Of a stretch of DNA of 64,000 nt, positions 1 to 64,000 are shown in pieces. Origin of the DNA: Jiangellales bacterium (GTDB lineage: Bacteria; Actinomycetota; Actinomycetes; Jiangellales; Jiangellaceae); assembly GCA_035462375.1 (NCBI GenBank), contig DATHUJ010000057.1:114-64113 (forward strand), given 5' to 3'. The stretch's first letter is position 1; every line of letters starts with the position of its first letter. Below the pieces are notes generated by a model, which had not been told where the DNA came from, made no database searches, and saw only the letters and a list, made by a program, of their open reading frames with translations. Position numbers and translations under genes: made by a program.

Positions 1-781
1 GGCCCGCCGACTCGAACACCTCCACGCGGCTGCCCGGGATCGACTGCGCTGCGAGGATGCCGTGCCGGAGCGGGATCAGCCGGTCCCGGGCGCCCCAGAC
101 CAACAGCGTCGGCAGCTGCGCGACCAGCGACAGCCGGGGTACCGCGGTCACGGTCTGGCCACCCGGGTCGATCACCGAGCGGCTGGTCGCCAGGAAGGCC
201 CGCCGGGTCTCGGCGTCGGCCAGGGAGACGAAGCCCCGCCACCCCTCGGTCACGTCGGCCCGAGGCCGGATCCCCGCCCGGGCCAGCCGCTGACCGACGG
301 CCTCGGCCCGCTCACGCACCCACGTGGAGGCGAGGAGTGGCAGGACGAGCTCGGCACCAGGCAGCGTCGCCGCCCGTAGCGGCAGCCCCACCTCGCGGCC
401 GAGTCCGCCGCTGCTCACCAGGACGAGGCGGGCGACGCGGTCGGGGAAGAGGTAGGTGAACTGCAGGGCGATGCCGCCCCCGAGCGAGTGCCCGACGAGG
501 TCGACGCGCTCCACCCCGAGGTGGTCGAGCAGGTCCCGCAGGATCGCCGCGTGGGATCCGAGCGAGTAGTCGCCGACCGGCTTGGCCGAGGTCCCGTGCC
601 CCAGCAGGTCGGGGGCGATCACCCGCCGCTCGGAGGCGAGGTCGGCGACCAGGTGGGCCCAGCCGCGGTGCGAACCCAGCAGCCCGTGCACGAAGACGAG
701 CGGCGCACCGGCACCCTCGTCGAGGTAGCTGAGTCCGTCACCGTGCAGGACGACGGTCGAGCACTCCACCGGAGCGACCAT
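1..781 (-). CDS. alpha/beta hydrolase (C-terminal end runs off the window)
   Basis: The reverse strand from ATG (plus-strand CAT 779-781) reads MVAPVECSTVVLHGDGLSYLDEGAGAPLVFVHGLLGS...VDLVGHSLGGGIALQF. It has an HG oxyanion motif and a GHSLGG nucleophile elbow. It stays open to position 1, so it is absent from the ORF track. Confidence 0.8.
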   Translation of the reverse strand, partial: MVAPVECSTVVLHGDGLSYLDEGAGAPLVFVHGLLGSHRGWAHLVADLASERRVIAPDLLGHGTSAKPVGDYSLGSHAAILRDLLDHLGVERVDLVGHSLGGGIALQFTYLFPDRVARLVLVSSGGLGREVGLPLRAATLPGAELVLPLLASTWVRERAEAVGQRLARAGIRPRADVTEGWRGFVSLADAETRRAFLATSRSVIDPGGQTVTAVPRLSLVAQLPTLLVWGARDRLIPLRHGILAAQSIPGSRVEVFESAG

Positions 782-790
782 CACCGGATG

Positions 791-814
791 GTAACCTACG
801 GAGCCGTAGGTTAC
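791..814. promoter_or_regulatory. perfect 11+2+11 palindrome GTAACCTACGG-AG-CCGTAGGTTAC, candidate operator
   Basis: Read directly from the sequence. It lies 10 nt upstream of the start of the hydrolase at 1..781. A 2-nt centre favours a dimeric DNA-binding protein over an RNA hairpin. Confidence 0.5.
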
Positions 815-819
815 GCGAT

Positions 820-874
820 GATCATGGAAGGATCGCCCCTGCGAGCGCCGCAGGAGGGCGATCCTTCCATGATC
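820..874 (-). terminator. long GC-rich hairpin overlapping the stop codon of the upstream (minus-strand) gene; terminator-like, no U-tract
   Basis: The 19-nt arms GATCATGGAAGGATCGCCC (820-838) and GGGCGATCCTTCCATGATC (856-874) are perfectly complementary. An inner CTGCG/CGCAG pair extends the stem. Confidence 0.45.
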
Positions 875-1712
875 ACCGGGCCGCCGGCGCCTCGAGCGTC
901 CGGAGGACCTCCAGCAGCCGCGGCCACGCCGCCGACCGGGGGTCCACCAGCCCGAAGTGCTCCACGCCGGCCAGCACCTCGACCCGGGCGCCCGTCGCCC
1001 GCCCGTACGCCTCCGAAATCGACGGCGGCACCTGCGCGTCGTCGGTCCCGTGCAGGACCATCACCGGTACGGACGGCGCGGGCAGCCGCAGCGGGTCCAC
1101 GGCGGCATAGCGGTCCGGGGCCTCGGCTGGGGAGCCGCCCAGCAACGCCGTGACCGCCCCGCCGTCCAGGCCCAGCCGCCAGGCCGTCCCGAGGTCGGCG
1201 ACCGGCGCCAGCGCCACGACACCCGCGAGCCCCGGCGGCCGTACGGACGGGGTGGCCGCGGCCCAGAGCGCGAGCTGGCCCCCTGCGGAGTGACCCAGGA
1301 GCACCGGGGTCCCGACATCGACGGCACCCGGAGCCACCGCCTCGACCAGGTCCGGCAGGGAACGCAGGGCAGTGGCCACGTCGTCGAAGGTCCCGGGCCA
1401 GCCGCCCCCGGGCTGGCCGGTCCGGGGGTACTCCGGCGTCGCCACCGCCCACCCCTCGGCGGCCAGGCCGTCCGCGAGCGGGCGCGTGTGGATGCGGTCG
1501 TACTCCGCCCGCCAGAACCCCCCGTGCAGCAGCACCACCAACCGGGAGGGGGCGTCGCCGGGGGCTCGTACGGGGAGTCGCAGGTCGACCACGGACTCCG
1601 CGGAGCGGCCGTACCGCAGGACGGCGTCGGGCGGAGCGGCGGCGCGGGCGAGTACCTCCCGCGGGTCGGGCCGGGAAGCGGGGTGGGGGTCGGGCACCGG
1701 AGTCGCGGACAT
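873..1712 (-). CDS. alpha/beta hydrolase (esterase/arylformamidase-like fold)
   Basis: The 873..1787 ORF carries HGGFW and GHSAGG motifs. Start set at MSATPV (CAT 1710-1712), because the longer start would overlap the divergent gene at 1746. Confidence 0.75.
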   Translation of the reverse strand: MSATPVPDPHPASRPDPREVLARAAAPPDAVLRYGRSAESVVDLRLPVRAPGDAPSRLVVLLHGGFWRAEYDRIHTRPLADGLAAEGWAVATPEYPRTGQPGGGWPGTFDDVATALRSLPDLVEAVAPGAVDVGTPVLLGHSAGGQLALWAAATPSVRPPGLAGVVALAPVADLGTAWRLGLDGGAVTALLGGSPAEAPDRYAAVDPLRLPAPSVPVMVLHGTDDAQVPPSISEAYGRATGARVEVLAGVEHFGLVDPRSAAWPRLLEVLRTLEAPAAR

Positions 1713-1745
1713 CACCGGCCATCCAAGACCACTACGCTCCCGCGC

Positions 1746-1901
1746 ATGGCCAAGTGGGAGTACGCGACCGTGCCGTTGCTCGTGCACGCGACCAAGCAGA
1801 TCCTCGACACCTGGGGCGAGGACGGGTGGGAGCTCGTTCAGGTCGTCCCGGGCCCCAACCCGGAGAGCATGGTGGCCTACCTGAAGCGGGAGCGGTCCTG
1901 A
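1746..1901 (+). CDS. DUF4177 small protein
   Basis: MAKWEYATVPLLVHATKQILDTWGEDGWELVQVVPGPNPESMVAYLKRERS is a typical DUF4177 sequence (51 aa). Its stop overlaps the next start (TGATG). Confidence 0.8.
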   Translation: MAKWEYATVPLLVHATKQILDTWGEDGWELVQVVPGPNPESMVAYLKRERS

Positions 1902-2362
1902 TGACCCCCGAGGACCGGCTGGCCCAGCTCGGGCTCGACGTGCCCGAGGTGGCCGCGCCGGTCGCCGCCTACGTCCCCGCCGTGCGCACCGGTTCGTACG
2001 TCTACACGTCGGGCCAGCTCCCGCTGCGCGACGGCGACCTCGTCCGTACGGGCAAGGTGGGCGCCGACGTCAGCCCGGAGGAGGCGGCCGAGTGCGCCCA
2101 GCAGTGCGCGCTCAACGCCCTGGCGGCGGTGCGCTCGGTCGTGGGCGACCTCTCGGCGGTGACCCGGGTGGTCAAGGTGGTCGGCTTCGTCGCCTCGGCA
2201 CCCGGCTTCTCCGGCCAGCCGCAGGTCGTCAACGGCGCGAGCCACCTGCTCGGCGAGGTCTTCGGCGACATCGGGCAGCACGCCCGCAGCGCGGTGGGCG
2301 TCGCGGTCCTGCCGCTCGACGCCCCGGTCGAGGTGGAGCTCGTCGTCGAGGTGGGGACCTGA
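1901..2362 (+). CDS. RidA/YjgF family protein
   Basis: It reads ...YVYTSGQLPL...GKVGADVSPEEAAECAQQCALNALAA...ARSAVGVAVLPLDAPVEVE. ATG at 1901 overlaps the DUF4177 stop. Confidence 0.85.
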   Translation: MTPEDRLAQLGLDVPEVAAPVAAYVPAVRTGSYVYTSGQLPLRDGDLVRTGKVGADVSPEEAAECAQQCALNALAAVRSVVGDLSAVTRVVKVVGFVASAPGFSGQPQVVNGASHLLGEVFGDIGQHARSAVGVAVLPLDAPVEVELVVEVGT

Positions 2363-3228
2363 CTTCCGCCCGGACCCTCCCCGACGCCCTGGCGGCCCGG
2401 GCCCGGGCCTTCACCGCCGCGCCCTGGGCCCCGGTTCCCGCCCGCCCCGCGTCCACCGTGGTGCTGATGCGGGACTCGCCGTCCGGCCTGGAGGCGTACG
2501 TGCTGCGGCGGCGGGCCTCGATGGCCTTCGCCGCCGGGATGCACGCCTTCCCCGGTGGGGGCGTCGATCCCCGTGACACCGAGCACCCCCTCGAGTCCTG
2601 GGCCGGCCCGTCGGCGGAGGAGTGGGGAGCGCGGCTGGGGTGCGACGCCGCAGCCGCGAGAGGCTTCGTGTGCGCCGCCGTACGGGAGACCTTCGAGGAG
2701 TCGGGGGTGCTCCTGGCCGCTGCGCCGGAGGGCCGGGGCGCGGTGGTCGACTCATCCGGGCCCGGCTGGGAGGAGGCGCGCCGCGGACTGGTCGACCGCA
2801 GGCTCGCGCTCACCGACCTCCTCGACGACCGTGGCCTCGTGCTGCGCTCGGACCTGCTCGCCGCCTGGGCGCACTGGGTCACCCCGCGCTTCGAGGAGCG
2901 GAGGTACGACACCTGGTTCTTCCTCGCCATGGTGCCACCGGGCCAGGAGCCGCGCGACGTCTCGGGCGAGGCCGACCGGACCGCGTGGACCCGCCCGGCC
3001 GACGCGGTCGCGGCTGCCCGGGCCGGTGACCTGGCCATGCTCCCTCCGACCTGGGCGACCCTGGAGGAGCTCGCCGGCTTCGCGTCCGCTCAGGAGGCCT
3101 TCGCCGCCGCGGCCGCGAGGGGCCTGCCCGAGATCACGCCCGGCTGGGTGGACCTCGGCGAGGAGGTACGGGTGCTGGTGCCCGGGGACCCTGGCTTCCC
3201 CGGCGATGACCCGGGGGAGCGGCGGTGA
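2359..3228 (+). CDS. NUDIX hydrolase
   Basis: The Nudix box reads GGGVDPRD...AAVRETFEESGV. The only in-frame starts are CTG 2359 (CTGA overlap with the RidA stop), GTG 2458 and ATG 2467, so the start is uncertain. Confidence 0.75.
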   Translation: MTSARTLPDALAARARAFTAAPWAPVPARPASTVVLMRDSPSGLEAYVLRRRASMAFAAGMHAFPGGGVDPRDTEHPLESWAGPSAEEWGARLGCDAAAARGFVCAAVRETFEESGVLLAAAPEGRGAVVDSSGPGWEEARRGLVDRRLALTDLLDDRGLVLRSDLLAAWAHWVTPRFEERRYDTWFFLAMVPPGQEPRDVSGEADRTAWTRPADAVAAARAGDLAMLPPTWATLEELAGFASAQEAFAAAAARGLPEITPGWVDLGEEVRVLVPGDPGFPGDDPGERR

Positions 3229-3992
3229 ACACGTCCGGTCTCCTGCCGTCGTGGTGCCGGCTCGTCCGGGCCGACAACCCCTCGCCGATGACCCTCGAGG
3301 GCACGAACACCTATCTGCTCCGGGTGCGCGACGGCACCGTCGTGGTGGACCCGGGCCCGTTGCTCGACGAGCACCTGGAGCGGGTGGCCGCCGAGGCGGG
3401 TTCGGTCGTGCTGACGCTGCTCACGCACGGACACCCGGACCATGCCGAGGGGTCGGGACGCTTCCGGGAGATCACGGGGGCCCCGGTCGCCGCCCGGGAC
3501 CCGGCGCTGTGCATCGACACGGCACCGCTGGACCGGGACGGGGCGCGGGTCGGGGTCGAGGACCTGGACCTCCGGGTGCTGCACACGCCCGGGCACACCG
3601 CGGACTCGGTCAGCTTCCTCGTGGCCGAGCCCGGCGAGCCCGGCGTCCTGACAGGCGACACCGTTCTGGGTCGGGGGACGACCGTCGTGGCACACCCGGA
3701 CGGCGCCCTCGCTCCGTACCTCGACTCGCTCGGGCGGCTGCGCGACCTGGGGCCCACCCGGCTGCTGCCGGGGCACGGCCCGGTCCGCGACGACGCCGCC
3801 GCGGTGGCCCAGGACTACCTCAACCACCGGGTCCAGCGGCTCGAGGAGGTCCGGGCCGCGCTGGCCGGCGGTGCCCGGACCGCTCGTGAGGTCGTCGAGG
3901 TCGTGTACGCGAAGGTGGACCAGGCCCTGTGGGACGCCGCCGAGCTGTCCGTGCGGGCACAGCTGGAGTACCTGGGCCGCGACGAGCCCTGA
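3225..3992 (+). CDS. MBL-fold metallo-hydrolase
   Basis: It has THGHPDH and a later HTPGHT motif. GTG 3225 overlaps the previous stop (GTGA). Confidence 0.85.
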   Translation: MNTSGLLPSWCRLVRADNPSPMTLEGTNTYLLRVRDGTVVVDPGPLLDEHLERVAAEAGSVVLTLLTHGHPDHAEGSGRFREITGAPVAARDPALCIDTAPLDRDGARVGVEDLDLRVLHTPGHTADSVSFLVAEPGEPGVLTGDTVLGRGTTVVAHPDGALAPYLDSLGRLRDLGPTRLLPGHGPVRDDAAAVAQDYLNHRVQRLEEVRAALAGGARTAREVVEVVYAKVDQALWDAAELSVRAQLEYLGRDEP

Positions 3993-4003
3993 GGTCGGGC
4001 GGG

Positions 4004-4243
4004 TCAGCCGGTGCCGCCGCCCCGCCGGACCAGCCGGGCGGCGTCCTGCGCGCGCAGGATCGCCCGGATCGGGCCGGCCTCCTCGTCGCCGTGCCGCTCC
4101 AGGACGGCCTCGAGCTCCGACCGGTCGGACGGCGTGCCGAAGTCGGCGAGCTGGCGCTCGAGGCCTTGGTACCGACGCCGGGCGTCACGAGCGTCGACGA
4201 GCCGGCCGAGCAAGGCGTGGGGTCGGGGATGCTGCAGTGGCAT
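4004..4243 (-). CDS. small hypothetical protein (79 aa)
   Basis: MPLQHPRPHALLGRLVDARDARRRYQGLERQLADFGTPSDRSELEAVLERHGDEEAGPIRAIL... is preceded by GAAGGA 7 nt upstream of the ATG. I recognise no family. Confidence 0.5.
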   Translation of the reverse strand: MPLQHPRPHALLGRLVDARDARRRYQGLERQLADFGTPSDRSELEAVLERHGDEEAGPIRAILRAQDAARLVRRGGGTG

Positions 4244-4480
4244 ATCGGATCCTTCGGGTGCTGGGGAGTGCCGTCCCGACGACCGGTCCGGCGGGGTCCA
4301 GCCTGCCCGCGCGGGGGCGCGATGCCAGCCCGCCGGGACGTGACGTCCATCGCGTCCGGGCGAGGTAGGCGGAGATCGCGACCGCCATGTGTGCGACGTC
4401 ACGGCTCCACTGGTTGCGCGGAGGTGTTCCCGTGCGACGGCGGTGTTGCGACGGCCGGGGAGCCCGCGAGGCGGCGGCGC

Positions 4481-5155
4481 TCAGCGCGCCCGGCGCCGCA
4501 GCCGCTCCAGGTCGAGGATGACGACCGAACGCTGCTCCAGCCGCAGCCAGCCACGGCCGGCGAAGTCGGCGAGCGCCTTGTTGACGGTCTCGCGCGATGC
4601 TCCGACGAGCTGGGCGAGCTCTTCCTGAGTGAGGTCGTGCACGACCCGTACGCCCTCATCGGACGGCACACCGAAGCGGGCCGACAGGTCGAGCAGGGCC
4701 TTGGCCACCCGGCCGGGAACGTCGGAGAAGACCAGGTCCGCCAAGGTGTCGTTGGAACGGCGCAGGCGCTGGCCGAGCTGCAGCAGCAGGCCGCGCGCGA
4801 CCTCGGGGCGCCCGGTGAGCCAGGTGAGCATGTCCTCGTTGGCGAGGCTCAGCAGCACCGTGTCGGTCACGGCCGTGACGGTGGCCGAGCGGGGCCCGGG
4901 GTCGAAGAGCGAGAGCTCACCGAACATCTGACCCGGACCGAGGATCGCCAGCAGGTTCTCGCGGCCGTCGCTCGAGGTCCGCCCGAGCTTGACCTTGCCC
5001 TCGATGACGACGAAGACACGGTCGCCGGTGTCGCCCTCGCGGAAGAGGACCTCGCCGCGGCCGAGCCGGACCTCCATCATCGACGCCCGCAGCGCCGCGG
5101 CGGCCTCGTCGTCGAGCTCGCGGAACAGCGGCGCGCTGCGCAGCACGTCGTCCAC
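4481..5155 (-). CDS. crp: cAMP receptor protein, Crp/Fnr family transcription factor
   Basis: It is 224 aa from GTG (VDDVLRSAPLF...) with a GAGGAGG Shine-Dalgarno sequence. It has a cNMP-binding domain (FGELSLFDPGPRSATV) and an HTH (QEELAQLVGASRETVNKALADF). It is collinear with mycobacterial Crp as I remember it. Confidence 0.95.
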   Translation of the reverse strand: MDDVLRSAPLFRELDDEAAAALRASMMEVRLGRGEVLFREGDTGDRVFVVIEGKVKLGRTSSDGRENLLAILGPGQMFGELSLFDPGPRSATVTAVTDTVLLSLANEDMLTWLTGRPEVARGLLLQLGQRLRRSNDTLADLVFSDVPGRVAKALLDLSARFGVPSDEGVRVVHDLTQEELAQLVGASRETVNKALADFAGRGWLRLEQRSVVILDLERLRRRAR

Positions 5156-5195
5156 TGGAGGCCTCCTCGGCTGCCCGGGCGGCCGGCCCGCCCGT

Positions 5196-5211
5196 GGTGT
5201 CACGGCTCACA
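5196..5211. promoter_or_regulatory. candidate CRP-binding site GGTGT-CACGGC-TCACA in the crp/nth divergent region
   Basis: 8 of 10 matches to TGTGA-N6-TCACA, and the right half is perfect. It lies between crp (start 5155) and nth (start 5276). Confidence 0.4.
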
Positions 5212-5275
5212 TTGTGCTCCGGCAGCATTGTGGCGGATCATGCGCCGCGCCACCGCACGGGGCGGAACGTAGGCT

Positions 5276-5992
5276 GTGCCGGTGCCCGCCCGCCCCCGTG
5301 CCGACGAGTCGCGCCTGGCCCTCGTCCGACGCGCGCGCCGGATGAACCGCGAGCTGGGCCTGCTCTACCCCGACGCCCACTGCGAACTCGACTTCCGCAC
5401 GCCGTTCGAGCTGCTCGTCGCCACCGTGCTGTCGGCGCAGACGACCGACAAGCGGGTCAACCTGGTCACGCCCGTGCTCTTCGCGGCCTACCCGACCCCG
5501 GCGGCGCTGGCGGCGGCGGACCGCGAGGACGTCGAGCGGATCATCCAGTCGACCGGCTTCTTCCGGGCCAAGACCCAGGCGATCGTCGGGCTGTCCCAGG
5601 CCATCGTTGAGCGCTTCGGCGGCGAGGTGCCCGGCCGCCTGCGCGACCTCGTCACCCTGCCCGGTGTGGGTCGCAAGACGGCCAACGTGGTGCTGGGCAA
5701 CGCGTTCGGCGTTCCAGGCATCACGGTCGACACCCACTTCGGCCGGCTGGTGCGACGCTTCGGCTGGACCGCCGAGAGCGAGCCCGACACGGTCGAGGCC
5801 GAGGTCGGTGCGCTGTTCCCCCGACGCGACTGGGTGCTCCTGTCGCACCGCGTCATCTGGCACGGGCGCCGGCGCTGCCACGCCCGGCGCCCCGCCTGCG
5901 GCGCCTGCCCACTGGCGCCGCTGTGCCCGTCGTACGGCGAGGGGCCGACCGACCCGGCCACGGCCGCCAAGCTGGTGCGGGACGTGGCGTGA
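5276..5992 (+). CDS. nth: endonuclease III
   Basis: It has an HhH-GPD motif ([14 protein letters not shown]) and a C-terminal 4Fe-4S ligand pattern C-X6-C-X2-C-X5-C. Confidence 0.95.
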
Positions 5993-6720
5993 CCCCCCGC
6001 ACGTCGGAGCAGCACGACCTGCCGGAGTGGATGCGACCGATCGCCGAGGCGGCGGCGGGGGTCAGACCGGAGGAGCTCTCGGCGTTCGTGCCGCCGGAGT
6101 CGGGCGGCCGGCGCTCGGCCGTGCTGATGCTCTTCGGCGAGTCCGAGCGGGCGGGACGGTCGGTGCCCGACCTGCTGATCATCGAGCGGGCGCACGACAT
6201 GCGTAGCCACGCCGGCCAGCCCGCCTTCCCCGGAGGCGCTGTCGACCCCGGTGACGAGGGCCCGGTCGGCGCCGCCCTGCGCGAGGCGGCCGAGGAGACG
6301 GGGGTGGACCCGGCCGGCGTCCACGTCGTCGGGACGCTGCCGGACCTCTGGCTGCCGCCGAGCAGCTTCGTCGTCACCCCGGTCCTGGCCTGGTGGCGGG
6401 AGCCCGGCCCCGTGTCGGTCGTGGACCCGGCGGAGGTCGCGTCCGTGCACCGGGTCGCACTCGACGACCTGCTGCACCCGGAGAACCGCCTGCGGGTACG
6501 GCACCCGTCCGGCCACGAGGGGCCCGCATTCCGCGTGCACGGCCTGCTCGTCTGGGGCTTCACCGCCGGCCTGCTCTCCCGCTTGCTGGAGGTGGCCGGC
6601 CTCGAGCGCCCGTGGGACCGTACGCGCGTGGAGGACCTGCCCGCCGACCTGCTGAGGATGGCGATGCGCTCGGCGGCGCACCCCGGGCTCCTCCGGGACG
6701 GCCAGGAGGGGCCGGCGTGA
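5989..6720 (+). CDS. NUDIX hydrolase (CoA pyrophosphatase-like)
   Basis: It reads SAVLMLF...[16 protein letters not shown]...[15 protein letters not shown] 5989 overlaps the nth stop (GTGA). Confidence 0.85.
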
Positions 6721-7913
6721 GCTTCCTCGGCCTCACCCTCCTGGACTGGTTCCTGCTCCTCCTGATCCTCGTCGTGGCGGTCACGGGCTGGACGCAGGGG
6801 TTCGTCGTGGGACTGCTGTCCTTCGTCGGCTTCGTCGGCGGGGCCGTCGGTGGCCTGCTGCTCGTCCCGGTGGTGCTGGGCGGGCTGGACCCCGGACTGG
6901 GGACCGCGGTGCTCGCCGTGGTCCTCGTGCTCATCACGGCGTCGGTCGGGCAGGCGCTCCTGGCCTGGGCGGGATCCGCGATCCGCGGCCGGGTCGCCGC
7001 CGGGCCCGCTCGCCGCGTCGACGCCGCCGGGGGGTCCCTGCTGGCCGTCGCGGGTCTGCTCCTCGCCGCCTGGGCGGTCGGCCTGGCCCTGGCGTCGTCC
7101 GCGATACCCACCGCAGCCTCCGCCGCCCGCGAGTCCGTGGTGCTCAGGGTCGTCGACGACGTGGTGCCCGTGTCACCGGACCGCCTGCGGGAGGCCTTCA
7201 AGTCGGTGGTGAGCGCAGGCAGCTTTCCCGAGGTCGTCGCGCCGTGGGTGCCGGAGCCCATCGTCGAGGTGGAGGCGCCCTCGCCGGTGCTCGGCCGGGA
7301 CGAGGAGGTGCGGGCGGCCTCCGAGAGCGTCGCCAAGGTGGTCGGGCGGGCGGCCGCGTGCGGCAACATCCTCGAGGGCACCGCGTTCGTGGTGGCCCCC
7401 GAGCGGGTCATGACCAACGCCCATGTCGTGGCCGGCGTGCAGGCCCCGGCGGTCGGCCTGCCGGGCGAGCCGCCGCTGGAGGCCCAGGTGGTCTACTTCG
7501 ACCCGTGGGTCGACGTCGCCGTGCTGGCCGTCCCCGGGCTCACCCGGCCGCCGCTGGAGTTTCGCGCGGATCCCGCCGCCGGGGCCGACGCCGTCGTGGT
7601 GGGCTTCCCCAACAGCGGGCCGCTCACGGGCGAGCCGGCCCGGATCCGCAGCCAGCAGGTGCTCCTGGGCCGCGACATCTACGGCGAGGACCGGGTCGAG
7701 CGCGAGGTGATCTCGCTACGTGGCGACGTCGAGCCGGGGAACTCAGGCGGGCCGCTGCTGGCCGACGACGGCCGCGTGTACGGGGTGATCTTCGCGGCCT
7801 CGCTGACCGACCCCGACACCGGCTACGCTCTCTCCCCCGCCGCGGTCGCGCCGGCGCTGTCGGCCGCGGCTGCCGGCAGCCCGGTCGACACCGGTCGCTG
7901 TCTGGCCGGCTGA
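6717..7913 (+). CDS. marP: MarP-type membrane serine protease (CvpA-like TM domain + trypsin-like domain)
   Basis: The N-terminus has about 4 TM helices (LLDWFLLLLILVVAVTGW...). The C-terminal protease carries TNAHVV, DVAVL and GNSGGPL triad motifs. It is 398 aa, and its GTG overlaps the previous stop. Confidence 0.9.
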   Translation: MSFLGLTLLDWFLLLLILVVAVTGWTQGFVVGLLSFVGFVGGAVGGLLLVPVVLGGLDPGLGTAVLAVVLVLITASVGQALLAWAGSAIRGRVAAGPARRVDAAGGSLLAVAGLLLAAWAVGLALASSAIPTAASAARESVVLRVVDDVVPVSPDRLREAFKSVVSAGSFPEVVAPWVPEPIVEVEAPSPVLGRDEEVRAASESVAKVVGRAAACGNILEGTAFVVAPERVMTNAHVVAGVQAPAVGLPGEPPLEAQVVYFDPWVDVAVLAVPGLTRPPLEFRADPAAGADAVVVGFPNSGPLTGEPARIRSQQVLLGRDIYGEDRVEREVISLRGDVEPGNSGGPLLADDGRVYGVIFAASLTDPDTGYALSPAAVAPALSAAAAGSPVDTGRCLAG

Positions 7914-7936
7914 GCCGAGTCGGAGGGGCTGAGAGA

Positions 7937-8863
7937 TCAGCGCGGCAGCTCGGCCAGCCACTCCAGCAGGACCCCGGTGAAGCGGTCGGGCTGCTCCTCG
8001 TGCGGGAAGTGCCCGGCGCCCTCGAGCAGGGTCCAGCGGTACGGGCCGGCCACGAACTCCGCTGACCCGGCCGCCGTCCGCACCAGCACCGTACGGTCGA
8101 GGGCCCCGTGTACCTGCATCACCGGTTGCTCCACCGGTCGGCGCATCCGGGCGGCGAAGCGCCGCCCGTCCGCGCGTACCAGGGAGCGGACGGCCCACCG
8201 GTGGTACTCCAGCGCACAGTGCGGAGCGGGCCAGAGGTGCATGGCCGCCCGGTAGCGGGCGGCGGTCTCGGGGTCGGGGAACGCCGCGCCGGGCGCGGCC
8301 CAGCGTCGGAGCAGCGTCTCCACCAGGGCGCCGCCGTCCGCGACCAGTCGCCGTTCGGGCAGGACCGGTGCCTGGAAGCCCAGCATGTGACCGGCGGCGA
8401 CGGTCTGGCGCAGGTCCCGCACCATCGCCCGGCGCAGGACCAGGGGGTGCGGCATGGAGACCGACACCACCGCCGCCACCGTGGCCGGGCGCAGCACCGC
8501 CGTGGCCCAGGCGACGTACGCACCCCAGCCGTGGCCGACGAGCACCGCGGAGCGTTCGCCCAGGGACCGCACCACCGCGGCGACGTCGGACGCCAGTGTG
8601 GTCGGGTCGTACCCGCGGGGCGTCTTGTCACTGCCGCCGAAGCCGCGCAGGTCCATGGCTGCACCGCGCCAGCCCTCAGCGGCGAGCGGGGGCAGCTGGT
8701 TCCGCCAGGCCCACCAGAACTCCGGGAACCCGTGGAGGAGGAGGACGAGGGGGCCGTCACCGCTCTCGGCCACATGGAAGCGTGCCCCGTTGGCTGCCAC
8801 CTGGCGGTGCTGCCACGGACCGGCGACCTCGACGACGTCGCGGAGCGAGCCCCTGGAGCTCAC
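7937..8863 (-). CDS. alpha/beta hydrolase, epoxide hydrolase-like
   Basis: It reads LLLHGFPEFWWAWRNQ...GHGWGAY...GAGHFPHEEQP, which resembles EphE by position and motifs. Confidence 0.85.
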   Translation of the reverse strand: MSSRGSLRDVVEVAGPWQHRQVAANGARFHVAESGDGPLVLLLHGFPEFWWAWRNQLPPLAAEGWRGAAMDLRGFGGSDKTPRGYDPTTLASDVAAVVRSLGERSAVLVGHGWGAYVAWATAVLRPATVAAVVSVSMPHPLVLRRAMVRDLRQTVAAGHMLGFQAPVLPERRLVADGGALVETLLRRWAAPGAAFPDPETAARYRAAMHLWPAPHCALEYHRWAVRSLVRADGRRFAARMRRPVEQPVMQVHGALDRTVLVRTAAGSAEFVAGPYRWTLLEGAGHFPHEEQPDRFTGVLLEWLAELPR

Positions 8864-9273
8864 GACCCGCCGCGGCTCAGGACGCCCTTGGTCTCGGCCA
8901 GGCTGGCCTTGGTGCGCTCCGGCGGGGAGACCTTGCGCAGCTGCGAGCGGCCGACGAGCACGAGCACGAGCGCGACGAGGAGGTAGACACCCGCCACCAC
9001 GAGGAAGGCCAGCGCCGGGTGCAGGCCGGCGGCCACCAGCCCGTAGGCGGCCGCGATCGACAACAGGATGAAGGCCACGACGCCGAGGAAGCCGGCAGCG
9101 CCGAACATCCCGGCGCCCCTGCCGGCCGCGGCGGCGCTGTCCTTCAGCTCGGCCTTGGCCAGCTCCACCTCACCGCGGACCACCGCGGCGAACTCCCGCT
9201 GTGCCTGCACGACGAGCTGACCCACGGTGGGTTCGCCCGCTGCCGTCGTCACGGTCGGCTGCTCGCTCATCAA
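8860..9273 (-). CDS. phage holin family (Holin-X/DUF1469-like) membrane protein
   Basis: An amphipathic N-terminus (ELAKAELKDSAAAAGRGAGMFGAA) is followed by two TM helices. Its stop overlaps the downstream GTG (GTGA). Confidence 0.7.
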   Translation of the reverse strand: MMSEQPTVTTAAGEPTVGQLVVQAQREFAAVVRGEVELAKAELKDSAAAAGRGAGMFGAAGFLGVVAFILLSIAAAYGLVAAGLHPALAFLVVAGVYLLVALVLVLVGRSQLRKVSPPERTKASLAETKGVLSRGGS

Positions 9274-9330
9274 GGGTCTCCCTCAGGGCTCCGGGACCCC
9301 GCCGACCCTACCGGCGGGCTGTCCGTGCTC

Positions 9331-10674
9331 CTATGCCCGCCGCGGTGGTGTCTCACGCGGTGGGCCGCCCGGAGGCGGCGGGTCGGTGACGCCGGGCCGC
9401 TGGTAGACGTCCGGGATGCCGTCGAGGTCGTCGTCGCGCTCGTCCTCGTCACGGATCCGCCGGTAGACCGTGTTGCGCATGCGCAGGATCACGGTCGCTC
9501 CGAGCGCGGCGATCAGGGACGCCACCAGGACCGAGGCCTTGGCCAGGTCGGTGGGTCCGTTGTCTCCCCGGAAGGCCAGGTCGCTGATCAGCAGCGAGAC
9601 CGTGAAGCCGATCCCGGCGAGCATGGACAGGCCCAGCACGTCGCCCCACGTCAGGTCGGGGTTGAGCTGGGCCCGGGTGAAGCGGAAGGTCAGGTAGGAG
9701 CCGCCGAAGATCCCGATCGTCTTGCCCGCGACCAGCCCGAGCACGATGCCCAGCCCTACCGGCTCGGTGAAGACGGCCGCGAGCTCCTCGCGCGACACGG
9801 GCACACCGGCCGCGAACAGGGCGAACAGCGGCACGCACACGGCCGCCGAGAAGGGCTGCACCCGGTGCTCCAGCGTCTCCGCCGGGGAGTGGTCCTCGCC
9901 CTCGTCGTGCACGACCCGGGTGAGCAGCCCGACCGCGATGCCGGCCACGGTGGCGTGCACACCGCTCGCGTGGACCAGTGCCCAGACCGCCAGGCCGATG
10001 GGCAGGTAGATCCACCACCCGCGGACTCGCCGGGACTGCAGCACGGCGTAGACGGCGAGCAACCCGACCGCGGCCGCGAGCGGCACGATCTCCAGGTCGC
10101 TGGTGAAGAAGATGGCGATGATGATGATCGCGAGCAGGTCGTCGACCACGGCCAGGGTCAGCAGGAAGGCCCGCAACGCGGTCGGCAGGGCCGATCCGAT
10201 GACGGCGAGCACGGCGAGCGCGAAGGCGATGTCGGTCGCAGTCGGGATCGCCCAGCCGCGCAGGTCGCCCCCGCTCAGGTTGACCGCCACGTAGATGGCG
10301 GCCGGCACGGCCATGCCGCAGACGGCGGCCACGACGGGCAGGGCCGCCGCCGCCGGGTTGGACAACGAGCCGACGACCAGCTCGCGCTTCAGCTCGAGCC
10401 CCGCGACGAGGAAGAACACCGCCAGCAGGCCGTCGGCGGTCCAGTGCGCCAGGTCGAGGTCGAGGTGCAGCGCGCCGGGGCCGAAGGTCAGCTCCGAGAG
10501 CTCCCGGTAGGAGTCGGCGAAGGCGCTGTTGGCCCACACCAGCGCCACCACCGTGGCGGCCAGCATGAGCAGGCCGCCGGTGGTCTCGTTGCGGAGGAAG
10601 CCGGTGAGCGTGGTCCGCTCGGTGACCGGCAGCCGGACCAGGAACCCGCCGTGACGGCTCTCGTCGTGACTCAC
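9331..10674 (-). CDS. nhaA: Na+/H+ antiporter NhaA
   Basis: It reads ...WANSAFADSY...HWTADGLLAVFFLVAGLELKRE...WAIPTATDIAFALAVL...VVDDLLAIIIIA. Start set at GTG 10674, 5 nt after GGAGG; an alternative GTG is at 10680. Confidence 0.9.
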   Translation of the reverse strand: MSHDESRHGGFLVRLPVTERTTLTGFLRNETTGGLLMLAATVVALVWANSAFADSYRELSELTFGPGALHLDLDLAHWTADGLLAVFFLVAGLELKRELVVGSLSNPAAAALPVVAAVCGMAVPAAIYVAVNLSGGDLRGWAIPTATDIAFALAVLAVIGSALPTALRAFLLTLAVVDDLLAIIIIAIFFTSDLEIVPLAAAVGLLAVYAVLQSRRVRGWWIYLPIGLAVWALVHASGVHATVAGIAVGLLTRVVHDEGEDHSPAETLEHRVQPFSAAVCVPLFALFAAGVPVSREELAAVFTEPVGLGIVLGLVAGKTIGIFGGSYLTFRFTRAQLNPDLTWGDVLGLSMLAGIGFTVSLLISDLAFRGDNGPTDLAKASVLVASLIAALGATVILRMRNTVYRRIRDEDERDDDLDGIPDVYQRPGVTDPPPPGGPPRETPPRRA

Positions 10675-10803
10675 GCTCACCTCCGGTCGTCTCGCCGAGC
10701 CGACCCGCCGGCCCTGGAGCCCGGAGGCCCCGGCCGGCCCCAGGCTACCTGCGCCGTGCGCCTCCACCGGAACGGCCTGCGCCCGCTCCAGTACGGGCTG
10801 TGG

Positions 10804-11376
10804 TCACCCTCCGCGGTCGTCGACCAGGTCCGATGGCACCACGTCGACGGCGTACGGGCGGCTGAGCCGGGCCCCGTCGCCGCCGGTGACCCGGGCCACC
10901 TCCTCGTACCCGCCGTCCGGGGCCAGCTCCCAGGCCGTGAGCGACGGCTCGCCTGGGTCGACCACCCAGTACGACGGGGTGCCGGCGGCCCGGAAGCGGT
11001 CGCGCTTGACCGTGATGTCGATCCGCCGGGTGCTCGGCGAGAGGACCTCGACGGCGAGCACCGGAGCCCCGGACAGCTCACGCTCGGTGAAGTCCGAGCG
11101 CCGCGCCACCAGGAGATCGGGCAGGAGCACGGTGTCCGCACCCAGCACGACGTCGAAGGGCGCGACGACGACCTCGAGGTCGCTCGGGCAGGCGTCGTCG
11201 AGCAGCCGGGCCAGGCGGAAGGCCGCCCGCTGGTGGGACAGCCGTGGCGCGGGGCTCACCAGCAGGCTTCCGTCGAGCAGCTCGTAGCGGTGCCCGTCAT
11301 CGGGCATGCGGTCGAGGTCGTCGCGCACGAGCGGCCGCCCCCAGGGCAGCCCGGTCGCCGCGGTCATGGTCGCCAT
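10804..11376 (-). CDS. Uma2 family (DUF820) putative endonuclease
   Basis: It reads YELLDGSLLVSPAP...LAVEVLSPSTRRIDITVKRDRF...YWVVDP, the characteristic PD-(D/E)XK-like pattern. Confidence 0.8.
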   Translation of the reverse strand: MATMTAATGLPWGRPLVRDDLDRMPDDGHRYELLDGSLLVSPAPRLSHQRAAFRLARLLDDACPSDLEVVVAPFDVVLGADTVLLPDLLVARRSDFTERELSGAPVLAVEVLSPSTRRIDITVKRDRFRAAGTPSYWVVDPGEPSLTAWELAPDGGYEEVARVTGGDGARLSRPYAVDVVPSDLVDDRGG

Positions 11377-11472
11377 GGTGCCCCCTCCGGTCCATGGCCG
11401 ACCATCCTGGACGCGACGGGGCCATCGCCGCGGACGTCCTCCACAGCGGCGGCCCGCCCGTACGGGAGGTGG

Positions 11473-13449
<1,977 letters not shown>

Positions 13450-13574
13450 GTGGTCGACTCCTGTGTCGTCGGGTCGGGGTCGAGGGCGCTGCCCGCTGCG
13501 CACTACCCCACCACCGCTCGTACGGGCCGGACAAGGGGCAGGGGTGCGCGGGGGTTGGAGCTCGGGGTGGGCAG

Positions 13575-15188
13575 TCAGTGCGAGACCGCCTTCTCGCTCC
13601 CGGCGCCGGTGAGCGAGCGGACCTCCATCTCGGCGTACTTGGCCTTGTCGAACTCCTTGGAGGTGACTGCGCCGATGAAGCCGAGCAGGAAGCCGGCGGG
13701 GATGGAGACCAGGCCGGGGTTGTCGAGCGGGAACCAGGAGAAGTCCACGTCCTGCAGCATCGACGGGCTGCGCCCGGTGACCGGGTCGACCGGCTTGCCG
13801 GAGACCACGGGGGAGAACACGATCAGGGTGACGGCCGTGACCAGGCCGCCGTAGATGCTCCAGACGGCGCCGCGGGTGTTGAAACGCTTCCAGAACAGCG
13901 AGTAGAGCAGCACCGGCAGGTTGGCGCTCGCGGCCACCGCGAAGGCGAGGGCGACCAGGAAGGCGATGTTCTGGCCGTTGGCGAGGATGCCGCCGACGAT
14001 GGACACCAGCCCGATCACCACGGCGGTGATCCGCGCGACCTTGACCTCGTCGTTGGGGCTGACGTCGCCCTTCTTGATGACGCTGGCGTAAACGTCGTGG
14101 GCGAAGGACGCGGCCGCGGTGATGGTCAGCCCGGCGACGACTGCGAGGATCGTCGCGAAGGCGACCGCGGCGATGACGCCGAGCAGCAGGGTCCCACCAA
14201 GCTCGAAGGCCAGCAGTGGCGCCGCGGCGTTGGCCCCGCCGGGCGCGGTCTTGATCACGTCGGGGCCGACGATCGCGCCGGCGCCGTAGCCCAGGACCAG
14301 GGTGAAGAGGTAGAAGAGGCCGATCAGCCCGATCGCCCACGTCACCGACCGGCGCGCCTCCTTGGCATTGGGCACGGTGTAGAAGCGCATGAGCACGTGC
14401 GGCAGACCGGCGGTGCCGAGCACGAGGGCCATCGAGAGCGAGATGAAGTCCAGCTTGGACAGCCCCGACGCGCCGTAGCGGCCCATCGGGTCGAGCAACG
14501 CCGCGCCGGCCTCGCCCGCCTGGGTGACCGCGTCGCCCATGAGCGCCGAGGGGTTGAAGCCGTACATCGCGAGGACCCAGACGGTCATGATCCCGGCCCC
14601 GGCGATGAGCAGGACGGCCTTGATGATCTGGACCCAGGTGGTCCCCTTCATGCCGCCGACGAGGACGTAGAAGATCATGATCGCGCCGACCACGACGATG
14701 ACGACGCTCTGCAGCGCGCGGTCGGTGATCCCCATGAGGAGCGCGACCAGGCCGCCGGCTCCGGCCATCTGGGCCAGCAGGTAGAAGAACGAGACCGCGA
14801 GGGTCGACGTGGCTGCCGCCGTACGGACCGGGCGCTGGCGCATCCGGAAGGACAGGACGTCGGCCATGGTGAAGCGCCCGGTGTTGCGCAGCAGCTCGGC
14901 GACGAGCAGGAGCGCTACGAGCCACGCGACCAGGAAGCCGATCGAGTAGAGGAAGCCGTCGTAGCCGTACAGGGCGATGGCGCCGGCGATGCCGAGGAAC
15001 GAGGCGGCGGAGAGGTAGTCGCCGGCGATGGCGACGCCGTTCTGCGGACCGCTGAAGGCGCGGCCGGCCGCGTAGTAGTCGGCGGCGCTGCGGTTCTGCC
15101 GCGACGCGCGCATGACGATGACCAGCGTGCCCACCACGAAGAGCCCGAAGATCGCCATGTTGACGAGCGGGCTGCCGATGTCGGTCAC
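13575..15188 (-). CDS. actP: cation/acetate symporter (SSS family)
   Basis: It is a 537-aa polytopic protein reading [26 protein letters not shown]...[11 protein letters not shown]. It sits in a DUF485-actP-acs context. Confidence 0.9.
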
Positions 15189-15541
15189 GGGTGCTCCCCC
15201 TCCAGCTCGTGGCGCAGTCGCTCCGCCAGCGGGTCAAGGCTGCGGTCGGCGTGCCGGATGTACAGCCAGGTGATCAGGAACGTCGAGGCGAACTGCCCGA
15301 GGCCCAGGAGGAGCCCGACGTTGATGTTGCCGAAGACCTTCGTGCTCATGAGGTCCACCGCGTAGGTCGACAGCAGCACGTAGGCGAAGTACCAGGCGAG
15401 GAAGGCCGCGGTCATCGGGAACGCGAAGGCCCGGAAGCGGCGCCGGAGCTCGGCGAACTCCGGGCTCGCCTGCACCCTCTCGTACTCGTCCGCGCTGGGG
15501 CCGTGGTGGCCCCGGCGGGTCGTGTGGTCCAGCGTGGTCAT
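15185..15541 (-). CDS. DUF485 membrane protein (symporter accessory subunit)
   Basis: It reads MTTLDH...[27 protein letters not shown]...[26 protein letters not shown] Shine-Dalgarno sequence precedes it, and its stop overlaps the actP start. Confidence 0.85.
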
Positions 15542-15584
15542 GAGTACTCCTCGGCGGGCGGCGGGGCCGCAGCGGCCCGGGTGG

Positions 15585-15598
15585 GTGACGCGCGTCAC
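15585..15598. promoter_or_regulatory. perfect palindrome GTGACGCGCGTCAC (GTGA-N6-TCAC), CRP-type site upstream of DUF485-actP-acs
   Basis: Read directly from the sequence. It is centred about 50 nt upstream of the DUF485 start, and a TAGCGT (-10-like TANNNT) overlaps its upstream edge on the minus strand. Confidence 0.5.
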
Positions 15599-15733
15599 GC
15601 TAGGAGCGGGTCGGGGCCCCCGGGAGGGGTGCGGGCACCTGCTGCGATCAGCGGGCCCGACGCCGCGATCGCCGGGAGAGCGGGGTGCGACGAGCGGTCG
15701 CCCTCGCGCGATGAGCGGCCACCGCCTCCCCAC

Positions 15734-15815
15734 TGATCACGGCAGCCGCGTAAGTGGTGGCCGAGCCAGGGGAATTCGCCGCGGCGCGCACCCATCTACG
15801 CGGCTGCCGTGATCA
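15734..15815 (-). repeat. 19-bp perfect inverted repeat TGATCACGGCAGCCGCGTA / TACGCGGCTGCCGTGATCA with 44-nt spacer; terminator/insulator-like
   Basis: Arms at 15734-15752 and 15797-15815. It starts 15 nt downstream of the stop of the symporter at 15830..17584. It generates the mirrored small ORFs in the track (HLRGCRD on both strands). Confidence 0.6.
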
Positions 15816-15829
15816 TTGGGGCCACGCGG

Positions 15830-17584
15830 TCAGCGGGGGCGGCGCTCGGGGTGCCAGTCACCCCGGTCCACGTCGAGCACCTCGGGGGCGTGCAGGCGCA
15901 CCATCGTCCGGGCGACGCCGGGGGCCACCCGACGGGGCGTGGCCAGCGACACCGCCACCATCACCAGGAAGGCGGTGGGCAGCGTCCAGGCCGCCGGCTG
16001 CGCCAGCAGGGCGCCCGGCAGCCCGTCCAGCGGGCCCGCCACGATCGTCACCAGGACCGCCGCCGTCGCCAGGCCGCCCCCCGTGGCGAGCCCGGCCAGC
16101 GCCCCCACGTCGGTCAGCCGCCGCCACCAGATGCCGAGCAGCAGCAGCGGGCAGAAGGACGACGCCGCGACCGCGAAGGCCAGCCCGACCACGTCGGCCA
16201 CCCCCAGCCGCTGGCCGAGGAGCGCCAGCCCGAAGGGCACCAGCACCGCCACCACCGTCGCCACCCGGAAGGCCCGTACGCTCGCGGCCGACGCCCTGGA
16301 CCATGGCCGCAGCAGGTCCTGGGTGAGGACGCCGGCCACCGACACGGTCAGCCCCGACGACGTGGACAGGAACGCCGCGAAGGCTCCCGCCGTCACCAGG
16401 GCCCCGAGGAGCTCGCCGCCGATACCGTCGACCATCCGCCCCGGCAGGACCAGGACGACGGCGTCCGTACGGCCGGTGAGCAGCAGGTCCGGGGCGTAGA
16501 GCCGGCCCAGCACCCCGTACACGGTCGGCCACAGGTAGAACAGCCCCAGCAGGACCAGCACGACCAGGGTCGTCCGGCGGGCGGCGCGGCCGTCCGGGTT
16601 GGTGTAGAAGCGCACGAGCACGTGCGGGAGCCCCATCGTGCCGAAGAAGAGCGCGAGCACCAGCGAGTACGTCGCGTAGAGCGAGTAGTCGCGGCCACCC
16701 TCCAGCGGCAGCGCCCAGGTGTCACCGGTGACCGGTGTGAGCCGGTCGACGTGCGGTACCGGCGCCCCGGCCGGGAAGGTCAGCACGGCACCCTCGGCGA
16801 TGTCGTGCACCCCCGCCTCCAGCACCAGCGGTCCGCTCACCTGCTCGCCGTCCACGGAGCCCTCCGCCTGCAGCACCACCGGCTCCACCACCTCGACCGT
16901 CACGTCGAGCGTCACCTCGACCCGGGTCGTCTCGGGGAAGGCGGGCACGTCCCCTCGTACGGCGGGGGCACCGTCGGCCTGCCAGGCGAGCAGCAGGAAC
17001 ACCACCGGGACGGCGATGGCCGTGAGCTTGAGCCAGTACTGGAACGCCTGGACGAAGGTGATGCTGCGCATGCCGCCCGACAGGACGTTCACCAGGACGA
17101 CGACCGCGACGAGCGCGGCCCCCGCCCAGACGGGGGCCCCGGTGACGGTCCGCAGAGTCAGTCCTGCGGCCTGGAACTGCGGCAGGAGGTAGAGCCAGCC
17201 GATGAGGACCACGAGGACGCTCGCCAGCCGCCGTACGGCGAGGGACTCCAGCCGCGCCTCCGCGAAGTCGGGAAGCGTGTACGCGCCGGAGCGGCGGAGC
17301 GGGGCGGCCACGAACACGAGCAGCACCAGGTACCCGGCGGTGTAACCCACCGGGAACCACAGCATGTCCGAGCCGTACGCGAGCACCAGGCCGGCGACCC
17401 CCAGGAACGAGGCCGCCGACAGGTACTCGCCGCCGATGGCCGAGGCGTTCCACCACGGCGTCACGGTCCGCGAGGCGACGTAGAAGTCGCTCGTCGTCCG
17501 GGCGATCCGCAGGCCGTAGGCGCCGATGAGCACAGTCGCCAGTGCCGTCGCGGCGACGGCAGCCAGGGCCAGCGACCTGTTCAC
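15830..17584 (-). CDS. sodium:solute symporter family transporter (ActP/MctC-like) with expanded extracytoplasmic loop
   Basis: It reads [25 protein letters not shown]...GLPHVLVRFYT. GTG 17584 overlaps the stop of the preceding small gene (GTGA). Confidence 0.85.
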   Translation of the reverse strand: MNRSLALAAVAATALATVLIGAYGLRIARTTSDFYVASRTVTPWWNASAIGGEYLSAASFLGVAGLVLAYGSDMLWFPVGYTAGYLVLLVFVAAPLRRSGAYTLPDFAEARLESLAVRRLASVLVVLIGWLYLLPQFQAAGLTLRTVTGAPVWAGAALVAVVVLVNVLSGGMRSITFVQAFQYWLKLTAIAVPVVFLLLAWQADGAPAVRGDVPAFPETTRVEVTLDVTVEVVEPVVLQAEGSVDGEQVSGPLVLEAGVHDIAEGAVLTFPAGAPVPHVDRLTPVTGDTWALPLEGGRDYSLYATYSLVLALFFGTMGLPHVLVRFYTNPDGRAARRTTLVVLVLLGLFYLWPTVYGVLGRLYAPDLLLTGRTDAVVLVLPGRMVDGIGGELLGALVTAGAFAAFLSTSSGLTVSVAGVLTQDLLRPWSRASAASVRAFRVATVVAVLVPFGLALLGQRLGVADVVGLAFAVAASSFCPLLLLGIWWRRLTDVGALAGLATGGGLATAAVLVTIVAGPLDGLPGALLAQPAAWTLPTAFLVMVAVSLATPRRVAPGVARTMVRLHAPEVLDVDRGDWHPERRPR

Positions 17585-17910
17585 CGGCGCTGGACCAGCT
17601 CGGTGAAGTCGCGCTCGACCCGCTCGGCCTGGCGAACGTAGAGCCAGGCGGTGCCGACGAGGACCGGGTAGACGAGCACGCCGAGCAGGACCCACGACAA
17701 CGGGACGCCGAAGAGCTCGACGTCACGGACCGACGGCGCGACGAGGAAGAGCAGCGGCAGGGCGCCGAAGAGGCCGAGCACCGTGCCGGCCGTGAGCAGC
17801 CCCAGCCGCAGCTGGGCCCGGACCAGCGAGCGCATGTAGACCTCGCCCAGCCGGGTCTGCTCGTCGATCTCGCGCGTGGCCTCCCGGTGACGCGCGCGGG
17901 AAGCGCGCAT
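17581..17910 (-). CDS. small two-TM membrane protein, DUF485-like symporter partner
   Basis: It has two hydrophobic helices and a WLYVRQAERVERDF tail that resembles the DUF485 tail [12 protein letters not shown]. The start is ambiguous between ATG 17910 and GTG 17955, which lies 2 nt after the regulator stop. Confidence 0.55.
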   Translation of the reverse strand: MRASRARHREATREIDEQTRLGEVYMRSLVRAQLRLGLLTAGTVLGLFGALPLLFLVAPSVRDVELFGVPLSWVLLGVLVYPVLVGTAWLYVRQAERVERDFTELVQRR

Positions 17911-17957
17911 CCGGGGGCTCGTGACGACGACGCGCCGCTGCTCCCGGTCGGGCACGG

Positions 17958-18749
17958 TCAGCCGCCGCCCTGGCGTCCAGGCCGGGCCCGGCGGACCAGC
18001 AGGTCGCGCAGCTCCCGGGTGTGCCGGCGGCTCACGGCCAGTGTCTCGCCACCCACCCGGACGGTGCAGCGGCCGCCGTCGATGCGCAGCTCCTCGATGT
18101 ACGCGAGCGACACCAGGTGGCTGCGGTGGATACGGACGAAGCCCGCCGGGCCCCACTGCTCCTCGAGCGTCGCCAGCGGCACCCGGACGAGGTGGGTTCC
18201 GTCGGGGGTGTGGAGGCGTGCATAGTCCCCCTGCGCCTCGACGAAGCGGACGTCGCTGCGGTTGACGAACCGCGTGACCCCGCCGAGCTCGACGGGGATG
18301 GTCTCGTCCGGCCCCTCTTCCGGTTCGTCGTCCGGCGACGGTGCCCCCGCCGCCTCGACGACCCGCCGGACCGCCTCGGCCAGCCGCTCCGCCCGTACGG
18401 GCTTCATGACGTAGTCGACCGCGTGCAGGTCGAAGGCGTCGACGGCGTGGTCGTCGTATGCGGTGACGAACACGACCGGGGGCGGCTGCCGGAAGCGGGC
18501 GAGCACGCGGGCGAGGTCAAGGCCCGTGAGCCCGGGCATCCGGATGTCGAGGAAGAGCGCGTCGACGTGCTCTTCCTGCAGGATCCGCAGGGCGGTGGCG
18601 CCGTCGCCGGCCGTACGGACGCGGCCGACGCGCGGGTCGCGGCCCAGGAGGTAGGCCAGCTCCGACAGGGCGGGTGGCTCGTCGTCGACGGCAAGGACGG
18701 CGAGAGCCTCTGGGCCGGACGTGGCGGGGCCGGACCGGGGGCCGGTCAC
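17958..18749 (-). CDS. LytR/AlgR-family response regulator (REC + LytTR)
   Basis: It reads LAVDDEP...DALFLDIRMPG...MKP, then a LytTR region (FVEAQGDYARLHT...FVRIHRSHLV). GTG 18749 overlaps the kinase stop (GTGA). Confidence 0.9.
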   Translation of the reverse strand: MTGPRSGPATSGPEALAVLAVDDEPPALSELAYLLGRDPRVGRVRTAGDGATALRILQEEHVDALFLDIRMPGLTGLDLARVLARFRQPPPVVFVTAYDDHAVDAFDLHAVDYVMKPVRAERLAEAVRRVVEAAGAPSPDDEPEEGPDETIPVELGGVTRFVNRSDVRFVEAQGDYARLHTPDGTHLVRVPLATLEEQWGPAGFVRIHRSHLVSLAYIEELRIDGGRCTVRVGGETLAVSRRHTRELRDLLVRRARPGRQGGG

Positions 18750-19927
18750 GCGTGAACCCCCGAGCGGTACTTCGGCACCCGCATGCTCACCTTCGTCCCC
18801 GCTCCCGGCGCCGTCTCCACGACCAGGCCGTAGCCGTCCCCGAAGACGGCCCGGAGCCGCTCGTCGACGTTGCCCAGCCCGACGCTGTCGCCGGACGGCT
18901 CGCCGGCGAGCGTACGCCGGACGACCTCCGGGTCCATGCCGACGCCGTCGTCCTCCACCGAGATCGCGCACTCGTTGCCGGCGTCGTCGGCAACGATGCT
19001 GACGTGCCCTGGGCCGGGTCGTCCCTCCAGGCCGTGCTGGACGGCATTCTCGACCAGCGGCTGCAGGCAGAGGAACGGTACGGCGACGGGCAGCACCTCC
19101 GGCGCCACCCGCAGGGTCACCTGCAGCCGGTCGCCGAAGCGGGCCTTCTCCAGCAAGAGGTAGCGCTCGATCGACCGGAGCTCCTCGGCCAGCGTGGTGA
19201 AGTCGCCGTGCCGCCGGAACGAGTAGCGCGTGAAGTCGGCGAACTCGAGCAGCAGCTCGCGGGCGTGCTCGGGGTCCGTGCGCACGTACGAGGCGATGGC
19301 GGTCAAGGAGTTGTAGACGAAGTGCGGCGAGATCTGCGCCCGCAGGGCGCGCACCTCGGCCTCCATCAGCCGGGCCCGCTGCTGGTCCACCTCGGCGAGC
19401 TCGAGCTGCCCGGAGACGAAGAGCGCGACCTCCTCGACGGCACGCACGAGGCCCGCCGACGGCCGGGCGATGGTGTAGGCGGCGACGGCGCCGACCACGC
19501 GTTCCTCGGTGGTCAGCGGGGCGACCACGGCGTGCCGGATCGGGCAGTCCGGCTCGGCGCAGGCGACGGCGTCCTGGCCGAGGACGACCGTGCGGCCGCC
19601 CTCGACCGCGGACCGGGCGTGACCGGGCACGCCGGGGCCGTGCGCCGGCCCGGCACCGTCCCAGGCCAGGCACCGCTCGCCGTCGGTGAGCGCGACCGCG
19701 CGCGTGCCCAGCAGCGCCCGCAGGTGCCGGATCGCCCGCTCGGCGCTGGCCTCCGTGAGGCCGGCGCGGAGCGCGGGCGAGGCCTGCGAGGCGGTGTGCA
19801 GGGTGCGGTACGTGACCTGGTCCGCGGGGGTGCCGAGGTCGCGCCGCGACCGCGCCAGCCGCGAGAGCCCGTACGCGCCGACGGCGACGAGGGCCAGCAG
19901 CGCCGCCGCCGTCAGCACCTCCTGCAT
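18746..19927 (-). CDS. LytS-type sensor histidine kinase (single TM + GAF-like + His_kinase/HATPase)
   Basis: It has an ISPHFVYNSLTAI H-box, LQPLVENAVQHG and DDGVGMD...GLGNV. Start set at MQEVLTAAALLALV (19927). Confidence 0.85.
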   Translation of the reverse strand: MQEVLTAAALLALVAVGAYGLSRLARSRRDLGTPADQVTYRTLHTASQASPALRAGLTEASAERAIRHLRALLGTRAVALTDGERCLAWDGAGPAHGPGVPGHARSAVEGGRTVVLGQDAVACAEPDCPIRHAVVAPLTTEERVVGAVAAYTIARPSAGLVRAVEEVALFVSGQLELAEVDQQRARLMEAEVRALRAQISPHFVYNSLTAIASYVRTDPEHARELLLEFADFTRYSFRRHGDFTTLAEELRSIERYLLLEKARFGDRLQVTLRVAPEVLPVAVPFLCLQPLVENAVQHGLEGRPGPGHVSIVADDAGNECAISVEDDGVGMDPEVVRRTLAGEPSGDSVGLGNVDERLRAVFGDGYGLVVETAPGAGTKVSMRVPKYRSGVHA

Positions 19928-20058
19928 GGGCCGCACGGTAACGCCACCCCGCCGCCGGTCCCGGCTTTCGTGCCCGCCGGAGGTGACCAAAGCCTCCACC
20001 GCCCGGGCCCGCCCGCTCCTAGCGTCGAGGCGACGGTTCCGGCGGAGGAGGCACCGAC

Positions 20059-20931
20059 ATGGACGTGCCGGCCATCAGCACCCACGGCCTCACCAAGCAC
20101 TTCGGGCCCGTGGTCGCGCTGCAGGACCTCGACCTCGCGGTCGCGCAGGGCGAGATCTTCGGCTACCTCGGCCCCAACGGGGCGGGCAAGTCCACGACGA
20201 TCCGCCTGCTGCTGAACCTGATCCGGCCGACGGCCGGCAGCGCGGAGATCATGGGGATCCCCGCCCTCGACGTCGCCCGAGCGCACCGCCACGTCACGTA
20301 CGTGCCGGGGGACGTGGCCCTGTGGCCTCAGCTGACGGGGGCGGAGATCCTCACCCTGCTCGGCCACGTGTCCGGCGGCGTGGACGCGGCCTACCGCGAC
20401 GAGCTGGTCGAGCGGTTCCAGCTCGACCCGAGCAAGCGCGCCCGCTCCTATTCCAAGGGCAACCGGCAGAAGGTGGCCCTGGTCGCCGCCTTCATGACCC
20501 GCCCGGACGTCCTGCTGCTCGACGAGCCCACCGCTGGCCTCGACCCGCTGATGGAGGAGGAGTTCCAGCGGATCGCCCGGGACGCCGCCGCACGCGGTCA
20601 GACGATCTTCCTCTCCTCGCACATCCTCGACGAGGTCGAGGACCTCTGCGACCGGGTCGGGATCCTGCGCGAGGGGCGTCTGGTGGAGGTGGCCGCGCTG
20701 GAGGAGCTGCGGCGGATGCACACGACGGTCTTCGAGGCGATCGTGGACGGAGACCTGCCGGACCTGAGCGGGCTGCACGGTGTGACCGTCACCGAGCCGA
20801 TCCCGGGCGGCGTCCGGGTCTCGGTGACGGGATCCCCGGCCGAGCTGCTCAGCCGCCTGGCGTCCGTCCCGGTGATCCAGCTGCGCAGCCACGAGCCGTC
20901 GCTCGAGGAGATCTTCCTGACCTACTACTGA
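20059..20931 (+). CDS. ABC transporter ATP-binding protein
   Basis: It has Walker A GPNGAGKST, signature YSKGNRQK and Walker B LLLDEPTAGLD. Confidence 0.95.
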   Translation: MDVPAISTHGLTKHFGPVVALQDLDLAVAQGEIFGYLGPNGAGKSTTIRLLLNLIRPTAGSAEIMGIPALDVARAHRHVTYVPGDVALWPQLTGAEILTLLGHVSGGVDAAYRDELVERFQLDPSKRARSYSKGNRQKVALVAAFMTRPDVLLLDEPTAGLDPLMEEEFQRIARDAAARGQTIFLSSHILDEVEDLCDRVGILREGRLVEVAALEELRRMHTTVFEAIVDGDLPDLSGLHGVTVTEPIPGGVRVSVTGSPAELLSRLASVPVIQLRSHEPSLEEIFLTYY

Positions 20932-20938
20932 GGAGGCC

Positions 20939-22531
20939 GTGGTGGGTACGCAGCTCGCGGTCGTCCGCCTGTCGTCCCGGCTGGTGCGGCGCGGCGCGGT
21001 GCTGGTTGCGCTGGGCGCCGCCGGGTACGTGGTGGTGGAGGCGCTCAGCTACGAGGCGGCCTACCCGGACGCGGCCTCCCGGGCCCGGCTGGCCGAGCTC
21101 GGCGACGAGCCGGCGATCCGCATGCTGTCGGGCCTCCCGTACGCCGTGGACACCGTCGGTGGCTTCGTGGTGTGGGACGGGGGCTACTTCCTCCAGACGC
21201 TGGCCGGCATCTGGGCCTTGATCGCCACCGCGCGCCTGCTCCGCGCCGAGGAGGAGGCCGAACGCACCGAGCTCGTGCTCGCCGGCCCGGTCCGGGCGAC
21301 ACGCGCGGTCGCGCTGCAGCTGCTGGTCGTCCTCACGGGGTGTCTGCTCATCGGCGCTGCGGTGGCCGGCGCGCTCGCGGCGTCCGGCGCCGAGGTGGCC
21401 GGCTCGGCCATCGTGGGCCTGGCGGTCGCAGGGTTCGGGGCCGTGTTCGCCGGCGTGGCGGCTGTGACCAGCCAGCTTTTCGAGGTCCGCCGTCGGGCCG
21501 TCGGCGCGGCCGCCATCACCCTGGGCCTGGCCTTCCTGCTGCGGATGGTGGCGAACAGCTCCGACGAGCGGTCGTGGGTGGCGTGGTCGACGCCGTTCGG
21601 CTGGATGGAGAGGCTGCGTGCCTTCGGCGAGAACCGCTGGTGGGTTCTCGGGCTGCACGTGGGCGTGGTGGCTGTGCTCGCCACCACGGCCCTGGTCCTG
21701 CGCAGTCGCCGGGACATCGGCACCGCGCTCCTGGCGTCGAGCGACGCCCCGCGCCCGCGCCTCCGGCTGCTCACCAGCCCGGTCGCCTTCGCATGGCGCA
21801 GCTCGCTGGGGATCCTGGCGGCCTGGGCAGCCGGCCTGGTCCTCTACACCGTGGTCCTCGGCACGCTGCTGGTGACGATGACCGACTTCCTCACCGAGGA
21901 CCCCACCTACCGGGCGACGCTCGAGCTGATGGGGATCGACCTGACCGAGGTGACCCGGGGGCTGATCGGCGTCATGGGGGTGCTGTACGGCCTGGTCTTC
22001 GCGCTGTACGCCGCCTGGCGCGTGGGAGCTGCGCGGACCGAGGAGGCGACAGGTCGGCTCGAGCACCTGCTGACCCGTCCGGTGCCCCGCTGGCGCTGGT
22101 TCGGCGGTCACGCCCTGCTGACCCTGGTGTCCGCGGCGCTGCTCGCCGTGCTCACGGGCCTCTCCCTGTGGGCCGGGGCCGCGGTCGCCGGTTCGGAGCT
22201 GACGCTGGGCGACGCCGTGGCGTCCACCGCCAACACGCTGCCCGTCGTCGTGCTGTTCGGCGGGCTGGCCTTCCTCATGCTCGGTGCGGCCCCGCAGCTG
22301 ACGGTCGGCCTGACCGTCGGCCTCGCGGCGCTCACGTACGTCCTCCAGCTCGTCGGTCCGATGCTCGAGTGGCCCTCGTACGTGGTGGGCCTGTCGCCGT
22401 TCCACCACCTGGCACCGGTCCCGGCCGAGCCGTACGCCCTGGTGGCCGGCCTGGTGATGGCGGGACTCGGCCTGGCGGCCGCCCTGCTCGGCATGGCGGC
22501 CTTCCAGCGGCGGGACCTCGCCGGGGCCTGA
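20939..22531 (+). CDS. ABC-2 type exporter permease (large, ~12 TM)
   Basis: It is a 530-aa hydrophobic protein immediately downstream of the ATPase. Confidence 0.75.
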   Translation: MVGTQLAVVRLSSRLVRRGAVLVALGAAGYVVVEALSYEAAYPDAASRARLAELGDEPAIRMLSGLPYAVDTVGGFVVWDGGYFLQTLAGIWALIATARLLRAEEEAERTELVLAGPVRATRAVALQLLVVLTGCLLIGAAVAGALAASGAEVAGSAIVGLAVAGFGAVFAGVAAVTSQLFEVRRRAVGAAAITLGLAFLLRMVANSSDERSWVAWSTPFGWMERLRAFGENRWWVLGLHVGVVAVLATTALVLRSRRDIGTALLASSDAPRPRLRLLTSPVAFAWRSSLGILAAWAAGLVLYTVVLGTLLVTMTDFLTEDPTYRATLELMGIDLTEVTRGLIGVMGVLYGLVFALYAAWRVGAARTEEATGRLEHLLTRPVPRWRWFGGHALLTLVSAALLAVLTGLSLWAGAAVAGSELTLGDAVASTANTLPVVVLFGGLAFLMLGAAPQLTVGLTVGLAALTYVLQLVGPMLEWPSYVVGLSPFHHLAPVPAEPYALVAGLVMAGLGLAAALLGMAAFQRRDLAGA

Positions 22532-22562
22532 CGTCCCGGACGCCGACGTAGGGTCGGCCCTC

Positions 22563-23303
22563 GTGACCGCTGACCCCTTCGCCGCCGTGGCCGCGCTCGA
22601 GGGCGTCGGCGCTGCGGCAGCACACGCCCGGGACGCCGTTGACAGCCTCCTGCGCCACCCGGCGATGCGGCGTGGCTCGGGGGCCGTGGCCGCGGAGTCC
22701 GCCCTGCGCGGTGCCCGGGCGTCGGCGCTGCTGGACGGCGCGGACGGGCGGGTCGAGGACCCGGCCGACGACCCGGTCCTCCAAGGGGCGTTACGGGCCA
22801 CCGCCGAGGTCCCCGCTCTCGCCCGCACGTGGGAGCGCGCGCCGGCGCAGGCCCTGGCCCGGCTCCACCTGCTCGCTGCTCGCGACCTGCCCGGCCTGGA
22901 CGCGGAGGAGCTGGGGCGCCCGCGGCCGGACGCCGACTCGGACCGGTTGGCCCAGCTGATGGGTCTCGTCGCGGCACCGAGCCGGGCCCCTGCCGTGGTC
23001 GTCGCCGCGCTGGTCCACGGAGACCTGCTCGCCATGCGCCCGTTCGGCTCCGCCGACGGGGTGGTGGCGCGGGCGGCCGAGCGCCTGGTACTCGTCGTCC
23101 GCGGGATCGACACCAAGGCCGTCGGCGTACCGGAGGTCGGCCACCTCACGGCGGGGCCCACCTACGCCACCGCGGCGCGGGCGTACACGGCGGGCACCCC
23201 CGCCGGGGTCGGTACCTGGGTGCGGCACTGCTGCGACGCCTACGCGCGCGGCGCCGAGGAGGGCCTGGCGATCTGTGCCGAGCAGGGCGCTCCCGGTCGG
23301 TGA
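22563..23303 (+). CDS. conserved hypothetical protein with degenerate Fic/Fido-like motif
   Basis: It is 246 aa. HGDLLAMRPFGSADGVVARAAERL resembles HxFx(D/E)GNGRxxR, but the GNGR core is not conserved. Confidence 0.55.
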   Translation: MTADPFAAVAALEGVGAAAAHARDAVDSLLRHPAMRRGSGAVAAESALRGARASALLDGADGRVEDPADDPVLQGALRATAEVPALARTWERAPAQALARLHLLAARDLPGLDAEELGRPRPDADSDRLAQLMGLVAAPSRAPAVVVAALVHGDLLAMRPFGSADGVVARAAERLVLVVRGIDTKAVGVPEVGHLTAGPTYATAARAYTAGTPAGVGTWVRHCCDAYARGAEEGLAICAEQGAPGR

Positions 23304-23473
23304 CGGGTCCGGGTGCGGGGGCGGTCTCGAGGGCCTCGCCCAGGATCCCCAGACCGACGGATAGCGCGGGGTTTCGCAGGTCGCCGGGCCCGTGATCACG
23401 CGGAACCCGTCACCCGTCCGGAGAGCCCGACCGGCTGACGTCTTCATGAAGGATCCGGGTTACCGTCGCCCCC

Positions 23474-24517
23474 GTGCCGCCTGCCGAGCGGGTCCTCACC
23501 CGGCGGGACCTGAACCGGGCCGTGCTCGCCCGCCAGTGCCTGCTCACCCGCGTCCGCGCCCCGCTGCCGCGCGTGCTCGAGCGGGTCGCCGGGCTCCAGG
23601 CGCAGTACGCCCCGTCGATGTACCTCGGGCTCTGGTCCCGGGTCGAGGGCTTCCACCGCGAGACCCTGACCCGGGCGCTGGAGCGCCGATCGGTGGTCCA
23701 GGGAACGCTGCTGCGGTCGACCATCCACCTGGTCTCGGCCGGCGACTACTGGCCGTTCGCCGTCGCCGTCCGCGCCCCGCGGCGCGACTGGTACCTCCGC
23801 GTGTCCCGGCTCGGGGCGGATCCAGGCCCGTACGAGGCGGCCGCGGCGACCCTGAGCGACGCGCTCGCCGAGCGTGGTCGGCTGCGTCGCGGGGAGATCG
23901 ACGAGCTGGTTGGCCGGGAGCTGCGCGACGGTGTCGGCCTCTGGCTGGACCTCGTCCGGGTCCCGCCGTCTGGGACCTGGGAGCGCCGTCGGGCCGACCA
24001 CTACGCGGCCGCCGAGGAGTGGCTGGGACCACCGCAGGTGGGCGTGGACGACGCGAGGGAGCTCGTCGTCCGTCGCTACCTGCGCGGCTTCGGCCCGGCG
24101 ACCGCGCTCGATGTCGCCGGCTGGTCGGGGTTGCCGGTCGCCAGCGTCGCCGCGGTCCTGGCCCGGCTGCCCGTCCGCCGGTTCCGTATGGAGGACGGGG
24201 CGGTGCTGGTCGACCTGCCCCGGGCGCCGCTCCCCGGGGCTGACGCGGCGGCGCCCGTGCGCTTCCTCCCGACCTGGGACGCGACGTTGCTCGTCCACGC
24301 CCGGCGAGCGGGGATCCTGCCCGAGGAGTACCGCCCGCGGGTCTTCTCGACCCGCCGCCCCCAGTCGGTGCCCACGTTCCTCGTGGACGGTGCCGTGGCC
24401 GGGACCTGGAGGTACGAGGAGGGCCGGGTTCGCACGGAGGAGTTCGCGCCCCTCCCCGTACGGACGCGGCGGGAGCTGGCCGCGGAGGGGGAGCGGTTGG
24501 CCGCCTGGCACGGATGA
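23474..24517 (+). CDS. winged-helix DNA-binding protein, YcaQ/AlkZ-like (DUF1006)
   Basis: It reads ARQCLL...GLQAQYAPSMYLGLWSR...GTLLRSTIHLV...RRYLRGFGPAT..D...W, which is typical of the YcaQ family. Confidence 0.75.
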   Translation: MPPAERVLTRRDLNRAVLARQCLLTRVRAPLPRVLERVAGLQAQYAPSMYLGLWSRVEGFHRETLTRALERRSVVQGTLLRSTIHLVSAGDYWPFAVAVRAPRRDWYLRVSRLGADPGPYEAAAATLSDALAERGRLRRGEIDELVGRELRDGVGLWLDLVRVPPSGTWERRRADHYAAAEEWLGPPQVGVDDARELVVRRYLRGFGPATALDVAGWSGLPVASVAAVLARLPVRRFRMEDGAVLVDLPRAPLPGADAAAPVRFLPTWDATLLVHARRAGILPEEYRPRVFSTRRPQSVPTFLVDGAVAGTWRYEEGRVRTEEFAPLPVRTRRELAAEGERLAAWHG

Positions 24518-24775
24518 GGCGTCGCGCGAGAGGGCGCGCGCTCGTGCGAACGGCGCCCCGAAGGACGCCGTCGCTGGCACGTCAGGCCGGGTTACCAGGC
24601 GTGCACTCGTCCGTCGCCCCGGCTGACCCGGGACGACTGCCCGTACATGGGCTGATCGCCGCGTGGGTGCCCGGCTGCCGTGCGCGACCCCCGAAGGGGC
24701 CGTGCCACTGTCGTACCTCACCCGCTCGGCGTGTCGGAAGGGTCGAAGCCAACATTTCTTCGCCGGATCACAAGA

Positions 24776-24795
24776 TAGTGAGTAGCCACTAGCTT
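24776..24795 (+). promoter_or_regulatory. candidate TetR operator (TAGTG-N6-CACTA) overlapping a TAGCTT -10 box for a leaderless transcript
   Basis: It lies in a locally AT-richer patch. TAGCTT ends 6 nt before ATG 24802, and no Shine-Dalgarno sequence is present. Confidence 0.35.
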
Positions 24796-24801
24796 CCGGC
24801 C

Positions 24802-25334
24802 ATGGTACGGATGACAGCCGAGGAGAGGCGCGAGTCGGTGCTCCGCGCCGCCGTCCCGGAGTTCGCCGTCGGCGGGCTGGCGGGCACCAGCACCGAGGCC
24901 ATCGCCGGTCGCGCCGGGGTGAGCCAGCCCTACCTGTTCCGGCTCTTCCCCAGCAAGAAGACTCTCTTCCTGGCGTCGGTGGAGCGGACGTTCGCCCTCA
25001 TCGAGGCGGCCTTCCGCGAGGCCGCCACCGGGCACGGCGGTGCCGACGCGCTCGCGGCGATGGCCGCGACCTGCTCGCCAACCGGCAGCTGCTGCTGCAC
25101 CAGCTGCAGGCCTACGCCGCCAGCGAGGACCTCGAGGTTCGTGATGTCACGCGCCGCGGCTTCGGGGCTCTCTGGCGTACCGTCGAGGACCTCTCCGGGG
25201 CGTCCCCCGAGCAGGTACGCGAGTGGTTTGCCATGGGCATGCTGATGAACGTCGTAGCGGCGTCGGACCTCGGCGGCTACGACGCCCGCTGGGCCACGGA
25301 CTGCCTCCCGCCGGAGCTGCCGCACAGCACCTGA
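24802..25334 (+). pseudogene. TetR/AcrR-family regulator interrupted by a -1 frameshift near 25060-25068
   Basis: Frame 1 gives the HTH (TSTEAIAGRAGVSQPYLFRLFPSKKTLF) up to ...ALAAMAA. Frame 3 then continues with a typical TetR C-terminus DLLANRQLLLHQLQAYAASEDLEVRDVTRRGFGALWRTVEDLSGASPEQVREWFAMGMLMNVVAA... to TGA 25332-25334. The total length of 533 nt is not a multiple of 3. Confidence 0.65.
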
Positions 25335-25455
25335 CGTCGCGCCGGTCCGTCCCTCGGACCCGGGGCGGCTGTCCGCCGCAACAAGTTGGTGACTACGCAC
25401 GAAGGGAGCCGCGTGGTCCTCGAGTCCAAGGCCTGACGGCCCGGGTACGGACCCG

Positions 25456-26463
25456 CTAACTAACACATCGCGAGACGGCGAAACGGGCCAGCGCGGCGGT
25501 CACCCGCGGGTCGAGCGACTGCACGGATACCGCCAGCGCACCGGCCTCCGCGGCGACCTCGAGGGCGATGTCGGTCGATCCGAGCTTGTCTGCGGCTCCG
25601 CAGTCGGTGACCTCCCAGTGCACCAGGACCGGGTGGGTCGTGATGCCGCCGCCCCGGACCGTGGTCGGGAGTCCGCCGTCGACCACCACGGCGAAGCCGG
25701 GCGTACGGGAGGAGACGCCCGTGACCAGGGTCTCCGGACGGGAGGCGCCGCGCAGCACCAGGCGCATGCGCAGGCCGGCGTCGGTGGTGTTGAGGACGTC
25801 GACCGCGGCCACGAAGATGTCCGAGGCGACAGGGGAGCAGCTCTCCTGAAGCGCCCAGGTCAACGGGTTGGAGCCGACCGGCAGCGGGAGTCTCAGCAGG
25901 CGCTCGCGCTCCCCGTTGCTGACCCTGGCGACGAGCTCGTTCGGCACGGGCGCGTTGCAGTTGGGGACGACCAGCATCGTCGCGTTGGCCCAACTGGAGC
26001 TGCGGAGCGGGACGTCCTGCCGACCGTCCTCGACCACCACCCAGCCGTCGGGGTAGAGCGAGCGCAGCGTGAGATCGCGGTCGCCGAGGTTGCGCAGGCC
26101 GATCGAGATCCGCAGGACGCCCTCCCGGCCGACGCCGTCGAGGGCCAGGACCACGGCGGCGACCCGTGCGTCGTCGAGGGCCTGCGCGGCGGTCGCAGCG
26201 TCCCGCTGAGCCCCCACCGTGCTGCCGCCGACCGCGGCACCGACCACGAAGGCCGCGACCACGCCGCCGACCAGCCAGCGCACCTCGAGCCGGCGTCGAC
26301 CGCCGCCCTCGGTGCTGGCAGGCGGCGGTGCCTCGGGCTCGGTCGACCCGGGGTCCTGACCGAGGTCGACGGCGGGGAGCTCGCGGGGCTCGGGCCGAGG
26401 GCGTTCGGGGCCGCGCGGTGTCCTGGTGTCGAGGATCTCCTCGCGACCGCGCCACTCGACCAC
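25456..26463 (-). CDS. hypothetical membrane-anchored protein with two similar Cys-containing extracytoplasmic halves
   Basis: GTG 26463 lies 13 nt after the HAD stop and follows GGAGG. It has one TM helix (WLVGGVVAAFVVGAAVGG) and 4 Cys arranged 2+2. I recognise no family. Confidence 0.6.
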   Translation of the reverse strand: MVEWRGREEILDTRTPRGPERPRPEPRELPAVDLGQDPGSTEPEAPPPASTEGGGRRRLEVRWLVGGVVAAFVVGAAVGGSTVGAQRDAATAAQALDDARVAAVVLALDGVGREGVLRISIGLRNLGDRDLTLRSLYPDGWVVVEDGRQDVPLRSSSWANATMLVVPNCNAPVPNELVARVSNGERERLLRLPLPVGSNPLTWALQESCSPVASDIFVAAVDVLNTTDAGLRMRLVLRGASRPETLVTGVSSRTPGFAVVVDGGLPTTVRGGGITTHPVLVHWEVTDCGAADKLGSTDIALEVAAEAGALAVSVQSLDPRVTAALARFAVSRCVS

Positions 26464-26476
26464 GGTGCCCTCCGGC

Positions 26477-27367
26477 CTACCGGTCGCCGACCCGCCGGCG
26501 AGCCGCGTACCAGACGATCCCCGCCGCGGCGGCGCCCGCCCCCAGCGCGACTGCCGCGAGGGCAGGCTTGGACGCCTCCCGCAGGGAGCGCCGCTGCCGC
26601 AGCGCGACGGGGCGGGAGAAGACCAGCACCGGCCACCCCTTCTCGGCCGCCACTCGCCGCAACGCGCGGTCGGGGTTGACGGCGTAGGGGTGGCCCACCG
26701 CCTCGAGCATCGGGAGGTCGGTGATCGAGTCGGAGTAGGCGTAGGACCGCGACAGGTCGTAGTCCTCGCTCTCGGCCAGCGCCTCGATCGCCGCGGCCTT
26801 CTCGGTCCCGTACACGTAGGACTGGATGGTGCCGTCGTACCGGCCCTCGTCATCGACGACCATCCGGGTCGCGACCACCTTGTCCGCGCCGAGCATCTCC
26901 CCGATCGGCTCGACCACCTCGGCGCCCGACGAGGACACGATGACCACGTCGCGCCCGGTCAGGTGGTGCTCCTCGATGAGGGTCACGGCCTCGTCGTAGA
27001 CGATCGGGTCGACGATCGTGTGCAGGGTCTCCGCGACGATGTCCTTGACGGTCTGCACGTCCCACCCGGAGACCATCCTGGAGAGGTACTCGCGCATCCG
27101 CTCCATCTGGTCGTGGTCCGCCCCGCCGACCAGGTAGACGAATTGGGCGTAGGCGCTGCGCAGCACGGCCCGCCGGTTGATCAGGCCGCCCTGGTAGAAG
27201 CTCCGCGAAAAGGCCAGCGTGCTCGACTTGGCGATGATCGTCTTGTCGAGGTCGAAGAACGCGGCCGTCCGGGTCACCGACCTCGCCGGGCGGTCGCCGT
27301 CGGGGACGGGCGCCGCGACGACCCCGTCGGGGACCGGGAGGGCTGCGCTGTCCACTCTCCCGAGCAT
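26477..27367 (-). CDS. HAD-IB family hydrolase (SerB-like) with C-terminal TM anchor
   Basis: It has FFDLDKTII (DxD), SSSG and a later D motif. The C-terminus KPALAAVALGAGAAAAGIVWYAARRR is hydrophobic. Start at MLGRVDS. Confidence 0.85.
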   Translation of the reverse strand: MLGRVDSAALPVPDGVVAAPVPDGDRPARSVTRTAAFFDLDKTIIAKSSTLAFSRSFYQGGLINRRAVLRSAYAQFVYLVGGADHDQMERMREYLSRMVSGWDVQTVKDIVAETLHTIVDPIVYDEAVTLIEEHHLTGRDVVIVSSSGAEVVEPIGEMLGADKVVATRMVVDDEGRYDGTIQSYVYGTEKAAAIEALAESEDYDLSRSYAYSDSITDLPMLEAVGHPYAVNPDRALRRVAAEKGWPVLVFSRPVALRQRRSLREASKPALAAVALGAGAAAAGIVWYAARRRVGDR

Positions 27368-27464
27368 AGGTGCCGGGAGAAATCTTCGGCGAGCGGCCGG
27401 AGTGACTGGTTTGGCCGGACCTGAAGGGGGCAGTATGGGGCGTGGCGGCACCCCCCTGCCGCTC

Positions 27465-27497
27465 GGGACCGATCCCCTCCCCCTTGGATCGGGTCCC
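27465..27497. promoter_or_regulatory. near-perfect inverted repeat GGGACCGATCC...GGATCGGGTCCC in the HAD/ssd divergent region
   Basis: Read directly from the sequence. It has one bulged G and a 10-nt C/T-rich loop. Confidence 0.35.
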
Positions 27498-27539
27498 ATC
27501 TGCGGCCCCCGCCCTCCCCCCCGGCGGGGGCCGCGCCGC

Positions 27540-27576
27540 GTCCACAGCCGGCTCGACCGGCTGTCCGTGTCCACAG
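27540..27576. promoter_or_regulatory. direct repeat GTCCACAG (x2) bracketing an 8-bp inverted repeat ACAGCCGG-N5-CCGGCTGT
   Basis: Direct repeats at 27540-47 and 27569-76, inverted repeat at 27544-51 / 27557-64. It lies about 75-110 nt upstream of the ssd-like start. Confidence 0.4.
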
Positions 27577-27649
27577 CGTGCCGCCATGACGGGAGGCTCC
27601 CCCGGGTGGGCCGACAGGGTGGCGTGATCCCGTCGCCAGGAGGTCACTC

Positions 27650-28756
27650 GTGCCGCGTGCACACGCCCCGTCCCGCCCCCCCGCCCCCGCCGGTCCTGTG
27701 CGCCCCCTGGTCGTCACGGCCGACGAGCGGCTCCTCGACGACCTGCTGAGGCTGGCCGCCGCCGCAGGCGTGGACGTCGATGTGGCCGACGACGCGGGCT
27801 CGGCGCTGGCCTGCTGGGCAGCTGCTCCCCTCGTGCTGGTCGGGACCGACCTCGTCGGCCCGCTGTGCGGAGCGGCCCCACCTCGGCGCAGGGCCGTCGC
27901 GCTGGTCGGGGCCGACCTGGACGACGCATCGGTGTGGCAGCGCGCCGTCGAGCTCGGGGCCGAGCACGTGCTCTTCCTGCCCGACGCCGAGCCCTGGCTG
28001 GTCGAACGGCTGGCGGACGCGGCGGAGGGGCCCGAGGGCGAGTCGGTCGTGGTCGGCGTGGTGGGCGGTCGGGGCGGTGCCGGTGCGTCGGTCCTGGCCA
28101 CCGCCCTCGCGCTGACGTCGGGCAGGCGAGGATCACCGACGACGCTGGTCGACGCCGACCCCCTGGGTGGTGGGCTCGACCTGGTGCTCGGCGCCGAGGA
28201 CTGCCACGGGCTGAGGTGGCAGGACCTCGCGCACACCCGCGGCAGGGTGGCGGGGACGGCCCTGCGGGAGGCTCTCCCCCACGTGTCCGGGCTCACCCTG
28301 CTCGCCTGGGACCGCGGTGAGGGACTCACCCTCCCGGCGGAGGCCGCCCGCACCGTCCTCGAGGCGGTCCGCCGGACGAGCGAGCTCGTGGTGGTCGACC
28401 TGCCCCGGCGACTCGACCCCGCGGTCGAGGAGCTGCTCTCCCTTTGCACCACGACTCTGCTGGTCGTGCCGGCCGAGATACGTGCCGTGGCGGCCGCCGG
28501 CCGGGTAGCCGCCGGTCTGGGCCTGATGACCTCCGACCTCAGGCTGGTCGTGCGCGGTCCCTCGCCCGGGGGACTGGGTCCCGACGAGGTGGCGCGGGTC
28601 CTCGGCGTGCCGCTGGCCGCTCACCTCCGTCCCGAACCGGGTCTCACCGAGGCACTCGAGCAGGGGCGGCCGCCGGGCGGATCCGGGCGGGGACCGCTGG
28701 CCGGGGTGTGCGGTGACCTGCTCGACCAGCTGGTCACGGCCCGGGGTGCCGCGTGA
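27650..28756 (+). CDS. CpaE/TadZ-like ParA-family protein (Ssd-type septum site-determining protein)
   Basis: AGGAGG precedes GTG 27650. It has a receiver-like N-terminal domain. The P-loop region [19 protein letters not shown] lacks both lysines of KGGxGK[ST]. Confidence 0.8.
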
Positions 28757-29913
28757 GCTCGGTAGACCGAGGCCTGCTCGAGCGGGTCCGGACCGTGCTC
28801 GCCGCAACGCCCGGCGAGGCGACCCCCGCCCGGGTGGCAGCGGCTCTCCGGGCCGAGGGTGCGGTGCTCGGCGACGCAGCCGTGCTCGAGGTCACCGCGA
28901 TCCTGCGCGCCGAGATCGTGGGGGCCGGTCCGCTCGAGCCGTTGCTCCGTGAGCAGGGTGTCACGGACGTGCTGGTCAACCGGCCCGACGAGGTGTGGGT
29001 CGATCGGGGCGCGGGGCTCGAGCGGTCCACCGTCCGCCTCCGCGACGAGGCCGCGGTCCGCCGCCTGGCCCAGCGGCTGGCGGCCGGTGCCGGACGACGG
29101 CTCGACGATGCGATGCCCTGGGTCGACGCGAGGCTCGCCGGAGGCGTTCGCCTGCATGCGGTGCTGCCGCCGCTGTCCCCGACGGGGACGCTCGTGTCCC
29201 TGCGGGTCCCGGCTCGCCGGGCCCTCACGCTCGACGACCTGGTCGCAGCCGGCAGCGTGGCACCGGCGCTGCAGGGGTGGATCCGCGGGATCGTCGCGGC
29301 CCGGCTCGCCTTCCTCGTCACCGGGGGTACTGGTACCGGCAAGACCACCGTGCTCGCCGCGCTGCTGTCCCTGGTCGACGTGCGGGAGCGGCTCGTGCTC
29401 GTCGAGGACTCGGGCGAGCTCCGGCCCGAGCACCCGCACGTGGTGAGGCTGGAGGCCCGACCCGCCAACGTCGAGGGGGTCGGCGAGGTGGCACTCGACG
29501 ACCTGGTCCGGCAGGCCCTGCGGATGCGGCCCGACCGACTGGTCGTCGGAGAGGTGCGGGGAGCCGAGGTCGTCGACCTGCTCGCCGCCCTCAACACCGG
29601 TCACGAGGGCGGGTGCGGCACGGTCCACGCCAACTCCCCTCACGCGGTGCCGGCCCGGCTCGAGGCGCTCGGTGTCGCGGCCGGGCTGGGCCGCGACGCC
29701 CTGCACAGCCAGGTTGCCGCCGCCCTCGACCTCGTCCTCCACCTCACCCGCGACCGGTCCGGTCGTCGGCGCGTTGCCGAGGTCGACCTGCTGCGTCCCG
29801 ACCCGGCGGGCCGCGTCGCCGCGGTGCCCGCGCTGCACTGCGATTCCGATGGCTCCGTACGAGGAGGGCCCGCCCTCGACGGGTTGCGCGAGCTGGTCGG
29901 TGGCCGGTGCTGA
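28753..29913 (+). CDS. tadA: TadA/CpaF-family secretion ATPase
   Basis: It has Walker [24 protein letters not shown] and [13 protein letters not shown]. Its GTG overlaps the previous stop (GTGA). Confidence 0.9.
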
Positions 29914-30653
29914 CCCTGCTGGCGACGGCCTGCGCCGCCGCCGCAGTGGCCATCGCGGTGCCGCCACCTGCCGGCCCTCTCGTACGGCGTCGGCTGGGCA
30001 CCCGTGACCAGCGACGCTGGTGGGCGGCCCGAGACATGTCGGCGCTGAAGGCAATGGTTTCGGCGGCCGGCATCGCCGCGGACCGGGCTCGCCCGCGCAC
30101 GGCGGAGCGGCTCGGGTCGGTGGAGGTGACCGAGGCGTGCCTCGCGCTGGTGGGCGAGCTCCGTACCGGGCAAGCACCTTCCGAGGCCCTGACCTCTGCG
30201 GCCCGCGCCTTCCCGACCCTGCTCGGGCCGGCGGCGGCCCGGTCCCGACTCGGGGGCGACGTCCCTGGAGCGCTCCGTGCTGCCGCCGACCGGCCCGGAG
30301 CAGGGGCGCTGGTTGCCGTGGCTGCCGGCTGGTCGGTGTGCGACCGGACCGGCGCCGGGCTCGCGGACGTCCTGGCCAGCGTGGCCGACTCACTGCGTGC
30401 GGACGAGGCCGTCCGGCGCGAGGCAGCAGGTCAGCTCTCCTCCGTGCGGGCCACCACCCGGTTGCTGGCGGTGCTCCCGGTGGTGACCCTCCTGGCCGTG
30501 TCCGGGGGAGGAGGACGACCACTGGCCTTTCTCCTCGGGCACCCGGTCGGAGTCGCCTGCCTCACCGCCGGCGGGTCGCTCACGGTGGTCGGACTCGTCT
30601 GGGTCGAGCGCATGGTGCGGTCGGTCACGAGGTCGCCGTGGTCGACGGCGTGA
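29907..30653 (+). CDS. tadB: type II secretion system F-family membrane protein (TadB-like)
   Basis: It has hydrophobic N- and C-terminal helices and a cytoplasmic domain with GAP..EAL and ADSLRADEAVRREA. Its GTG overlaps the tadA stop (GTGCTGA). Confidence 0.7.
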   Translation: MLTLLATACAAAAVAIAVPPPAGPLVRRRLGTRDQRRWWAARDMSALKAMVSAAGIAADRARPRTAERLGSVEVTEACLALVGELRTGQAPSEALTSAARAFPTLLGPAAARSRLGGDVPGALRAAADRPGAGALVAVAAGWSVCDRTGAGLADVLASVADSLRADEAVRREAAGQLSSVRATTRLLAVLPVVTLLAVSGGGGRPLAFLLGHPVGVACLTAGGSLTVVGLVWVERMVRSVTRSPWSTA

Positions 30654-31444
30654 CGGTGGCCTGCGCGCTGGCTGCGGGAGCCGCGGTCGCGGTGGTGGCC
30701 GGTCCGGCCCCCGCGCGGGCTCGGCTGGCCGCGGTGCGGCCCGCGGGTGGCCGAGCAGCGTACCCGGGCAGGGTGACGGCACCAACGCGACGCGCGACCG
30801 GGTCCGGTCGGGTCATCCACGTGCGCAGCGGGCCCGGTGCCGTGCTGTCGTCGAGCGGGGCCAGGCTCGTGGCGGGGGCCCTCGGCGGCCTGGGGTCTGC
30901 CGTCGTGCTCGGTGGCACCCCCGGCCTGGTCGCCGGATGCCTGGTCGCGGGCCTGCTGGTGCGGTGGCTCGGCCGGCTCGAGCCGGGCTCCGCCGCGCGC
31001 GAGACAGCGGAGGTCGAGGCGGCCCTGCCCCTGGTGGCCGACCTGCTGTCCGCCGTCGTGGCTGCCGGCACCCCACCGGACCGTGCGGCTCACCTGGTCG
31101 GATCGGCTGTCGGCGGCCCGCTGGGTGCACTGCTGGTCGCAGGTGCTGACCGGACGAGCCTGGGCGGAGACCCCGCCACGGCGTGGCGGGGGCTTACTGC
31201 CCGACCGGTCACCACGCGGCTCGCACGCGCGCTCGTGGCCGCGGGGGAGCGGGGGGCCGCTCCGGCCGAGGCGCTGGCGCGGGTTGCGGCCGACGCGCGC
31301 AACTCGGCTCGCTGGGCCGCAGAGACCCGGGTCCGGGCCCTGGGTGCGCGGGCGGCGGCGCCGCTCGGGCTGTGCTTCCTCCCCGCCTTCCTGCTCGTCG
31401 GAGTGGTCCCCGTCGTGGCCGGAGCCGGGTCGGTGCTGCCATGA
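30650..31444 (+). CDS. tadC: type II secretion system F-family membrane protein (TadC-like)
   Basis: It is 264 aa with a C-terminal ARWAAETRVRALGARAAAPLGLCFLPAFLLVGVVP, typical of T2SSF. Its GTG overlaps the previous stop (GTGA). Confidence 0.7.
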   Translation: MTVACALAAGAAVAVVAGPAPARARLAAVRPAGGRAAYPGRVTAPTRRATGSGRVIHVRSGPGAVLSSSGARLVAGALGGLGSAVVLGGTPGLVAGCLVAGLLVRWLGRLEPGSAARETAEVEAALPLVADLLSAVVAAGTPPDRAAHLVGSAVGGPLGALLVAGADRTSLGGDPATAWRGLTARPVTTRLARALVAAGERGAAPAEALARVAADARNSARWAAETRVRALGARAAAPLGLCFLPAFLLVGVVPVVAGAGSVLP

Positions 31445-31599
31445 CCGGCGGAACCCGTCCACACCTGCGCTGAGGCACCGGCTCGTCCCCAGCGATCGGA
31501 CAGGGGCTGGGCGGCGGCCGGGCGGGACCCGAGGCTGGTCACGCCCGGACAGCCCCGGGCGCCGCACCGGCCGGTCGCCGGTCCGCACCAGGAGGTTGC

Positions 31600-31836
31600 A
31601 TGTCCGCCACTCCCTCCGTCCTCGTCCCACGGGTCGGGCGCCGGTTCCGCCTCAACCCAGCCCGACTCGCGAACCTCCTGCGGGGGGAGGACCGGGGCAT
31701 GACCACGGCCGAGTACGCCGTGGGCACGGTCGCCGCCTGTGGCTTCGCGGGAGTCCTCTACAAGCTGCTGACCAGTGACGTGGTGGTCTCGCTCCTGACC
31801 GAGATCCTCCGGCGCGCCTTCGGGCTGCTCGGGTGA
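31600..31836 (+). CDS. Flp-like prepilin, DUF4244 family
   Basis: CAGGAGG lies 5 nt before ATG 31600. The predicted processing motif is ...GEDRG|MTTAEYAVGTVAACGFAGVL, a G-X4-EY Flp-type site. An internal ATG at 31699 also has a Shine-Dalgarno sequence but would remove the leader. Confidence 0.75.
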   Translation: MSATPSVLVPRVGRRFRLNPARLANLLRGEDRGMTTAEYAVGTVAACGFAGVLYKLLTSDVVVSLLTEILRRAFGLLG

Positions 31837-32003
31837 GGGCGGTCATGTCCTGCCGGCGGGGGGCCGTCCCCCGCCGGCGCCCCCGGGCCGGGCCCGCACC
31901 GGGGGATGGGTGGCCGCGGCCGGGCCGCTGGTCCGGTCGTCCGGGCCGGTCGGGACGTCGGGTGTGCCGGTGGCGGCGCGCGAGGCCTTGTCGGGAGGCG
32001 GGC

Positions 32004-32351
32004 ATGGTGACCGCCGAGACCGCGGCTGCGTTGCCGGTCCTCGTCGTGGTGCTGGTGGCGGCGGTCTGGGCGGTGGGGGCCGCGGCGGCCCAGCTCCGCT
32101 GCACGGACGCGGCGCGCGAAGCGGCCCGGGCATTGGCCAGAGGCGACGGCATCGGCACCAGCCGGGCGCTGGCCGTGGCGGTGGCGCCCGCGGGAGCGGC
32201 GGTCGGGGTCTCCGTCGAGGGCGATCTGGTCCGGGTGCGGGTGAGTGCCCTGACGCCACTGCCGGCCCCGTTGGGCGGTCTGGTGCCCGCTCCGACGGTC
32301 AGCGGCTCCGCAGTGGCGATGCGCGAACGGCCGCTCGGCGGTGACCCGTGA
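32004..32351 (+). CDS. TadE-like minor pilin (helicase/secretion-neighbourhood type)
   Basis: It reads MVTAETAAALPVLVVVLVAAVWAVGAAAAQLRCTDAAREAARALARGD. GGGAGG lies 5 nt before ATG 32004. An alternative GTG 31833 (GTGA-coupled) or GTG about 31962 would add an Arg-rich leader ending ...EAG|MVTAE. Confidence 0.7.
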   Translation: MVTAETAAALPVLVVVLVAAVWAVGAAAAQLRCTDAAREAARALARGDGIGTSRALAVAVAPAGAAVGVSVEGDLVRVRVSALTPLPAPLGGLVPAPTVSGSAVAMRERPLGGDP

Positions 32352-32986
32352 GCCCCCGACGCCCCGCGAGGTCCCCGCGACCGTGGGGGCGTGGTCGGGC
32401 CGGCGCACGCGCGCGCGACCAAGGGTCGGGAACGCTCCTGGTGCTGGCCGTGGCGGCGGTCGTGCTGCTCGCCGCAGCGGCGGGAGGTGCGCTCGCCCAG
32501 GGTGTCGCCTCCCGGCACCGCGCGGCGACGGCCGCCGACCTTGCTGCCCTGGCAGCGGCGGAGCGTCTGCTGTCCGGAACCGGTGATGCCTGTGCGGCTG
32601 CGCACGCCGTGGCCACTGGCAACGGAGGCGTGCTGGTGCGCTGCGCGGTCAACGGGCGGGAGGTCGAGGTGGCCGTCCGGGTGACAACCGGACCGGCGGG
32701 ACGGCTGGTCCGGCTGGCCGACCCGGTGCGCCTGGCCCGGGCCGGGCCCGGCCCGGGCCCGAGCTACGAGCGGGTGGCCTGGTCGGGTCCGGGCGTCGTC
32801 GGGTCGCCGTCGCTGCGGAGCTCGGCGTCGCCGCGGCGGCCGGCGGCGCTGTCACCGGGGGCCGGGCGGGTGGTGCCGGTGGCTTCCCGCTCGTCGAGCT
32901 CACGCCGGAGCTCGGCGCGCTCGCCCTCGAGCTGCTGGCGCTCCCGGAGCTCGCGCTCGAGGCGCTCCTTCTCCACCGCCAGCTGA
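32348..32986 (+). CDS. Rv3654c-type TadE-like protein with long Ser/Arg-rich C-terminal extension
   Basis: GTG 32348 overlaps the previous stop. The core reads GSGTLLVLAVAAVVLL...HRAATAADLAALAAA...NGGVLVRC...ARAGP. The first in-frame stop is only at 32984-32986, inside the convergent gene. Confidence 0.6.
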   Translation: MSPRRPARSPRPWGRGRAGARARDQGSGTLLVLAVAAVVLLAAAAGGALAQGVASRHRAATAADLAALAAAERLLSGTGDACAAAHAVATGNGGVLVRCAVNGREVEVAVRVTTGPAGRLVRLADPVRLARAGPGPGPSYERVAWSGPGVVGSPSLRSSASPRRPAALSPGAGRVVPVASRSSSSRRSSARSPSSCWRSRSSRSRRSFSTAS

Positions 32987-33264
32987 TCGCGCTCCTCGGA
33001 GACCGACTGGCTGGAGGCGGCGCGCTCGCGCAGCACCTTCTGCTCACGCCGCCGGTCCCGGGCCCGGCGGGTGGCGGTGAGGAGCAGGACGGTGGCGATC
33101 AGGAAGACCAGGCCGGTGATCAGGCCGGTCAGGAACACGCCGGTGACCGTGGTCTCGACCTCCGCGACGAAGACGTCGAGGGTGGCAGCGTCGCCGCTGC
33201 TGATGATGATCCCGATGGCGAACAAGGTGGCCAGGGCGATGATGACGATCGCGAGCACGACCAC
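32764..33264 (-). CDS. membrane protein with two TM helices and a charged coiled-coil tail (LapA-like architecture)
   Basis: GAGGAG lies 6 nt before GTG 33264. It reads VVLAIVIIALATLFAIGIII...VFLTGLITGLVFLIATVLLL, then RRREQKVLRERAASSQSVSEERDQLAVEKERLERELRERQQLEGERAELRRELDERE. Confidence 0.7.
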   Translation of the reverse strand: MVVLAIVIIALATLFAIGIIISSGDAATLDVFVAEVETTVTGVFLTGLITGLVFLIATVLLLTATRRARDRRREQKVLRERAASSQSVSEERDQLAVEKERLERELRERQQLEGERAELRRELDEREATGTTRPAPGDSAAGRRGDAELRSDGDPTTPGPDQATRS

Positions 33265-33283
33265 AGCAGTCTCCTCTGCAGTG

Positions 33284-35623
33284 TCAGTGACCGGCCCGGA
33301 CTCCGGGAGCCCCGGCGAGGAGCTCGTCGAGGAGTCGCACGGCGCCGGACTTGTCCAGTGGATTGTTCCCGTTCCCACATTTCGGGCTCTGTACGCATGA
33401 GGGGCAGCCCTCGGCGCACGTGCAGGAGGCGATGGCGTCTCGGGCCGCGCGCAGCCATGACCCGGCCGCCTCGTAGCCCCGCTCCGCGAAGCCGGCACCA
33501 CCGGGATGGCCGTCGTGCACGAAGACGGTGAGCCGGCCCGTGTCGGGGTGCAGTGCGGTCGACACCCCACCGACGTCCCACCGGTCGCAGGTGGCGACCA
33601 GCGGCAACAGGCCGATCGCCGCGTGCTCGGCAGCGTGGGCCGCCCCGGGCACGTCGGCACCGTGGACCCCAGCGTCGGCCACCCGGTCGTCCGGCAGGGT
33701 CCACCACACCGCCTTGGTGCGCAGGTGCCGCTCCGGCAGGTCCAGCGGCTCCTCGCCCAGCACCTCGCCGCTCCCGGCCCGCCGGCGCAGGAACGACACC
33801 ACCCGGCTGGTCACCTCGACCGCGCCGAAGGACAGCCGGGCCGACCCCCAGTCCTGCCCCCTTTCCTCCTCGAGGACGCGGATCTCGGTCACCTCCCGGG
33901 CCGTCGTCGTGTGATCGGTGACTACGGCGTCCACCAGCGCGACCGCCTCGTCCAGGTCGAGGTCGCGCACCAGGAAGGTCTCTCCCTGGTGCACGTAGAC
34001 GGCGCCGCGGTGCGCTGTCGAGTGGGCGCGCCCTGAGTCCACCGTCCCCAGCAGCCGCCCCGTCCCCGCCTCGACCAGCCGCACGGGAGGGCCTCCGGTC
34101 CCGCGCAGGTCGGCCAGGTCACATGCCCGCTCACGCCGGGTCCAGAACCACCCGCCGGCCCGGCGTCGCAGCATCCGCGACCGCTCCAGCCCCGCGACGG
34201 CAGTACGGGCGTTGGGGCCGAACAGCGCCAGGTCGGACTCGTCCAGGGGTGCCTCCGCAGCGGCGGCGCAGAGGTGCGGCGCCAGCACGTAGGGGTTGTC
34301 CGGGTCGAGCACCGTCGCCTCCACGGCCCGGCCGAACACCGCCTGGGGGTGGTGCACGAGGTAGGTGTCCAGCGGGTCGTCCCGGGCCACCAGGACCGCC
34401 AGCGCCCCTTGCCGCGCCCGGCCGGCCCGCCCCGCTTGCTGCCACAGGGACGCCCGGGTACCGGGCCAGCCGGAGAGGAGCACGGCGTCGAGACCGGCGA
34501 CGTCGACCCCCAGCTCCAGGGCGTTGGTTGCCGCCACTCCCACCAGCTCGCCGGACTGGAGGGCGGCCTCCAGCCGCCGGCGCTCGTGGGACAGGTAGCC
34601 CGAGCGGTACGCAGCGACGCGGTCGGCGAGCTCGGGCGCCACCGGGACCAGCTGGCCGCGCACCTGGAGGGCGACCGACTCCGCCGCGCGCCGCGACCGG
34701 ACGAAGGCCACCGTCCGGACGCCCTGGACCACCAGGTCGGAGAGGAGGTCGGCCGTCTCGGCCGTCGCACTCCGCCGTACGGGAGCACCGTTCTCCCCGT
34801 GGAGCATGTCGGACAGCGGCGGTTCCCACAGCGCGAAGGCGGTCGGGCCGCGCGGCGACGCGTCGTCCTCGACGGCCACCACGTCGAGGCCGGTCAGCCG
34901 TCGGGCGGTGGCGGCCGGCTCGGAGGCGGTCGCCGAGGCGAGGATGAAGACCGGTGACGAGCCGTAGCGGGCGCAGAGCCGGCGCAGCCGGCGCAGCACC
35001 TGCGCCACGTGCGAGCCGAAGACCCCCCGGTAGCCATGGCACTCGTCGACGACGACGTACCGCACCGACTGGAGGAACGCCGCCCAGCGGTGGTGCCTCG
35101 GCAGCAGCGATCGGTGCAGCATGTCCGGGTTGGTGAGCAGGTACGAGGCGTGGTCGCGCGCCACGTCGCGCAGCTCGGCGGGCGTGTCCCCGTCGTACGT
35201 GGTGGCGAGCACGTCGGGTACGCAGAGCCGGTCCAGGGCGCGCAGCTGGTCGGCGGCCAGCGCCTTGGTCGGTGAGAGGTAGAGGACCGTCGCGCCGCGC
35301 CGCCCGCGCGCCACGCCGGCACGGACCGCCGTGAGCGCCGGCATCAGGTACGCGAGGGACTTGCCCGACGCGGTACCGGTGGCGACCACGACGGACCGTC
35401 CCGCCCAGGCGTGCTCGGCGGCCCGCACCTGGTGCCGCCAGGGCCGCTCGACCCCCGCCGCGACCAGGCGGTCCCGGACGACCGGGTCGAGCCAGGCCGG
35501 CCACGGGGCGGCGCCCTCCGTCCGCGCGGGGACGTCCTCGACGTGGGTCACCCGGTCGCTGCGCGCGTGGCCGGCGAGGTGGTCCAGCAACGCGCGCGGG
35601 TCGGCGGTCCTGGCGTCGGGCAC
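33284..35623 (-). CDS. DEAD/DEAH-box helicase, DECH subtype, with C-terminal DUF1998/MrfA-like Cys cluster
   Basis: It has Walker [24 protein letters not shown] and QQAGRAGR. The C-terminus reads [28 protein letters not shown]. It is 779 aa. Confidence 0.9.
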
Positions 35624-35751
35624 CCCAGCAGTCTCGCACCGGGGGCCGGGGCGCGGTGCCGGGCCGCGCCGAGCAGGTGGTTGAATGCCGGGGTCCGTGC
35701 CGGGACCGCCCTGGAGGGGGTACGGCAGACCGAGCGGCCGTGGGAGGCTCC

Positions 35752-36093
35752 GTGGACCTGTCGTTGTCGACCCGACCCGAGGGCGAGCGCACCGTCGTCG
35801 ACGTGGCCGGTGAGATCGACGTCTACACCGCCCCGCAGCTGCGCGAGCAGCTCGTCGAGCTCGTCGACTCGGGACGGTACGACCTGGTGATCGACATGGA
35901 GCGGGTCGAGTTCCTCGACTCGACCGGTCTCGGCGTGCTGGTGGGGGGCCTCAAGCGGGTCCGCGCGCACGACGGTTCGCTGCGCCTGGTCTGCACCCAG
36001 GAGCGGATCCTCAAGATCTTCCGGATCACCGGACTGACCAAGGTCTTTCCCATCCACGACTCGGTGACCGAGGCCGTCGCGGCGACGGACTGA
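35752..36093 (+). CDS. bldG: STAS-domain anti-sigma-factor antagonist, BldG-like
   Basis: It is 113 aa and reads [38 protein letters not shown]...[49 protein letters not shown]. It is near-collinear with Streptomyces BldG as I remember it. GGGAGG precedes the GTG. Confidence 0.85.
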
Positions 36094-36109
36094 CCGGCGG
36101 GGAGGGCTC

Positions 36110-36541
36110 GTGGCCGAGGTCGAGCTGCGCATCGACCCGCTGACCTCGCACGTCCGGACCGCCCGACAGGTGGCGGTGGCCCTGGCCCGGCGGGCGGGAG
36201 TGGCGCCGGACGTGCTCGACGAGGTCCGGCTCGCCGTGGGGGAGGCCTGCGGCCTGGCCGTGGCACTGCAGCGGCGGGACGAGGACGCCGAGCAGGTGGT
36301 CCTCCGGTTCGAGGACGGTGACGGGCTGGCCGTGGAGCTCCGCGGCTCGACCGTACTGGCCGAGGCCGAGGGGGACGCTGCGGTCCAGGTGCTCTCCGAC
36401 GCCGTGGTCGCCGACGAGGACGACGACGAGGCGCTGCCCGCGGGCGCGGTCCTAGCGGTCCTCTCCGAGCTGGTTCCCGGTCTCCAGGTGGTCACCGGGC
36501 CGGCCGGTCCCCGCCTCGGGCTGCGCTGGCCGCCGGGCTGA
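36110..36541 (+). CDS. anti-sigma factor / RsbW-like HATPase_c_2 protein (ApgA-like)
   Basis: It lies immediately downstream of the STAS gene and GGGAGG precedes GTG 36110. It reads VRTARQVAVALARRAG...DEVRLAVGEACGLAV...EDGDGLAVEL. Confidence 0.65.
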   Translation: MAEVELRIDPLTSHVRTARQVAVALARRAGVAPDVLDEVRLAVGEACGLAVALQRRDEDAEQVVLRFEDGDGLAVELRGSTVLAEAEGDAAVQVLSDAVVADEDDDEALPAGAVLAVLSELVPGLQVVTGPAGPRLGLRWPPG

Positions 36542-36769
36542 CCGCCGCGCCCACGCCCCTCTCGTACGGGGGGCGGTGCAGGGAGCGCGCCCACGCCTGC
36601 GTAGACTCCCGCCCCACACGGGGCCGCCGGTGTCCACCCTGCTGGAGCGTGGGGCCCTTCGTACCGCACCGACACCGCACTGTCGCCACGGCCGTCGACC
36701 CAGGAGCGCTCCCCGGGTGCGCGGCCGCTGTCGTGGTCGGCCCGCCGAGGGCCACGTCAAGGAGGACGA

Positions 36770-39073
36770 ATGACCGGGCTCATCCGCGCTGCCGACGGCG
36801 GCACGGTGGTCTCGCTCTCCGGCAGCAACCTCTCCTACGTCGTCGTGGTCGCGCTCGTCGCGGTCGCGGCGCTCGTGATGGCGGCGCTGTTCCGCCGCGA
36901 GGTGCTCGCCGCGAGCGAGGGCACCGACAGCATGAAGGACATCGCGCACGCCGTGCAGGAAGGCGCCGCGGCCTACCTCAACCGCCAGTACCGCACCCTG
37001 GGTGTCTTCATCGTCCTGGTCTTCGGGCTGCTGTTCCTGCTCCCCGGCGACGCGGGGGTTCGGATCGGCCGCTCCTTCTTCTTCGTCGTGGGTGCCCTGT
37101 TCTCGGCGGCGATCGGCTACCTCGGGATGTGGCTGGCCACGCGCGCCAACGTGCGGATGGCAGCGGCCGCCCGCGACGACGACTCCAACGGGGCGATGCG
37201 CATCGCCTTCCGTACGGGGGGGGTCGTGGGGATGGCCACGGTGGGCCTCGGCCTGCTGGGGGCCTCGATCGTCGTGCTGGTCTACCGCGGCGACGCGCCC
37301 GCCGTGCTGGAGGGATTCGGCTTCGGCGCCGCCCTGCTCGCGATGTTCATGCGGGTCGGCGGCGGAATCTTCACCAAGGCTGCCGACGTGGGCGCCGACC
37401 TGGTCGGCAAGGTCGAGCAGGGTATTCCCGAGGACGACCCCCGCAACGCCGCGACGATCGCGGACAACGTCGGCGACAACGTCGGCGACTGCGCCGGCAT
37501 GGCGGCCGACCTCTTCGAGTCCTACGCCGTGATGCTGGTGGCGGCGCTCATCCTGGGCAAGGCGGCCTTCGGCGAGGAGGGCCTGGTCTTCCCGCTGGTG
37601 GTCCCGGCCATCGGTGCGGTGACCGCGGTTCTCGGCATCTACCTGACCCGGCCCCGCACCGGTGAGAACGGCCTCAAGACGATCAACCGCAGCTTCTACC
37701 TGTCGGCGCTGTTCTCTGCCCTCCTCTCCGGCCTGGCCGCCTACGCCTACCTGCCCTCGACCTTCGTCGAGCTGTCCGGCGGCATCGAGGCCGACGGCGA
37801 CCCGCGCCTGCTCGCCACGGTCGCGGTGTTCATCGGCATCGTGCTCGCCGGGGTGATCCTCTGGCTCACCGGCTACTTCACCGGCACCGACAGGCGCCCG
37901 GTCAAGGACGTGGTGTCCACCTCGCTGACCGGCCCGGCCACGGTGATCCTGTCCGGGGTGTCGCTCGGCCTGGAGTCCGCCGTCTACACCGCCTTGGTCA
38001 TCGGCAGCGCGGTCTACGGGGCGTTCCTCCTCGGCGGCGGCTCGGTCATCCTCTCGCTCTTCCTGATCGCCCTGGCCGGCACCGGCCTGCTCACCACCGT
38101 CGGCGTCATCGTGGCCATGGACACCTTCGGACCGGTCAGCGACAACGCCCAGGGCATCGCCGAGATGTCCGGGGACGTGCACGGCGACGGGGCGCAGATC
38201 CTCACCGACCTCGACGCCGTCGGCAACACCACCAAGGCGATCACCAAGGGCATCGCCATCTCCACCGCGGTGCTCGCAGCGACCGCCCTGTTCGGCTCGT
38301 ACAACGACGCGGTCAACACCGCCCTGCGCGAGGCCGGCATCGCGGCCGGCGATGCAGGTGCTGCGTTCCTGCGCACGGTCGACTCGCCCAACGTCCTGGT
38401 CGGCGTGCTCATCGGCGCCTGCGTGGTGTTCCTCTTCTCCGGCCTGGCGATCAGCGCGGTCGGCCGGGCGGCCGGGGCCGTGGTCTTCGAGGTCCGCCGC
38501 CAGTTCCGCGACATCCCGGGGATCATGGAGGGCACGGCCAAGCCCGAGTACGGCAAGGTCGTCGACATCGTCACCCGCGACTCGCTCCGCGAGCTGGCCA
38601 CGCCCGGCCTGCTGGCGGCGATGGCGCCCATCGCGGTCGGCTTCGGCCTCGGGGTGGGCCCGCTCGCCGGCTTCCTCGGCGGGGCGATCGCGTGCGGCAC
38701 GCTCATGGCGGTCTTCCTGGCCAACTCCGGCGGGGCCTGGGACAACGCCAAGAAGGTCGTCGAGGACGGGGCGCTGGGCGGCAAGGGATCCAGCGCCCAC
38801 GACGCCACGGTCATCGGTGACACCGTCGGCGACCCGTTCAAGGACACGGCCGGCCCGGCGATCAACCCGCTGCTCAAGGTGATGAACCTGGTCTCGGTGC
38901 TCATCGCCCCGGCGATCGTGGCCGTCTCCGTCGGCGATGGGGCCAACAACGGTCTTCGCTACGGCATAGCGCTGACCGCCGTAGCGATCGTCGTGGGTGC
39001 GGTCGTGGTCTCCAAGCGCCGTCCGATTGCGATCGAGGCGTCCAGCGAGCCGCAGCGCATCAGCGCCTCCTGA
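36770..39073 (+). CDS. hppA: K+-insensitive H+-translocating pyrophosphatase
   Basis: It has GDNVGDCAGMAADLFESY, GNTTKAITKG (Lys variant, meaning K+-independent) and DTVGDPFKDTAGP. AAGGAGG precedes the ATG. It is 767 aa. Confidence 0.95.
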   Translation: MTGLIRAADGGTVVSLSGSNLSYVVVVALVAVAALVMAALFRREVLAASEGTDSMKDIAHAVQEGAAAYLNRQYRTLGVFIVLVFGLLFLLPGDAGVRIGRSFFFVVGALFSAAIGYLGMWLATRANVRMAAAARDDDSNGAMRIAFRTGGVVGMATVGLGLLGASIVVLVYRGDAPAVLEGFGFGAALLAMFMRVGGGIFTKAADVGADLVGKVEQGIPEDDPRNAATIADNVGDNVGDCAGMAADLFESYAVMLVAALILGKAAFGEEGLVFPLVVPAIGAVTAVLGIYLTRPRTGENGLKTINRSFYLSALFSALLSGLAAYAYLPSTFVELSGGIEADGDPRLLATVAVFIGIVLAGVILWLTGYFTGTDRRPVKDVVSTSLTGPATVILSGVSLGLESAVYTALVIGSAVYGAFLLGGGSVILSLFLIALAGTGLLTTVGVIVAMDTFGPVSDNAQGIAEMSGDVHGDGAQILTDLDAVGNTTKAITKGIAISTAVLAATALFGSYNDAVNTALREAGIAAGDAGAAFLRTVDSPNVLVGVLIGACVVFLFSGLAISAVGRAAGAVVFEVRRQFRDIPGIMEGTAKPEYGKVVDIVTRDSLRELATPGLLAAMAPIAVGFGLGVGPLAGFLGGAIACGTLMAVFLANSGGAWDNAKKVVEDGALGGKGSSAHDATVIGDTVGDPFKDTAGPAINPLLKVMNLVSVLIAPAIVAVSVGDGANNGLRYGIALTAVAIVVGAVVVSKRRPIAIEASSEPQRISAS

Positions 39074-39127
39074 CGGCCGGGGACGGGAACCCGCCGGGGA
39101 ACCACCTGGGTACGGCATGCTCCCCGG

Positions 39128-40804
39128 GTGGAGACCGCAGCACCCCCCGCTCGCGCCCGTGGGGCGGGAACCGCCGAGATCGTGTTCCTGGGCACCGCCT
39201 TCACCGCCGACCCGGTCCGACCGTTCGCCGACGCCGTGGCCGTCGCGGGTGGTCGCGTCGTCGCGGTCGGTTCGGGGGACGCCCGGGAGCTCGCCGGCGC
39301 CGGGACCGAGGTCGTCCGGGTCGAGGGCCTGGTGCTGCCCGGCTTCCAGGATGCTCATGTCCACCCCGTCCAAGGCGGGGTCGAGCGGCTGCACTGCGAC
39401 CTCTCCGGCCTCGCCGGGCCCGAGGACTACCTCGACCGCGTCGCCGACCACGCCGCGCGGCACCCCGACCGGACCTGGATCACGGGCGGCGGCTGGGCCA
39501 GCGCGCACTTCGGGGGCGGGACGCCGCGGCGCGAGGACCTCGACCGCGCCACGCGGGGCCGCCCCGCCCTCCTGGTCAGCCGCGACCACCACGGCGCCTG
39601 GGTCAGCAGCCGGGCCCTCGAGCTGGCGGGCATCACCGCCGAGACCCCGGACCCACCGGACGGCCGGATCGAGCGCGACGAGGACGGCACCCCCACCGGG
39701 ACACTCCACGAGGGAGCGGTCGCACTCGTCGGGAGGCTCCTCCCGCCCACCCCCGACGGTGAGCTCGACGAGGGCCTCCTGCTCGCCCAGGACTATCTGC
39801 ACTCCCTCGGGATCACGGCCTGGCAGGACGCGATCGTCGGCGACTACGCGGGCCACCGGGACCCCTCGGGCGCCTACCGCCGGCTCGACGACGACGGCCG
39901 CCTGACCGCCCGCGTGGTCGGAGCCCTCTGGTGGGACCGGGAGCGTGGCGCCGAGCAGGTCGCCGACCTGCGCGAGCGCCGGGTCCAGCTCTCCGGCCGC
40001 CGGTTCCGCGCCACGAGCGTCAAGATCATGCAGGACGGGGTCCCCGAGAACGGCAGCGCCGCCATGCTCGACCCCTACTTGGACGGCCGTGGCAGCCCAA
40101 CCGGCAACCGCGGGCACTCGTACGTGGAGGCGGCGCAGCTGCGGGAGCACGTCAGCGCACTGGACGTGGCCGGCTTCCAGGTCCACGTCCACGCGATCGG
40201 GGACCGCGCCGTGCGCGAGGCGCTCGACGCCGTCGCCGAGGCCCGGCTCCGCAACGGCCCCACCGACAACCGGCACCACATCGCGCACGTCCAGGTGGTC
40301 CACCCCGACGACGTCCCGCGTTTCGCCGCGGTCGGCGCCGCGGCCACGATCCAGCCGCTGTGGGCGGCGTACGACCAGCAGATGGTCCGCCTCACCCTTC
40401 CGGTGCTCGGCGAGGAACGCTCCCGCCGGCAGTACCCCTTCGCCGACCTGCACCGCGCCGGCGCCGTCCTGGCCGGCGGCAGCGACTGGCCGGTGAGCAC
40501 CCCGGACCCGCTGGCCGGCATCCACGTCGCCGTCAACCGCACGCTGCCGCCCGCGCTCGCCGACGGCGACGACCGACCCTTCCTCCCCGAGCAGGCGATC
40601 GACCTCGCCACCGCCCTCACCGCCTACACCGCCGGCTCCGCGTACGTGAACCACCTCGACGACGCCGGCACGCTCACCGTCGGCGCGCTGGCCGACGTCG
40701 TGGTGCTCGACCGCGACCCGTTCGCCCACCCACCCGGCGAGATCGCCGACTGCCGGGTCCGGCAGACCTGGGTCGGCGGCGAGCTCGTGCACGGCGGGAG
40801 GTGA
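39128..40804 (+). CDS. amidohydrolase family protein (YtcJ/Amidohydro_3-like)
   Basis: It reads PGFQDAHVHP...HVHAIGDRA...HHIAHVQ...GSDWPV. Confidence 0.85.
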   Translation: METAAPPARARGAGTAEIVFLGTAFTADPVRPFADAVAVAGGRVVAVGSGDARELAGAGTEVVRVEGLVLPGFQDAHVHPVQGGVERLHCDLSGLAGPEDYLDRVADHAARHPDRTWITGGGWASAHFGGGTPRREDLDRATRGRPALLVSRDHHGAWVSSRALELAGITAETPDPPDGRIERDEDGTPTGTLHEGAVALVGRLLPPTPDGELDEGLLLAQDYLHSLGITAWQDAIVGDYAGHRDPSGAYRRLDDDGRLTARVVGALWWDRERGAEQVADLRERRVQLSGRRFRATSVKIMQDGVPENGSAAMLDPYLDGRGSPTGNRGHSYVEAAQLREHVSALDVAGFQVHVHAIGDRAVREALDAVAEARLRNGPTDNRHHIAHVQVVHPDDVPRFAAVGAAATIQPLWAAYDQQMVRLTLPVLGEERSRRQYPFADLHRAGAVLAGGSDWPVSTPDPLAGIHVAVNRTLPPALADGDDRPFLPEQAIDLATALTAYTAGSAYVNHLDDAGTLTVGALADVVVLDRDPFAHPPGEIADCRVRQTWVGGELVHGGR

Positions 40805-40970
40805 GGCGGGTGGGTACGCCACCCCACCTGGACGCCGAGTCCGTGGCGCGCGTCCGCGAGTACCTCGGGCGCCGAGAACCCTGCCGTACGGCTCGAGGAG
40901 TGGCCGTACGCCGTCGAGCTGCTGCCCCTGCTGCCGACCCGAGCGCCGCGCCAACCCGATCTCTGCCGTC

Positions 40971-42113
40971 TCAGCGGCGCTCGTGCGGGTACTCCGCGGC
41001 GCGCCGCTGGAAGGACAGGATCCTCGGGTTCTGGACGACTCCTGCGCGGATCTCGATCGCCTGCCGGATCGTCCGGTCGGCGTCCCAGGCGTCCGGGCCG
41101 GCGAGGACCGTGCGCACGTGGGGGAGCAGGGCCTCGCTGATCTCCCAGGTGGCGGAGTTCCACAGGTAGGAGGGGCTGTGGTCCACCCCGTAGTAGCGGA
41201 CCCCGTCGCCGACCGTGAAGACCGGGTCCTCGAAGGCGGTCGGCCGGGCGAAGTCGAAGCCCATCCCCTCGTCGCAGGACACGTCCACGATGAGGCTCCC
41301 CGGCGGGAACCGCTCGACCTCGTCTCCCACGACGAACATGAGCGGGGAGTCGGTGTCCTGCAGCACGCAGTTGACCACCAGGTCGTGACGGGCCAGGAAC
41401 TCGTGGACGGGCACCACCCCCTCCCGGGTGACCACCTCCGTCCGGCTCGGGTCCCCCGCCGTACGTTGCTGGTGGCCGAGCACCACGGACGGGATCGGCG
41501 AGGCGACGGCGGTGACGTCGCGCATCGTGAGCGCGGTGACCTCGTGCACCCCGAGCGCGTGCAGGCCCGTGACCGCGCCGCGGGCGGTGTTGCCGAAGCC
41601 GATGACGACCGCCCTCAGGTGGTGCCCGTAGTGGCCGGTGAGTCCGTCGAGCGCCATCGCGTGCAGCACGGAGGCGTAGCCGGCCATCTCGTTGTTGATG
41701 TGGAAGACGTGGACCAGGAACCGGCCGTCCCCGGTCCAGTGGTTCATCTCCTCCCAGGCGATGAGCGTGAGGCGCTTGTCGATCGCCAGCTGGGTGAGCT
41801 CGGCGTCCTGGACGCAGTGCGGCCATCCCCACAGGACCTGGCCGTCACGCAGCTCGGTCACGTCGGGGAGCGTCGGCTTGGGCAGGAGGACGACGTCGGA
41901 CTCGGCGATGATCTCCCGCCGGGTCCGCATCCCCGCGACCAGGGGGGTGAGGTGGTCGTCGGGCAGGTCGAAGTGGTCGCCGTAGCCGTGCTCGAGCAGG
42001 ATCCGCTCGCGCAGGTCGGCGTCGATCCGCTCCACGTGCCGCGGGTGGATCGGCAGCCGGTGCTCGTTCTCCTTCCCGGACTCGCCGAGCACTCCGAGCG
42101 TCAGGCCGTCCAT
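40971..42113 (-). CDS. alanine dehydrogenase/PNT-family protein, N5-(carboxyethyl)ornithine synthase-like
   Basis: It reads MDGLTLGVLGESGKENEHRLPIHP...VVIGFGNTARGA. AGGAGG precedes ATG 42113. The functional subfamily is tentative. Confidence 0.65.
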   Translation of the reverse strand: MDGLTLGVLGESGKENEHRLPIHPRHVERIDADLRERILLEHGYGDHFDLPDDHLTPLVAGMRTRREIIAESDVVLLPKPTLPDVTELRDGQVLWGWPHCVQDAELTQLAIDKRLTLIAWEEMNHWTGDGRFLVHVFHINNEMAGYASVLHAMALDGLTGHYGHHLRAVVIGFGNTARGAVTGLHALGVHEVTALTMRDVTAVASPIPSVVLGHQQRTAGDPSRTEVVTREGVVPVHEFLARHDLVVNCVLQDTDSPLMFVVGDEVERFPPGSLIVDVSCDEGMGFDFARPTAFEDPVFTVGDGVRYYGVDHSPSYLWNSATWEISEALLPHVRTVLAGPDAWDADRTIRQAIEIRAGVVQNPRILSFQRRAAEYPHERR

Positions 42114-42201
42114 CCGTCCTCCTGGGGCGTCCCACTGGATCGGCCCCTTGCTACCACGCGAGTTGCACTGTGCCTGCGGAACGGGTTCAGATGGGTGGGT
42201 C

Positions 42202-43200
42202 GTGCCGCGCCACCTGGTCTCCCTCGCCGCCGCGGCGACGCTCCTCGTGGGGTGCGCCGCCGCGGACGACCCAGCGGCCGACCGGGGGTCGGCGTCGGCG
42301 GCCTCCCCGATCGCCAGCCCGTCCCCGACGACCGCGTCGCCGGGCCCGACCTCCCCCTCGCCCGAGCCGGCGACCACCGCCCCGCAGCCGCCCGCCACCT
42401 TCGACCCTGCCACGGCGTACGCGACGGTGGAGACGCTGGCCGGCGGGATCGGGCCCCGCGAGGCGGCGTCCCCGGCGTTCCTGGAGGCCGCCGACGTGCT
42501 CGAGGAGCGGCTGGCCTCGTGGGGCTACTCGGTCGTTCGGCGCCCGGTCGACCTGCCGGCGGGGGACTCCTGGGGGGTGCCGGTTCCGGCGGGCGAGTCA
42601 CTCTCGCTGGTAGCGACGCCACCCGGCTTCGACCCGGCCGCCCCGCACCGGGTGGTCGGGGCACACCTGGACACCGTCGCGGTCGCACCGGGTGCCGAGG
42701 ACAACGCCTCGGGCATCGGCGTGATGCTCGAGCTGGCCCGGATGGCCGTCGAGGAGCCACCGCCGGTGCCGGTCGTGATCATCGCCTTCGGCGCGGAGGA
42801 GCCCCGTGGTCGCGGCGACGACATGCACCACTTCGGCTCTCAGGCCTACGTCCGCGACCTGCCCGAGGAGCAGCTGGCCGCGATCGTCGGCATGCTGGCG
42901 CTGGACCGGGTGGGCGTGCCGACGGACGTGCTGCCGGTGTGCCACGGCGGCCGGTCGCCCGACGCCGTACGCGACCAGCTGCTCGCCGCCGCCGACCGCC
43001 AGGGGATCCCGGCGCAACCGTGCGAGAACCGCGCCAGCGACCACTGGTCCTTCGAGAAGGCGGGGGTCGCCGTCGCGCGGCTGGGCAGCGTCCCCTACCC
43101 GGGCTACCACTCGCCGCAGGACGTGCCCTCGGTCGTGGACCCCGCGCAGCTCGACCGGGCCGGCCGGACGGCCTGGGAGTGGCTGCGGACTCCCGCCTGA
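42202..43200 (+). CDS. M28-family aminopeptidase lipoprotein
   Basis: A lipobox LLVGC follows VPRHLVSLAAAAT. Metal ligand motifs are HLDTV, EDNASG and FGAEE. Confidence 0.8.
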   Translation: MPRHLVSLAAAATLLVGCAAADDPAADRGSASAASPIASPSPTTASPGPTSPSPEPATTAPQPPATFDPATAYATVETLAGGIGPREAASPAFLEAADVLEERLASWGYSVVRRPVDLPAGDSWGVPVPAGESLSLVATPPGFDPAAPHRVVGAHLDTVAVAPGAEDNASGIGVMLELARMAVEEPPPVPVVIIAFGAEEPRGRGDDMHHFGSQAYVRDLPEEQLAAIVGMLALDRVGVPTDVLPVCHGGRSPDAVRDQLLAAADRQGIPAQPCENRASDHWSFEKAGVAVARLGSVPYPGYHSPQDVPSVVDPAQLDRAGRTAWEWLRTPA

Positions 43201-43223
43201 CCCGCGCACCCGCAATGACCGCG

Positions 43224-44516
43224 TCAACCGGGGCCGACCGGGTCAGGGCCCACGTGCTGGAGGCTTCGCGCGGCCCGGCCGGCACCCACCGCCCGCCGGG
43301 CCGGCAGGTAGAGCGGCGCGGCCAGGGCGAGCACGACAGCCCCTACGAGCATGGCCGCGGCCGTCGAGGTCGCGCCGGCCAGGGCCGTCTGCGCGATGCC
43401 GCCGATCGCGGCGGAGGGCTGGGCGACCATCGAGTTGAGCGAGACGACGGTCGAGCGGTGGGCACCGTCGACCTGGCCGTGCAGGAGCGTCATGTGCAGC
43501 GGGTTGGACGCCCCGTGCACGACATAGCAGGCCAGGAAGCCGGCCAGCAGTCCCGGCGCCCCGGCGGCCAGGCCCATGACCACGACCGTCGCGGCTTGTA
43601 CGAGGCGCAGCAGCCCGGCGGTCAGGGCGACGTCGAGCCGGGGGCCGATCGCCGAGACCACGCCCGCACCCACCGCCGACGCCACCCATGCGGCGGAGGC
43701 GGCGGGACCCATCAGGGCACCGGCCTGGGCCGTCCCGCCGACGAGCTCGGCCAGCCGGACCGGCGTGAGCGACTCGAAGGAAACCATGCCGAAGCCCCAG
43801 GACACCTCCACCAGGACGAGCGCGGTGAGGACCCGCGAACCTCGCAGCAGCCGCAGCCCCCCGACCACGACCCGGGGCACCTCCCGGACCGAGGCCGATA
43901 GCCGTCGACGACCTCCGCGGTGGGGCTCCCGCGGCAGCAGGAGCACCACGGCGAAGAGGTTGACCACGCTCAGTCCGGCGGCCACGACTACCGGCGCAGC
44001 GACCGCGGGCACGAGCCCGGGGAGTGGGTCGAGGGCCACCAGCCCTCCGGACAGCAGGGCGCCACCCGCGACGGTCAGGCCGAGCACCGTGCTGCCCGCC
44101 GAGAGCCCGCGCTCGAGCCGCGAGCCCGGCCGGTCGAGCAGGACCGCGTCGACGAACCACGCCTCCAGCGGCCCGCTGTCCAACGCCCGGTACACGCCCT
44201 GCACCGCGTAGGCCACCATGAACGCCACCAGCGACCCCGCCGTGGCCATCAGCACCAGCGAGAGCACGCCGACCACGGCCGCCGTCAGCAGCACGGGGCG
44301 CCGCCCGAGCGAGTCGGCCAGCCCGCCGGTCGGCAGCTCCAGAGCGAGGACGACGAGGCCCTGTACGGCGACGGCCAGCCCGACCTGGGGAAGGGTGAGT
44401 CCGCGTTCCAGCGGCAGCAGCACCAGGACCGGCACCAGCATGCCGGTCGGCAGCCAGCGCAGGGCAGTGAGCGCCAGGAAGCGTCGGGTGGCTTGAGCGG
44501 CGGTCAGGGCGCTCAC
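43224..44516 (-). CDS. MFS transporter
   Basis: It is 430 aa with about 12 TM helices and reads LPTGGLADSLGRRP. GTG 44516 overlaps the ArsR-like stop. Confidence 0.85.
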   Translation of the reverse strand: MSALTAAQATRRFLALTALRWLPTGMLVPVLVLLPLERGLTLPQVGLAVAVQGLVVLALELPTGGLADSLGRRPVLLTAAVVGVLSLVLMATAGSLVAFMVAYAVQGVYRALDSGPLEAWFVDAVLLDRPGSRLERGLSAGSTVLGLTVAGGALLSGGLVALDPLPGLVPAVAAPVVVAAGLSVVNLFAVVLLLPREPHRGGRRRLSASVREVPRVVVGGLRLLRGSRVLTALVLVEVSWGFGMVSFESLTPVRLAELVGGTAQAGALMGPAASAAWVASAVGAGVVSAIGPRLDVALTAGLLRLVQAATVVVMGLAAGAPGLLAGFLACYVVHGASNPLHMTLLHGQVDGAHRSTVVSLNSMVAQPSAAIGGIAQTALAGATSTAAAMLVGAVVLALAAPLYLPARRAVGAGRAARSLQHVGPDPVGPG

Positions 44517-45199
44517 GCCGTCGGCCCCGGTCGCGCGGTGTCCACCGGGACGGATTCACGGGGACCTGGCGGCAGCGGTGCCGGAAAGGCCTGGACGTAA
44601 ACCGCGACCTGCCGTGCCCCCTCGCGCTCCCGGTCCGGCCGGCGCCCCCGGAGCCGGCGCTCGACGACCTCCCAGAGGTCGCGGGAGAGATCGGCGAGCT
44701 CGTCGGCGGTCAGCCACAGGGCGGCATCGGAGTCCTGGGCCGCCCGGACCCAGGGACGCGGCCACTCCGCACGCGCGGCGTACCACGCCTGCAGGGCCCG
44801 GGCCTGCGTTCGCAGCCGCTCCCGCTCCAGCACCGTCACCGCGTCGCGTCCGGACCGGTCGTCGAGGAAGCGCTCGACGTCCCAGGCGGTCAGCTCGTGG
44901 ACCGCCTGCCAGACCCGCTCCCGCCGGGACGGCTGGTGGCGGGCCTCCTCGACGAAGCCGTACCGGGCCAGCTGGCGGAGGTGGTAGCTGGTGGAGCCAC
45001 TGGACTCGCCGACCTCGCGGCCGAGGGCGCTCGCCGTCGCCGGGCCGGTGGTCCGCAGGAGGCCGAGCAGGCGCATCCGCAGCGGGTGGGCGAGGGCACG
45101 CAGGGTCGAGAGGTCGTCGACCTGCTTGCGCGACGGCGGGTGGTGGGCGCCGGTCCCGCGGTCGGCGGGGGGCCCCTCGGACGGGCTCGGGTGGCTCAC
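44513..45199 (-). CDS. ArsR-family winged-helix transcriptional regulator (extended C-terminus)
   Basis: It reads LRALAHPLRMRLLGLLRTTGPATASALGREVGESSGSTSYHLRQLARYGFV. Confidence 0.8.
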   Translation of the reverse strand: MSHPSPSEGPPADRGTGAHHPPSRKQVDDLSTLRALAHPLRMRLLGLLRTTGPATASALGREVGESSGSTSYHLRQLARYGFVEEARHQPSRRERVWQAVHELTAWDVERFLDDRSGRDAVTVLERERLRTQARALQAWYAARAEWPRPWVRAAQDSDAALWLTADELADLSRDLWEVVERRLRGRRPDREREGARQVAVYVQAFPAPLPPGPRESVPVDTARPGPTA

Positions 45200-45214
45200 A
45201 CTGCCAGGGTAGGA

Positions 45215-45244
45215 TGCAAAGGAGTATTTGCAAAGATCTCTTTG
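45215..45244. promoter_or_regulatory. two adjacent palindromes TGCAAA-N6-TTTGCA and CAAAGA-TC-TCTTTG, candidate ArsR-type operator
   Basis: It lies in an AT-rich patch 16-45 nt upstream of the regulator start, in the regulator/topA divergent region. Confidence 0.45.
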
Positions 45245-45476
45245 GGATCACGTCCCGGTCACGGCCGGTTGCGCGCGACGGGGTACGGTGCGGGGGTCCA
45301 GCGCCCGGGGGAGGACGACCCGGTCGAGCCCGTCGGACCGCCCCGCCACCTCGGCGGGGCCGGAGCCGGTCTCGCCGCGAGGCACCGCCGGGCGCCGGAG
45401 TTGACATCCCGGCCCGCCCGGGCCGCACACTTCCCGCGGGTCGTCCGGCCCGCCCACCCGTACCGAGGAGCAGTCG

Positions 45477-48128
45477 TTGGCCACCGCCCGCACGACGGAC
45501 CCGCGCCGCCTGGTCATCGTCGAGTCGCCCGCCAAGGCGAGGACGATCGCCGGCTACCTCGGTCGCGGCTACGTCGTCGAGTCGTCGGTGGGCCACATCC
45601 GCGACCTGCCTAGCAAGAAGACCGAGGTCCCGGCGGCCGAGCGCGACCGCTTCGGTGCCCCGGTGGGCGTCGACGTCGACGGCGGCTTCGAGCCGCTCTA
45701 CATCGTCCCGGCCGACAAGAAGGCCCAGGTCCGCAAGCTCAAGGCCCTGCTCAAGGACGCCGACGAGCTCTACCTCGCAACGGACGAGGACCGCGAGGGC
45801 GAGGCGATCGCCTGGCACCTGCGCGAGGAGCTCGAGCCCAAGGTCCCCGTCCGCCGGATGGTCTTCCACGAGATCACCCGCGAGGCGATCCGCCAGGCCG
45901 TCGAACAGCCGCGGGACATCGACGAGCACCTCGTCGACGCGCAGGAGACCCGCCGGATCGTCGACCGCCTGTTCGGCTACGAGGTGTCTCCCGTCCTCTG
46001 GCGCAAGGTGATGCAGGGGCTGTCCGCCGGGCGGGTGCAGAGCGTCGCCACTCGGCTCGTGGTCGACCGCGAGCGCGAGCGGATGGCCTTCCGCACCGCG
46101 CAGTACTGGGACCTGCTCGCGACCCTCGACACCGGCCGACCCTCGTCGCCGGCCGAGCCCTCGGCGTTCGACGCGCGCCTGGCGGGTGTGGACGGCCGCC
46201 GGGTGGCCACCGGGCGGGACTTCGACTCCCAGGGTCGTCTCACGGGCCGCGACGTCGCCGTCCTCGACGAGACCCGCGCCCGCGACCTGGCCCAGGGGCT
46301 CACGGGGGCCGCCTTCGCGGTCCGCTCCGTGGAGAGCAGGCCGTACCGGCGGAGCCCGTACGCGCCGTTCCGCACCACGACCCTCCAGCAGGAGGCCAGC
46401 CGCAAGCTGGGCTTCGGAGCGGCCCGGACGATGCAGGTGGCGCAGCGGCTGTACGAGAACGGCTACATCACCTACATGCGGACCGACTCCACGACCCTCT
46501 CCGACGCTGCCGTGGCGGCGGCCCGCGCCCAGGTCCGCGAGCTGTACGGCGCCGACTACCTGCCGGACGTGCCCCGTACGTACGCGAGCAAGGTCAAGAA
46601 CGCTCAGGAGGCGCACGAGGCGATCCGCCCGGCCGGGGACAGCTTCCGTACGCCGGCGGAGACGGGTTTGACCGGCGAGCAGTTCCGCCTCTACGAGCTG
46701 ATCTGGATGCGCACGGTGGCCTCGCAGATGCGCGACGCGGTCGGACAGACGCTCACCGTCCGGGTCGGCGCGCGCGCCGGGTCCGGGGAGGACTGCGAGT
46801 TCACCGCCTCCGGCCGCACGATCACCTTCTTCGGCTTCCTCAAGGCGTACGTGGAGGGGGCCGACGACCCGGAGGCCGAGCTCGACGACCGGGAGCGGCG
46901 GCTGCCGCCGCTGACCGAGGGCCAGGCGCTCACCGCAGTGGCTGTCGAGCCGGACGGGCACACCACCAAGCCGCCCGCCCGCTACACCGAGGCGACCCTG
47001 GTCAGGGAGCTCGAGGAGCGCGAGATCGGCCGCCCCTCGACCTACGCGTCGATCATCCGGACGATCCTCGACCGGGGCTACGTCTCCAAGCGCGGCAGCG
47101 CGCTCGTCCCGTCCTGGCTGGCGTTCGCGGTGGTGCGGCTGCTGGAGCAGCACTTCACCTGGCTGGTCGACTACGAGTTCACCGCGCGGATGGAGGACGG
47201 CCTCGACGACATCGCGGGCGGCCGGACCGACCGCGTCGTGGCGCTGGACCGCTTCTGGAACGGCGGCGGCGGCATCGAGGGGCTGCGCCCGCTCGTCGAG
47301 AACCTCGGCGAGATCGACGCTCGCGGTATCTCGTCGTTCTCGATCGGCGGCCCGGACTCCGGCCTCACCTTGCGGGTGGGGCGTTACGGCCCGTACGTGG
47401 AGAACGGTGAAGGCGCCCGGGGGTCGGTTCCCGAGGACCTGCCGCCGGACGAGCTCACCGTCGAGCGGGCTCGGGAGCTGCTGGCGGCGGGCAACGGTGA
47501 CCGCGAGCTCGGAACCCACCCCGAGACCGGTCGCCCGATCGTCGCGAAGTCGGGCCGCTTCGGCCCGTACGTGACCGAGGTCCTGCCCGACGATGCACCG
47601 AAGGGTGCGAAGGCGCGGACGGCGTCGCTGTTCTCGACCATGTCGCTGGACGACGTCTCCCTCGACGACGCGGTCCGACTTCTCACGCTGCCGCGAGTCG
47701 TCGGCACCGACCCGGAGACAGGAGCGGAGATCACCGCGCAGAACGGCCGCTACGGCCCGTACCTGCGCAAGGGCTCGGACTCGCGCTCGCTGGAGAGCGA
47801 GGAGCAGCTCTTCACGGTGACGCTCGAGGAGGCGCTGGCCCTCTACGCGCAGCCCAAGCAGCGCGGCCGGCGGGGGGCGGCCGCCGCTGCTCCGCTGAGG
47901 GAGCTCGGCCCCGATCCCGCCTCGGGCCAGCCGATGGTGGTCAAGGAGGGCCGCTTCGGCGCCTACATCACCGACGGCGAGACCAACGTCACCGTCCCTC
48001 GGGGCACCCAGCTCGAGGAGCTCACCGGCGAGCGGGCTGCCGAGCTGCTCGCCGAGAAGCGGGCCAAGGGCCCGGCGCCGAAGCGGTCGCGCAGCCGGGC
48101 CAAGGCCGGGCAGCGCTCGCGCCGCTGA
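45477..48128 (+). CDS. topA: DNA topoisomerase I
   Basis: TTG start after GAGGAG. It has a TOPRIM region (LVIVESPAKARTIAGYLG), the active-site region GYITYMRTDS, and a basic C-terminal tail without zinc ribbons, as in actinobacterial TopA. Confidence 0.95.
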   Translation: MATARTTDPRRLVIVESPAKARTIAGYLGRGYVVESSVGHIRDLPSKKTEVPAAERDRFGAPVGVDVDGGFEPLYIVPADKKAQVRKLKALLKDADELYLATDEDREGEAIAWHLREELEPKVPVRRMVFHEITREAIRQAVEQPRDIDEHLVDAQETRRIVDRLFGYEVSPVLWRKVMQGLSAGRVQSVATRLVVDRERERMAFRTAQYWDLLATLDTGRPSSPAEPSAFDARLAGVDGRRVATGRDFDSQGRLTGRDVAVLDETRARDLAQGLTGAAFAVRSVESRPYRRSPYAPFRTTTLQQEASRKLGFGAARTMQVAQRLYENGYITYMRTDSTTLSDAAVAAARAQVRELYGADYLPDVPRTYASKVKNAQEAHEAIRPAGDSFRTPAETGLTGEQFRLYELIWMRTVASQMRDAVGQTLTVRVGARAGSGEDCEFTASGRTITFFGFLKAYVEGADDPEAELDDRERRLPPLTEGQALTAVAVEPDGHTTKPPARYTEATLVRELEEREIGRPSTYASIIRTILDRGYVSKRGSALVPSWLAFAVVRLLEQHFTWLVDYEFTARMEDGLDDIAGGRTDRVVALDRFWNGGGGIEGLRPLVENLGEIDARGISSFSIGGPDSGLTLRVGRYGPYVENGEGARGSVPEDLPPDELTVERARELLAAGNGDRELGTHPETGRPIVAKSGRFGPYVTEVLPDDAPKGAKARTASLFSTMSLDDVSLDDAVRLLTLPRVVGTDPETGAEITAQNGRYGPYLRKGSDSRSLESEEQLFTVTLEEALALYAQPKQRGRRGAAAAAPLRELGPDPASGQPMVVKEGRFGAYITDGETNVTVPRGTQLEELTGERAAELLAEKRAKGPAPKRSRSRAKAGQRSRR

Positions 48129-48164
48129 GCACGGGGCAGTCGGCTTGGGGGCGGCCGGAGCGGG

Positions 48165-50285
48165 GTGTCCGGACCGCTCACTAGTCTGGCGGGCGTGGCT
48201 GACCAGGCGGCGCTCGGTGCGGTGACGCCCCGGCACGACCTGCGAGGAGTGCTGGCGATCCGGCGCTTCCGCCGACTGTGGTTCGCCATGTCCGTCTCCA
48301 GCATCGGCGACTGGCTCGGGCTGCTGGCGCTGACCGCTCTGGCCAGCCAGCTCGCGGCCGGCTCGTACGCGGCGCAGAACTACGCGATCGCCGGCGTGCT
48401 CCTGCTCCGGCTGGTTCCGGCGATCGTGCTCGCGCCCTTCGCCGGCCTGGTGGCGGACCGGCTGGACCGGCGGACGACGATGATCGTCGGCGACGTCCTG
48501 CGGGCGCTCATCGTGCTCTCGATCCCGCTGGTCGGGACGCTGTGGTGGGTCTTCGTCGCCACCCTGCTGATGGAGACGGTGAGCCTGTTCTGGCTGCCGG
48601 CCAAGGAGGCCAGCATCCCCAACCTGGTACCCCGCGAGCGCCTGGAGGCCGCCAACCAACTGTCCCTGCTGGCGTCGTACGGGAGTGCACCGGTCGCGGC
48701 CGCGATCTTCACCAGCCTCGCGGTGGTCAGCCGGGTGATCGGCCAGGTCGTCGAGTACCTCGGCACCAACCCGGTCACGCTCGCGCTGGTCATCGACGGC
48801 ATCACGTTCCTGGTGTCGGCCGTGATCATCGTCGGGATCCGCGACTTCCCCAAGGCGACCGTCTCCGGCGCCGGTCGGGGCACCGTCCTCGGCGCCCTCC
48901 TCGACGGCTGGCGGTTCATCGGTACCACGCCGCTGGTCCGGGCGCTGGTGATCGGCATCGTCGGCGCCTTCGCGGCGGGGGGCACGGTGGTCGGGCTGGG
49001 CCGCACCTTCGCCGGTGACCTCGGAGCGGCCGAGGCGGGCTACGGGTTGCTCTTCGGGGCCGTCTTCCTCGGCTTGGCCGGCGGGATGGTGGTCGGGCCT
49101 CGGGTCCTGCGCGACCTCTCCCGGCACCGCCTCTTCGGCCTCGCGCTCACCAGTGCCGGCGTCCTGCTCGTGGCCGTCGCCCTGGTGCAGGACTTCGTGA
49201 TCGTGATCGCGCTGGTCCTGGCGCTCGGCGTCTGCGCAGGCACTGCGTGGGTCACCGCCCTCACGCTGCTCGGCCTCGAGGTCGAGGACTCCATCCGCGG
49301 GCGCACGTTCGCCTTCGTCCAGGCTGCCGTCCGGGTGGCCCTCGCCGCCGTGCTGGCGCTGGCGCCCCTCGTCGCCGGCTTCATCGGCACCAACCGGGTG
49401 ACGATCGGCACGCTCGAGCTCGACTACAACGGTGCCGCGGTCACGATGCTGATCGGCGGCCTGGTGGCCGTGGCCGTCGGCGCGATCTCGTTCCACCAGA
49501 TGGACGACCGGGCGGGTGTACCGCTGTGGGCCGACGTCATGGGCGCGCTCCGCGCCCGGGTCGGGCACCGGGTGTCCGGTCGCAGCCTCGGCGGGCTCTT
49601 CGTGGCTTTCGAGGGCGGTGACGGGGCCGGCAAGTCGACCCAGGCCCGCCTGCTGGCCAGGTGGTTGGAGACCACGGGACGAGAGGTCGTGCTCACCCAC
49701 GAGCCCGGCGACAGCCGGATCGGTCCCCAGGTGCGACGCCTCCTGCTCGACAACGGCAGTGCGGGCCTCTCGCCGCGGGCCGAGGCACTCCTCTATGCCG
49801 CGGACCGGGCGGAGCACGTCGCCTCGGTCGTGCGGCCCGCCCTCGTCCGTGGCGCCTGCGTCGTGACCGACCGCTACGTGGACTCCTCGGTCGCCTACCA
49901 GGGCGTCGGTCGCGGGCTGTCCGCTCATGACGTGGCCCGGGTCTCGCGCTTCGCCACCGAGGGCCTGGTGCCCGACCTCACGGTGGTGCTCGACGTCCCC
50001 GCCCGGGTCGGCCGCGACCGCCTGACCGGACCGGCTGACCGCCTGGAGAGCGAGCCCGAGGCCTTCCACGAGGCGGTGCGCGACGCCTTCCGCGAGCTCG
50101 CACAGCGCTCCCCGCACCGGTATGTCGTCGTCGACGCCACGGGCGATGCAGACGGGGTCGCGACCGCCGTCCGCGCCGCCGTCCGTCCGCTCATGGTCAG
50201 CCCGCCGAGCGAACCGGGCGACGTCGCTGCGGCACCGTCTCCCGACCCCGACCGGACCCGGACGCTCCCGGCGGTGGACCGGTGA
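48165..50285 (+). CDS. tmk: fusion protein: N-terminal MFS-like 12-TM domain + C-terminal dTMP kinase
   Basis: The MFS part reads RFRRLWFAMSVSSIGDWLG...GLVADRLDRR. The kinase part has FVAFEGGDGAGKSTQ and DRYVDSSVAYQG, plus a Pro-rich tail. Confidence 0.9.
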   Translation: MSGPLTSLAGVADQAALGAVTPRHDLRGVLAIRRFRRLWFAMSVSSIGDWLGLLALTALASQLAAGSYAAQNYAIAGVLLLRLVPAIVLAPFAGLVADRLDRRTTMIVGDVLRALIVLSIPLVGTLWWVFVATLLMETVSLFWLPAKEASIPNLVPRERLEAANQLSLLASYGSAPVAAAIFTSLAVVSRVIGQVVEYLGTNPVTLALVIDGITFLVSAVIIVGIRDFPKATVSGAGRGTVLGALLDGWRFIGTTPLVRALVIGIVGAFAAGGTVVGLGRTFAGDLGAAEAGYGLLFGAVFLGLAGGMVVGPRVLRDLSRHRLFGLALTSAGVLLVAVALVQDFVIVIALVLALGVCAGTAWVTALTLLGLEVEDSIRGRTFAFVQAAVRVALAAVLALAPLVAGFIGTNRVTIGTLELDYNGAAVTMLIGGLVAVAVGAISFHQMDDRAGVPLWADVMGALRARVGHRVSGRSLGGLFVAFEGGDGAGKSTQARLLARWLETTGREVVLTHEPGDSRIGPQVRRLLLDNGSAGLSPRAEALLYAADRAEHVASVVRPALVRGACVVTDRYVDSSVAYQGVGRGLSAHDVARVSRFATEGLVPDLTVVLDVPARVGRDRLTGPADRLESEPEAFHEAVRDAFRELAQRSPHRYVVVDATGDADGVATAVRAAVRPLMVSPPSEPGDVAAAPSPDPDRTRTLPAVDR

Positions 50286-51442
50286 CCGTCTGGGACGCGG
50301 TGGTCGGCCAGCCGGTGGTCACCGACCTGCGGCGCAGCATCGAGGATGCCGCCGAGATCCTCGCCGGAGCGCCGGGCGCCGGCTCGATGACCCACGCGTG
50401 GCTGTTCACCGGCCCGCCGGGCTCCGGACGCTCGGTCGTGGCGCGGGCCTTCGCCGCAGCCCTGGAGTGCCCGGCCGGTGGGTGCGGCGAGTGCTCCGAG
50501 TGCCGGACCACGCTGGCCGGCAGCCACCCCGACGTCCACCACGTCGTCACACAGGCGCTGTCCATCAAGGTCAAGGAGGTCCGCGCGCTGGTGCCACGTG
50601 CCGCGCTGCGACCGTCCCGTGGCAGGTGGCAGATCGTCCTCGTCGAGGACGCCGACCGGCTCGGTGAGGACGCGGCCGACGCGCTGCTCCTCTCCGTGGA
50701 GGAGCCGCCCGAGCGCACTGTCTGGATGCTCTGCGCGCCCACGCCCGAGGACATCGTCCCCACGATCCGGTCCCGGTGCCGCATCGTCCACCTCCGCACC
50801 CCGCCCACCTCCGCCGTCGCCCGGCACCTCGTCACCAGCTCCGGGGTCGACCCGGCCATGGCCGAGTTCGCGGCGCGGGCGTCGCAGGGCCACATCGGAC
50901 GTGCGCGCGCGCTCGCGACGCTCGAGGACGTCCGACTACGCCGGGCCGAGGTGCTCCGGCTCCCCTTCTCGTTGGCCGACCTCCGCACCTGTCTGGACGC
51001 CGCCGCCGCCCTCGTCGAAGCGGCCAAGGCCGACGCCGAGCACCGCTGCGACGAGCTCGACGAGCGCGAGGTCGAGGACCTCAAGCGGGCCCTCGGCGTC
51101 GGCAGCACGGGTCGGCGCCCGCGCAACGTCGATGCCGCGATCAAGGAGCTCGAGCGCGAGCAGAAGCTGCGCCGTACACGCGTCCAGCGGGACTCCATCG
51201 ACCGGGCGCTCGTGGACGTCCTCGCGCTCTACCGTGACGTCCTCGTCGTTCAGCTCGGGAGCACCGTGGAGCTGGTCAACGACGAGCTCCGGCCCTCGGT
51301 GGAGCGCCTCGCCCGCACGTCGTCCGCGGAGTCGACGCTTCGCCGGATGGAGGCAGTCGTCGCCGCCCGCGAGGCCCTCGAGGCCAACGCGCTGCCGCTG
51401 CTCGCCCTCGAGTCCATGGCGCTGTCGGTGCGCGAGGGCTGA
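50282..51442 (+). CDS. holB: DNA polymerase III subunit delta'
   Basis: It reads HAWLFTGPPGSGRS, CGECSECR...GSHPDV, and has an SRC motif (TIRSRCR). Its GTG overlaps the tmk stop. Confidence 0.9.
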   Translation: MTVWDAVVGQPVVTDLRRSIEDAAEILAGAPGAGSMTHAWLFTGPPGSGRSVVARAFAAALECPAGGCGECSECRTTLAGSHPDVHHVVTQALSIKVKEVRALVPRAALRPSRGRWQIVLVEDADRLGEDAADALLLSVEEPPERTVWMLCAPTPEDIVPTIRSRCRIVHLRTPPTSAVARHLVTSSGVDPAMAEFAARASQGHIGRARALATLEDVRLRRAEVLRLPFSLADLRTCLDAAAALVEAAKADAEHRCDELDEREVEDLKRALGVGSTGRRPRNVDAAIKELEREQKLRRTRVQRDSIDRALVDVLALYRDVLVVQLGSTVELVNDELRPSVERLARTSSAESTLRRMEAVVAAREALEANALPLLALESMALSVREG

Positions 51443-51503
51443 CCAGGCGGTCGCCCGCCCCCGTGCGTACCGCCCGAGCCGTCGTAGGGTGACGGGCGTG
51501 GGC

Positions 51504-52379
51504 ATGGTGATGGCGGTGGCGTTCACGCGCTACGGCCGGCTGTACTACCTCGACCCCGGTCCCCACGCGCCCCGGGTGGGCGACAAGGTGCTCGTGGCCA
51601 CGCACGACGGCCCGGAGGTGGCCGAGTGCGTCTGGGCACCGCAATGGGTGAGCGAGGACATCGGCCGCCTGCCGGTGTGTGCCGGCCCGGCCACCGAGCA
51701 GCACCTCGAGCGCGACGAGCGTAACCGGCGCCGACGGGCGGAGGCCAAGGTCGTGGCTCGACGGCTCGTGCGCGAGCACGGCCTGCCGATGAAGGTGGTG
51801 GCCGTCGACTACGTCGACACCCGCGACGACGTCGACGAGCTCGTCACCATCTACTTCAGCGCACCGCACCGGGTCGACTTCCGCGAGCTGGTCCGCGACC
51901 TGGCCCGGACCCTGCGAGCCCGCATCGACCTGCGCCAGCTCGGAGCGCGTGACGAGGCCCGCGTCCAGGGCGGGATCGGTCCGTGCGGGCGGGACACCTG
52001 TTGCTCGACGTTCCTCACCGACTTCGAGCCGGTGAGCGTACGGATGGCCAAGGACCAGGACCTGCCGCTCAACCCGCTGAAGATCTCCGGCGCCTGCGGG
52101 CGGCTGATGTGCTGCCTCAAGTACGAGCACCCGCTCTACCAGGACTTCAAGGTCAGCGTGCCCGCGCTCGGCTGCGGTGTGACCACCGACGAGGGCGTCG
52201 AGGGCAAGGTGGTCGGCTACAACGTGCCCGCCGGCACCGTCTACGTCCGGGACCGCGAGACCGGTCGCAAGGTCGCCTGCCCCAAGGCCAGCGTCTGCGG
52301 TTCCCGCCAGGCGTACGAGGGCGCTGTCGCCGACGGGGCCCGCCCGACGCCCGACGTAGGGGGGGAGGACCCAGCGTGA
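51504..52379 (+). CDS. PSP1 domain protein (YaaT/RicT-like)
   Basis: It reads CGRDTCCSTFL...KISGACGRLMCCLKYE. The start could instead be GTG 51498. Confidence 0.85.
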   Translation: MVMAVAFTRYGRLYYLDPGPHAPRVGDKVLVATHDGPEVAECVWAPQWVSEDIGRLPVCAGPATEQHLERDERNRRRRAEAKVVARRLVREHGLPMKVVAVDYVDTRDDVDELVTIYFSAPHRVDFRELVRDLARTLRARIDLRQLGARDEARVQGGIGPCGRDTCCSTFLTDFEPVSVRMAKDQDLPLNPLKISGACGRLMCCLKYEHPLYQDFKVSVPALGCGVTTDEGVEGKVVGYNVPAGTVYVRDRETGRKVACPKASVCGSRQAYEGAVADGARPTPDVGGEDPA

Positions 52380-53908
52380 GGGTCCGTACGGGCTCCGCCC
52401 TGGTGGCCGCCGCGCTCCTCGCGGCGGCCTGTTCGTCGGTTGGGGGTCCCCCCGCTGCGGAGCGGGAGGACACGTCGACGCCGGCGCCCGACGCGACAGT
52501 GGGTGTCGAGCCCGGGCTCGAACAGTTCTACGAGCAGCGGGTGGTTTGGGAGCCGTGCGACGGTGACTTCCATTGCACGGTGCTGCGCGTGCCGCTCGAC
52601 TACGACGAACCCGAGGGCGAGGTCATCGACGTCGCGGTGCTGCGGTCTCCGGCGACGGGTGGCGAGCGACTCGGGTCGCTGGTGGTCAATCCTGGTGGAC
52701 CGGGCGCATCGGGCGTGGACTACGCGCGGGCTGCCCGTGCCGTGGTCGGCGGAGCGGTCCAGGATCGTTACGACATCGTGGGATTCGACCCGCGAGGGGT
52801 CGGCGAGTCCACTCCGGTCGACTGCCTGGACGACGATGCGCTCGATGACTTCGTCGCAGCCGACGCCTCGCCGGTCGACGATGCCGAGATCGCGGAGATC
52901 CAGGCCCAGTCGGCGGCCCTGGCGGCGGGATGCGCCGAGCTCTCCGGCGAGCTGCTGCCGCACATGTCCACCGAGGATGTCGCGCGTGACCTGGACGTGT
53001 TACGCGCCGTCCTGGGTGACGAGCAGCTGGTGTACCTGGGCAAGTCGTACGGAACCTTCATCGGCGCCACGTACGCCGATCTCTTTCCCGAGCGGGTCGG
53101 CCGGATGGTCCTCGACGGTGCGCTCGACCCGGCGTTGGGCGGCGAGGAGATGGCCCTCGGCCAGGCCGAGGGCTTCGAGCGGGCACTCCGCGCCTACCTG
53201 GAGGAGTGTCTCGCCGGCGACTGCCCGCTCGGGCGCACACTCGGGGAGGCCCAGGTCACGCTCGACAACCTGCTGGCGGTCATCGACGCCCAGCCGCTGC
53301 CGACCGGCGACGGGGACCGGCCGCTGACACAGTCGCTGGCGCTGCTGGGGATCGCCATGCCGTTGTACCTCAACCCCGAGCAGGGCTACGCGGCACTGAC
53401 GGACGCGCTGTCCCAGGCCCTCGCCGGCGACGGCTCGGGGCTGCTGACGCTGGCGGACCTCTACCTCGACCGTGGCTCCGACGGCTACAACAGCAACCAG
53501 AACGAAGCCATCTACGCCGTGAACTGCCTGGATCGCCCGGGCACCTCGACGGTCGACGAGATCCGAGAGGCCGAGGAGCGCTTCGCTGATGTGTCCCCGA
53601 TCTTCGGGCCCTACCTCGCCTGGAGCGGACTCCCCTGTGTCACCTGGCCGGCCGAGTCCACCGCCACACGCGGACCGCTGACCGCCGAGGGTGCGGCACC
53701 GATCCTGGTCGTCGGGACCACCGGCGATCCCGCGACGCCGTACGAGTGGGCGGTGTCCCTCGCCGAGCAGCTGTCGTCGGGCGTTCTCCTCACTCACGAG
53801 GGCTTCGTCCACACCGCGTACCGGAAGGATGTCGACTGCGTCGACGAGGTGGTGGACCGGTACCTGATCGACGGTGAGCCGCCCGAGGACGGGCTCGTCT
53901 GCGAGTGA
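52376..53908 (+). CDS. secreted alpha/beta hydrolase lipoprotein (tripeptidyl aminopeptidase-like, TAP C-terminal domain)
   Basis: It has a lipobox LLAAAC, NPGGPGASG and GKSYGT. GTG 52376 overlaps the PSP1 stop, and GGGAGG lies upstream. Confidence 0.8.
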   Translation: MRVRTGSALVAAALLAAACSSVGGPPAAEREDTSTPAPDATVGVEPGLEQFYEQRVVWEPCDGDFHCTVLRVPLDYDEPEGEVIDVAVLRSPATGGERLGSLVVNPGGPGASGVDYARAARAVVGGAVQDRYDIVGFDPRGVGESTPVDCLDDDALDDFVAADASPVDDAEIAEIQAQSAALAAGCAELSGELLPHMSTEDVARDLDVLRAVLGDEQLVYLGKSYGTFIGATYADLFPERVGRMVLDGALDPALGGEEMALGQAEGFERALRAYLEECLAGDCPLGRTLGEAQVTLDNLLAVIDAQPLPTGDGDRPLTQSLALLGIAMPLYLNPEQGYAALTDALSQALAGDGSGLLTLADLYLDRGSDGYNSNQNEAIYAVNCLDRPGTSTVDEIREAEERFADVSPIFGPYLAWSGLPCVTWPAESTATRGPLTAEGAAPILVVGTTGDPATPYEWAVSLAEQLSSGVLLTHEGFVHTAYRKDVDCVDEVVDRYLIDGEPPEDGLVCE

Positions 53909-54017
53909 CGGCGCTCCCGCGCTGCTTTCCGGTACGGGCGCTCCAGGGCCCCCGGCCTCGGTCTGGGCACCCGGCGGCCGCCCGTATACTCGGACGCCGC
54001 ACCGCGTCGCGGTGCTC

Positions 54018-54091
54018 GCCGCCTTAGCTCAGTTGGCCAGAGCGACGCACTCGTAATGCGTAGGTCGTCGGTTCGATTCCGACAGGCGGCT
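54018..54091 (+). tRNA. tRNA-Thr (anticodon CGT)
   Basis: A hand-folded cloverleaf fits. The acceptor stem is GCCGCCT/AGGCGGC, the D arm GCTC-AGTTGGCCA-GAGC, the anticodon arm ACGCA-CTCGTAA-TGCGT and the T arm GTCGG-TTCGATT-CCGAC. It is 74 nt and CCA is not encoded. Confidence 0.9.
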
Positions 54092-54204
54092 CTCGTTGAC
54101 CTGTGACGATGCGTTCTCCGGAGTCAAGAGGTCCCCGTCGACAGACCCAACCCTTACGTGAGGATCGGATGTAGGTGGATTCGGTGTGACTCCGTACGGC
54201 CGCG

Positions 54205-54235
54205 TTACGTGTCGACACTGACGTCAGGGTAGAGT
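54205..54235 (+). promoter_or_regulatory. MerR-type promoter: TTACGT -35, 19-bp spacer containing two abutting perfect 10-bp palindromes (GTGTCGACAC, CTGACGTCAG), TAGAGT -10
   Basis: Read directly from the sequence. The 19-nt spacing is the hallmark of MerR-activated promoters, and it lies about 40 nt upstream of the merR-like start. Confidence 0.5.
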
Positions 54236-54273
54236 CATCGACGGCGTGTCATCAGTCGATTGAGGTGTGGGGC

Positions 54274-54687
54274 GTGTCGTTGCAGCGGATGCAGATCGGC
54301 GAGGTCGCCGAGCGCACCGGCCTGTCGCTGCGCACCATCCGCTACTACGAGGAGGTCGGTCTGGTCCGGCCGTCGGCGCGGACACCGGGTGGCTTCCGCC
54401 TCTACACCGAGCCGGACGTGGCCCGGCTGAACTTGGTGAAGCGGATGAAGCCGCTGGAGTTCGCCCTCGACGAGGTGCGCGACCTGCTGGCGTCGCTGGA
54501 CGCCCTGGACGCCGACGAGCCGGGGCTGGACCGGGATGCCCAGCTGGACCGGCTGGCGATGTTCCGCGCCGCGGCGGAAGAACGATGCAAGGACCTGCGG
54601 GAGCGGCTGGAGACGGCGGAAGAGTTCGCCACGAGCCTGCGCCGGGAGATCAGCCGGCAGCGCCGGCTGGTCGGGCGGCCGAGGTGA
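54274..54687 (+). CDS. MerR-family transcriptional regulator
   Basis: It has an HTH (MQIGEVAERTGLSLRTIRYYEEVGLVRP...GFRLY) and a coiled-coil C-terminus. Candidate starts are GTG 54265, GTG 54274 (GAGG upstream) and ATG 54289. Confidence 0.85.
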   Translation: MSLQRMQIGEVAERTGLSLRTIRYYEEVGLVRPSARTPGGFRLYTEPDVARLNLVKRMKPLEFALDEVRDLLASLDALDADEPGLDRDAQLDRLAMFRAAAEERCKDLRERLETAEEFATSLRREISRQRRLVGRPR

Positions 54688-56276
54688 CCACCGGCACCCT
54701 GCCCACTGCGGCCGACGTGGTCGCGGAGTCGTACCGCCGCCGGACCTTCGCGGTGATCAGCCACCCCGACGCCGGCAAGTCGACGCTCACCGAGGCGTTG
54801 GCATTGCACGCCCGGGCGATCGGTTCGGCCGGCGCGGTGCACGGCAAGGCCGGCCGCAAGGGCGTCGTGTCGGACTGGATGAGCATGGAGCGCGAGCGCG
54901 GCATCTCGATCACCTCGGCGGCTCTGCAGTTCGAGTACCAGGGCGTGGTCGTCAACCTGCTCGACACCCCGGGGCATGCCGACTTCTCCGAGGACACCTA
55001 CCGGGTGCTGACCGCGGTGGACTGCGCGGTGATGCTGCTGGACGCGGCGAAGGGGCTGGAGCCGCAGACGCTGAAGCTGTTCGACGTGTGTCGGCACCGC
55101 GGGATCCCGGTGATCACGGTGGTGAACAAGTGGGACCGACCTGGCAAACACGCCCTGGAGCTCTGCGACGAGCTGGAGTCCCATATCGGCTTGCACGCCA
55201 CGCCGCTGACCTGGCCGGTGGGTGAGGCCGGCTACCTGGAGGGGCTGTTGGACCGCCGCACGGCCCGCATGCTCCGCTTCGCTCGCACGGCCGGTGGTGC
55301 GACCGCCGCCGGGCAGGAGGAGCTCTCACCGGAGCGCGCCCAGGCTGAGCACGGCGACGTGTGGCGGGCCGCGGTGGAAGAGGCCGCGTTGCTGGACCCG
55401 GTGGACACCGAGTCCTTCCTGACCGGGGAGACGACCCCGATGCTCTTCGGTGCCGCCGTGCTCAACATCGGGATCCGCCAGCTCCTGGACACCCTCGTAC
55501 AGCTGGCTCCGAAGCCCACGGCGCGGCCGGACGCCGACGGCACCCCCAGGCCCGTCGACGCGCCGTTCTCCGGTGTGGTGTTCAAGGTGCAGGCGGGCAT
55601 GGATGCCGCGCACCGCGACCGGGTGGCCTTTGTGCGGGTCTGCTCGGGCCGGTTCGAGCGCGGCATGGTGGTCACCCACGCGGCCACGGGACGGCCGTTC
55701 ACCACGAAGTACGCCCAGGCCATGTTCGGGCGCGACCGGGACACCGTCGACCTCGCCTACCCCGGGGACATCGTCGGCCTGGTCAACGCGTCCACACTGA
55801 CCGCGGGCGACACCCTGCACGCGGAGGAGTCGCCGGTGCGCTTCCCCGGGATGCCCGCCTTCGCGCCGGAGCACTTCGCGGTCGCGCGGGCGGCCGACTC
55901 CGGGCGGTCCAAGCAGTTCCGCCGCGGCATCACCCAGCTCGAGCAGGAGGGCGTGGTCCAGGTGCTCCGCTCGGACCTCCGCGGGGACGCCGCACCGGTG
56001 CTGGCCGCGGTCGGCCCGCTGCAGTTCGAGGTCGCGACCCATCGGCTGGAGCACGAGTTCCGCGCCCCCGTGCAGCTCGAGCGGCTCCCGTACTCACTCG
56101 CCATGCTCACGCGCCCCCAGGACGTCCCGGTCCTCGACGCCGAGCGCGGCGTCGAGGTCGCGCACCGGTCCGACGGTGCGCCGCTGGTGCTGTTCCCGGA
56201 CCGGTGGCGGCTGGACACCGTGCGCCGCCAGCACCCCGCATCGCTGCTCGAGCCGCTGGTCGCCGGCGTTACCTGA
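54684..56276 (+). CDS. prfC: peptide chain release factor 3 (translational GTPase)
   Basis: It has G1 SHPDAGKSTLTE, G3 DTPGHADF and G4 NKWD, and is 530 aa. Its GTG overlaps the merR stop (GTGA). Confidence 0.85.
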   Translation: MTTGTLPTAADVVAESYRRRTFAVISHPDAGKSTLTEALALHARAIGSAGAVHGKAGRKGVVSDWMSMERERGISITSAALQFEYQGVVVNLLDTPGHADFSEDTYRVLTAVDCAVMLLDAAKGLEPQTLKLFDVCRHRGIPVITVVNKWDRPGKHALELCDELESHIGLHATPLTWPVGEAGYLEGLLDRRTARMLRFARTAGGATAAGQEELSPERAQAEHGDVWRAAVEEAALLDPVDTESFLTGETTPMLFGAAVLNIGIRQLLDTLVQLAPKPTARPDADGTPRPVDAPFSGVVFKVQAGMDAAHRDRVAFVRVCSGRFERGMVVTHAATGRPFTTKYAQAMFGRDRDTVDLAYPGDIVGLVNASTLTAGDTLHAEESPVRFPGMPAFAPEHFAVARAADSGRSKQFRRGITQLEQEGVVQVLRSDLRGDAAPVLAAVGPLQFEVATHRLEHEFRAPVQLERLPYSLAMLTRPQDVPVLDAERGVEVAHRSDGAPLVLFPDRWRLDTVRRQHPASLLEPLVAGVT

Positions 56277-56355
56277 GCGGCGGCCCGCCGCCGCGCAAAC
56301 ATGTCGTCGACCGTACGGCACAGTTCTCCTCGTCACCGAACCCCCGGAGGTCCCC

Positions 56356-58041
56356 GTGAGTCACCCGCACCCCGAGCTCGGGTCGCCTCCCCCGCTGCCG
56401 GCCGGGGGGCTTCGGGTCGTGGCGCTCGGTGGCCTCGGTGAGATCGGCCGGAACATGACGGTGTTCGAGCATGAGGGCCAGCTCCTGGTGGTCGACTGCG
56501 GGGTGCTGTTCCCGGAGGAGCACCAGCCGGGCGTCGACGTGATCCTGGCGGACTTCAGCTGGATCCGCGACCGCCTGGACAAGGTTGTTGCGGTCGTCCT
56601 CACGCACGGCCACGAGGACCACATCGGCGGCGTGCCCTACCTGCTCCGCGAGCGGCGCGACATCCCGCTGGTCGGCTCCCAGCTCACCCTTGCCTTCGTT
56701 AAGGCGAAGCTGAAAGAGCACCGGATCAAGCCGGTCGCCGTCGAGGTCGCCGAGGGGGACCGCCGGTCGTTCGGCGTGTTCGACTGCGAATTCGCCGCCG
56801 TGAACCATTCCATCCCCGACGGCCTGGCGGTCGCTGTGCGAACTCGGGCCGGGATGGTGCTGCACACCGGGGACTTCAAGATGGACCAGTTCCCGCTGGA
56901 CGGCCGGATCACCGACCTGCGGGCGTTCGCACGGTTCGGCGAGGAGGGTGTGGCACTGTTCCTGGTCGACTCGACCAACGCGGAGGTGCCGGGGTTCACC
57001 ACCGCCGAGCGCGACCTCGCGCCGGCGATCGAGGAGGTCTTCCGTACGGCGCCTCGGCGAGTGATCGTCTCGAGCTTCGCCAGCCACGTTCACCGCATCC
57101 AGCAGGTGCTCGATGCGGCTCACGCGAGTGGGCGCAAGGCGGCCTTCGTCGGGCGCTCCATGGTCCGCAACATGGGCATCGCCCGCGACCTGGGCTACCT
57201 CGATGTCCCGAAGGGCCTCGTCGTCGACCTCAAGGTGCTCGAACGCCTGCCTGAGGACCAGATCACCCTCGTGTGCACGGGCTCCCAGGGTGAGCCGATG
57301 GCCGCTCTCGCCCGGATGGCGAATCGCGACCACCCGATCCGGATCGGGCCCGGCGACACGGTGCTGCTCGCAAGCTCGCTGATCCCCGGTAACGAGAACG
57401 CGATCTACCGGGTGATCAACGCCCTCGCCCGGTGGGGTGCCAACGTGGTCCACAAGGGAAACGCGAAGGTGCACGTCTCCGGCCACGCGAGCGCGGGCGA
57501 GCTCGCCTACTGCTACAACGTAGTACGGCCGGCCAACGTGATGCCGGTGCACGGGGAGTGGCGGCACCTACAGGCCAACGCCGCGATCGCGATCCGGACC
57601 GGAGTCCCCGCGGAGCGGGTCGTCATCGCGGAGGACGGCGTCGTCGTCGACCTCGTCGAGGGCAGGGCGGCGATCACCGGCAAGGTGCCCGCCGGCTACG
57701 TGTACGTCGAGGGGACGACCGTCGGAGATGTCACCGAGACCTCGCTGAAGGACCGGCGCACGCTGGCGTCGGAGGGCGTGGTGACAGTGGTGGCCATCGT
57801 GGACGCCGACACCGGCACGCTCGCCGAGGCACCGGATTTCCTGGCCCGCGGCTTCACCCACGACCAGCACACCTTCGACCCCGTCGTCCCCCTGATCGAG
57901 AAGGCCTTGACAACCGCCGCCGAGGAGGGCATCGGCGACGCCCACCAGCTCGAGCAGCTCATCCACCGCGCGGTCAGCCGCTGGGTCTTCAAGACCTACC
58001 GACGGACGCCGATCGTCATCCCCGTCGTCATCGACGCCTGA
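56356..58041 (+). CDS. rnj: ribonuclease J
   Basis: It has a beta-CASP/MBL region (THGHEDHIGG...DFKMD...HVSGHAS). GGAGG lies 5 nt before GTG 56356. Confidence 0.95.
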   Translation: MSHPHPELGSPPPLPAGGLRVVALGGLGEIGRNMTVFEHEGQLLVVDCGVLFPEEHQPGVDVILADFSWIRDRLDKVVAVVLTHGHEDHIGGVPYLLRERRDIPLVGSQLTLAFVKAKLKEHRIKPVAVEVAEGDRRSFGVFDCEFAAVNHSIPDGLAVAVRTRAGMVLHTGDFKMDQFPLDGRITDLRAFARFGEEGVALFLVDSTNAEVPGFTTAERDLAPAIEEVFRTAPRRVIVSSFASHVHRIQQVLDAAHASGRKAAFVGRSMVRNMGIARDLGYLDVPKGLVVDLKVLERLPEDQITLVCTGSQGEPMAALARMANRDHPIRIGPGDTVLLASSLIPGNENAIYRVINALARWGANVVHKGNAKVHVSGHASAGELAYCYNVVRPANVMPVHGEWRHLQANAAIAIRTGVPAERVVIAEDGVVVDLVEGRAAITGKVPAGYVYVEGTTVGDVTETSLKDRRTLASEGVVTVVAIVDADTGTLAEAPDFLARGFTHDQHTFDPVVPLIEKALTTAAEEGIGDAHQLEQLIHRAVSRWVFKTYRRTPIVIPVVIDA

Positions 58042-58114
58042 CCCAGCCGAGGTGAGGACCGCCACGCCCTAGGCTGACCTCGGTTGCCCGACAGGTTGCG
58101 AGGGAGTGCCCCGG

Positions 58115-59743
58115 ATGCCGCTCACGACCACGCCGCAATGGCGATCCCTGCTCGATCACCACCGTTCCGTGGAGGGGGTGCACCTGCGGGAGCTGTTCTC
58201 GCGAGATCCGGACCGGGCGATGTCGATGACGCTGGTGGCGGACGGTCTGCTGCTGGACTTCTCCAAGAACAGGGTGACCGCCGAGACCGTCCGACGACTG
58301 GTGGCGTTGGCCGAGGCTGCCGGGCTGCGCGGTCGGATCGAGTCGATGTTCGCCGGTCAGCACATCAACTCCACGGAGGACCGAGCGGTCATGCACGTCG
58401 CGCTCCGCGCGCCGCGGGAGCGGACCCTGACCGTGGACGGCGTCGACGTGGTCCCGCAGGTGCAGGCCGTGCTGGACCGGATGGCCGACTTCGCCGAGCG
58501 GGTGCGCTCCGGGAGGTGGACCGGCCACACCGGGCGCCGCGTCCGTACCGTGGTCAACATCGGCATCGGCGGGTCCGACCTGGGCCCGGCCATGGCCTAC
58601 GACGCCCTCGCCCACTACACGGCGCCGGACCTGGAGTGCCGGTTCGTCTCCAACGTCGACGGGTGCGACTTCCTGGAGGCGACGCGAGGTCTCGACCCGG
58701 CGGAGACACTGTTCGTGGTGTGCTCCAAGACCTTCACGACGGTGGAGACCCTCACCAACGCCACCACCGCCCGGCAGTGGCTGCTCGACGCGCTCGGCGA
58801 CGAGATCGCGACGCGGTCGCACTTCGTTGCGGTGTCGACCAATGCCGACAAGGTCGCCGAGTTCGGCATCGACCCGGAGCTGATGTTCGGCTTCTGGGAC
58901 TGGGTCGGCGGCCGGTACTCCTACACCTCGGCGATCGGGCTGTCGCTGATGATCGCCGTCGGACCCGAACGCTTCCGCGAGATGCTCGCGGGCTTCCACG
59001 CGATGGACGAGCACTTCCGGACCGCTCCGCTGGAGCGGAACCTGCCTGTGCTGCTCGGGCTGCTCGGTGTGTGGTACCGCGACTTCTTCGACGCCCAGAC
59101 CCATGCGGTGCTCCCGTACAGCCACTACCTGGGGCGCTTCCCCGCCTACCTGCAGCAGCTGGACATGGAGAGCAACGGCAAGTCGGTGACACTGGACGGG
59201 TCTCCCGTCGACGTGCCGACCGGTCCGGTCGTATGGGGGACCCCGGGCACCAACGGCCAGCACGCCTACTTCCAGCTGATCCACCAGGGGACGACGCTGG
59301 TGCCGGCTGACTTCATCGGCTTCGTCCACCCTGCGACGGAGGTCGGTCGGCACCACGACCTGCTGATGGCCAACTTCTTCGCCCAGACGGAGGCGCTCGC
59401 CTTCGGCAAGACTGCCGAGGAGCTCCTCGCCGAGGGGATCGCGCCGGACCTCGTACCGCACCGGACGTTCCCGGGGAACCGGCCGACCACCACCATCCTC
59501 GCCGAGCGGCTCACCCCGTACGTGCTGGGACAGCTGGTCGCCCTCTACGAACACAAGGTCTTCACCATGGGGGCGATCTGGGGCATCAACTCCTTCGACC
59601 AGTGGGGCGTGGAACTGGGCAAGGTGCTGGCAACCCGCATCGTCGGCGAGCTGGAGTCGACGCAGGCGCCCGACCTCGGGCACGACGCCTCGACGACCTC
59701 GCTGATCCGGCACTACCGCGACCGCCGGCGTGGGCCGGCCTGA
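58115..59743 (+). CDS. pgi: glucose-6-phosphate isomerase
   Basis: It reads [11 protein letters not shown]...SKTFTT.ET...GGRYS...[13 protein letters not shown] 58115 lies 8 nt after AGGGAG, and an alternative GTG is at 58106. Confidence 0.95.
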
Positions 59744-59787
59744 CCGATCCTCTGCTCGGACCAGTCCCCCGCGTCCACGAGGGATGG

Positions 59788-61023
59788 TCAGCCGGCGACG
59801 ACCGCCTGGCCCTTGCCGATCACGACGACACCGGCGTCGGAGACGGTGTATCGCTCGCGGTCCTGGTCGAGGTCGACACCGATCCGCGCGCCTTCCGGTA
59901 TCTGGACGTTCTTGTCGACTATTGCGTTGCGCACGACTGCGTGGCGTCCGACGTTCACCCCGTGCATCAGGACGCAACCGTCCACCTCGGCGTAGGAGTG
60001 GACACGGACCCCGGGTGAGAGCACCGACCGGTTCACCGTGGTCCCCGAGACGATCACCCCGGGGGAGACCATCGAGTCCACCGCTGACCCGGCGCGTCCC
60101 TTGGACCCGAAGACGAACTTGGCCGGCGGCCAGGTCTGGTGGTCGGTGAAGATCGGCCAGTCCTGGTTGTACATGTTGAAGACCGGGTGGACCGAGATCA
60201 GGTCCATGTGGGCGTCGTAGAAGGAGTCCAGGGTCCCCACGTCGCGCCAGTAGCCGCGATCCCGGTCGGACGCGCCGGGAACGTCGTTGTCCCGGAAGTC
60301 GTAGACGTTGGCCTCGCCGCGCTCCACCAGCATCGGGATGATGCTGCCGCCCATGTCGTGCTTGCTCGACTCGTCGGCGGCGTCCACCCGGACGGCGTCC
60401 ACGAGGGCGTCGGTGGTGAAGACGTAGTTGCCCATCGACGCGAAGACCTCGTCGGGCGCGTCGGGCAGGCCCTTGGCGTCGGTCGGCTTCTCGCGGAACG
60501 CCTCGATGCGGTGCCCGTCCTCACCCACCTCGATCACGCCGAACTGGTCGGCCAGGGACAGCGGCTGCCGGATGCCCGCGACGGTGACCGCGGCTCCCGA
60601 GGAGATGTGTGCGGCCACCATCTGCTGGGGGTCCATCCGGTAGATGTGGTCGGCGCCGAACACGATCACGTACTTGGGTTGTTCATCGACGATGAGGTTG
60701 AGGCTCTGGTGGATCGCGTCGGCCGAACCGGCGAACCAGCGTGGCCCCAACCGTTGCTGGGCCGGGACCGGCGTCACGTAGTTGCCCAGCAGCGTCGACA
60801 TCCGCCAGGTCTTGGTGATGTGCCGGTCCAGAGAATGGCTCTTGTACTGGGTCAGCACCACGATCTTGAGGAAACCGCTGTTCGCCAGGTTCGACAGGGC
60901 GAAGTCGATCATCCGGTAGATGCCGGCGAACGGGACCGCGGGCTTGGCCCGGTCCGCGGTCAACGGCATCAGCCGCTTGCCTTCGCCACCGGCCAGGACC
61001 ATCGCGAGCACCTGTGTCGTCAT
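59788..61023 (-). CDS. glgC: glucose-1-phosphate adenylyltransferase
   Basis: It reads [33 protein letters not shown]...FGADHIY, followed by C-terminal left-handed beta-helix repeats. Confidence 0.95.
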
Positions 61024-61131
61024 GCCGACGACCGTAGTGACGTCTGGGCCGACGTGACCACCCCCGGCGAAGGGCCGACTCCCGCTACGTGGCGGCGGAG
61101 GTGTTCGTGGTCAGCGCGATACGTTGACGCA

Positions 61132-61698
61132 GTGGCGACGAAGCCGTACGTGGCACTGCTCCGCGGGATCAACGTCGGCGGCCGCAACAAGGTCGCGATG
61201 CGGGACCTACGAGCGGTGTTCGAGGGGGCCGGCTACGAGTCGGTCGCGACGTACATCCAGTCGGGCAACGTCCTCTTCTCCACCGATGCGAAGCCCGACG
61301 GTATGGAGGCCGACCTCGAGACGATGCTCGAGAGTCACCTGGGGGTGCCGCTCGTCGTCGTTGTACGGGCGCACGAACAGCTCCGCCGGCTCGTCGAGCG
61401 TGCGCCGGAAGGCTTCGGCGCGGCACCGGACACCTACTACTCCGACGTGGTGTTCCTGAAGGCGCCGCTCACCGGCGAAGACGCGATGCGCATCGTCGAG
61501 CTCCGGGAGGGCGTGGACGCGGCCTGGCCGGGGGACGGGGTGCTGTACTTCCAGCGGCTCGGTGCCCGCCGGACCCAGAGCCGGATGAGCAAGATCGTGG
61601 GTAAGCCGGAGTACCAGCAGATGACGATTCGCAGCTGGGCCACGACGACGAAGCTCCTTCATCTCCTCGACCGGCGTGAGGAGCACGTCGACAACTGA
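61132..61698 (+). CDS. DUF1697 domain protein
   Basis: It reads YVALLRGINVGGRNKVAMRDLRAVFEGAGYESVATYIQSGNVLF. GTG 61132 is the first in-frame start after the divergent glgC. Confidence 0.8.
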   Translation: MATKPYVALLRGINVGGRNKVAMRDLRAVFEGAGYESVATYIQSGNVLFSTDAKPDGMEADLETMLESHLGVPLVVVVRAHEQLRRLVERAPEGFGAAPDTYYSDVVFLKAPLTGEDAMRIVELREGVDAAWPGDGVLYFQRLGARRTQSRMSKIVGKPEYQQMTIRSWATTTKLLHLLDRREEHVDN

Positions 61699-61716
61699 CG
61701 AGGCACATGTCGGCCT

Positions 61717-62577
61717 CTACCAGCCGTAGCGGTCGAGCACCTGCTCGACGTGGGGCACCAGGCGGGCGCCGAAGTGGCGGACGTTGTTGAGGAGCTTGTG
61801 GAGCAGCAGAGCCGGGAGCCGCTCCTCGTACCCGCGCTCGAGGGGCCAGGCCTCGAGGTAGGCCGCCAGCGTGCGCGCGGGCAGGTTCCCCGGCCGGCGC
61901 ATGAAGGCCACCTCGAGCTCGCGGTCCGTGTACGACACGGCCGGGTCCACCAGCCACGCCCGCCCGACGACGTTGCCCGACCACAGGTCGCCGTGGGTGA
62001 GCGAGGCCGGCGGGTGGCGCGGCAGCAACGCGGGGAGCGGCCCGGCGCACGCCCGCTCGACCCGTCGCGCGATCGTCCGTGGGACGCGGGGGTCTGGCAG
62101 GTGCGGTAGCACCCGCCGCTCGACGAAGAACGTGGGCCAGTCGTCGCACCACGCGTTGTGCTGCCTCGTCAGGCCGCCGACGTTGTCCTGGTGCCACCCG
62201 TACCGAGGCCCGGTGGACCGGTGTATCCGGGCGATGACCCGCCCCAGCTCCGCCGCGTCGCCGACGCCCGACACGTGCTCGAGCACGAGCACCCGACGAG
62301 CCACCCCGAGGACGGCGGGGGTGGGTGCCCCGGCGCCGGCGAGGGCGAGCAGCCCGTCCGCCTCGAGCTCGGCCGGATAGGGGCATCGCTTCACCACGAC
62401 GTCACGCCCGTCGACGAGCGTCGCCCTCTGCACCGTGCAGATGAAGCCGCCGGGCAGTGGCGTCGCGGCGCGGACGTGCGGGAGTCCCGGTGGCCAGTCC
62501 GGACCCGTCGGGCGCTGCCTATCCCCGTCAGTCCGGCTCACTCGTCGACTGTCCACACCAGGACGCGGGCCGGTCAA
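61717..62577 (-). CDS. fructosamine kinase family protein
   Basis: It has an HGDLWSGN catalytic loop and APH-like fold motifs. The start (TTG 62577 or a downstream GTG) is uncertain. Confidence 0.75.
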   Translation of the reverse strand: MTGPRPGVDSRRVSRTDGDRQRPTGPDWPPGLPHVRAATPLPGGFICTVQRATLVDGRDVVVKRCPYPAELEADGLLALAGAGAPTPAVLGVARRVLVLEHVSGVGDAAELGRVIARIHRSTGPRYGWHQDNVGGLTRQHNAWCDDWPTFFVERRVLPHLPDPRVPRTIARRVERACAGPLPALLPRHPPASLTHGDLWSGNVVGRAWLVDPAVSYTDRELEVAFMRRPGNLPARTLAAYLEAWPLERGYEERLPALLLHKLLNNVRHFGARLVPHVEQVLDRYGW

Positions 62578-62592
62578 CCGGGCGTGGCCGGA

Positions 62593-63285
62593 TCAGGGCA
62601 TCCAGACGGCGGCGTCGTGGGCGAAGACCACGCGCCTGGGGTCGAACTGCAGGATCCGACCGATCCACGGGCTGGGGGCGGGGAGGGGGTGCTGGTGTCC
62701 CAGATCGGTGGCCCGGGCCGCCAGGACGTCGGATGACCACGCGGACGTCGTGTCGTGGGCCTGGCCGGCCAGGCAGATCGACCCGTCGTCGCACTCGACG
62801 ACGAGCGACTGGTGTCCGGCGACGTGCCCCGGCGTCGGGACGACATGAACGCCCGGCAGGATCTCGGCCTCACCGTCGAGCAGGTCGTAACAGGCGCCCC
62901 CGAAGTCCACGAGCGCGTCGACCGTGTACCCCCCGGCGCGGGCAGTCTCGAGCTCCTGCCGCTGGCACACCAGGGGCCGGTTCGCGAACTCTGGGTTGCC
63001 TCCGATGTGGTCGAAGTGCAGGTGGCAGTTGGCCACGACTGTGACGTCCTCGACCCGAAGGCCGGCGGTCGACAACGCCGCGTGGACATCGACCCGGCGC
63101 GGCCGGTACCAGGCCTCGGTCTCCTCGTCGGTGAGGCCGAGACCCGTGTCGAAGAGAACCAGGGCGCTCGGAGTCCGCACCAGGTAGCCGTAGACGGCCT
63201 CGACGCGTGGTCGCCCCGTCCCGGTCTCCTCCGCCGGACGAACGAAGGTTCCGAGGGCGAGGCGACGGACGTCCTCGATTCTCAC
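62593..63285 (-). CDS. MBL-fold hydrolase (N-acyl homoserine lactonase-like)
   Basis: It has CHLHFDHIGG and TPGHVAGH motifs. Confidence 0.8.
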   Translation of the reverse strand: MRIEDVRRLALGTFVRPAEETGTGRPRVEAVYGYLVRTPSALVLFDTGLGLTDEETEAWYRPRRVDVHAALSTAGLRVEDVTVVANCHLHFDHIGGNPEFANRPLVCQRQELETARAGGYTVDALVDFGGACYDLLDGEAEILPGVHVVPTPGHVAGHQSLVVECDDGSICLAGQAHDTTSAWSSDVLAARATDLGHQHPLPAPSPWIGRILQFDPRRVVFAHDAAVWMP

Positions 63286-63405
63286 GCTCTCAAACGTACG
63301 AAACGGAACGCGTGTCTGGGTGTGCCGGGGACGTGTGGATCGGAGGCGTCGAACACGATCTGCAGTTGTCTGTCATGGGTTCTTCAAAGCGGCTGGTTGC
63401 ACGGT

Positions 63406-64000
63406 TCACCGCATCATGTCGGCGATGGCGATGCGAGCCGACGAGGGACAGCCCTTGGTGAACCCGTAGAAGGGGCCGAAGTCGCGCGTGGACGCGTATC
63501 CGGTCACGTAGAGCCCGGCCAACGATGTCTCGAACCCCTCGGTCAGGTCGGGGAAGCCGTCGGTCACCGACACCTGGTCCAGGACGCCGGCCAGGTAGGG
63601 AACCCGAGCGAGATCTGCTCTGTAGCCGGAGGCGAAGACCACGCTGTCGACGGTCAGCACCCCGCCGTTCGACATGGTGAGTGTCACGTCCCCGTCGTCC
63701 GCCGACGCGTGGACCACCTCGCACCCAGGGTGGCTGCTGACGACGTCGGGAGTGAGGCGCGGAACCAGCCAGGCCTCCAAGGTGAGACGTCCGACCTCCC
63801 AGAACCGGCCGGCGATGCCGGCTTGCTCCTCCGCCGGGAGCCGGCGCCACCAACCCGGCTGGGCCACCGTCTGGTCGACATAGCGGTCGACGAAAGCCCA
63901 GCTGACCTTCGCGAATCGCGGAGTGCTGTGCCGGTGCACGACGTCGACACGCTCGGCGCCGTGGTCGCACAGCAGCGCAGCCCATTCGTAGGCGCTCTGG
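63406..64000 (-). CDS. FAD/NAD(P)-dependent monooxygenase-like protein, C-terminal part (N-terminus outside the window)
   Basis: The reading frame is open to position 64000 (...QSAYEWAALLCDHGAERVDVVHRHSTPRF...). The C-terminal region VVFASGYRADL...GLYVTGY resembles SidA/IucD-type or flavin monooxygenases. Confidence 0.55.
   Translation of the reverse strand, partial: QSAYEWAALLCDHGAERVDVVHRHSTPRFAKVSWAFVDRYVDQTVAQPGWWRRLPAEEQAGIAGRFWEVGRLTLEAWLVPRLTPDVVSSHPGCEVVHASADDGDVTLTMSNGGVLTVDSVVFASGYRADLARVPYLAGVLDQVSVTDGFPDLTEGFETSLAGLYVTGYASTRDFGPFYGFTKGCPSSARIAIADMMR

Follow-up and report, generated by a model that had tools for sequence, protein, structure and literature searches.

Tad pili are required for transformation in Micrococcus luteus, a point made in an earlier note on this locus and confirmed by the literature. 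There, the tad-2 cluster assembles Flp filaments and is proven to encode a competence pilus; next to its distal PF13400 gene lies a COG1205 helicase gene, Mlut_18140. Of 14 mutants in which the comEA/EC promoter is repressed, two carry independent EMS mutations in Mlut_18140. One of these, R4, also has the Mlut_14650 G27D mutation, by itself enough to reduce transformation at least 1000-fold, and the other, R13, also carries a tadA1 mutation. The other tad cluster of M. luteus is flanked by an FtsK/SpoIIIE translocase gene, and a point mutation there lowers transformation at least 1000-fold. The only competence homologues of this species are ComEA, ComEC and DprA.

In Mycobacterium tuberculosis, the orthologous seven-gene operon is a single transcript, as determined by RT-PCR, and Rv3649 is not included in it. 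Rv3649 encodes an SftH-type helicase; SftH of Mycobacterium smegmatis (MSMEG_6160/Rv3649) is a characterised monomeric 3'-5' ssDNA translocase. Another member of the helicase family, MrfA, acts together with MrfB in mitomycin C repair without pili. A survey of approximately 52,000 family members placed the non-defence branch in DNA repair; its members are partnered by MrfB or else have no conserved context.

Organisation of the locus

The locus lies in a stretch of 64,000 nucleotides, hereafter called the window, and its gene neighbourhood is a standard one, already on record for Actinobacteria. Seven plus-strand genes run tail-to-tail into a gene for a 779-aa DECH helicase, from which a bldG-like STAS gene and an anti-sigma kinase gene diverge. 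Families were assigned by bit scores above the curated cut-offs for TIGR and NF families, plus Pfam, and this HMM check bore out the gene identities given in the earlier note, whose gene order and strands are also correct. The features are:

26477..27283, minus strand: HAD-family hydrolase (Pfam HAD, 121.8 bits; start codon approximate)
27650..28756, plus strand: ssd, CpaE/TadZ-like ParA/MinD-family ATPase, first tad operon gene (TIGR03815, 388.8 bits, cut-off 154)
28753..29913, plus strand: tadA, secretion/pilus ATPase of the VirB11/CpaF superfamily, heli_sec_ATPase type (TIGR03819, 500.5 bits, cut-off 373; Pfam T2SSE, 199.6 bits)
29907..30653, plus strand: tadB, inner-membrane platform protein (Pfam T2SSF, 34.8 bits)
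30650..31444, plus strand: tadC, second platform protein (Pfam T2SSF, 55 bits)
31600..31836, plus strand: flp, DUF4244 Flp-type prepilin, 78 aa (Pfam DUF4244, 82 bits)
32004..32351, plus strand: tadE, Rv3655c-type minor pilin (NF041390, 91 bits, cut-off 40; Pfam TadE)
32348..32986, plus strand: Rv3654c-family TadE/TadG-like gene (TIGR03816, 82.9 bits, cut-off 51, residues 24-134; Pfam PF13400)
32764..33264, minus strand: small membrane and coiled-coil gene, 166 aa (GC3 0.93 in frame; independent gene call)
33284..35623, minus strand: SftH/MrfA (YprA, COG1205) SF2 DNA helicase, 779 aa (TIGR03817, 1203 bits, cut-off 874)
35752..36093, plus strand: BldG-like STAS anti-sigma-factor antagonist, 113 aa (TIGR00377, 107 bits, cut-off 53; Pfam STAS; gene call)
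36110..36541, plus strand: anti-sigma-factor serine kinase, STAS partner (Pfam HATPase_c_2, 51.3 bits; independent gene call)

All four curated "helicase/secretion neighbourhood" families score over their cut-offs in window proteins, and the co-location is indeed encoded in these family names, as the earlier note had stated. The region had been taken to start at 27368; this position falls inside the HAD-ssd intergenic region of approximately 350 bp, and the first start codon of the ssd frame is the GTG at 27650, preceded by a GGAGG Shine-Dalgarno-like motif. The HAD gene, divergent from ssd, is a conserved backbone neighbour outside the pilus system.

Start/stop overlaps had been described as nearly universal in the operon. 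Four of them are present, GTGA at 28753 (ssd/tadA), 30650 (tadB/tadC) and 32348 (tadE/Rv3654c-type) and GTGCTGA at 29907 (tadA/tadB), but flp is flanked on both sides by gaps of 155–167 nt. For tadC, an alternative start at 30638 is possible, and the independent gene call is 268 aa long. The flp product has the processing motif G/MTTAEY (the translation reads ...GEDRG followed by MTTAEYAVGTVAA...). For tadE, the most probable start is ATG 32004, behind a strong Shine-Dalgarno sequence and in agreement with an independent call of 115 aa; with this start, tadE is separated from flp by 167 nt, without overlap. Longer starts at 31833 or 31962 would add a G/MVTAE leader.

In the distal gene, the family match stops near 32750 and the remainder is an Arg/Ser-rich tail, whose last 223 nt (32764–32986) are antisense to the small membrane gene according to frame and GC analysis. 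The protein matches PF13400 (TadE/G-like), and the M. luteus authors use "TadG-like" for such proteins. The reported lack of a TadG gene is therefore a matter of naming, whereas the lack of a prepilin peptidase and a secretin stands: a scan of approximately 55 window ORFs yielded no prepilin peptidase (A24), secretin, ComEA, ComEC or DprA.

The helicase contains the Pfam domains DEAD, Helicase_C, WHD_HRQ1 and MZB (formerly DUF1998), and its residues 22–746 align with PDB 6ZNP (Bacillus subtilis YprA/MrfA, E = 1e-136). Inspection of its motifs revealed DECH in motif II and a CxCx3Cx2C zinc cluster. Judged by this alignment, it is a full-length MrfA/YprA homologue, in the family of Mycobacterium smegmatis SftH. 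A search upstream of it gave neither a LexA box nor a RecA-NDp promoter, either of which would have tied it to a damage regulon. The small membrane gene starts 19 nt past the helicase stop, with a Shine-Dalgarno sequence, and is therefore probably co-transcribed with the helicase. As weak homologues were detected in only 7 of 163 loci (L001–L163), it appears to be specific to the window's lineage. On the other side, bldG and the helicase diverge across a 128-bp spacer, and the BldG-like protein has a median identity of 82% to the neighbour in 78 of 80 related genomes.

Conservation of the neighbourhood

The window is collinear with a long conserved backbone, holB-tmk-topA ... H+-PPase-antisigma-bldG-helicase-tad-HAD, to which Holin-X, abhydrolase and CvpA-trypsin genes belong further out. 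The neighbourhood is present in Streptomyces, Nocardioides, Streptosporangiales, Frankiales-type MAGs, Nocardia, Tsukamurella and Actinomyces, and was established by locus tags in M. luteus and M. tuberculosis; in Nocardia farcinica, holB-topA-helicase-tad-ssd-HAD follow each other as in the backbone. The retention in Mycobacterium and Streptomyces that the earlier note had named is thereby supported, by Streptomyces loci and by the M. tuberculosis tags.

In 80 related species genomes, the neighbours of the helicase were about equally conserved (tad 64/67, bldG 75/76, H+-PPase 67/71), and HAD adjoined ssd in 53 of 58. Helicase-tad co-occurrence was then set against backbone synteny at the level of lineages. 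The tad genes were nominally the most persistent neighbour of the helicase (16/20), not significantly more so than bldG (13/23), H+-PPase (11/19) or topA (10/17).

The tad genes have also been lost independently of the helicase. In a diversified uncultured clade, whose helicases have diverged to 70% identity, the whole operon is cleanly gone: bldG-antisigma-H+-PPase lie upstream of the helicase and HAD lies 250–640 bp downstream, with no tad genes, and the helicases keep motifs I, II and VI and the zinc cluster intact. One Streptomyces species keeps only an flp remnant, while the full operon is present in a relative whose helicase is 96% identical. Elsewhere the two units have been separated by unrelated genes, with 5–7 kb inserted in Streptosporangiales, two ABC genes in Actinomyces oris, and TfoX_N and TPR genes in Tsukamurella. 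Ten helicase loci of non-actinobacterial type offered 6 kb or more of downstream sequence, and none of them had tad genes. No true plasmid with a tad and helicase pair was found; plasmid tad loci were of the CpaB/CpaE/CpaF type, without helicase.

A probable reading as independent modules

The earlier note had likened pilus, membrane platform, ATPase and helicase together to a DNA uptake or export machine. Such a single machine is not supported by the adjacency counts, by the clean tad loss with catalytic motifs retained, by the insertions or by the pilus-free work of the helicase family elsewhere, and helicase and tad do not form one transcription unit because the genes are convergent. These sequence comparisons do not show pilus and helicase working together. 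We think it probable that the locus consists of three independent modules, neighbours through an old, slowly decaying actinobacterial chromosomal arrangement. This is the best reading because the helicase's neighbours are about equally conserved in close relatives, the difference among them at lineage level is not significant, tad was lost beside an intact helicase, and plasmids did not yield the pair. Some observations weigh against it: tad is nominally the most persistent neighbour, convergent pairs are rarely conserved over long times, neither a LexA box nor a RecA-NDp promoter precedes the helicase gene, and in M. luteus one tad cluster lies beside the helicase and the other beside an FtsK/SpoIIIE gene.

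Family membership, gene order, the conservation counts and the independent tad loss come from the sequences themselves, whereas all biochemical activities and the pilus function are taken here from characterised homologues. The first module would be the seven-gene Tad/Flp (type IVc) pilus operon, in which the TadZ-like Ssd would position the pilus machine, TadA would power it, and TadB and TadC would form its membrane platform. A TadV peptidase, its gene lying elsewhere than in the window, would cleave the DUF4244 Flp prepilin at G/MTTAEY before polymerisation, and TadE and the Rv3654c-type protein are putative pilins of a minor or anchoring kind. Going by the orthologous tad-2 of M. luteus, the most likely task of the filament is to capture DNA for transformation through ComEA/ComEC; it may also serve adhesion to surfaces. 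The second module would be an SftH/MrfA-type monomeric 3'-5' ssDNA translocase/helicase for DNA repair or recombination, presumably co-transcribed with the lineage-specific small membrane protein. In the third, the BldG-type STAS protein and the anti-sigma kinase would form a partner-switching regulator pair.

Alternative explanations

Functional coupling in DNA uptake is unlikely, but it has a concrete lead in M. luteus. The pilus would capture DNA, ComEA/ComEC would import one strand, and the helicase would act as a cytoplasmic 3'-5' ssDNA motor or processing helicase, in place of ComFA, which is not known from Actinobacteria; a related option is the unwinding of DNA for export. The direction in which SftH moves along ssDNA would suit this role, and the NCBI name of TIGR03819 is "conjugal transfer-associated ATPase". 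The adjacency is deeply conserved, also where other neighbours have changed: in A. oris and in loci L109, L093 and L140, tad lies beside the helicase though bldG, H+-PPase and topA are no longer nearby, and where the operon is broken (A. oris, L103, L109, L113), it is mostly the three pilin genes that remain beside the helicase. In M. luteus, the short set of competence homologues means that a motor is missing, and the competence pilus cluster adjoins Mlut_18140. The a-priori Poisson probability of two EMS mutations in this gene among 14 mutants is approximately 0.005; however, approximately two genes with at least two EMS mutations are expected by chance genome-wide, and the other mutations in R4 and R13 are more directly tied to competence. 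Mitomycin C repair by pilus-free homologues, the intact helicases left after tad loss, the convergent orientation and the intervening genes also argue against coupling, as do the failure to find ComEA/EC and DprA genes in the window and the ComF domain of mycobacterial RqlH, a competing motor candidate.

A purely regulatory coupling is distinctly unlikely. Transcription interference or antisense RNA between convergent units overlapping at their 3' ends would make expression of pilus and helicase mutually exclusive, which could keep them adjacent without a protein-level link. The convergent orientation was observed in almost every locus, the exception being L103, where ssd-tadA-tadB are inverted. 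The 223-nt antisense overlap would fit, as would the outcome of a scan of 27200–36700, in which no terminator-like hairpin turned up. That scan, however, was limited to canonical intrinsic terminators, a type seldom seen in high-GC actinobacteria; the overlapping membrane gene is lineage-specific, and several lineages tolerate 2–7 kb of inserted sequence between the units.

It is very unlikely that the operon is primarily a protein-export or cell-division device with an unrelated helicase, secreting small Rv3654c/Rv3655c-like proteins as proposed for M. tuberculosis (where secretion of both, and suppression of macrophage apoptosis by them, has been reported) or acting through Ssd on septum placement (TIGR03815 is named "septum site-determining protein Ssd" by NCBI), since host effectors are implausible in an uncultured environmental actinobacterium, flp encodes a canonical prepilin site (G/XXXXEY), the N-termini of TadE and the PF13400 protein are like those of pilins, and M. 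luteus builds Flp filaments from the orthologous cluster.

Comparison with known systems

With M. tuberculosis (Rv3649 and Rv3654c–Rv3660c), the window shares the seven-gene order ssd/tadZ, tadA, tadB, tadC, flp, tadE, Rv3654c-type, and a helicase of the same family that is also convergent on the operon. According to locus-tag numbering, M. tuberculosis has four extra genes, Rv3650–Rv3653, between helicase and operon, which we take to be PE/PPE genes; the small membrane gene after the helicase is the window's own. On the far side of the helicase, Mycobacteriales relatives have topA, cspA and holB, with cspA in Nocardia and Tsukamurella taking the place of the window's bldG, anti-sigma and H+-PPase genes.

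In M. luteus (Mlut_18140 and tad-2, Mlut_18150–18190), as in the window, a COG1205 "helicase with metal-binding cysteine cluster" adjoins the distal PF13400 gene of tadA-tadB/C-flp-tadE, the Flp protein (77 aa) has a G/XXXXEY site, and tadV is unlinked. Unlike the window, M. luteus has no TadZ/Ssd, has a fused TadB/C and needs a second cluster, tad-1, as well. The role of its pilus in transformation is demonstrated, whereas that of the window pilus is predicted.

B. subtilis MrfA (YprA) and M. smegmatis SftH share the architecture of the window helicase (DECH SF2 core, winged helix, MZB/DUF1998 zinc cluster). MrfA partners the adjacent exonuclease MrfB; no exonuclease gene follows the window helicase, which is therefore of the "YprA only" type.

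Plasmid-borne and proteobacterial Tad loci (CpaB/CpaE/CpaF type) share with the window the ATPase, two T2SSF proteins, Flp and TadE pseudopilins. They have flp first, CpaB and in some cases a secretin, and are without the DUF4244 pilin, the Rv3654c-type protein and the adjacent COG1205 helicase, all present in the window.

At the Streptomyces bldG locus (presumably SCO3548–SCO3558 in S. coelicolor), 45 Streptomyces loci have H+-PPase, anti-sigma, bldG, helicase, tad and HAD in the order and orientation of the window. The window differs by inserts of its lineage beyond HAD (an AlkZ-like glycosylase, a TetR gene and an unknown gene) and by extra genes between H+-PPase and topA; its BldG is approximately 82% identical to that of Streptomyces.

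Gene content of the tad operon

Because the G+C content of the window is high (~74%), reading frames were judged by codon-position GC together with ORF length. The region comprises the following features:

27650-32986, + strand: seven genes in a row, ssd, tadA, tadB, tadC, a DUF4244 flp gene, tadE and a TadE/G-like gene of the Rv3654c family
32764-33264, - strand: membrane/coiled-coil gene, 166 aa, 19 nt after the helicase
33284-35623, - strand: helicase, 779 aa
35752-36093, divergent from the helicase: STAS protein, 113 aa
36110-36541, divergent from the helicase: HATPase_c_2 anti-sigma kinase

The start coordinate 27368, given for the feature in the earlier note, is intergenic; the start/stop overlaps described there are real (GTGA at 28753, 30650 and 32348, GTGCTGA at 29907). 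The note had also stated that family names recognise this co-location. Searches bear this out, all four neighbourhood-named NCBIfam models exceeding their curated cut-offs: TIGR03815 for Ssd (388.8 bits versus 154), TIGR03819 for TadA (500.5 versus 373), TIGR03816 for the Rv3654c-type protein (82.9 versus 51) and TIGR03817 for the helicase (1203 versus 874). Pfam matched the other families named there, DUF4244, T2SSF and MZB (formerly DUF1998). The locus is confirmed as a textbook instance of the catalogued neighbourhood.

With a TadA/CpaF-type ATPase (T2SSE, 199.6 bits) and two platform proteins, TadB and TadC (T2SSF, 34.8 and 55 bits), the operon is of the Tad/Flp (type IVc) kind. Its Flp protein, 78 aa long and of the DUF4244 family, has a prepilin processing site, G|MTTAEY, of the canonical G/XXXXEY form, and the pseudopilins are those of a Tad/Flp system, TadE (PF07811, NF041390) and a PF13400 protein. 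Among the ~55 window ORFs scanned, neither a prepilin peptidase (TadV/CpaA, A24) nor a secretin was found, as had been claimed from the sequence; in Actinobacteria tadV is, as a rule, not linked to the operon. The companion claim that TadG is missing does not describe a real absence, since the distal gene matches PF13400 (TadE/G-like). The components of natural transformation, the ComEA receptor, the ComEC channel and DprA, are likewise missing from the 64 kb, and the window holds neither the relaxase nor the FtsK/TraB-type DNA translocase of a conjugative system. The locus is part of the chromosomal backbone.

The operon (+ strand, end at 32986) and the helicase (- strand, end at 33284) are convergent, and the final 223 nt of the distal tad ORF overlap the 3' end of the 166-aa gene. 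In this overlap (32764-32986), the final ~75 codons of the Rv3654c-type ORF encode an Arg/Ser-rich tail and run antisense to the coiled-coil region of the membrane gene. The ORF matches its family only as far as about 32750, and an independent gene caller retained the membrane gene and omitted the TadE-like gene. A scan of 27200-36700 detected no sigma-70 promoter or intrinsic terminator, and an Rfam gathering scan of the whole window returned a single tRNA (54018-54091; RF00005, 71 bits) and nothing else. This tRNA precedes an ORF (54267-56276) for a GTPase of 669 aa, in which RF3_C and EF-Tu domains were recognised.

Helicase, BldG-type pair and backbone

Residues 22-746 of the helicase align with the sequence of the B. 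subtilis YprA/MrfA structure (6ZNP, E = 1e-136). Pfam recognised DEAD, Helicase_C, WHD_HRQ1 and MZB domains, that is an SF2 core with a winged helix, and both the DECH motif II and the C-terminal CxCx3Cx2C four-cysteine cluster are intact. To the same family belongs M. smegmatis SftH (MSMEG_6160; Rv3649 in M. tuberculosis), a monomeric DNA-dependent ATPase and 3'-5' translocase and helicase by biochemical assay; within the family, only this protein and B. subtilis MrfA have a demonstrated DNA-dependent ATPase/3'-5' helicase activity. The latter repairs mitomycin C damage together with the exonuclease MrfB. Rv3649 is apparently non-essential in M. tuberculosis, since transposon insertions are viable.

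A 2025 survey of ~52,000 family members attributed DNA repair to the non-defence branch, either with MrfB or with "no conserved genomic context". No MrfB-type exonuclease is present beside the window helicase, and the downstream 166-aa protein has no nuclease domain. As it has no adjacent nuclease partner, the helicase was assigned to the "YprA only" branch. Neither a LexA box (GAAC-N4-GTTC) nor a RecA-NDp promoter was found near the helicase or ssd when the window was searched, the only LexA-like matches being at 13399 and 63240. The former palindrome (13399-13410) lies downstream of the 3' end of a sodium:solute symporter gene (13575-15233, - strand); the segment 11400-13575 has a lower G+C content (~0.70) and two small, unassigned ORFs only (12086-12379, 13112-13351).

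The STAS gene is directly followed by the HATPase_c_2 kinase gene (51.3 bits), as in a BldG-type pair. Its product scores 107 bits with TIGR00377 and 83.5 bits with STAS, and is ~82% identical to the protein encoded at the equivalent position of Streptomyces loci. The source organism is uncultured; in metagenome assemblies the helicase has one 100% and one 91% match, all others being at most 74% identical.

On the upstream side of the helicase are found topA (~45477-48128), a tmk fusion, holB, H+-PPase, the anti-sigma gene and bldG. Beyond ssd comes HAD, and further out Holin-X, abhydrolase and CvpA-trypsin. In the fusion (48165-50285, 706 aa), an MFS-type membrane domain stands N-terminal to the thymidylate kinase; topA and holB are its immediate neighbours on either side. 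A gene of the actinobacterial Holin-X family and a nearby Uma2 putative restriction-endonuclease-like gene occupy 8860-9273 and 10804-11376; Holin-X is conserved backbone, present also in three helicase loci from other genomes (L165-L167). Between HAD and a conserved gene (22563-23303), the segment 23474-26470 carries an AlkZ-like DNA glycosylase gene (PF06224, 212.7 bits), a TetR regulator and a 336-aa ORF. Its three genes have no match in 163 compared loci (L001-L163), which suggests that they were inserted into the backbone in this lineage only.

Conservation of the neighbourhood

All locus samples were anchored on the helicase. The first contained 80 species genomes or loci with 59-71% helicase identity, including Streptomyces, Kitasatospora, Nocardioides, Kribbella, Streptosporangiales, Frankiales-type MAGs and Catenulispora; neighbours were scored by tblastn with all window proteins, over the loci with enough flank. 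The second, seeded with the Actinomyces oris helicase, contained 80 metagenome loci, 34-97% identical to the seed. Loci were further collapsed into lineages at 65% helicase identity, informative lineages serving as denominators.

Genes found near the helicase, in loci of the first sample and in lineages
Neighbour; loci; lineages
tad genes; 64/67, always convergent; 16/20
bldG; 75/76; 13/23
H+-PPase; 67/71; 11/19
topA; 48/68, at most 10 kb away; 10/17
HAD, beside ssd; 53/58; -

Among close relatives, every neighbour of the helicase is conserved alike. At the level of lineages, tad is nominally the most persistent neighbour, a difference that is not significant (Fisher p = 0.12-0.28), so that the co-occurrence check proposed in the earlier note did not set helicase-tad adjacency significantly above that of bldG, H+-PPase or topA. 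Three distant loci of actinobacterial type (L127, L121 and L106) retain the full convergent set. The second sample includes 28 loci of non-actinobacterial type; of the 10 among them with 6 kb or more of downstream sequence, not one has tad genes. With the A. oris helicase as query, a protein search returned only variants of the A. oris group, at least 86% identical.

Loss of the tad genes

In five loci (L090, L091, L096, L097 and L114), HAD follows the helicase after 250-640 bp and tad genes are absent; the three with sufficient upstream sequence (L091, L097 and L114) also show bldG, the anti-sigma gene and H+-PPase. This same order upstream, with HAD directly downstream of the helicase, was seen on two long MAG contigs, and L111, placed in the tad-less clade by helicase identity, likewise has no tad genes downstream. 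Helicases of the clade have diverged by as much as 30%, yet all have kept their catalytic motifs. The tad-less clade results from one ancient, clean operon deletion, after which the helicase was long retained. The five loci and L165-L167 form an uncultured clade, which includes the MAG GCA_035501515.1 and has MAGs labelled Streptosporangiaceae bacterium, with the backbone H+-PPase-antisigma-STAS-helicase-HAD-HolinX-abhydrolase-DUF309-CvpA/trypsin, from which the tad operon is excised.

A recent and independent loss occurred in Streptomyces sp. NPDC006551, where only a flp remnant is left; its nearest relative, whose helicase is 96% identical, carries the operon complete. Kribbella, Catenulispora and one further locus (L117) have no tad genes downstream of the helicase.

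Rearranged loci

Three further contexts, those of Nocardia farcinica, Tsukamurella and A. oris, came from records mislabelled as plasmids. The order in N. farcinica is holB-topA-helicase-tadE-flp-tadC-tadA-ssd-HAD. Tsukamurella has this order too, with cspA present, TfoX_N and TPR genes between helicase and tad, and an integrase-bearing element of ~43 kb that parts tadA/ssd from tadB. In T. tyrosinosolvens (L081), these TfoX_N and TPR genes and the element, with its ImmA/IrrE peptidase and tyrosine integrase, were located at 11309-12202 and 18453-22000. TfoX_N was considered as a competence link and judged incidental, as it occurs in the Tsukamurella locus only and in 0 of the 162 others (L001-L163).

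In A. oris, neither bldG nor topA is nearby; next to the helicase come, in this order, two ABC genes, three pilin genes only and a SNF2/SWIM helicase. In this stretch (L082, 22113-27604), the pilin genes are DUF4244, TadE and Rv3654c-type, and the gene immediately upstream, with the same orientation and at the position expected for tadC, encodes the SNF2/SWIM helicase (1225 aa). Elsewhere, a 6-kb sugar-utilisation cassette (kinase, aldolase, dehydrogenases, DeoR) separates flp from a fused tadBC (L109, 13600-19750), or ssd-tadA-tadB is inverted relative to the pilin genes (L103, 5572-9641); in both loci the pilin trio still adjoins the helicase.

Mobile co-transfer of helicase and tad was rejected, since the pair is on no true plasmid; among plasmid records, the helicase and a heli_sec-type TadA co-occur only on pieces of chromosome mislabelled as such (Nonomuraea, Nocardia, Tsukamurella).

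Discussion

On balance we favour the reading that three independent modules, a Tad/Flp operon, a repair helicase of the SftH/MrfA type and a BldG switch, have been kept adjacent by old synteny. The pilus probably serves DNA capture or adhesion. If the modules are independent, the present work amounts to routine annotation of conserved backbone from an actinobacterium not yet in culture.

A functional coupling of the helicase with the pilus for DNA uptake seems unlikely, despite the exceptional persistence of the pair, given that clean tad loss has left the helicase in place, that the two are convergently oriented and that the helicase family repairs DNA independently of pili. Also in favour of this coupling are EMS mutants of M. 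luteus, obtained by selection for a repressed comEA/EC promoter: 2 of the 14 bear independent SNPs in Mlut_18140, the helicase orthologue. The a-priori chance of this double hit in the one gene is ~0.005 (~112 SNPs in 2.5 Mb), and about two genes with at least two hits are expected by chance genome-wide; both mutants carry better candidate mutations too, and the helicase was not pursued by the authors. In its specific form, to which we give slightly less credence still, the SftH-type helicase beside the actinobacterial tad operon would provide what Tad-pilus/ComEC-dependent transformation lacks, a cytoplasmic motor or processing helicase, and so be a functional analogue of ComFA. Such a role would explain both the phylum-wide convergent pairing of helicase and pilin genes and the double hit in Mlut_18140.

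Should the helicase work with the pilus, a missing DNA-uptake component would be supplied for Actinobacteria, Mycobacterium and Streptomyces included, whose transformation machinery is barely known, and SftH/Rv3649 would gain a biological function. A sharper test is now possible, with two candidate Mlut_18140 alleles, C1962653T of mutant R4 and C1964134T of mutant R13, and a natural tad-less, helicase-keeping clade for comparison.

A role in DNA transfer is not a new idea: NCBI already names the product of TIGR03819 a "conjugal transfer-associated ATPase". The original description of this family reportedly made the same suggestion.

Comparison with known systems

In M. tuberculosis the seven orthologous genes form one transcript, and the tadE gene of Bifidobacterium longum is annotated under the same family name. 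Tad loci of true actinobacterial plasmids are of the CpaB/CpaE/CpaF type and without the helicase. The competence homologues found in M. luteus are ComEA, ComEC and DprA only. Flp filament assembly in this species has been followed by microscopy or by shearing and mass spectrometry, and its tad-2 cluster (Mlut_18150-18190, tadV unlinked) makes Flp pili without which transformation fails, which upholds the statement of the earlier note on Tad pili. In a 2015 study, ORFs flanking the M. luteus tad clusters were deleted. Beside the other cluster, tad-1, lies an FtsK/SpoIIIE translocase gene, in which a point mutation cuts transformation at least 1000-fold; from locus tags and orientation, Mlut_18140 adjoins the distal PF13400 gene of tad-2.
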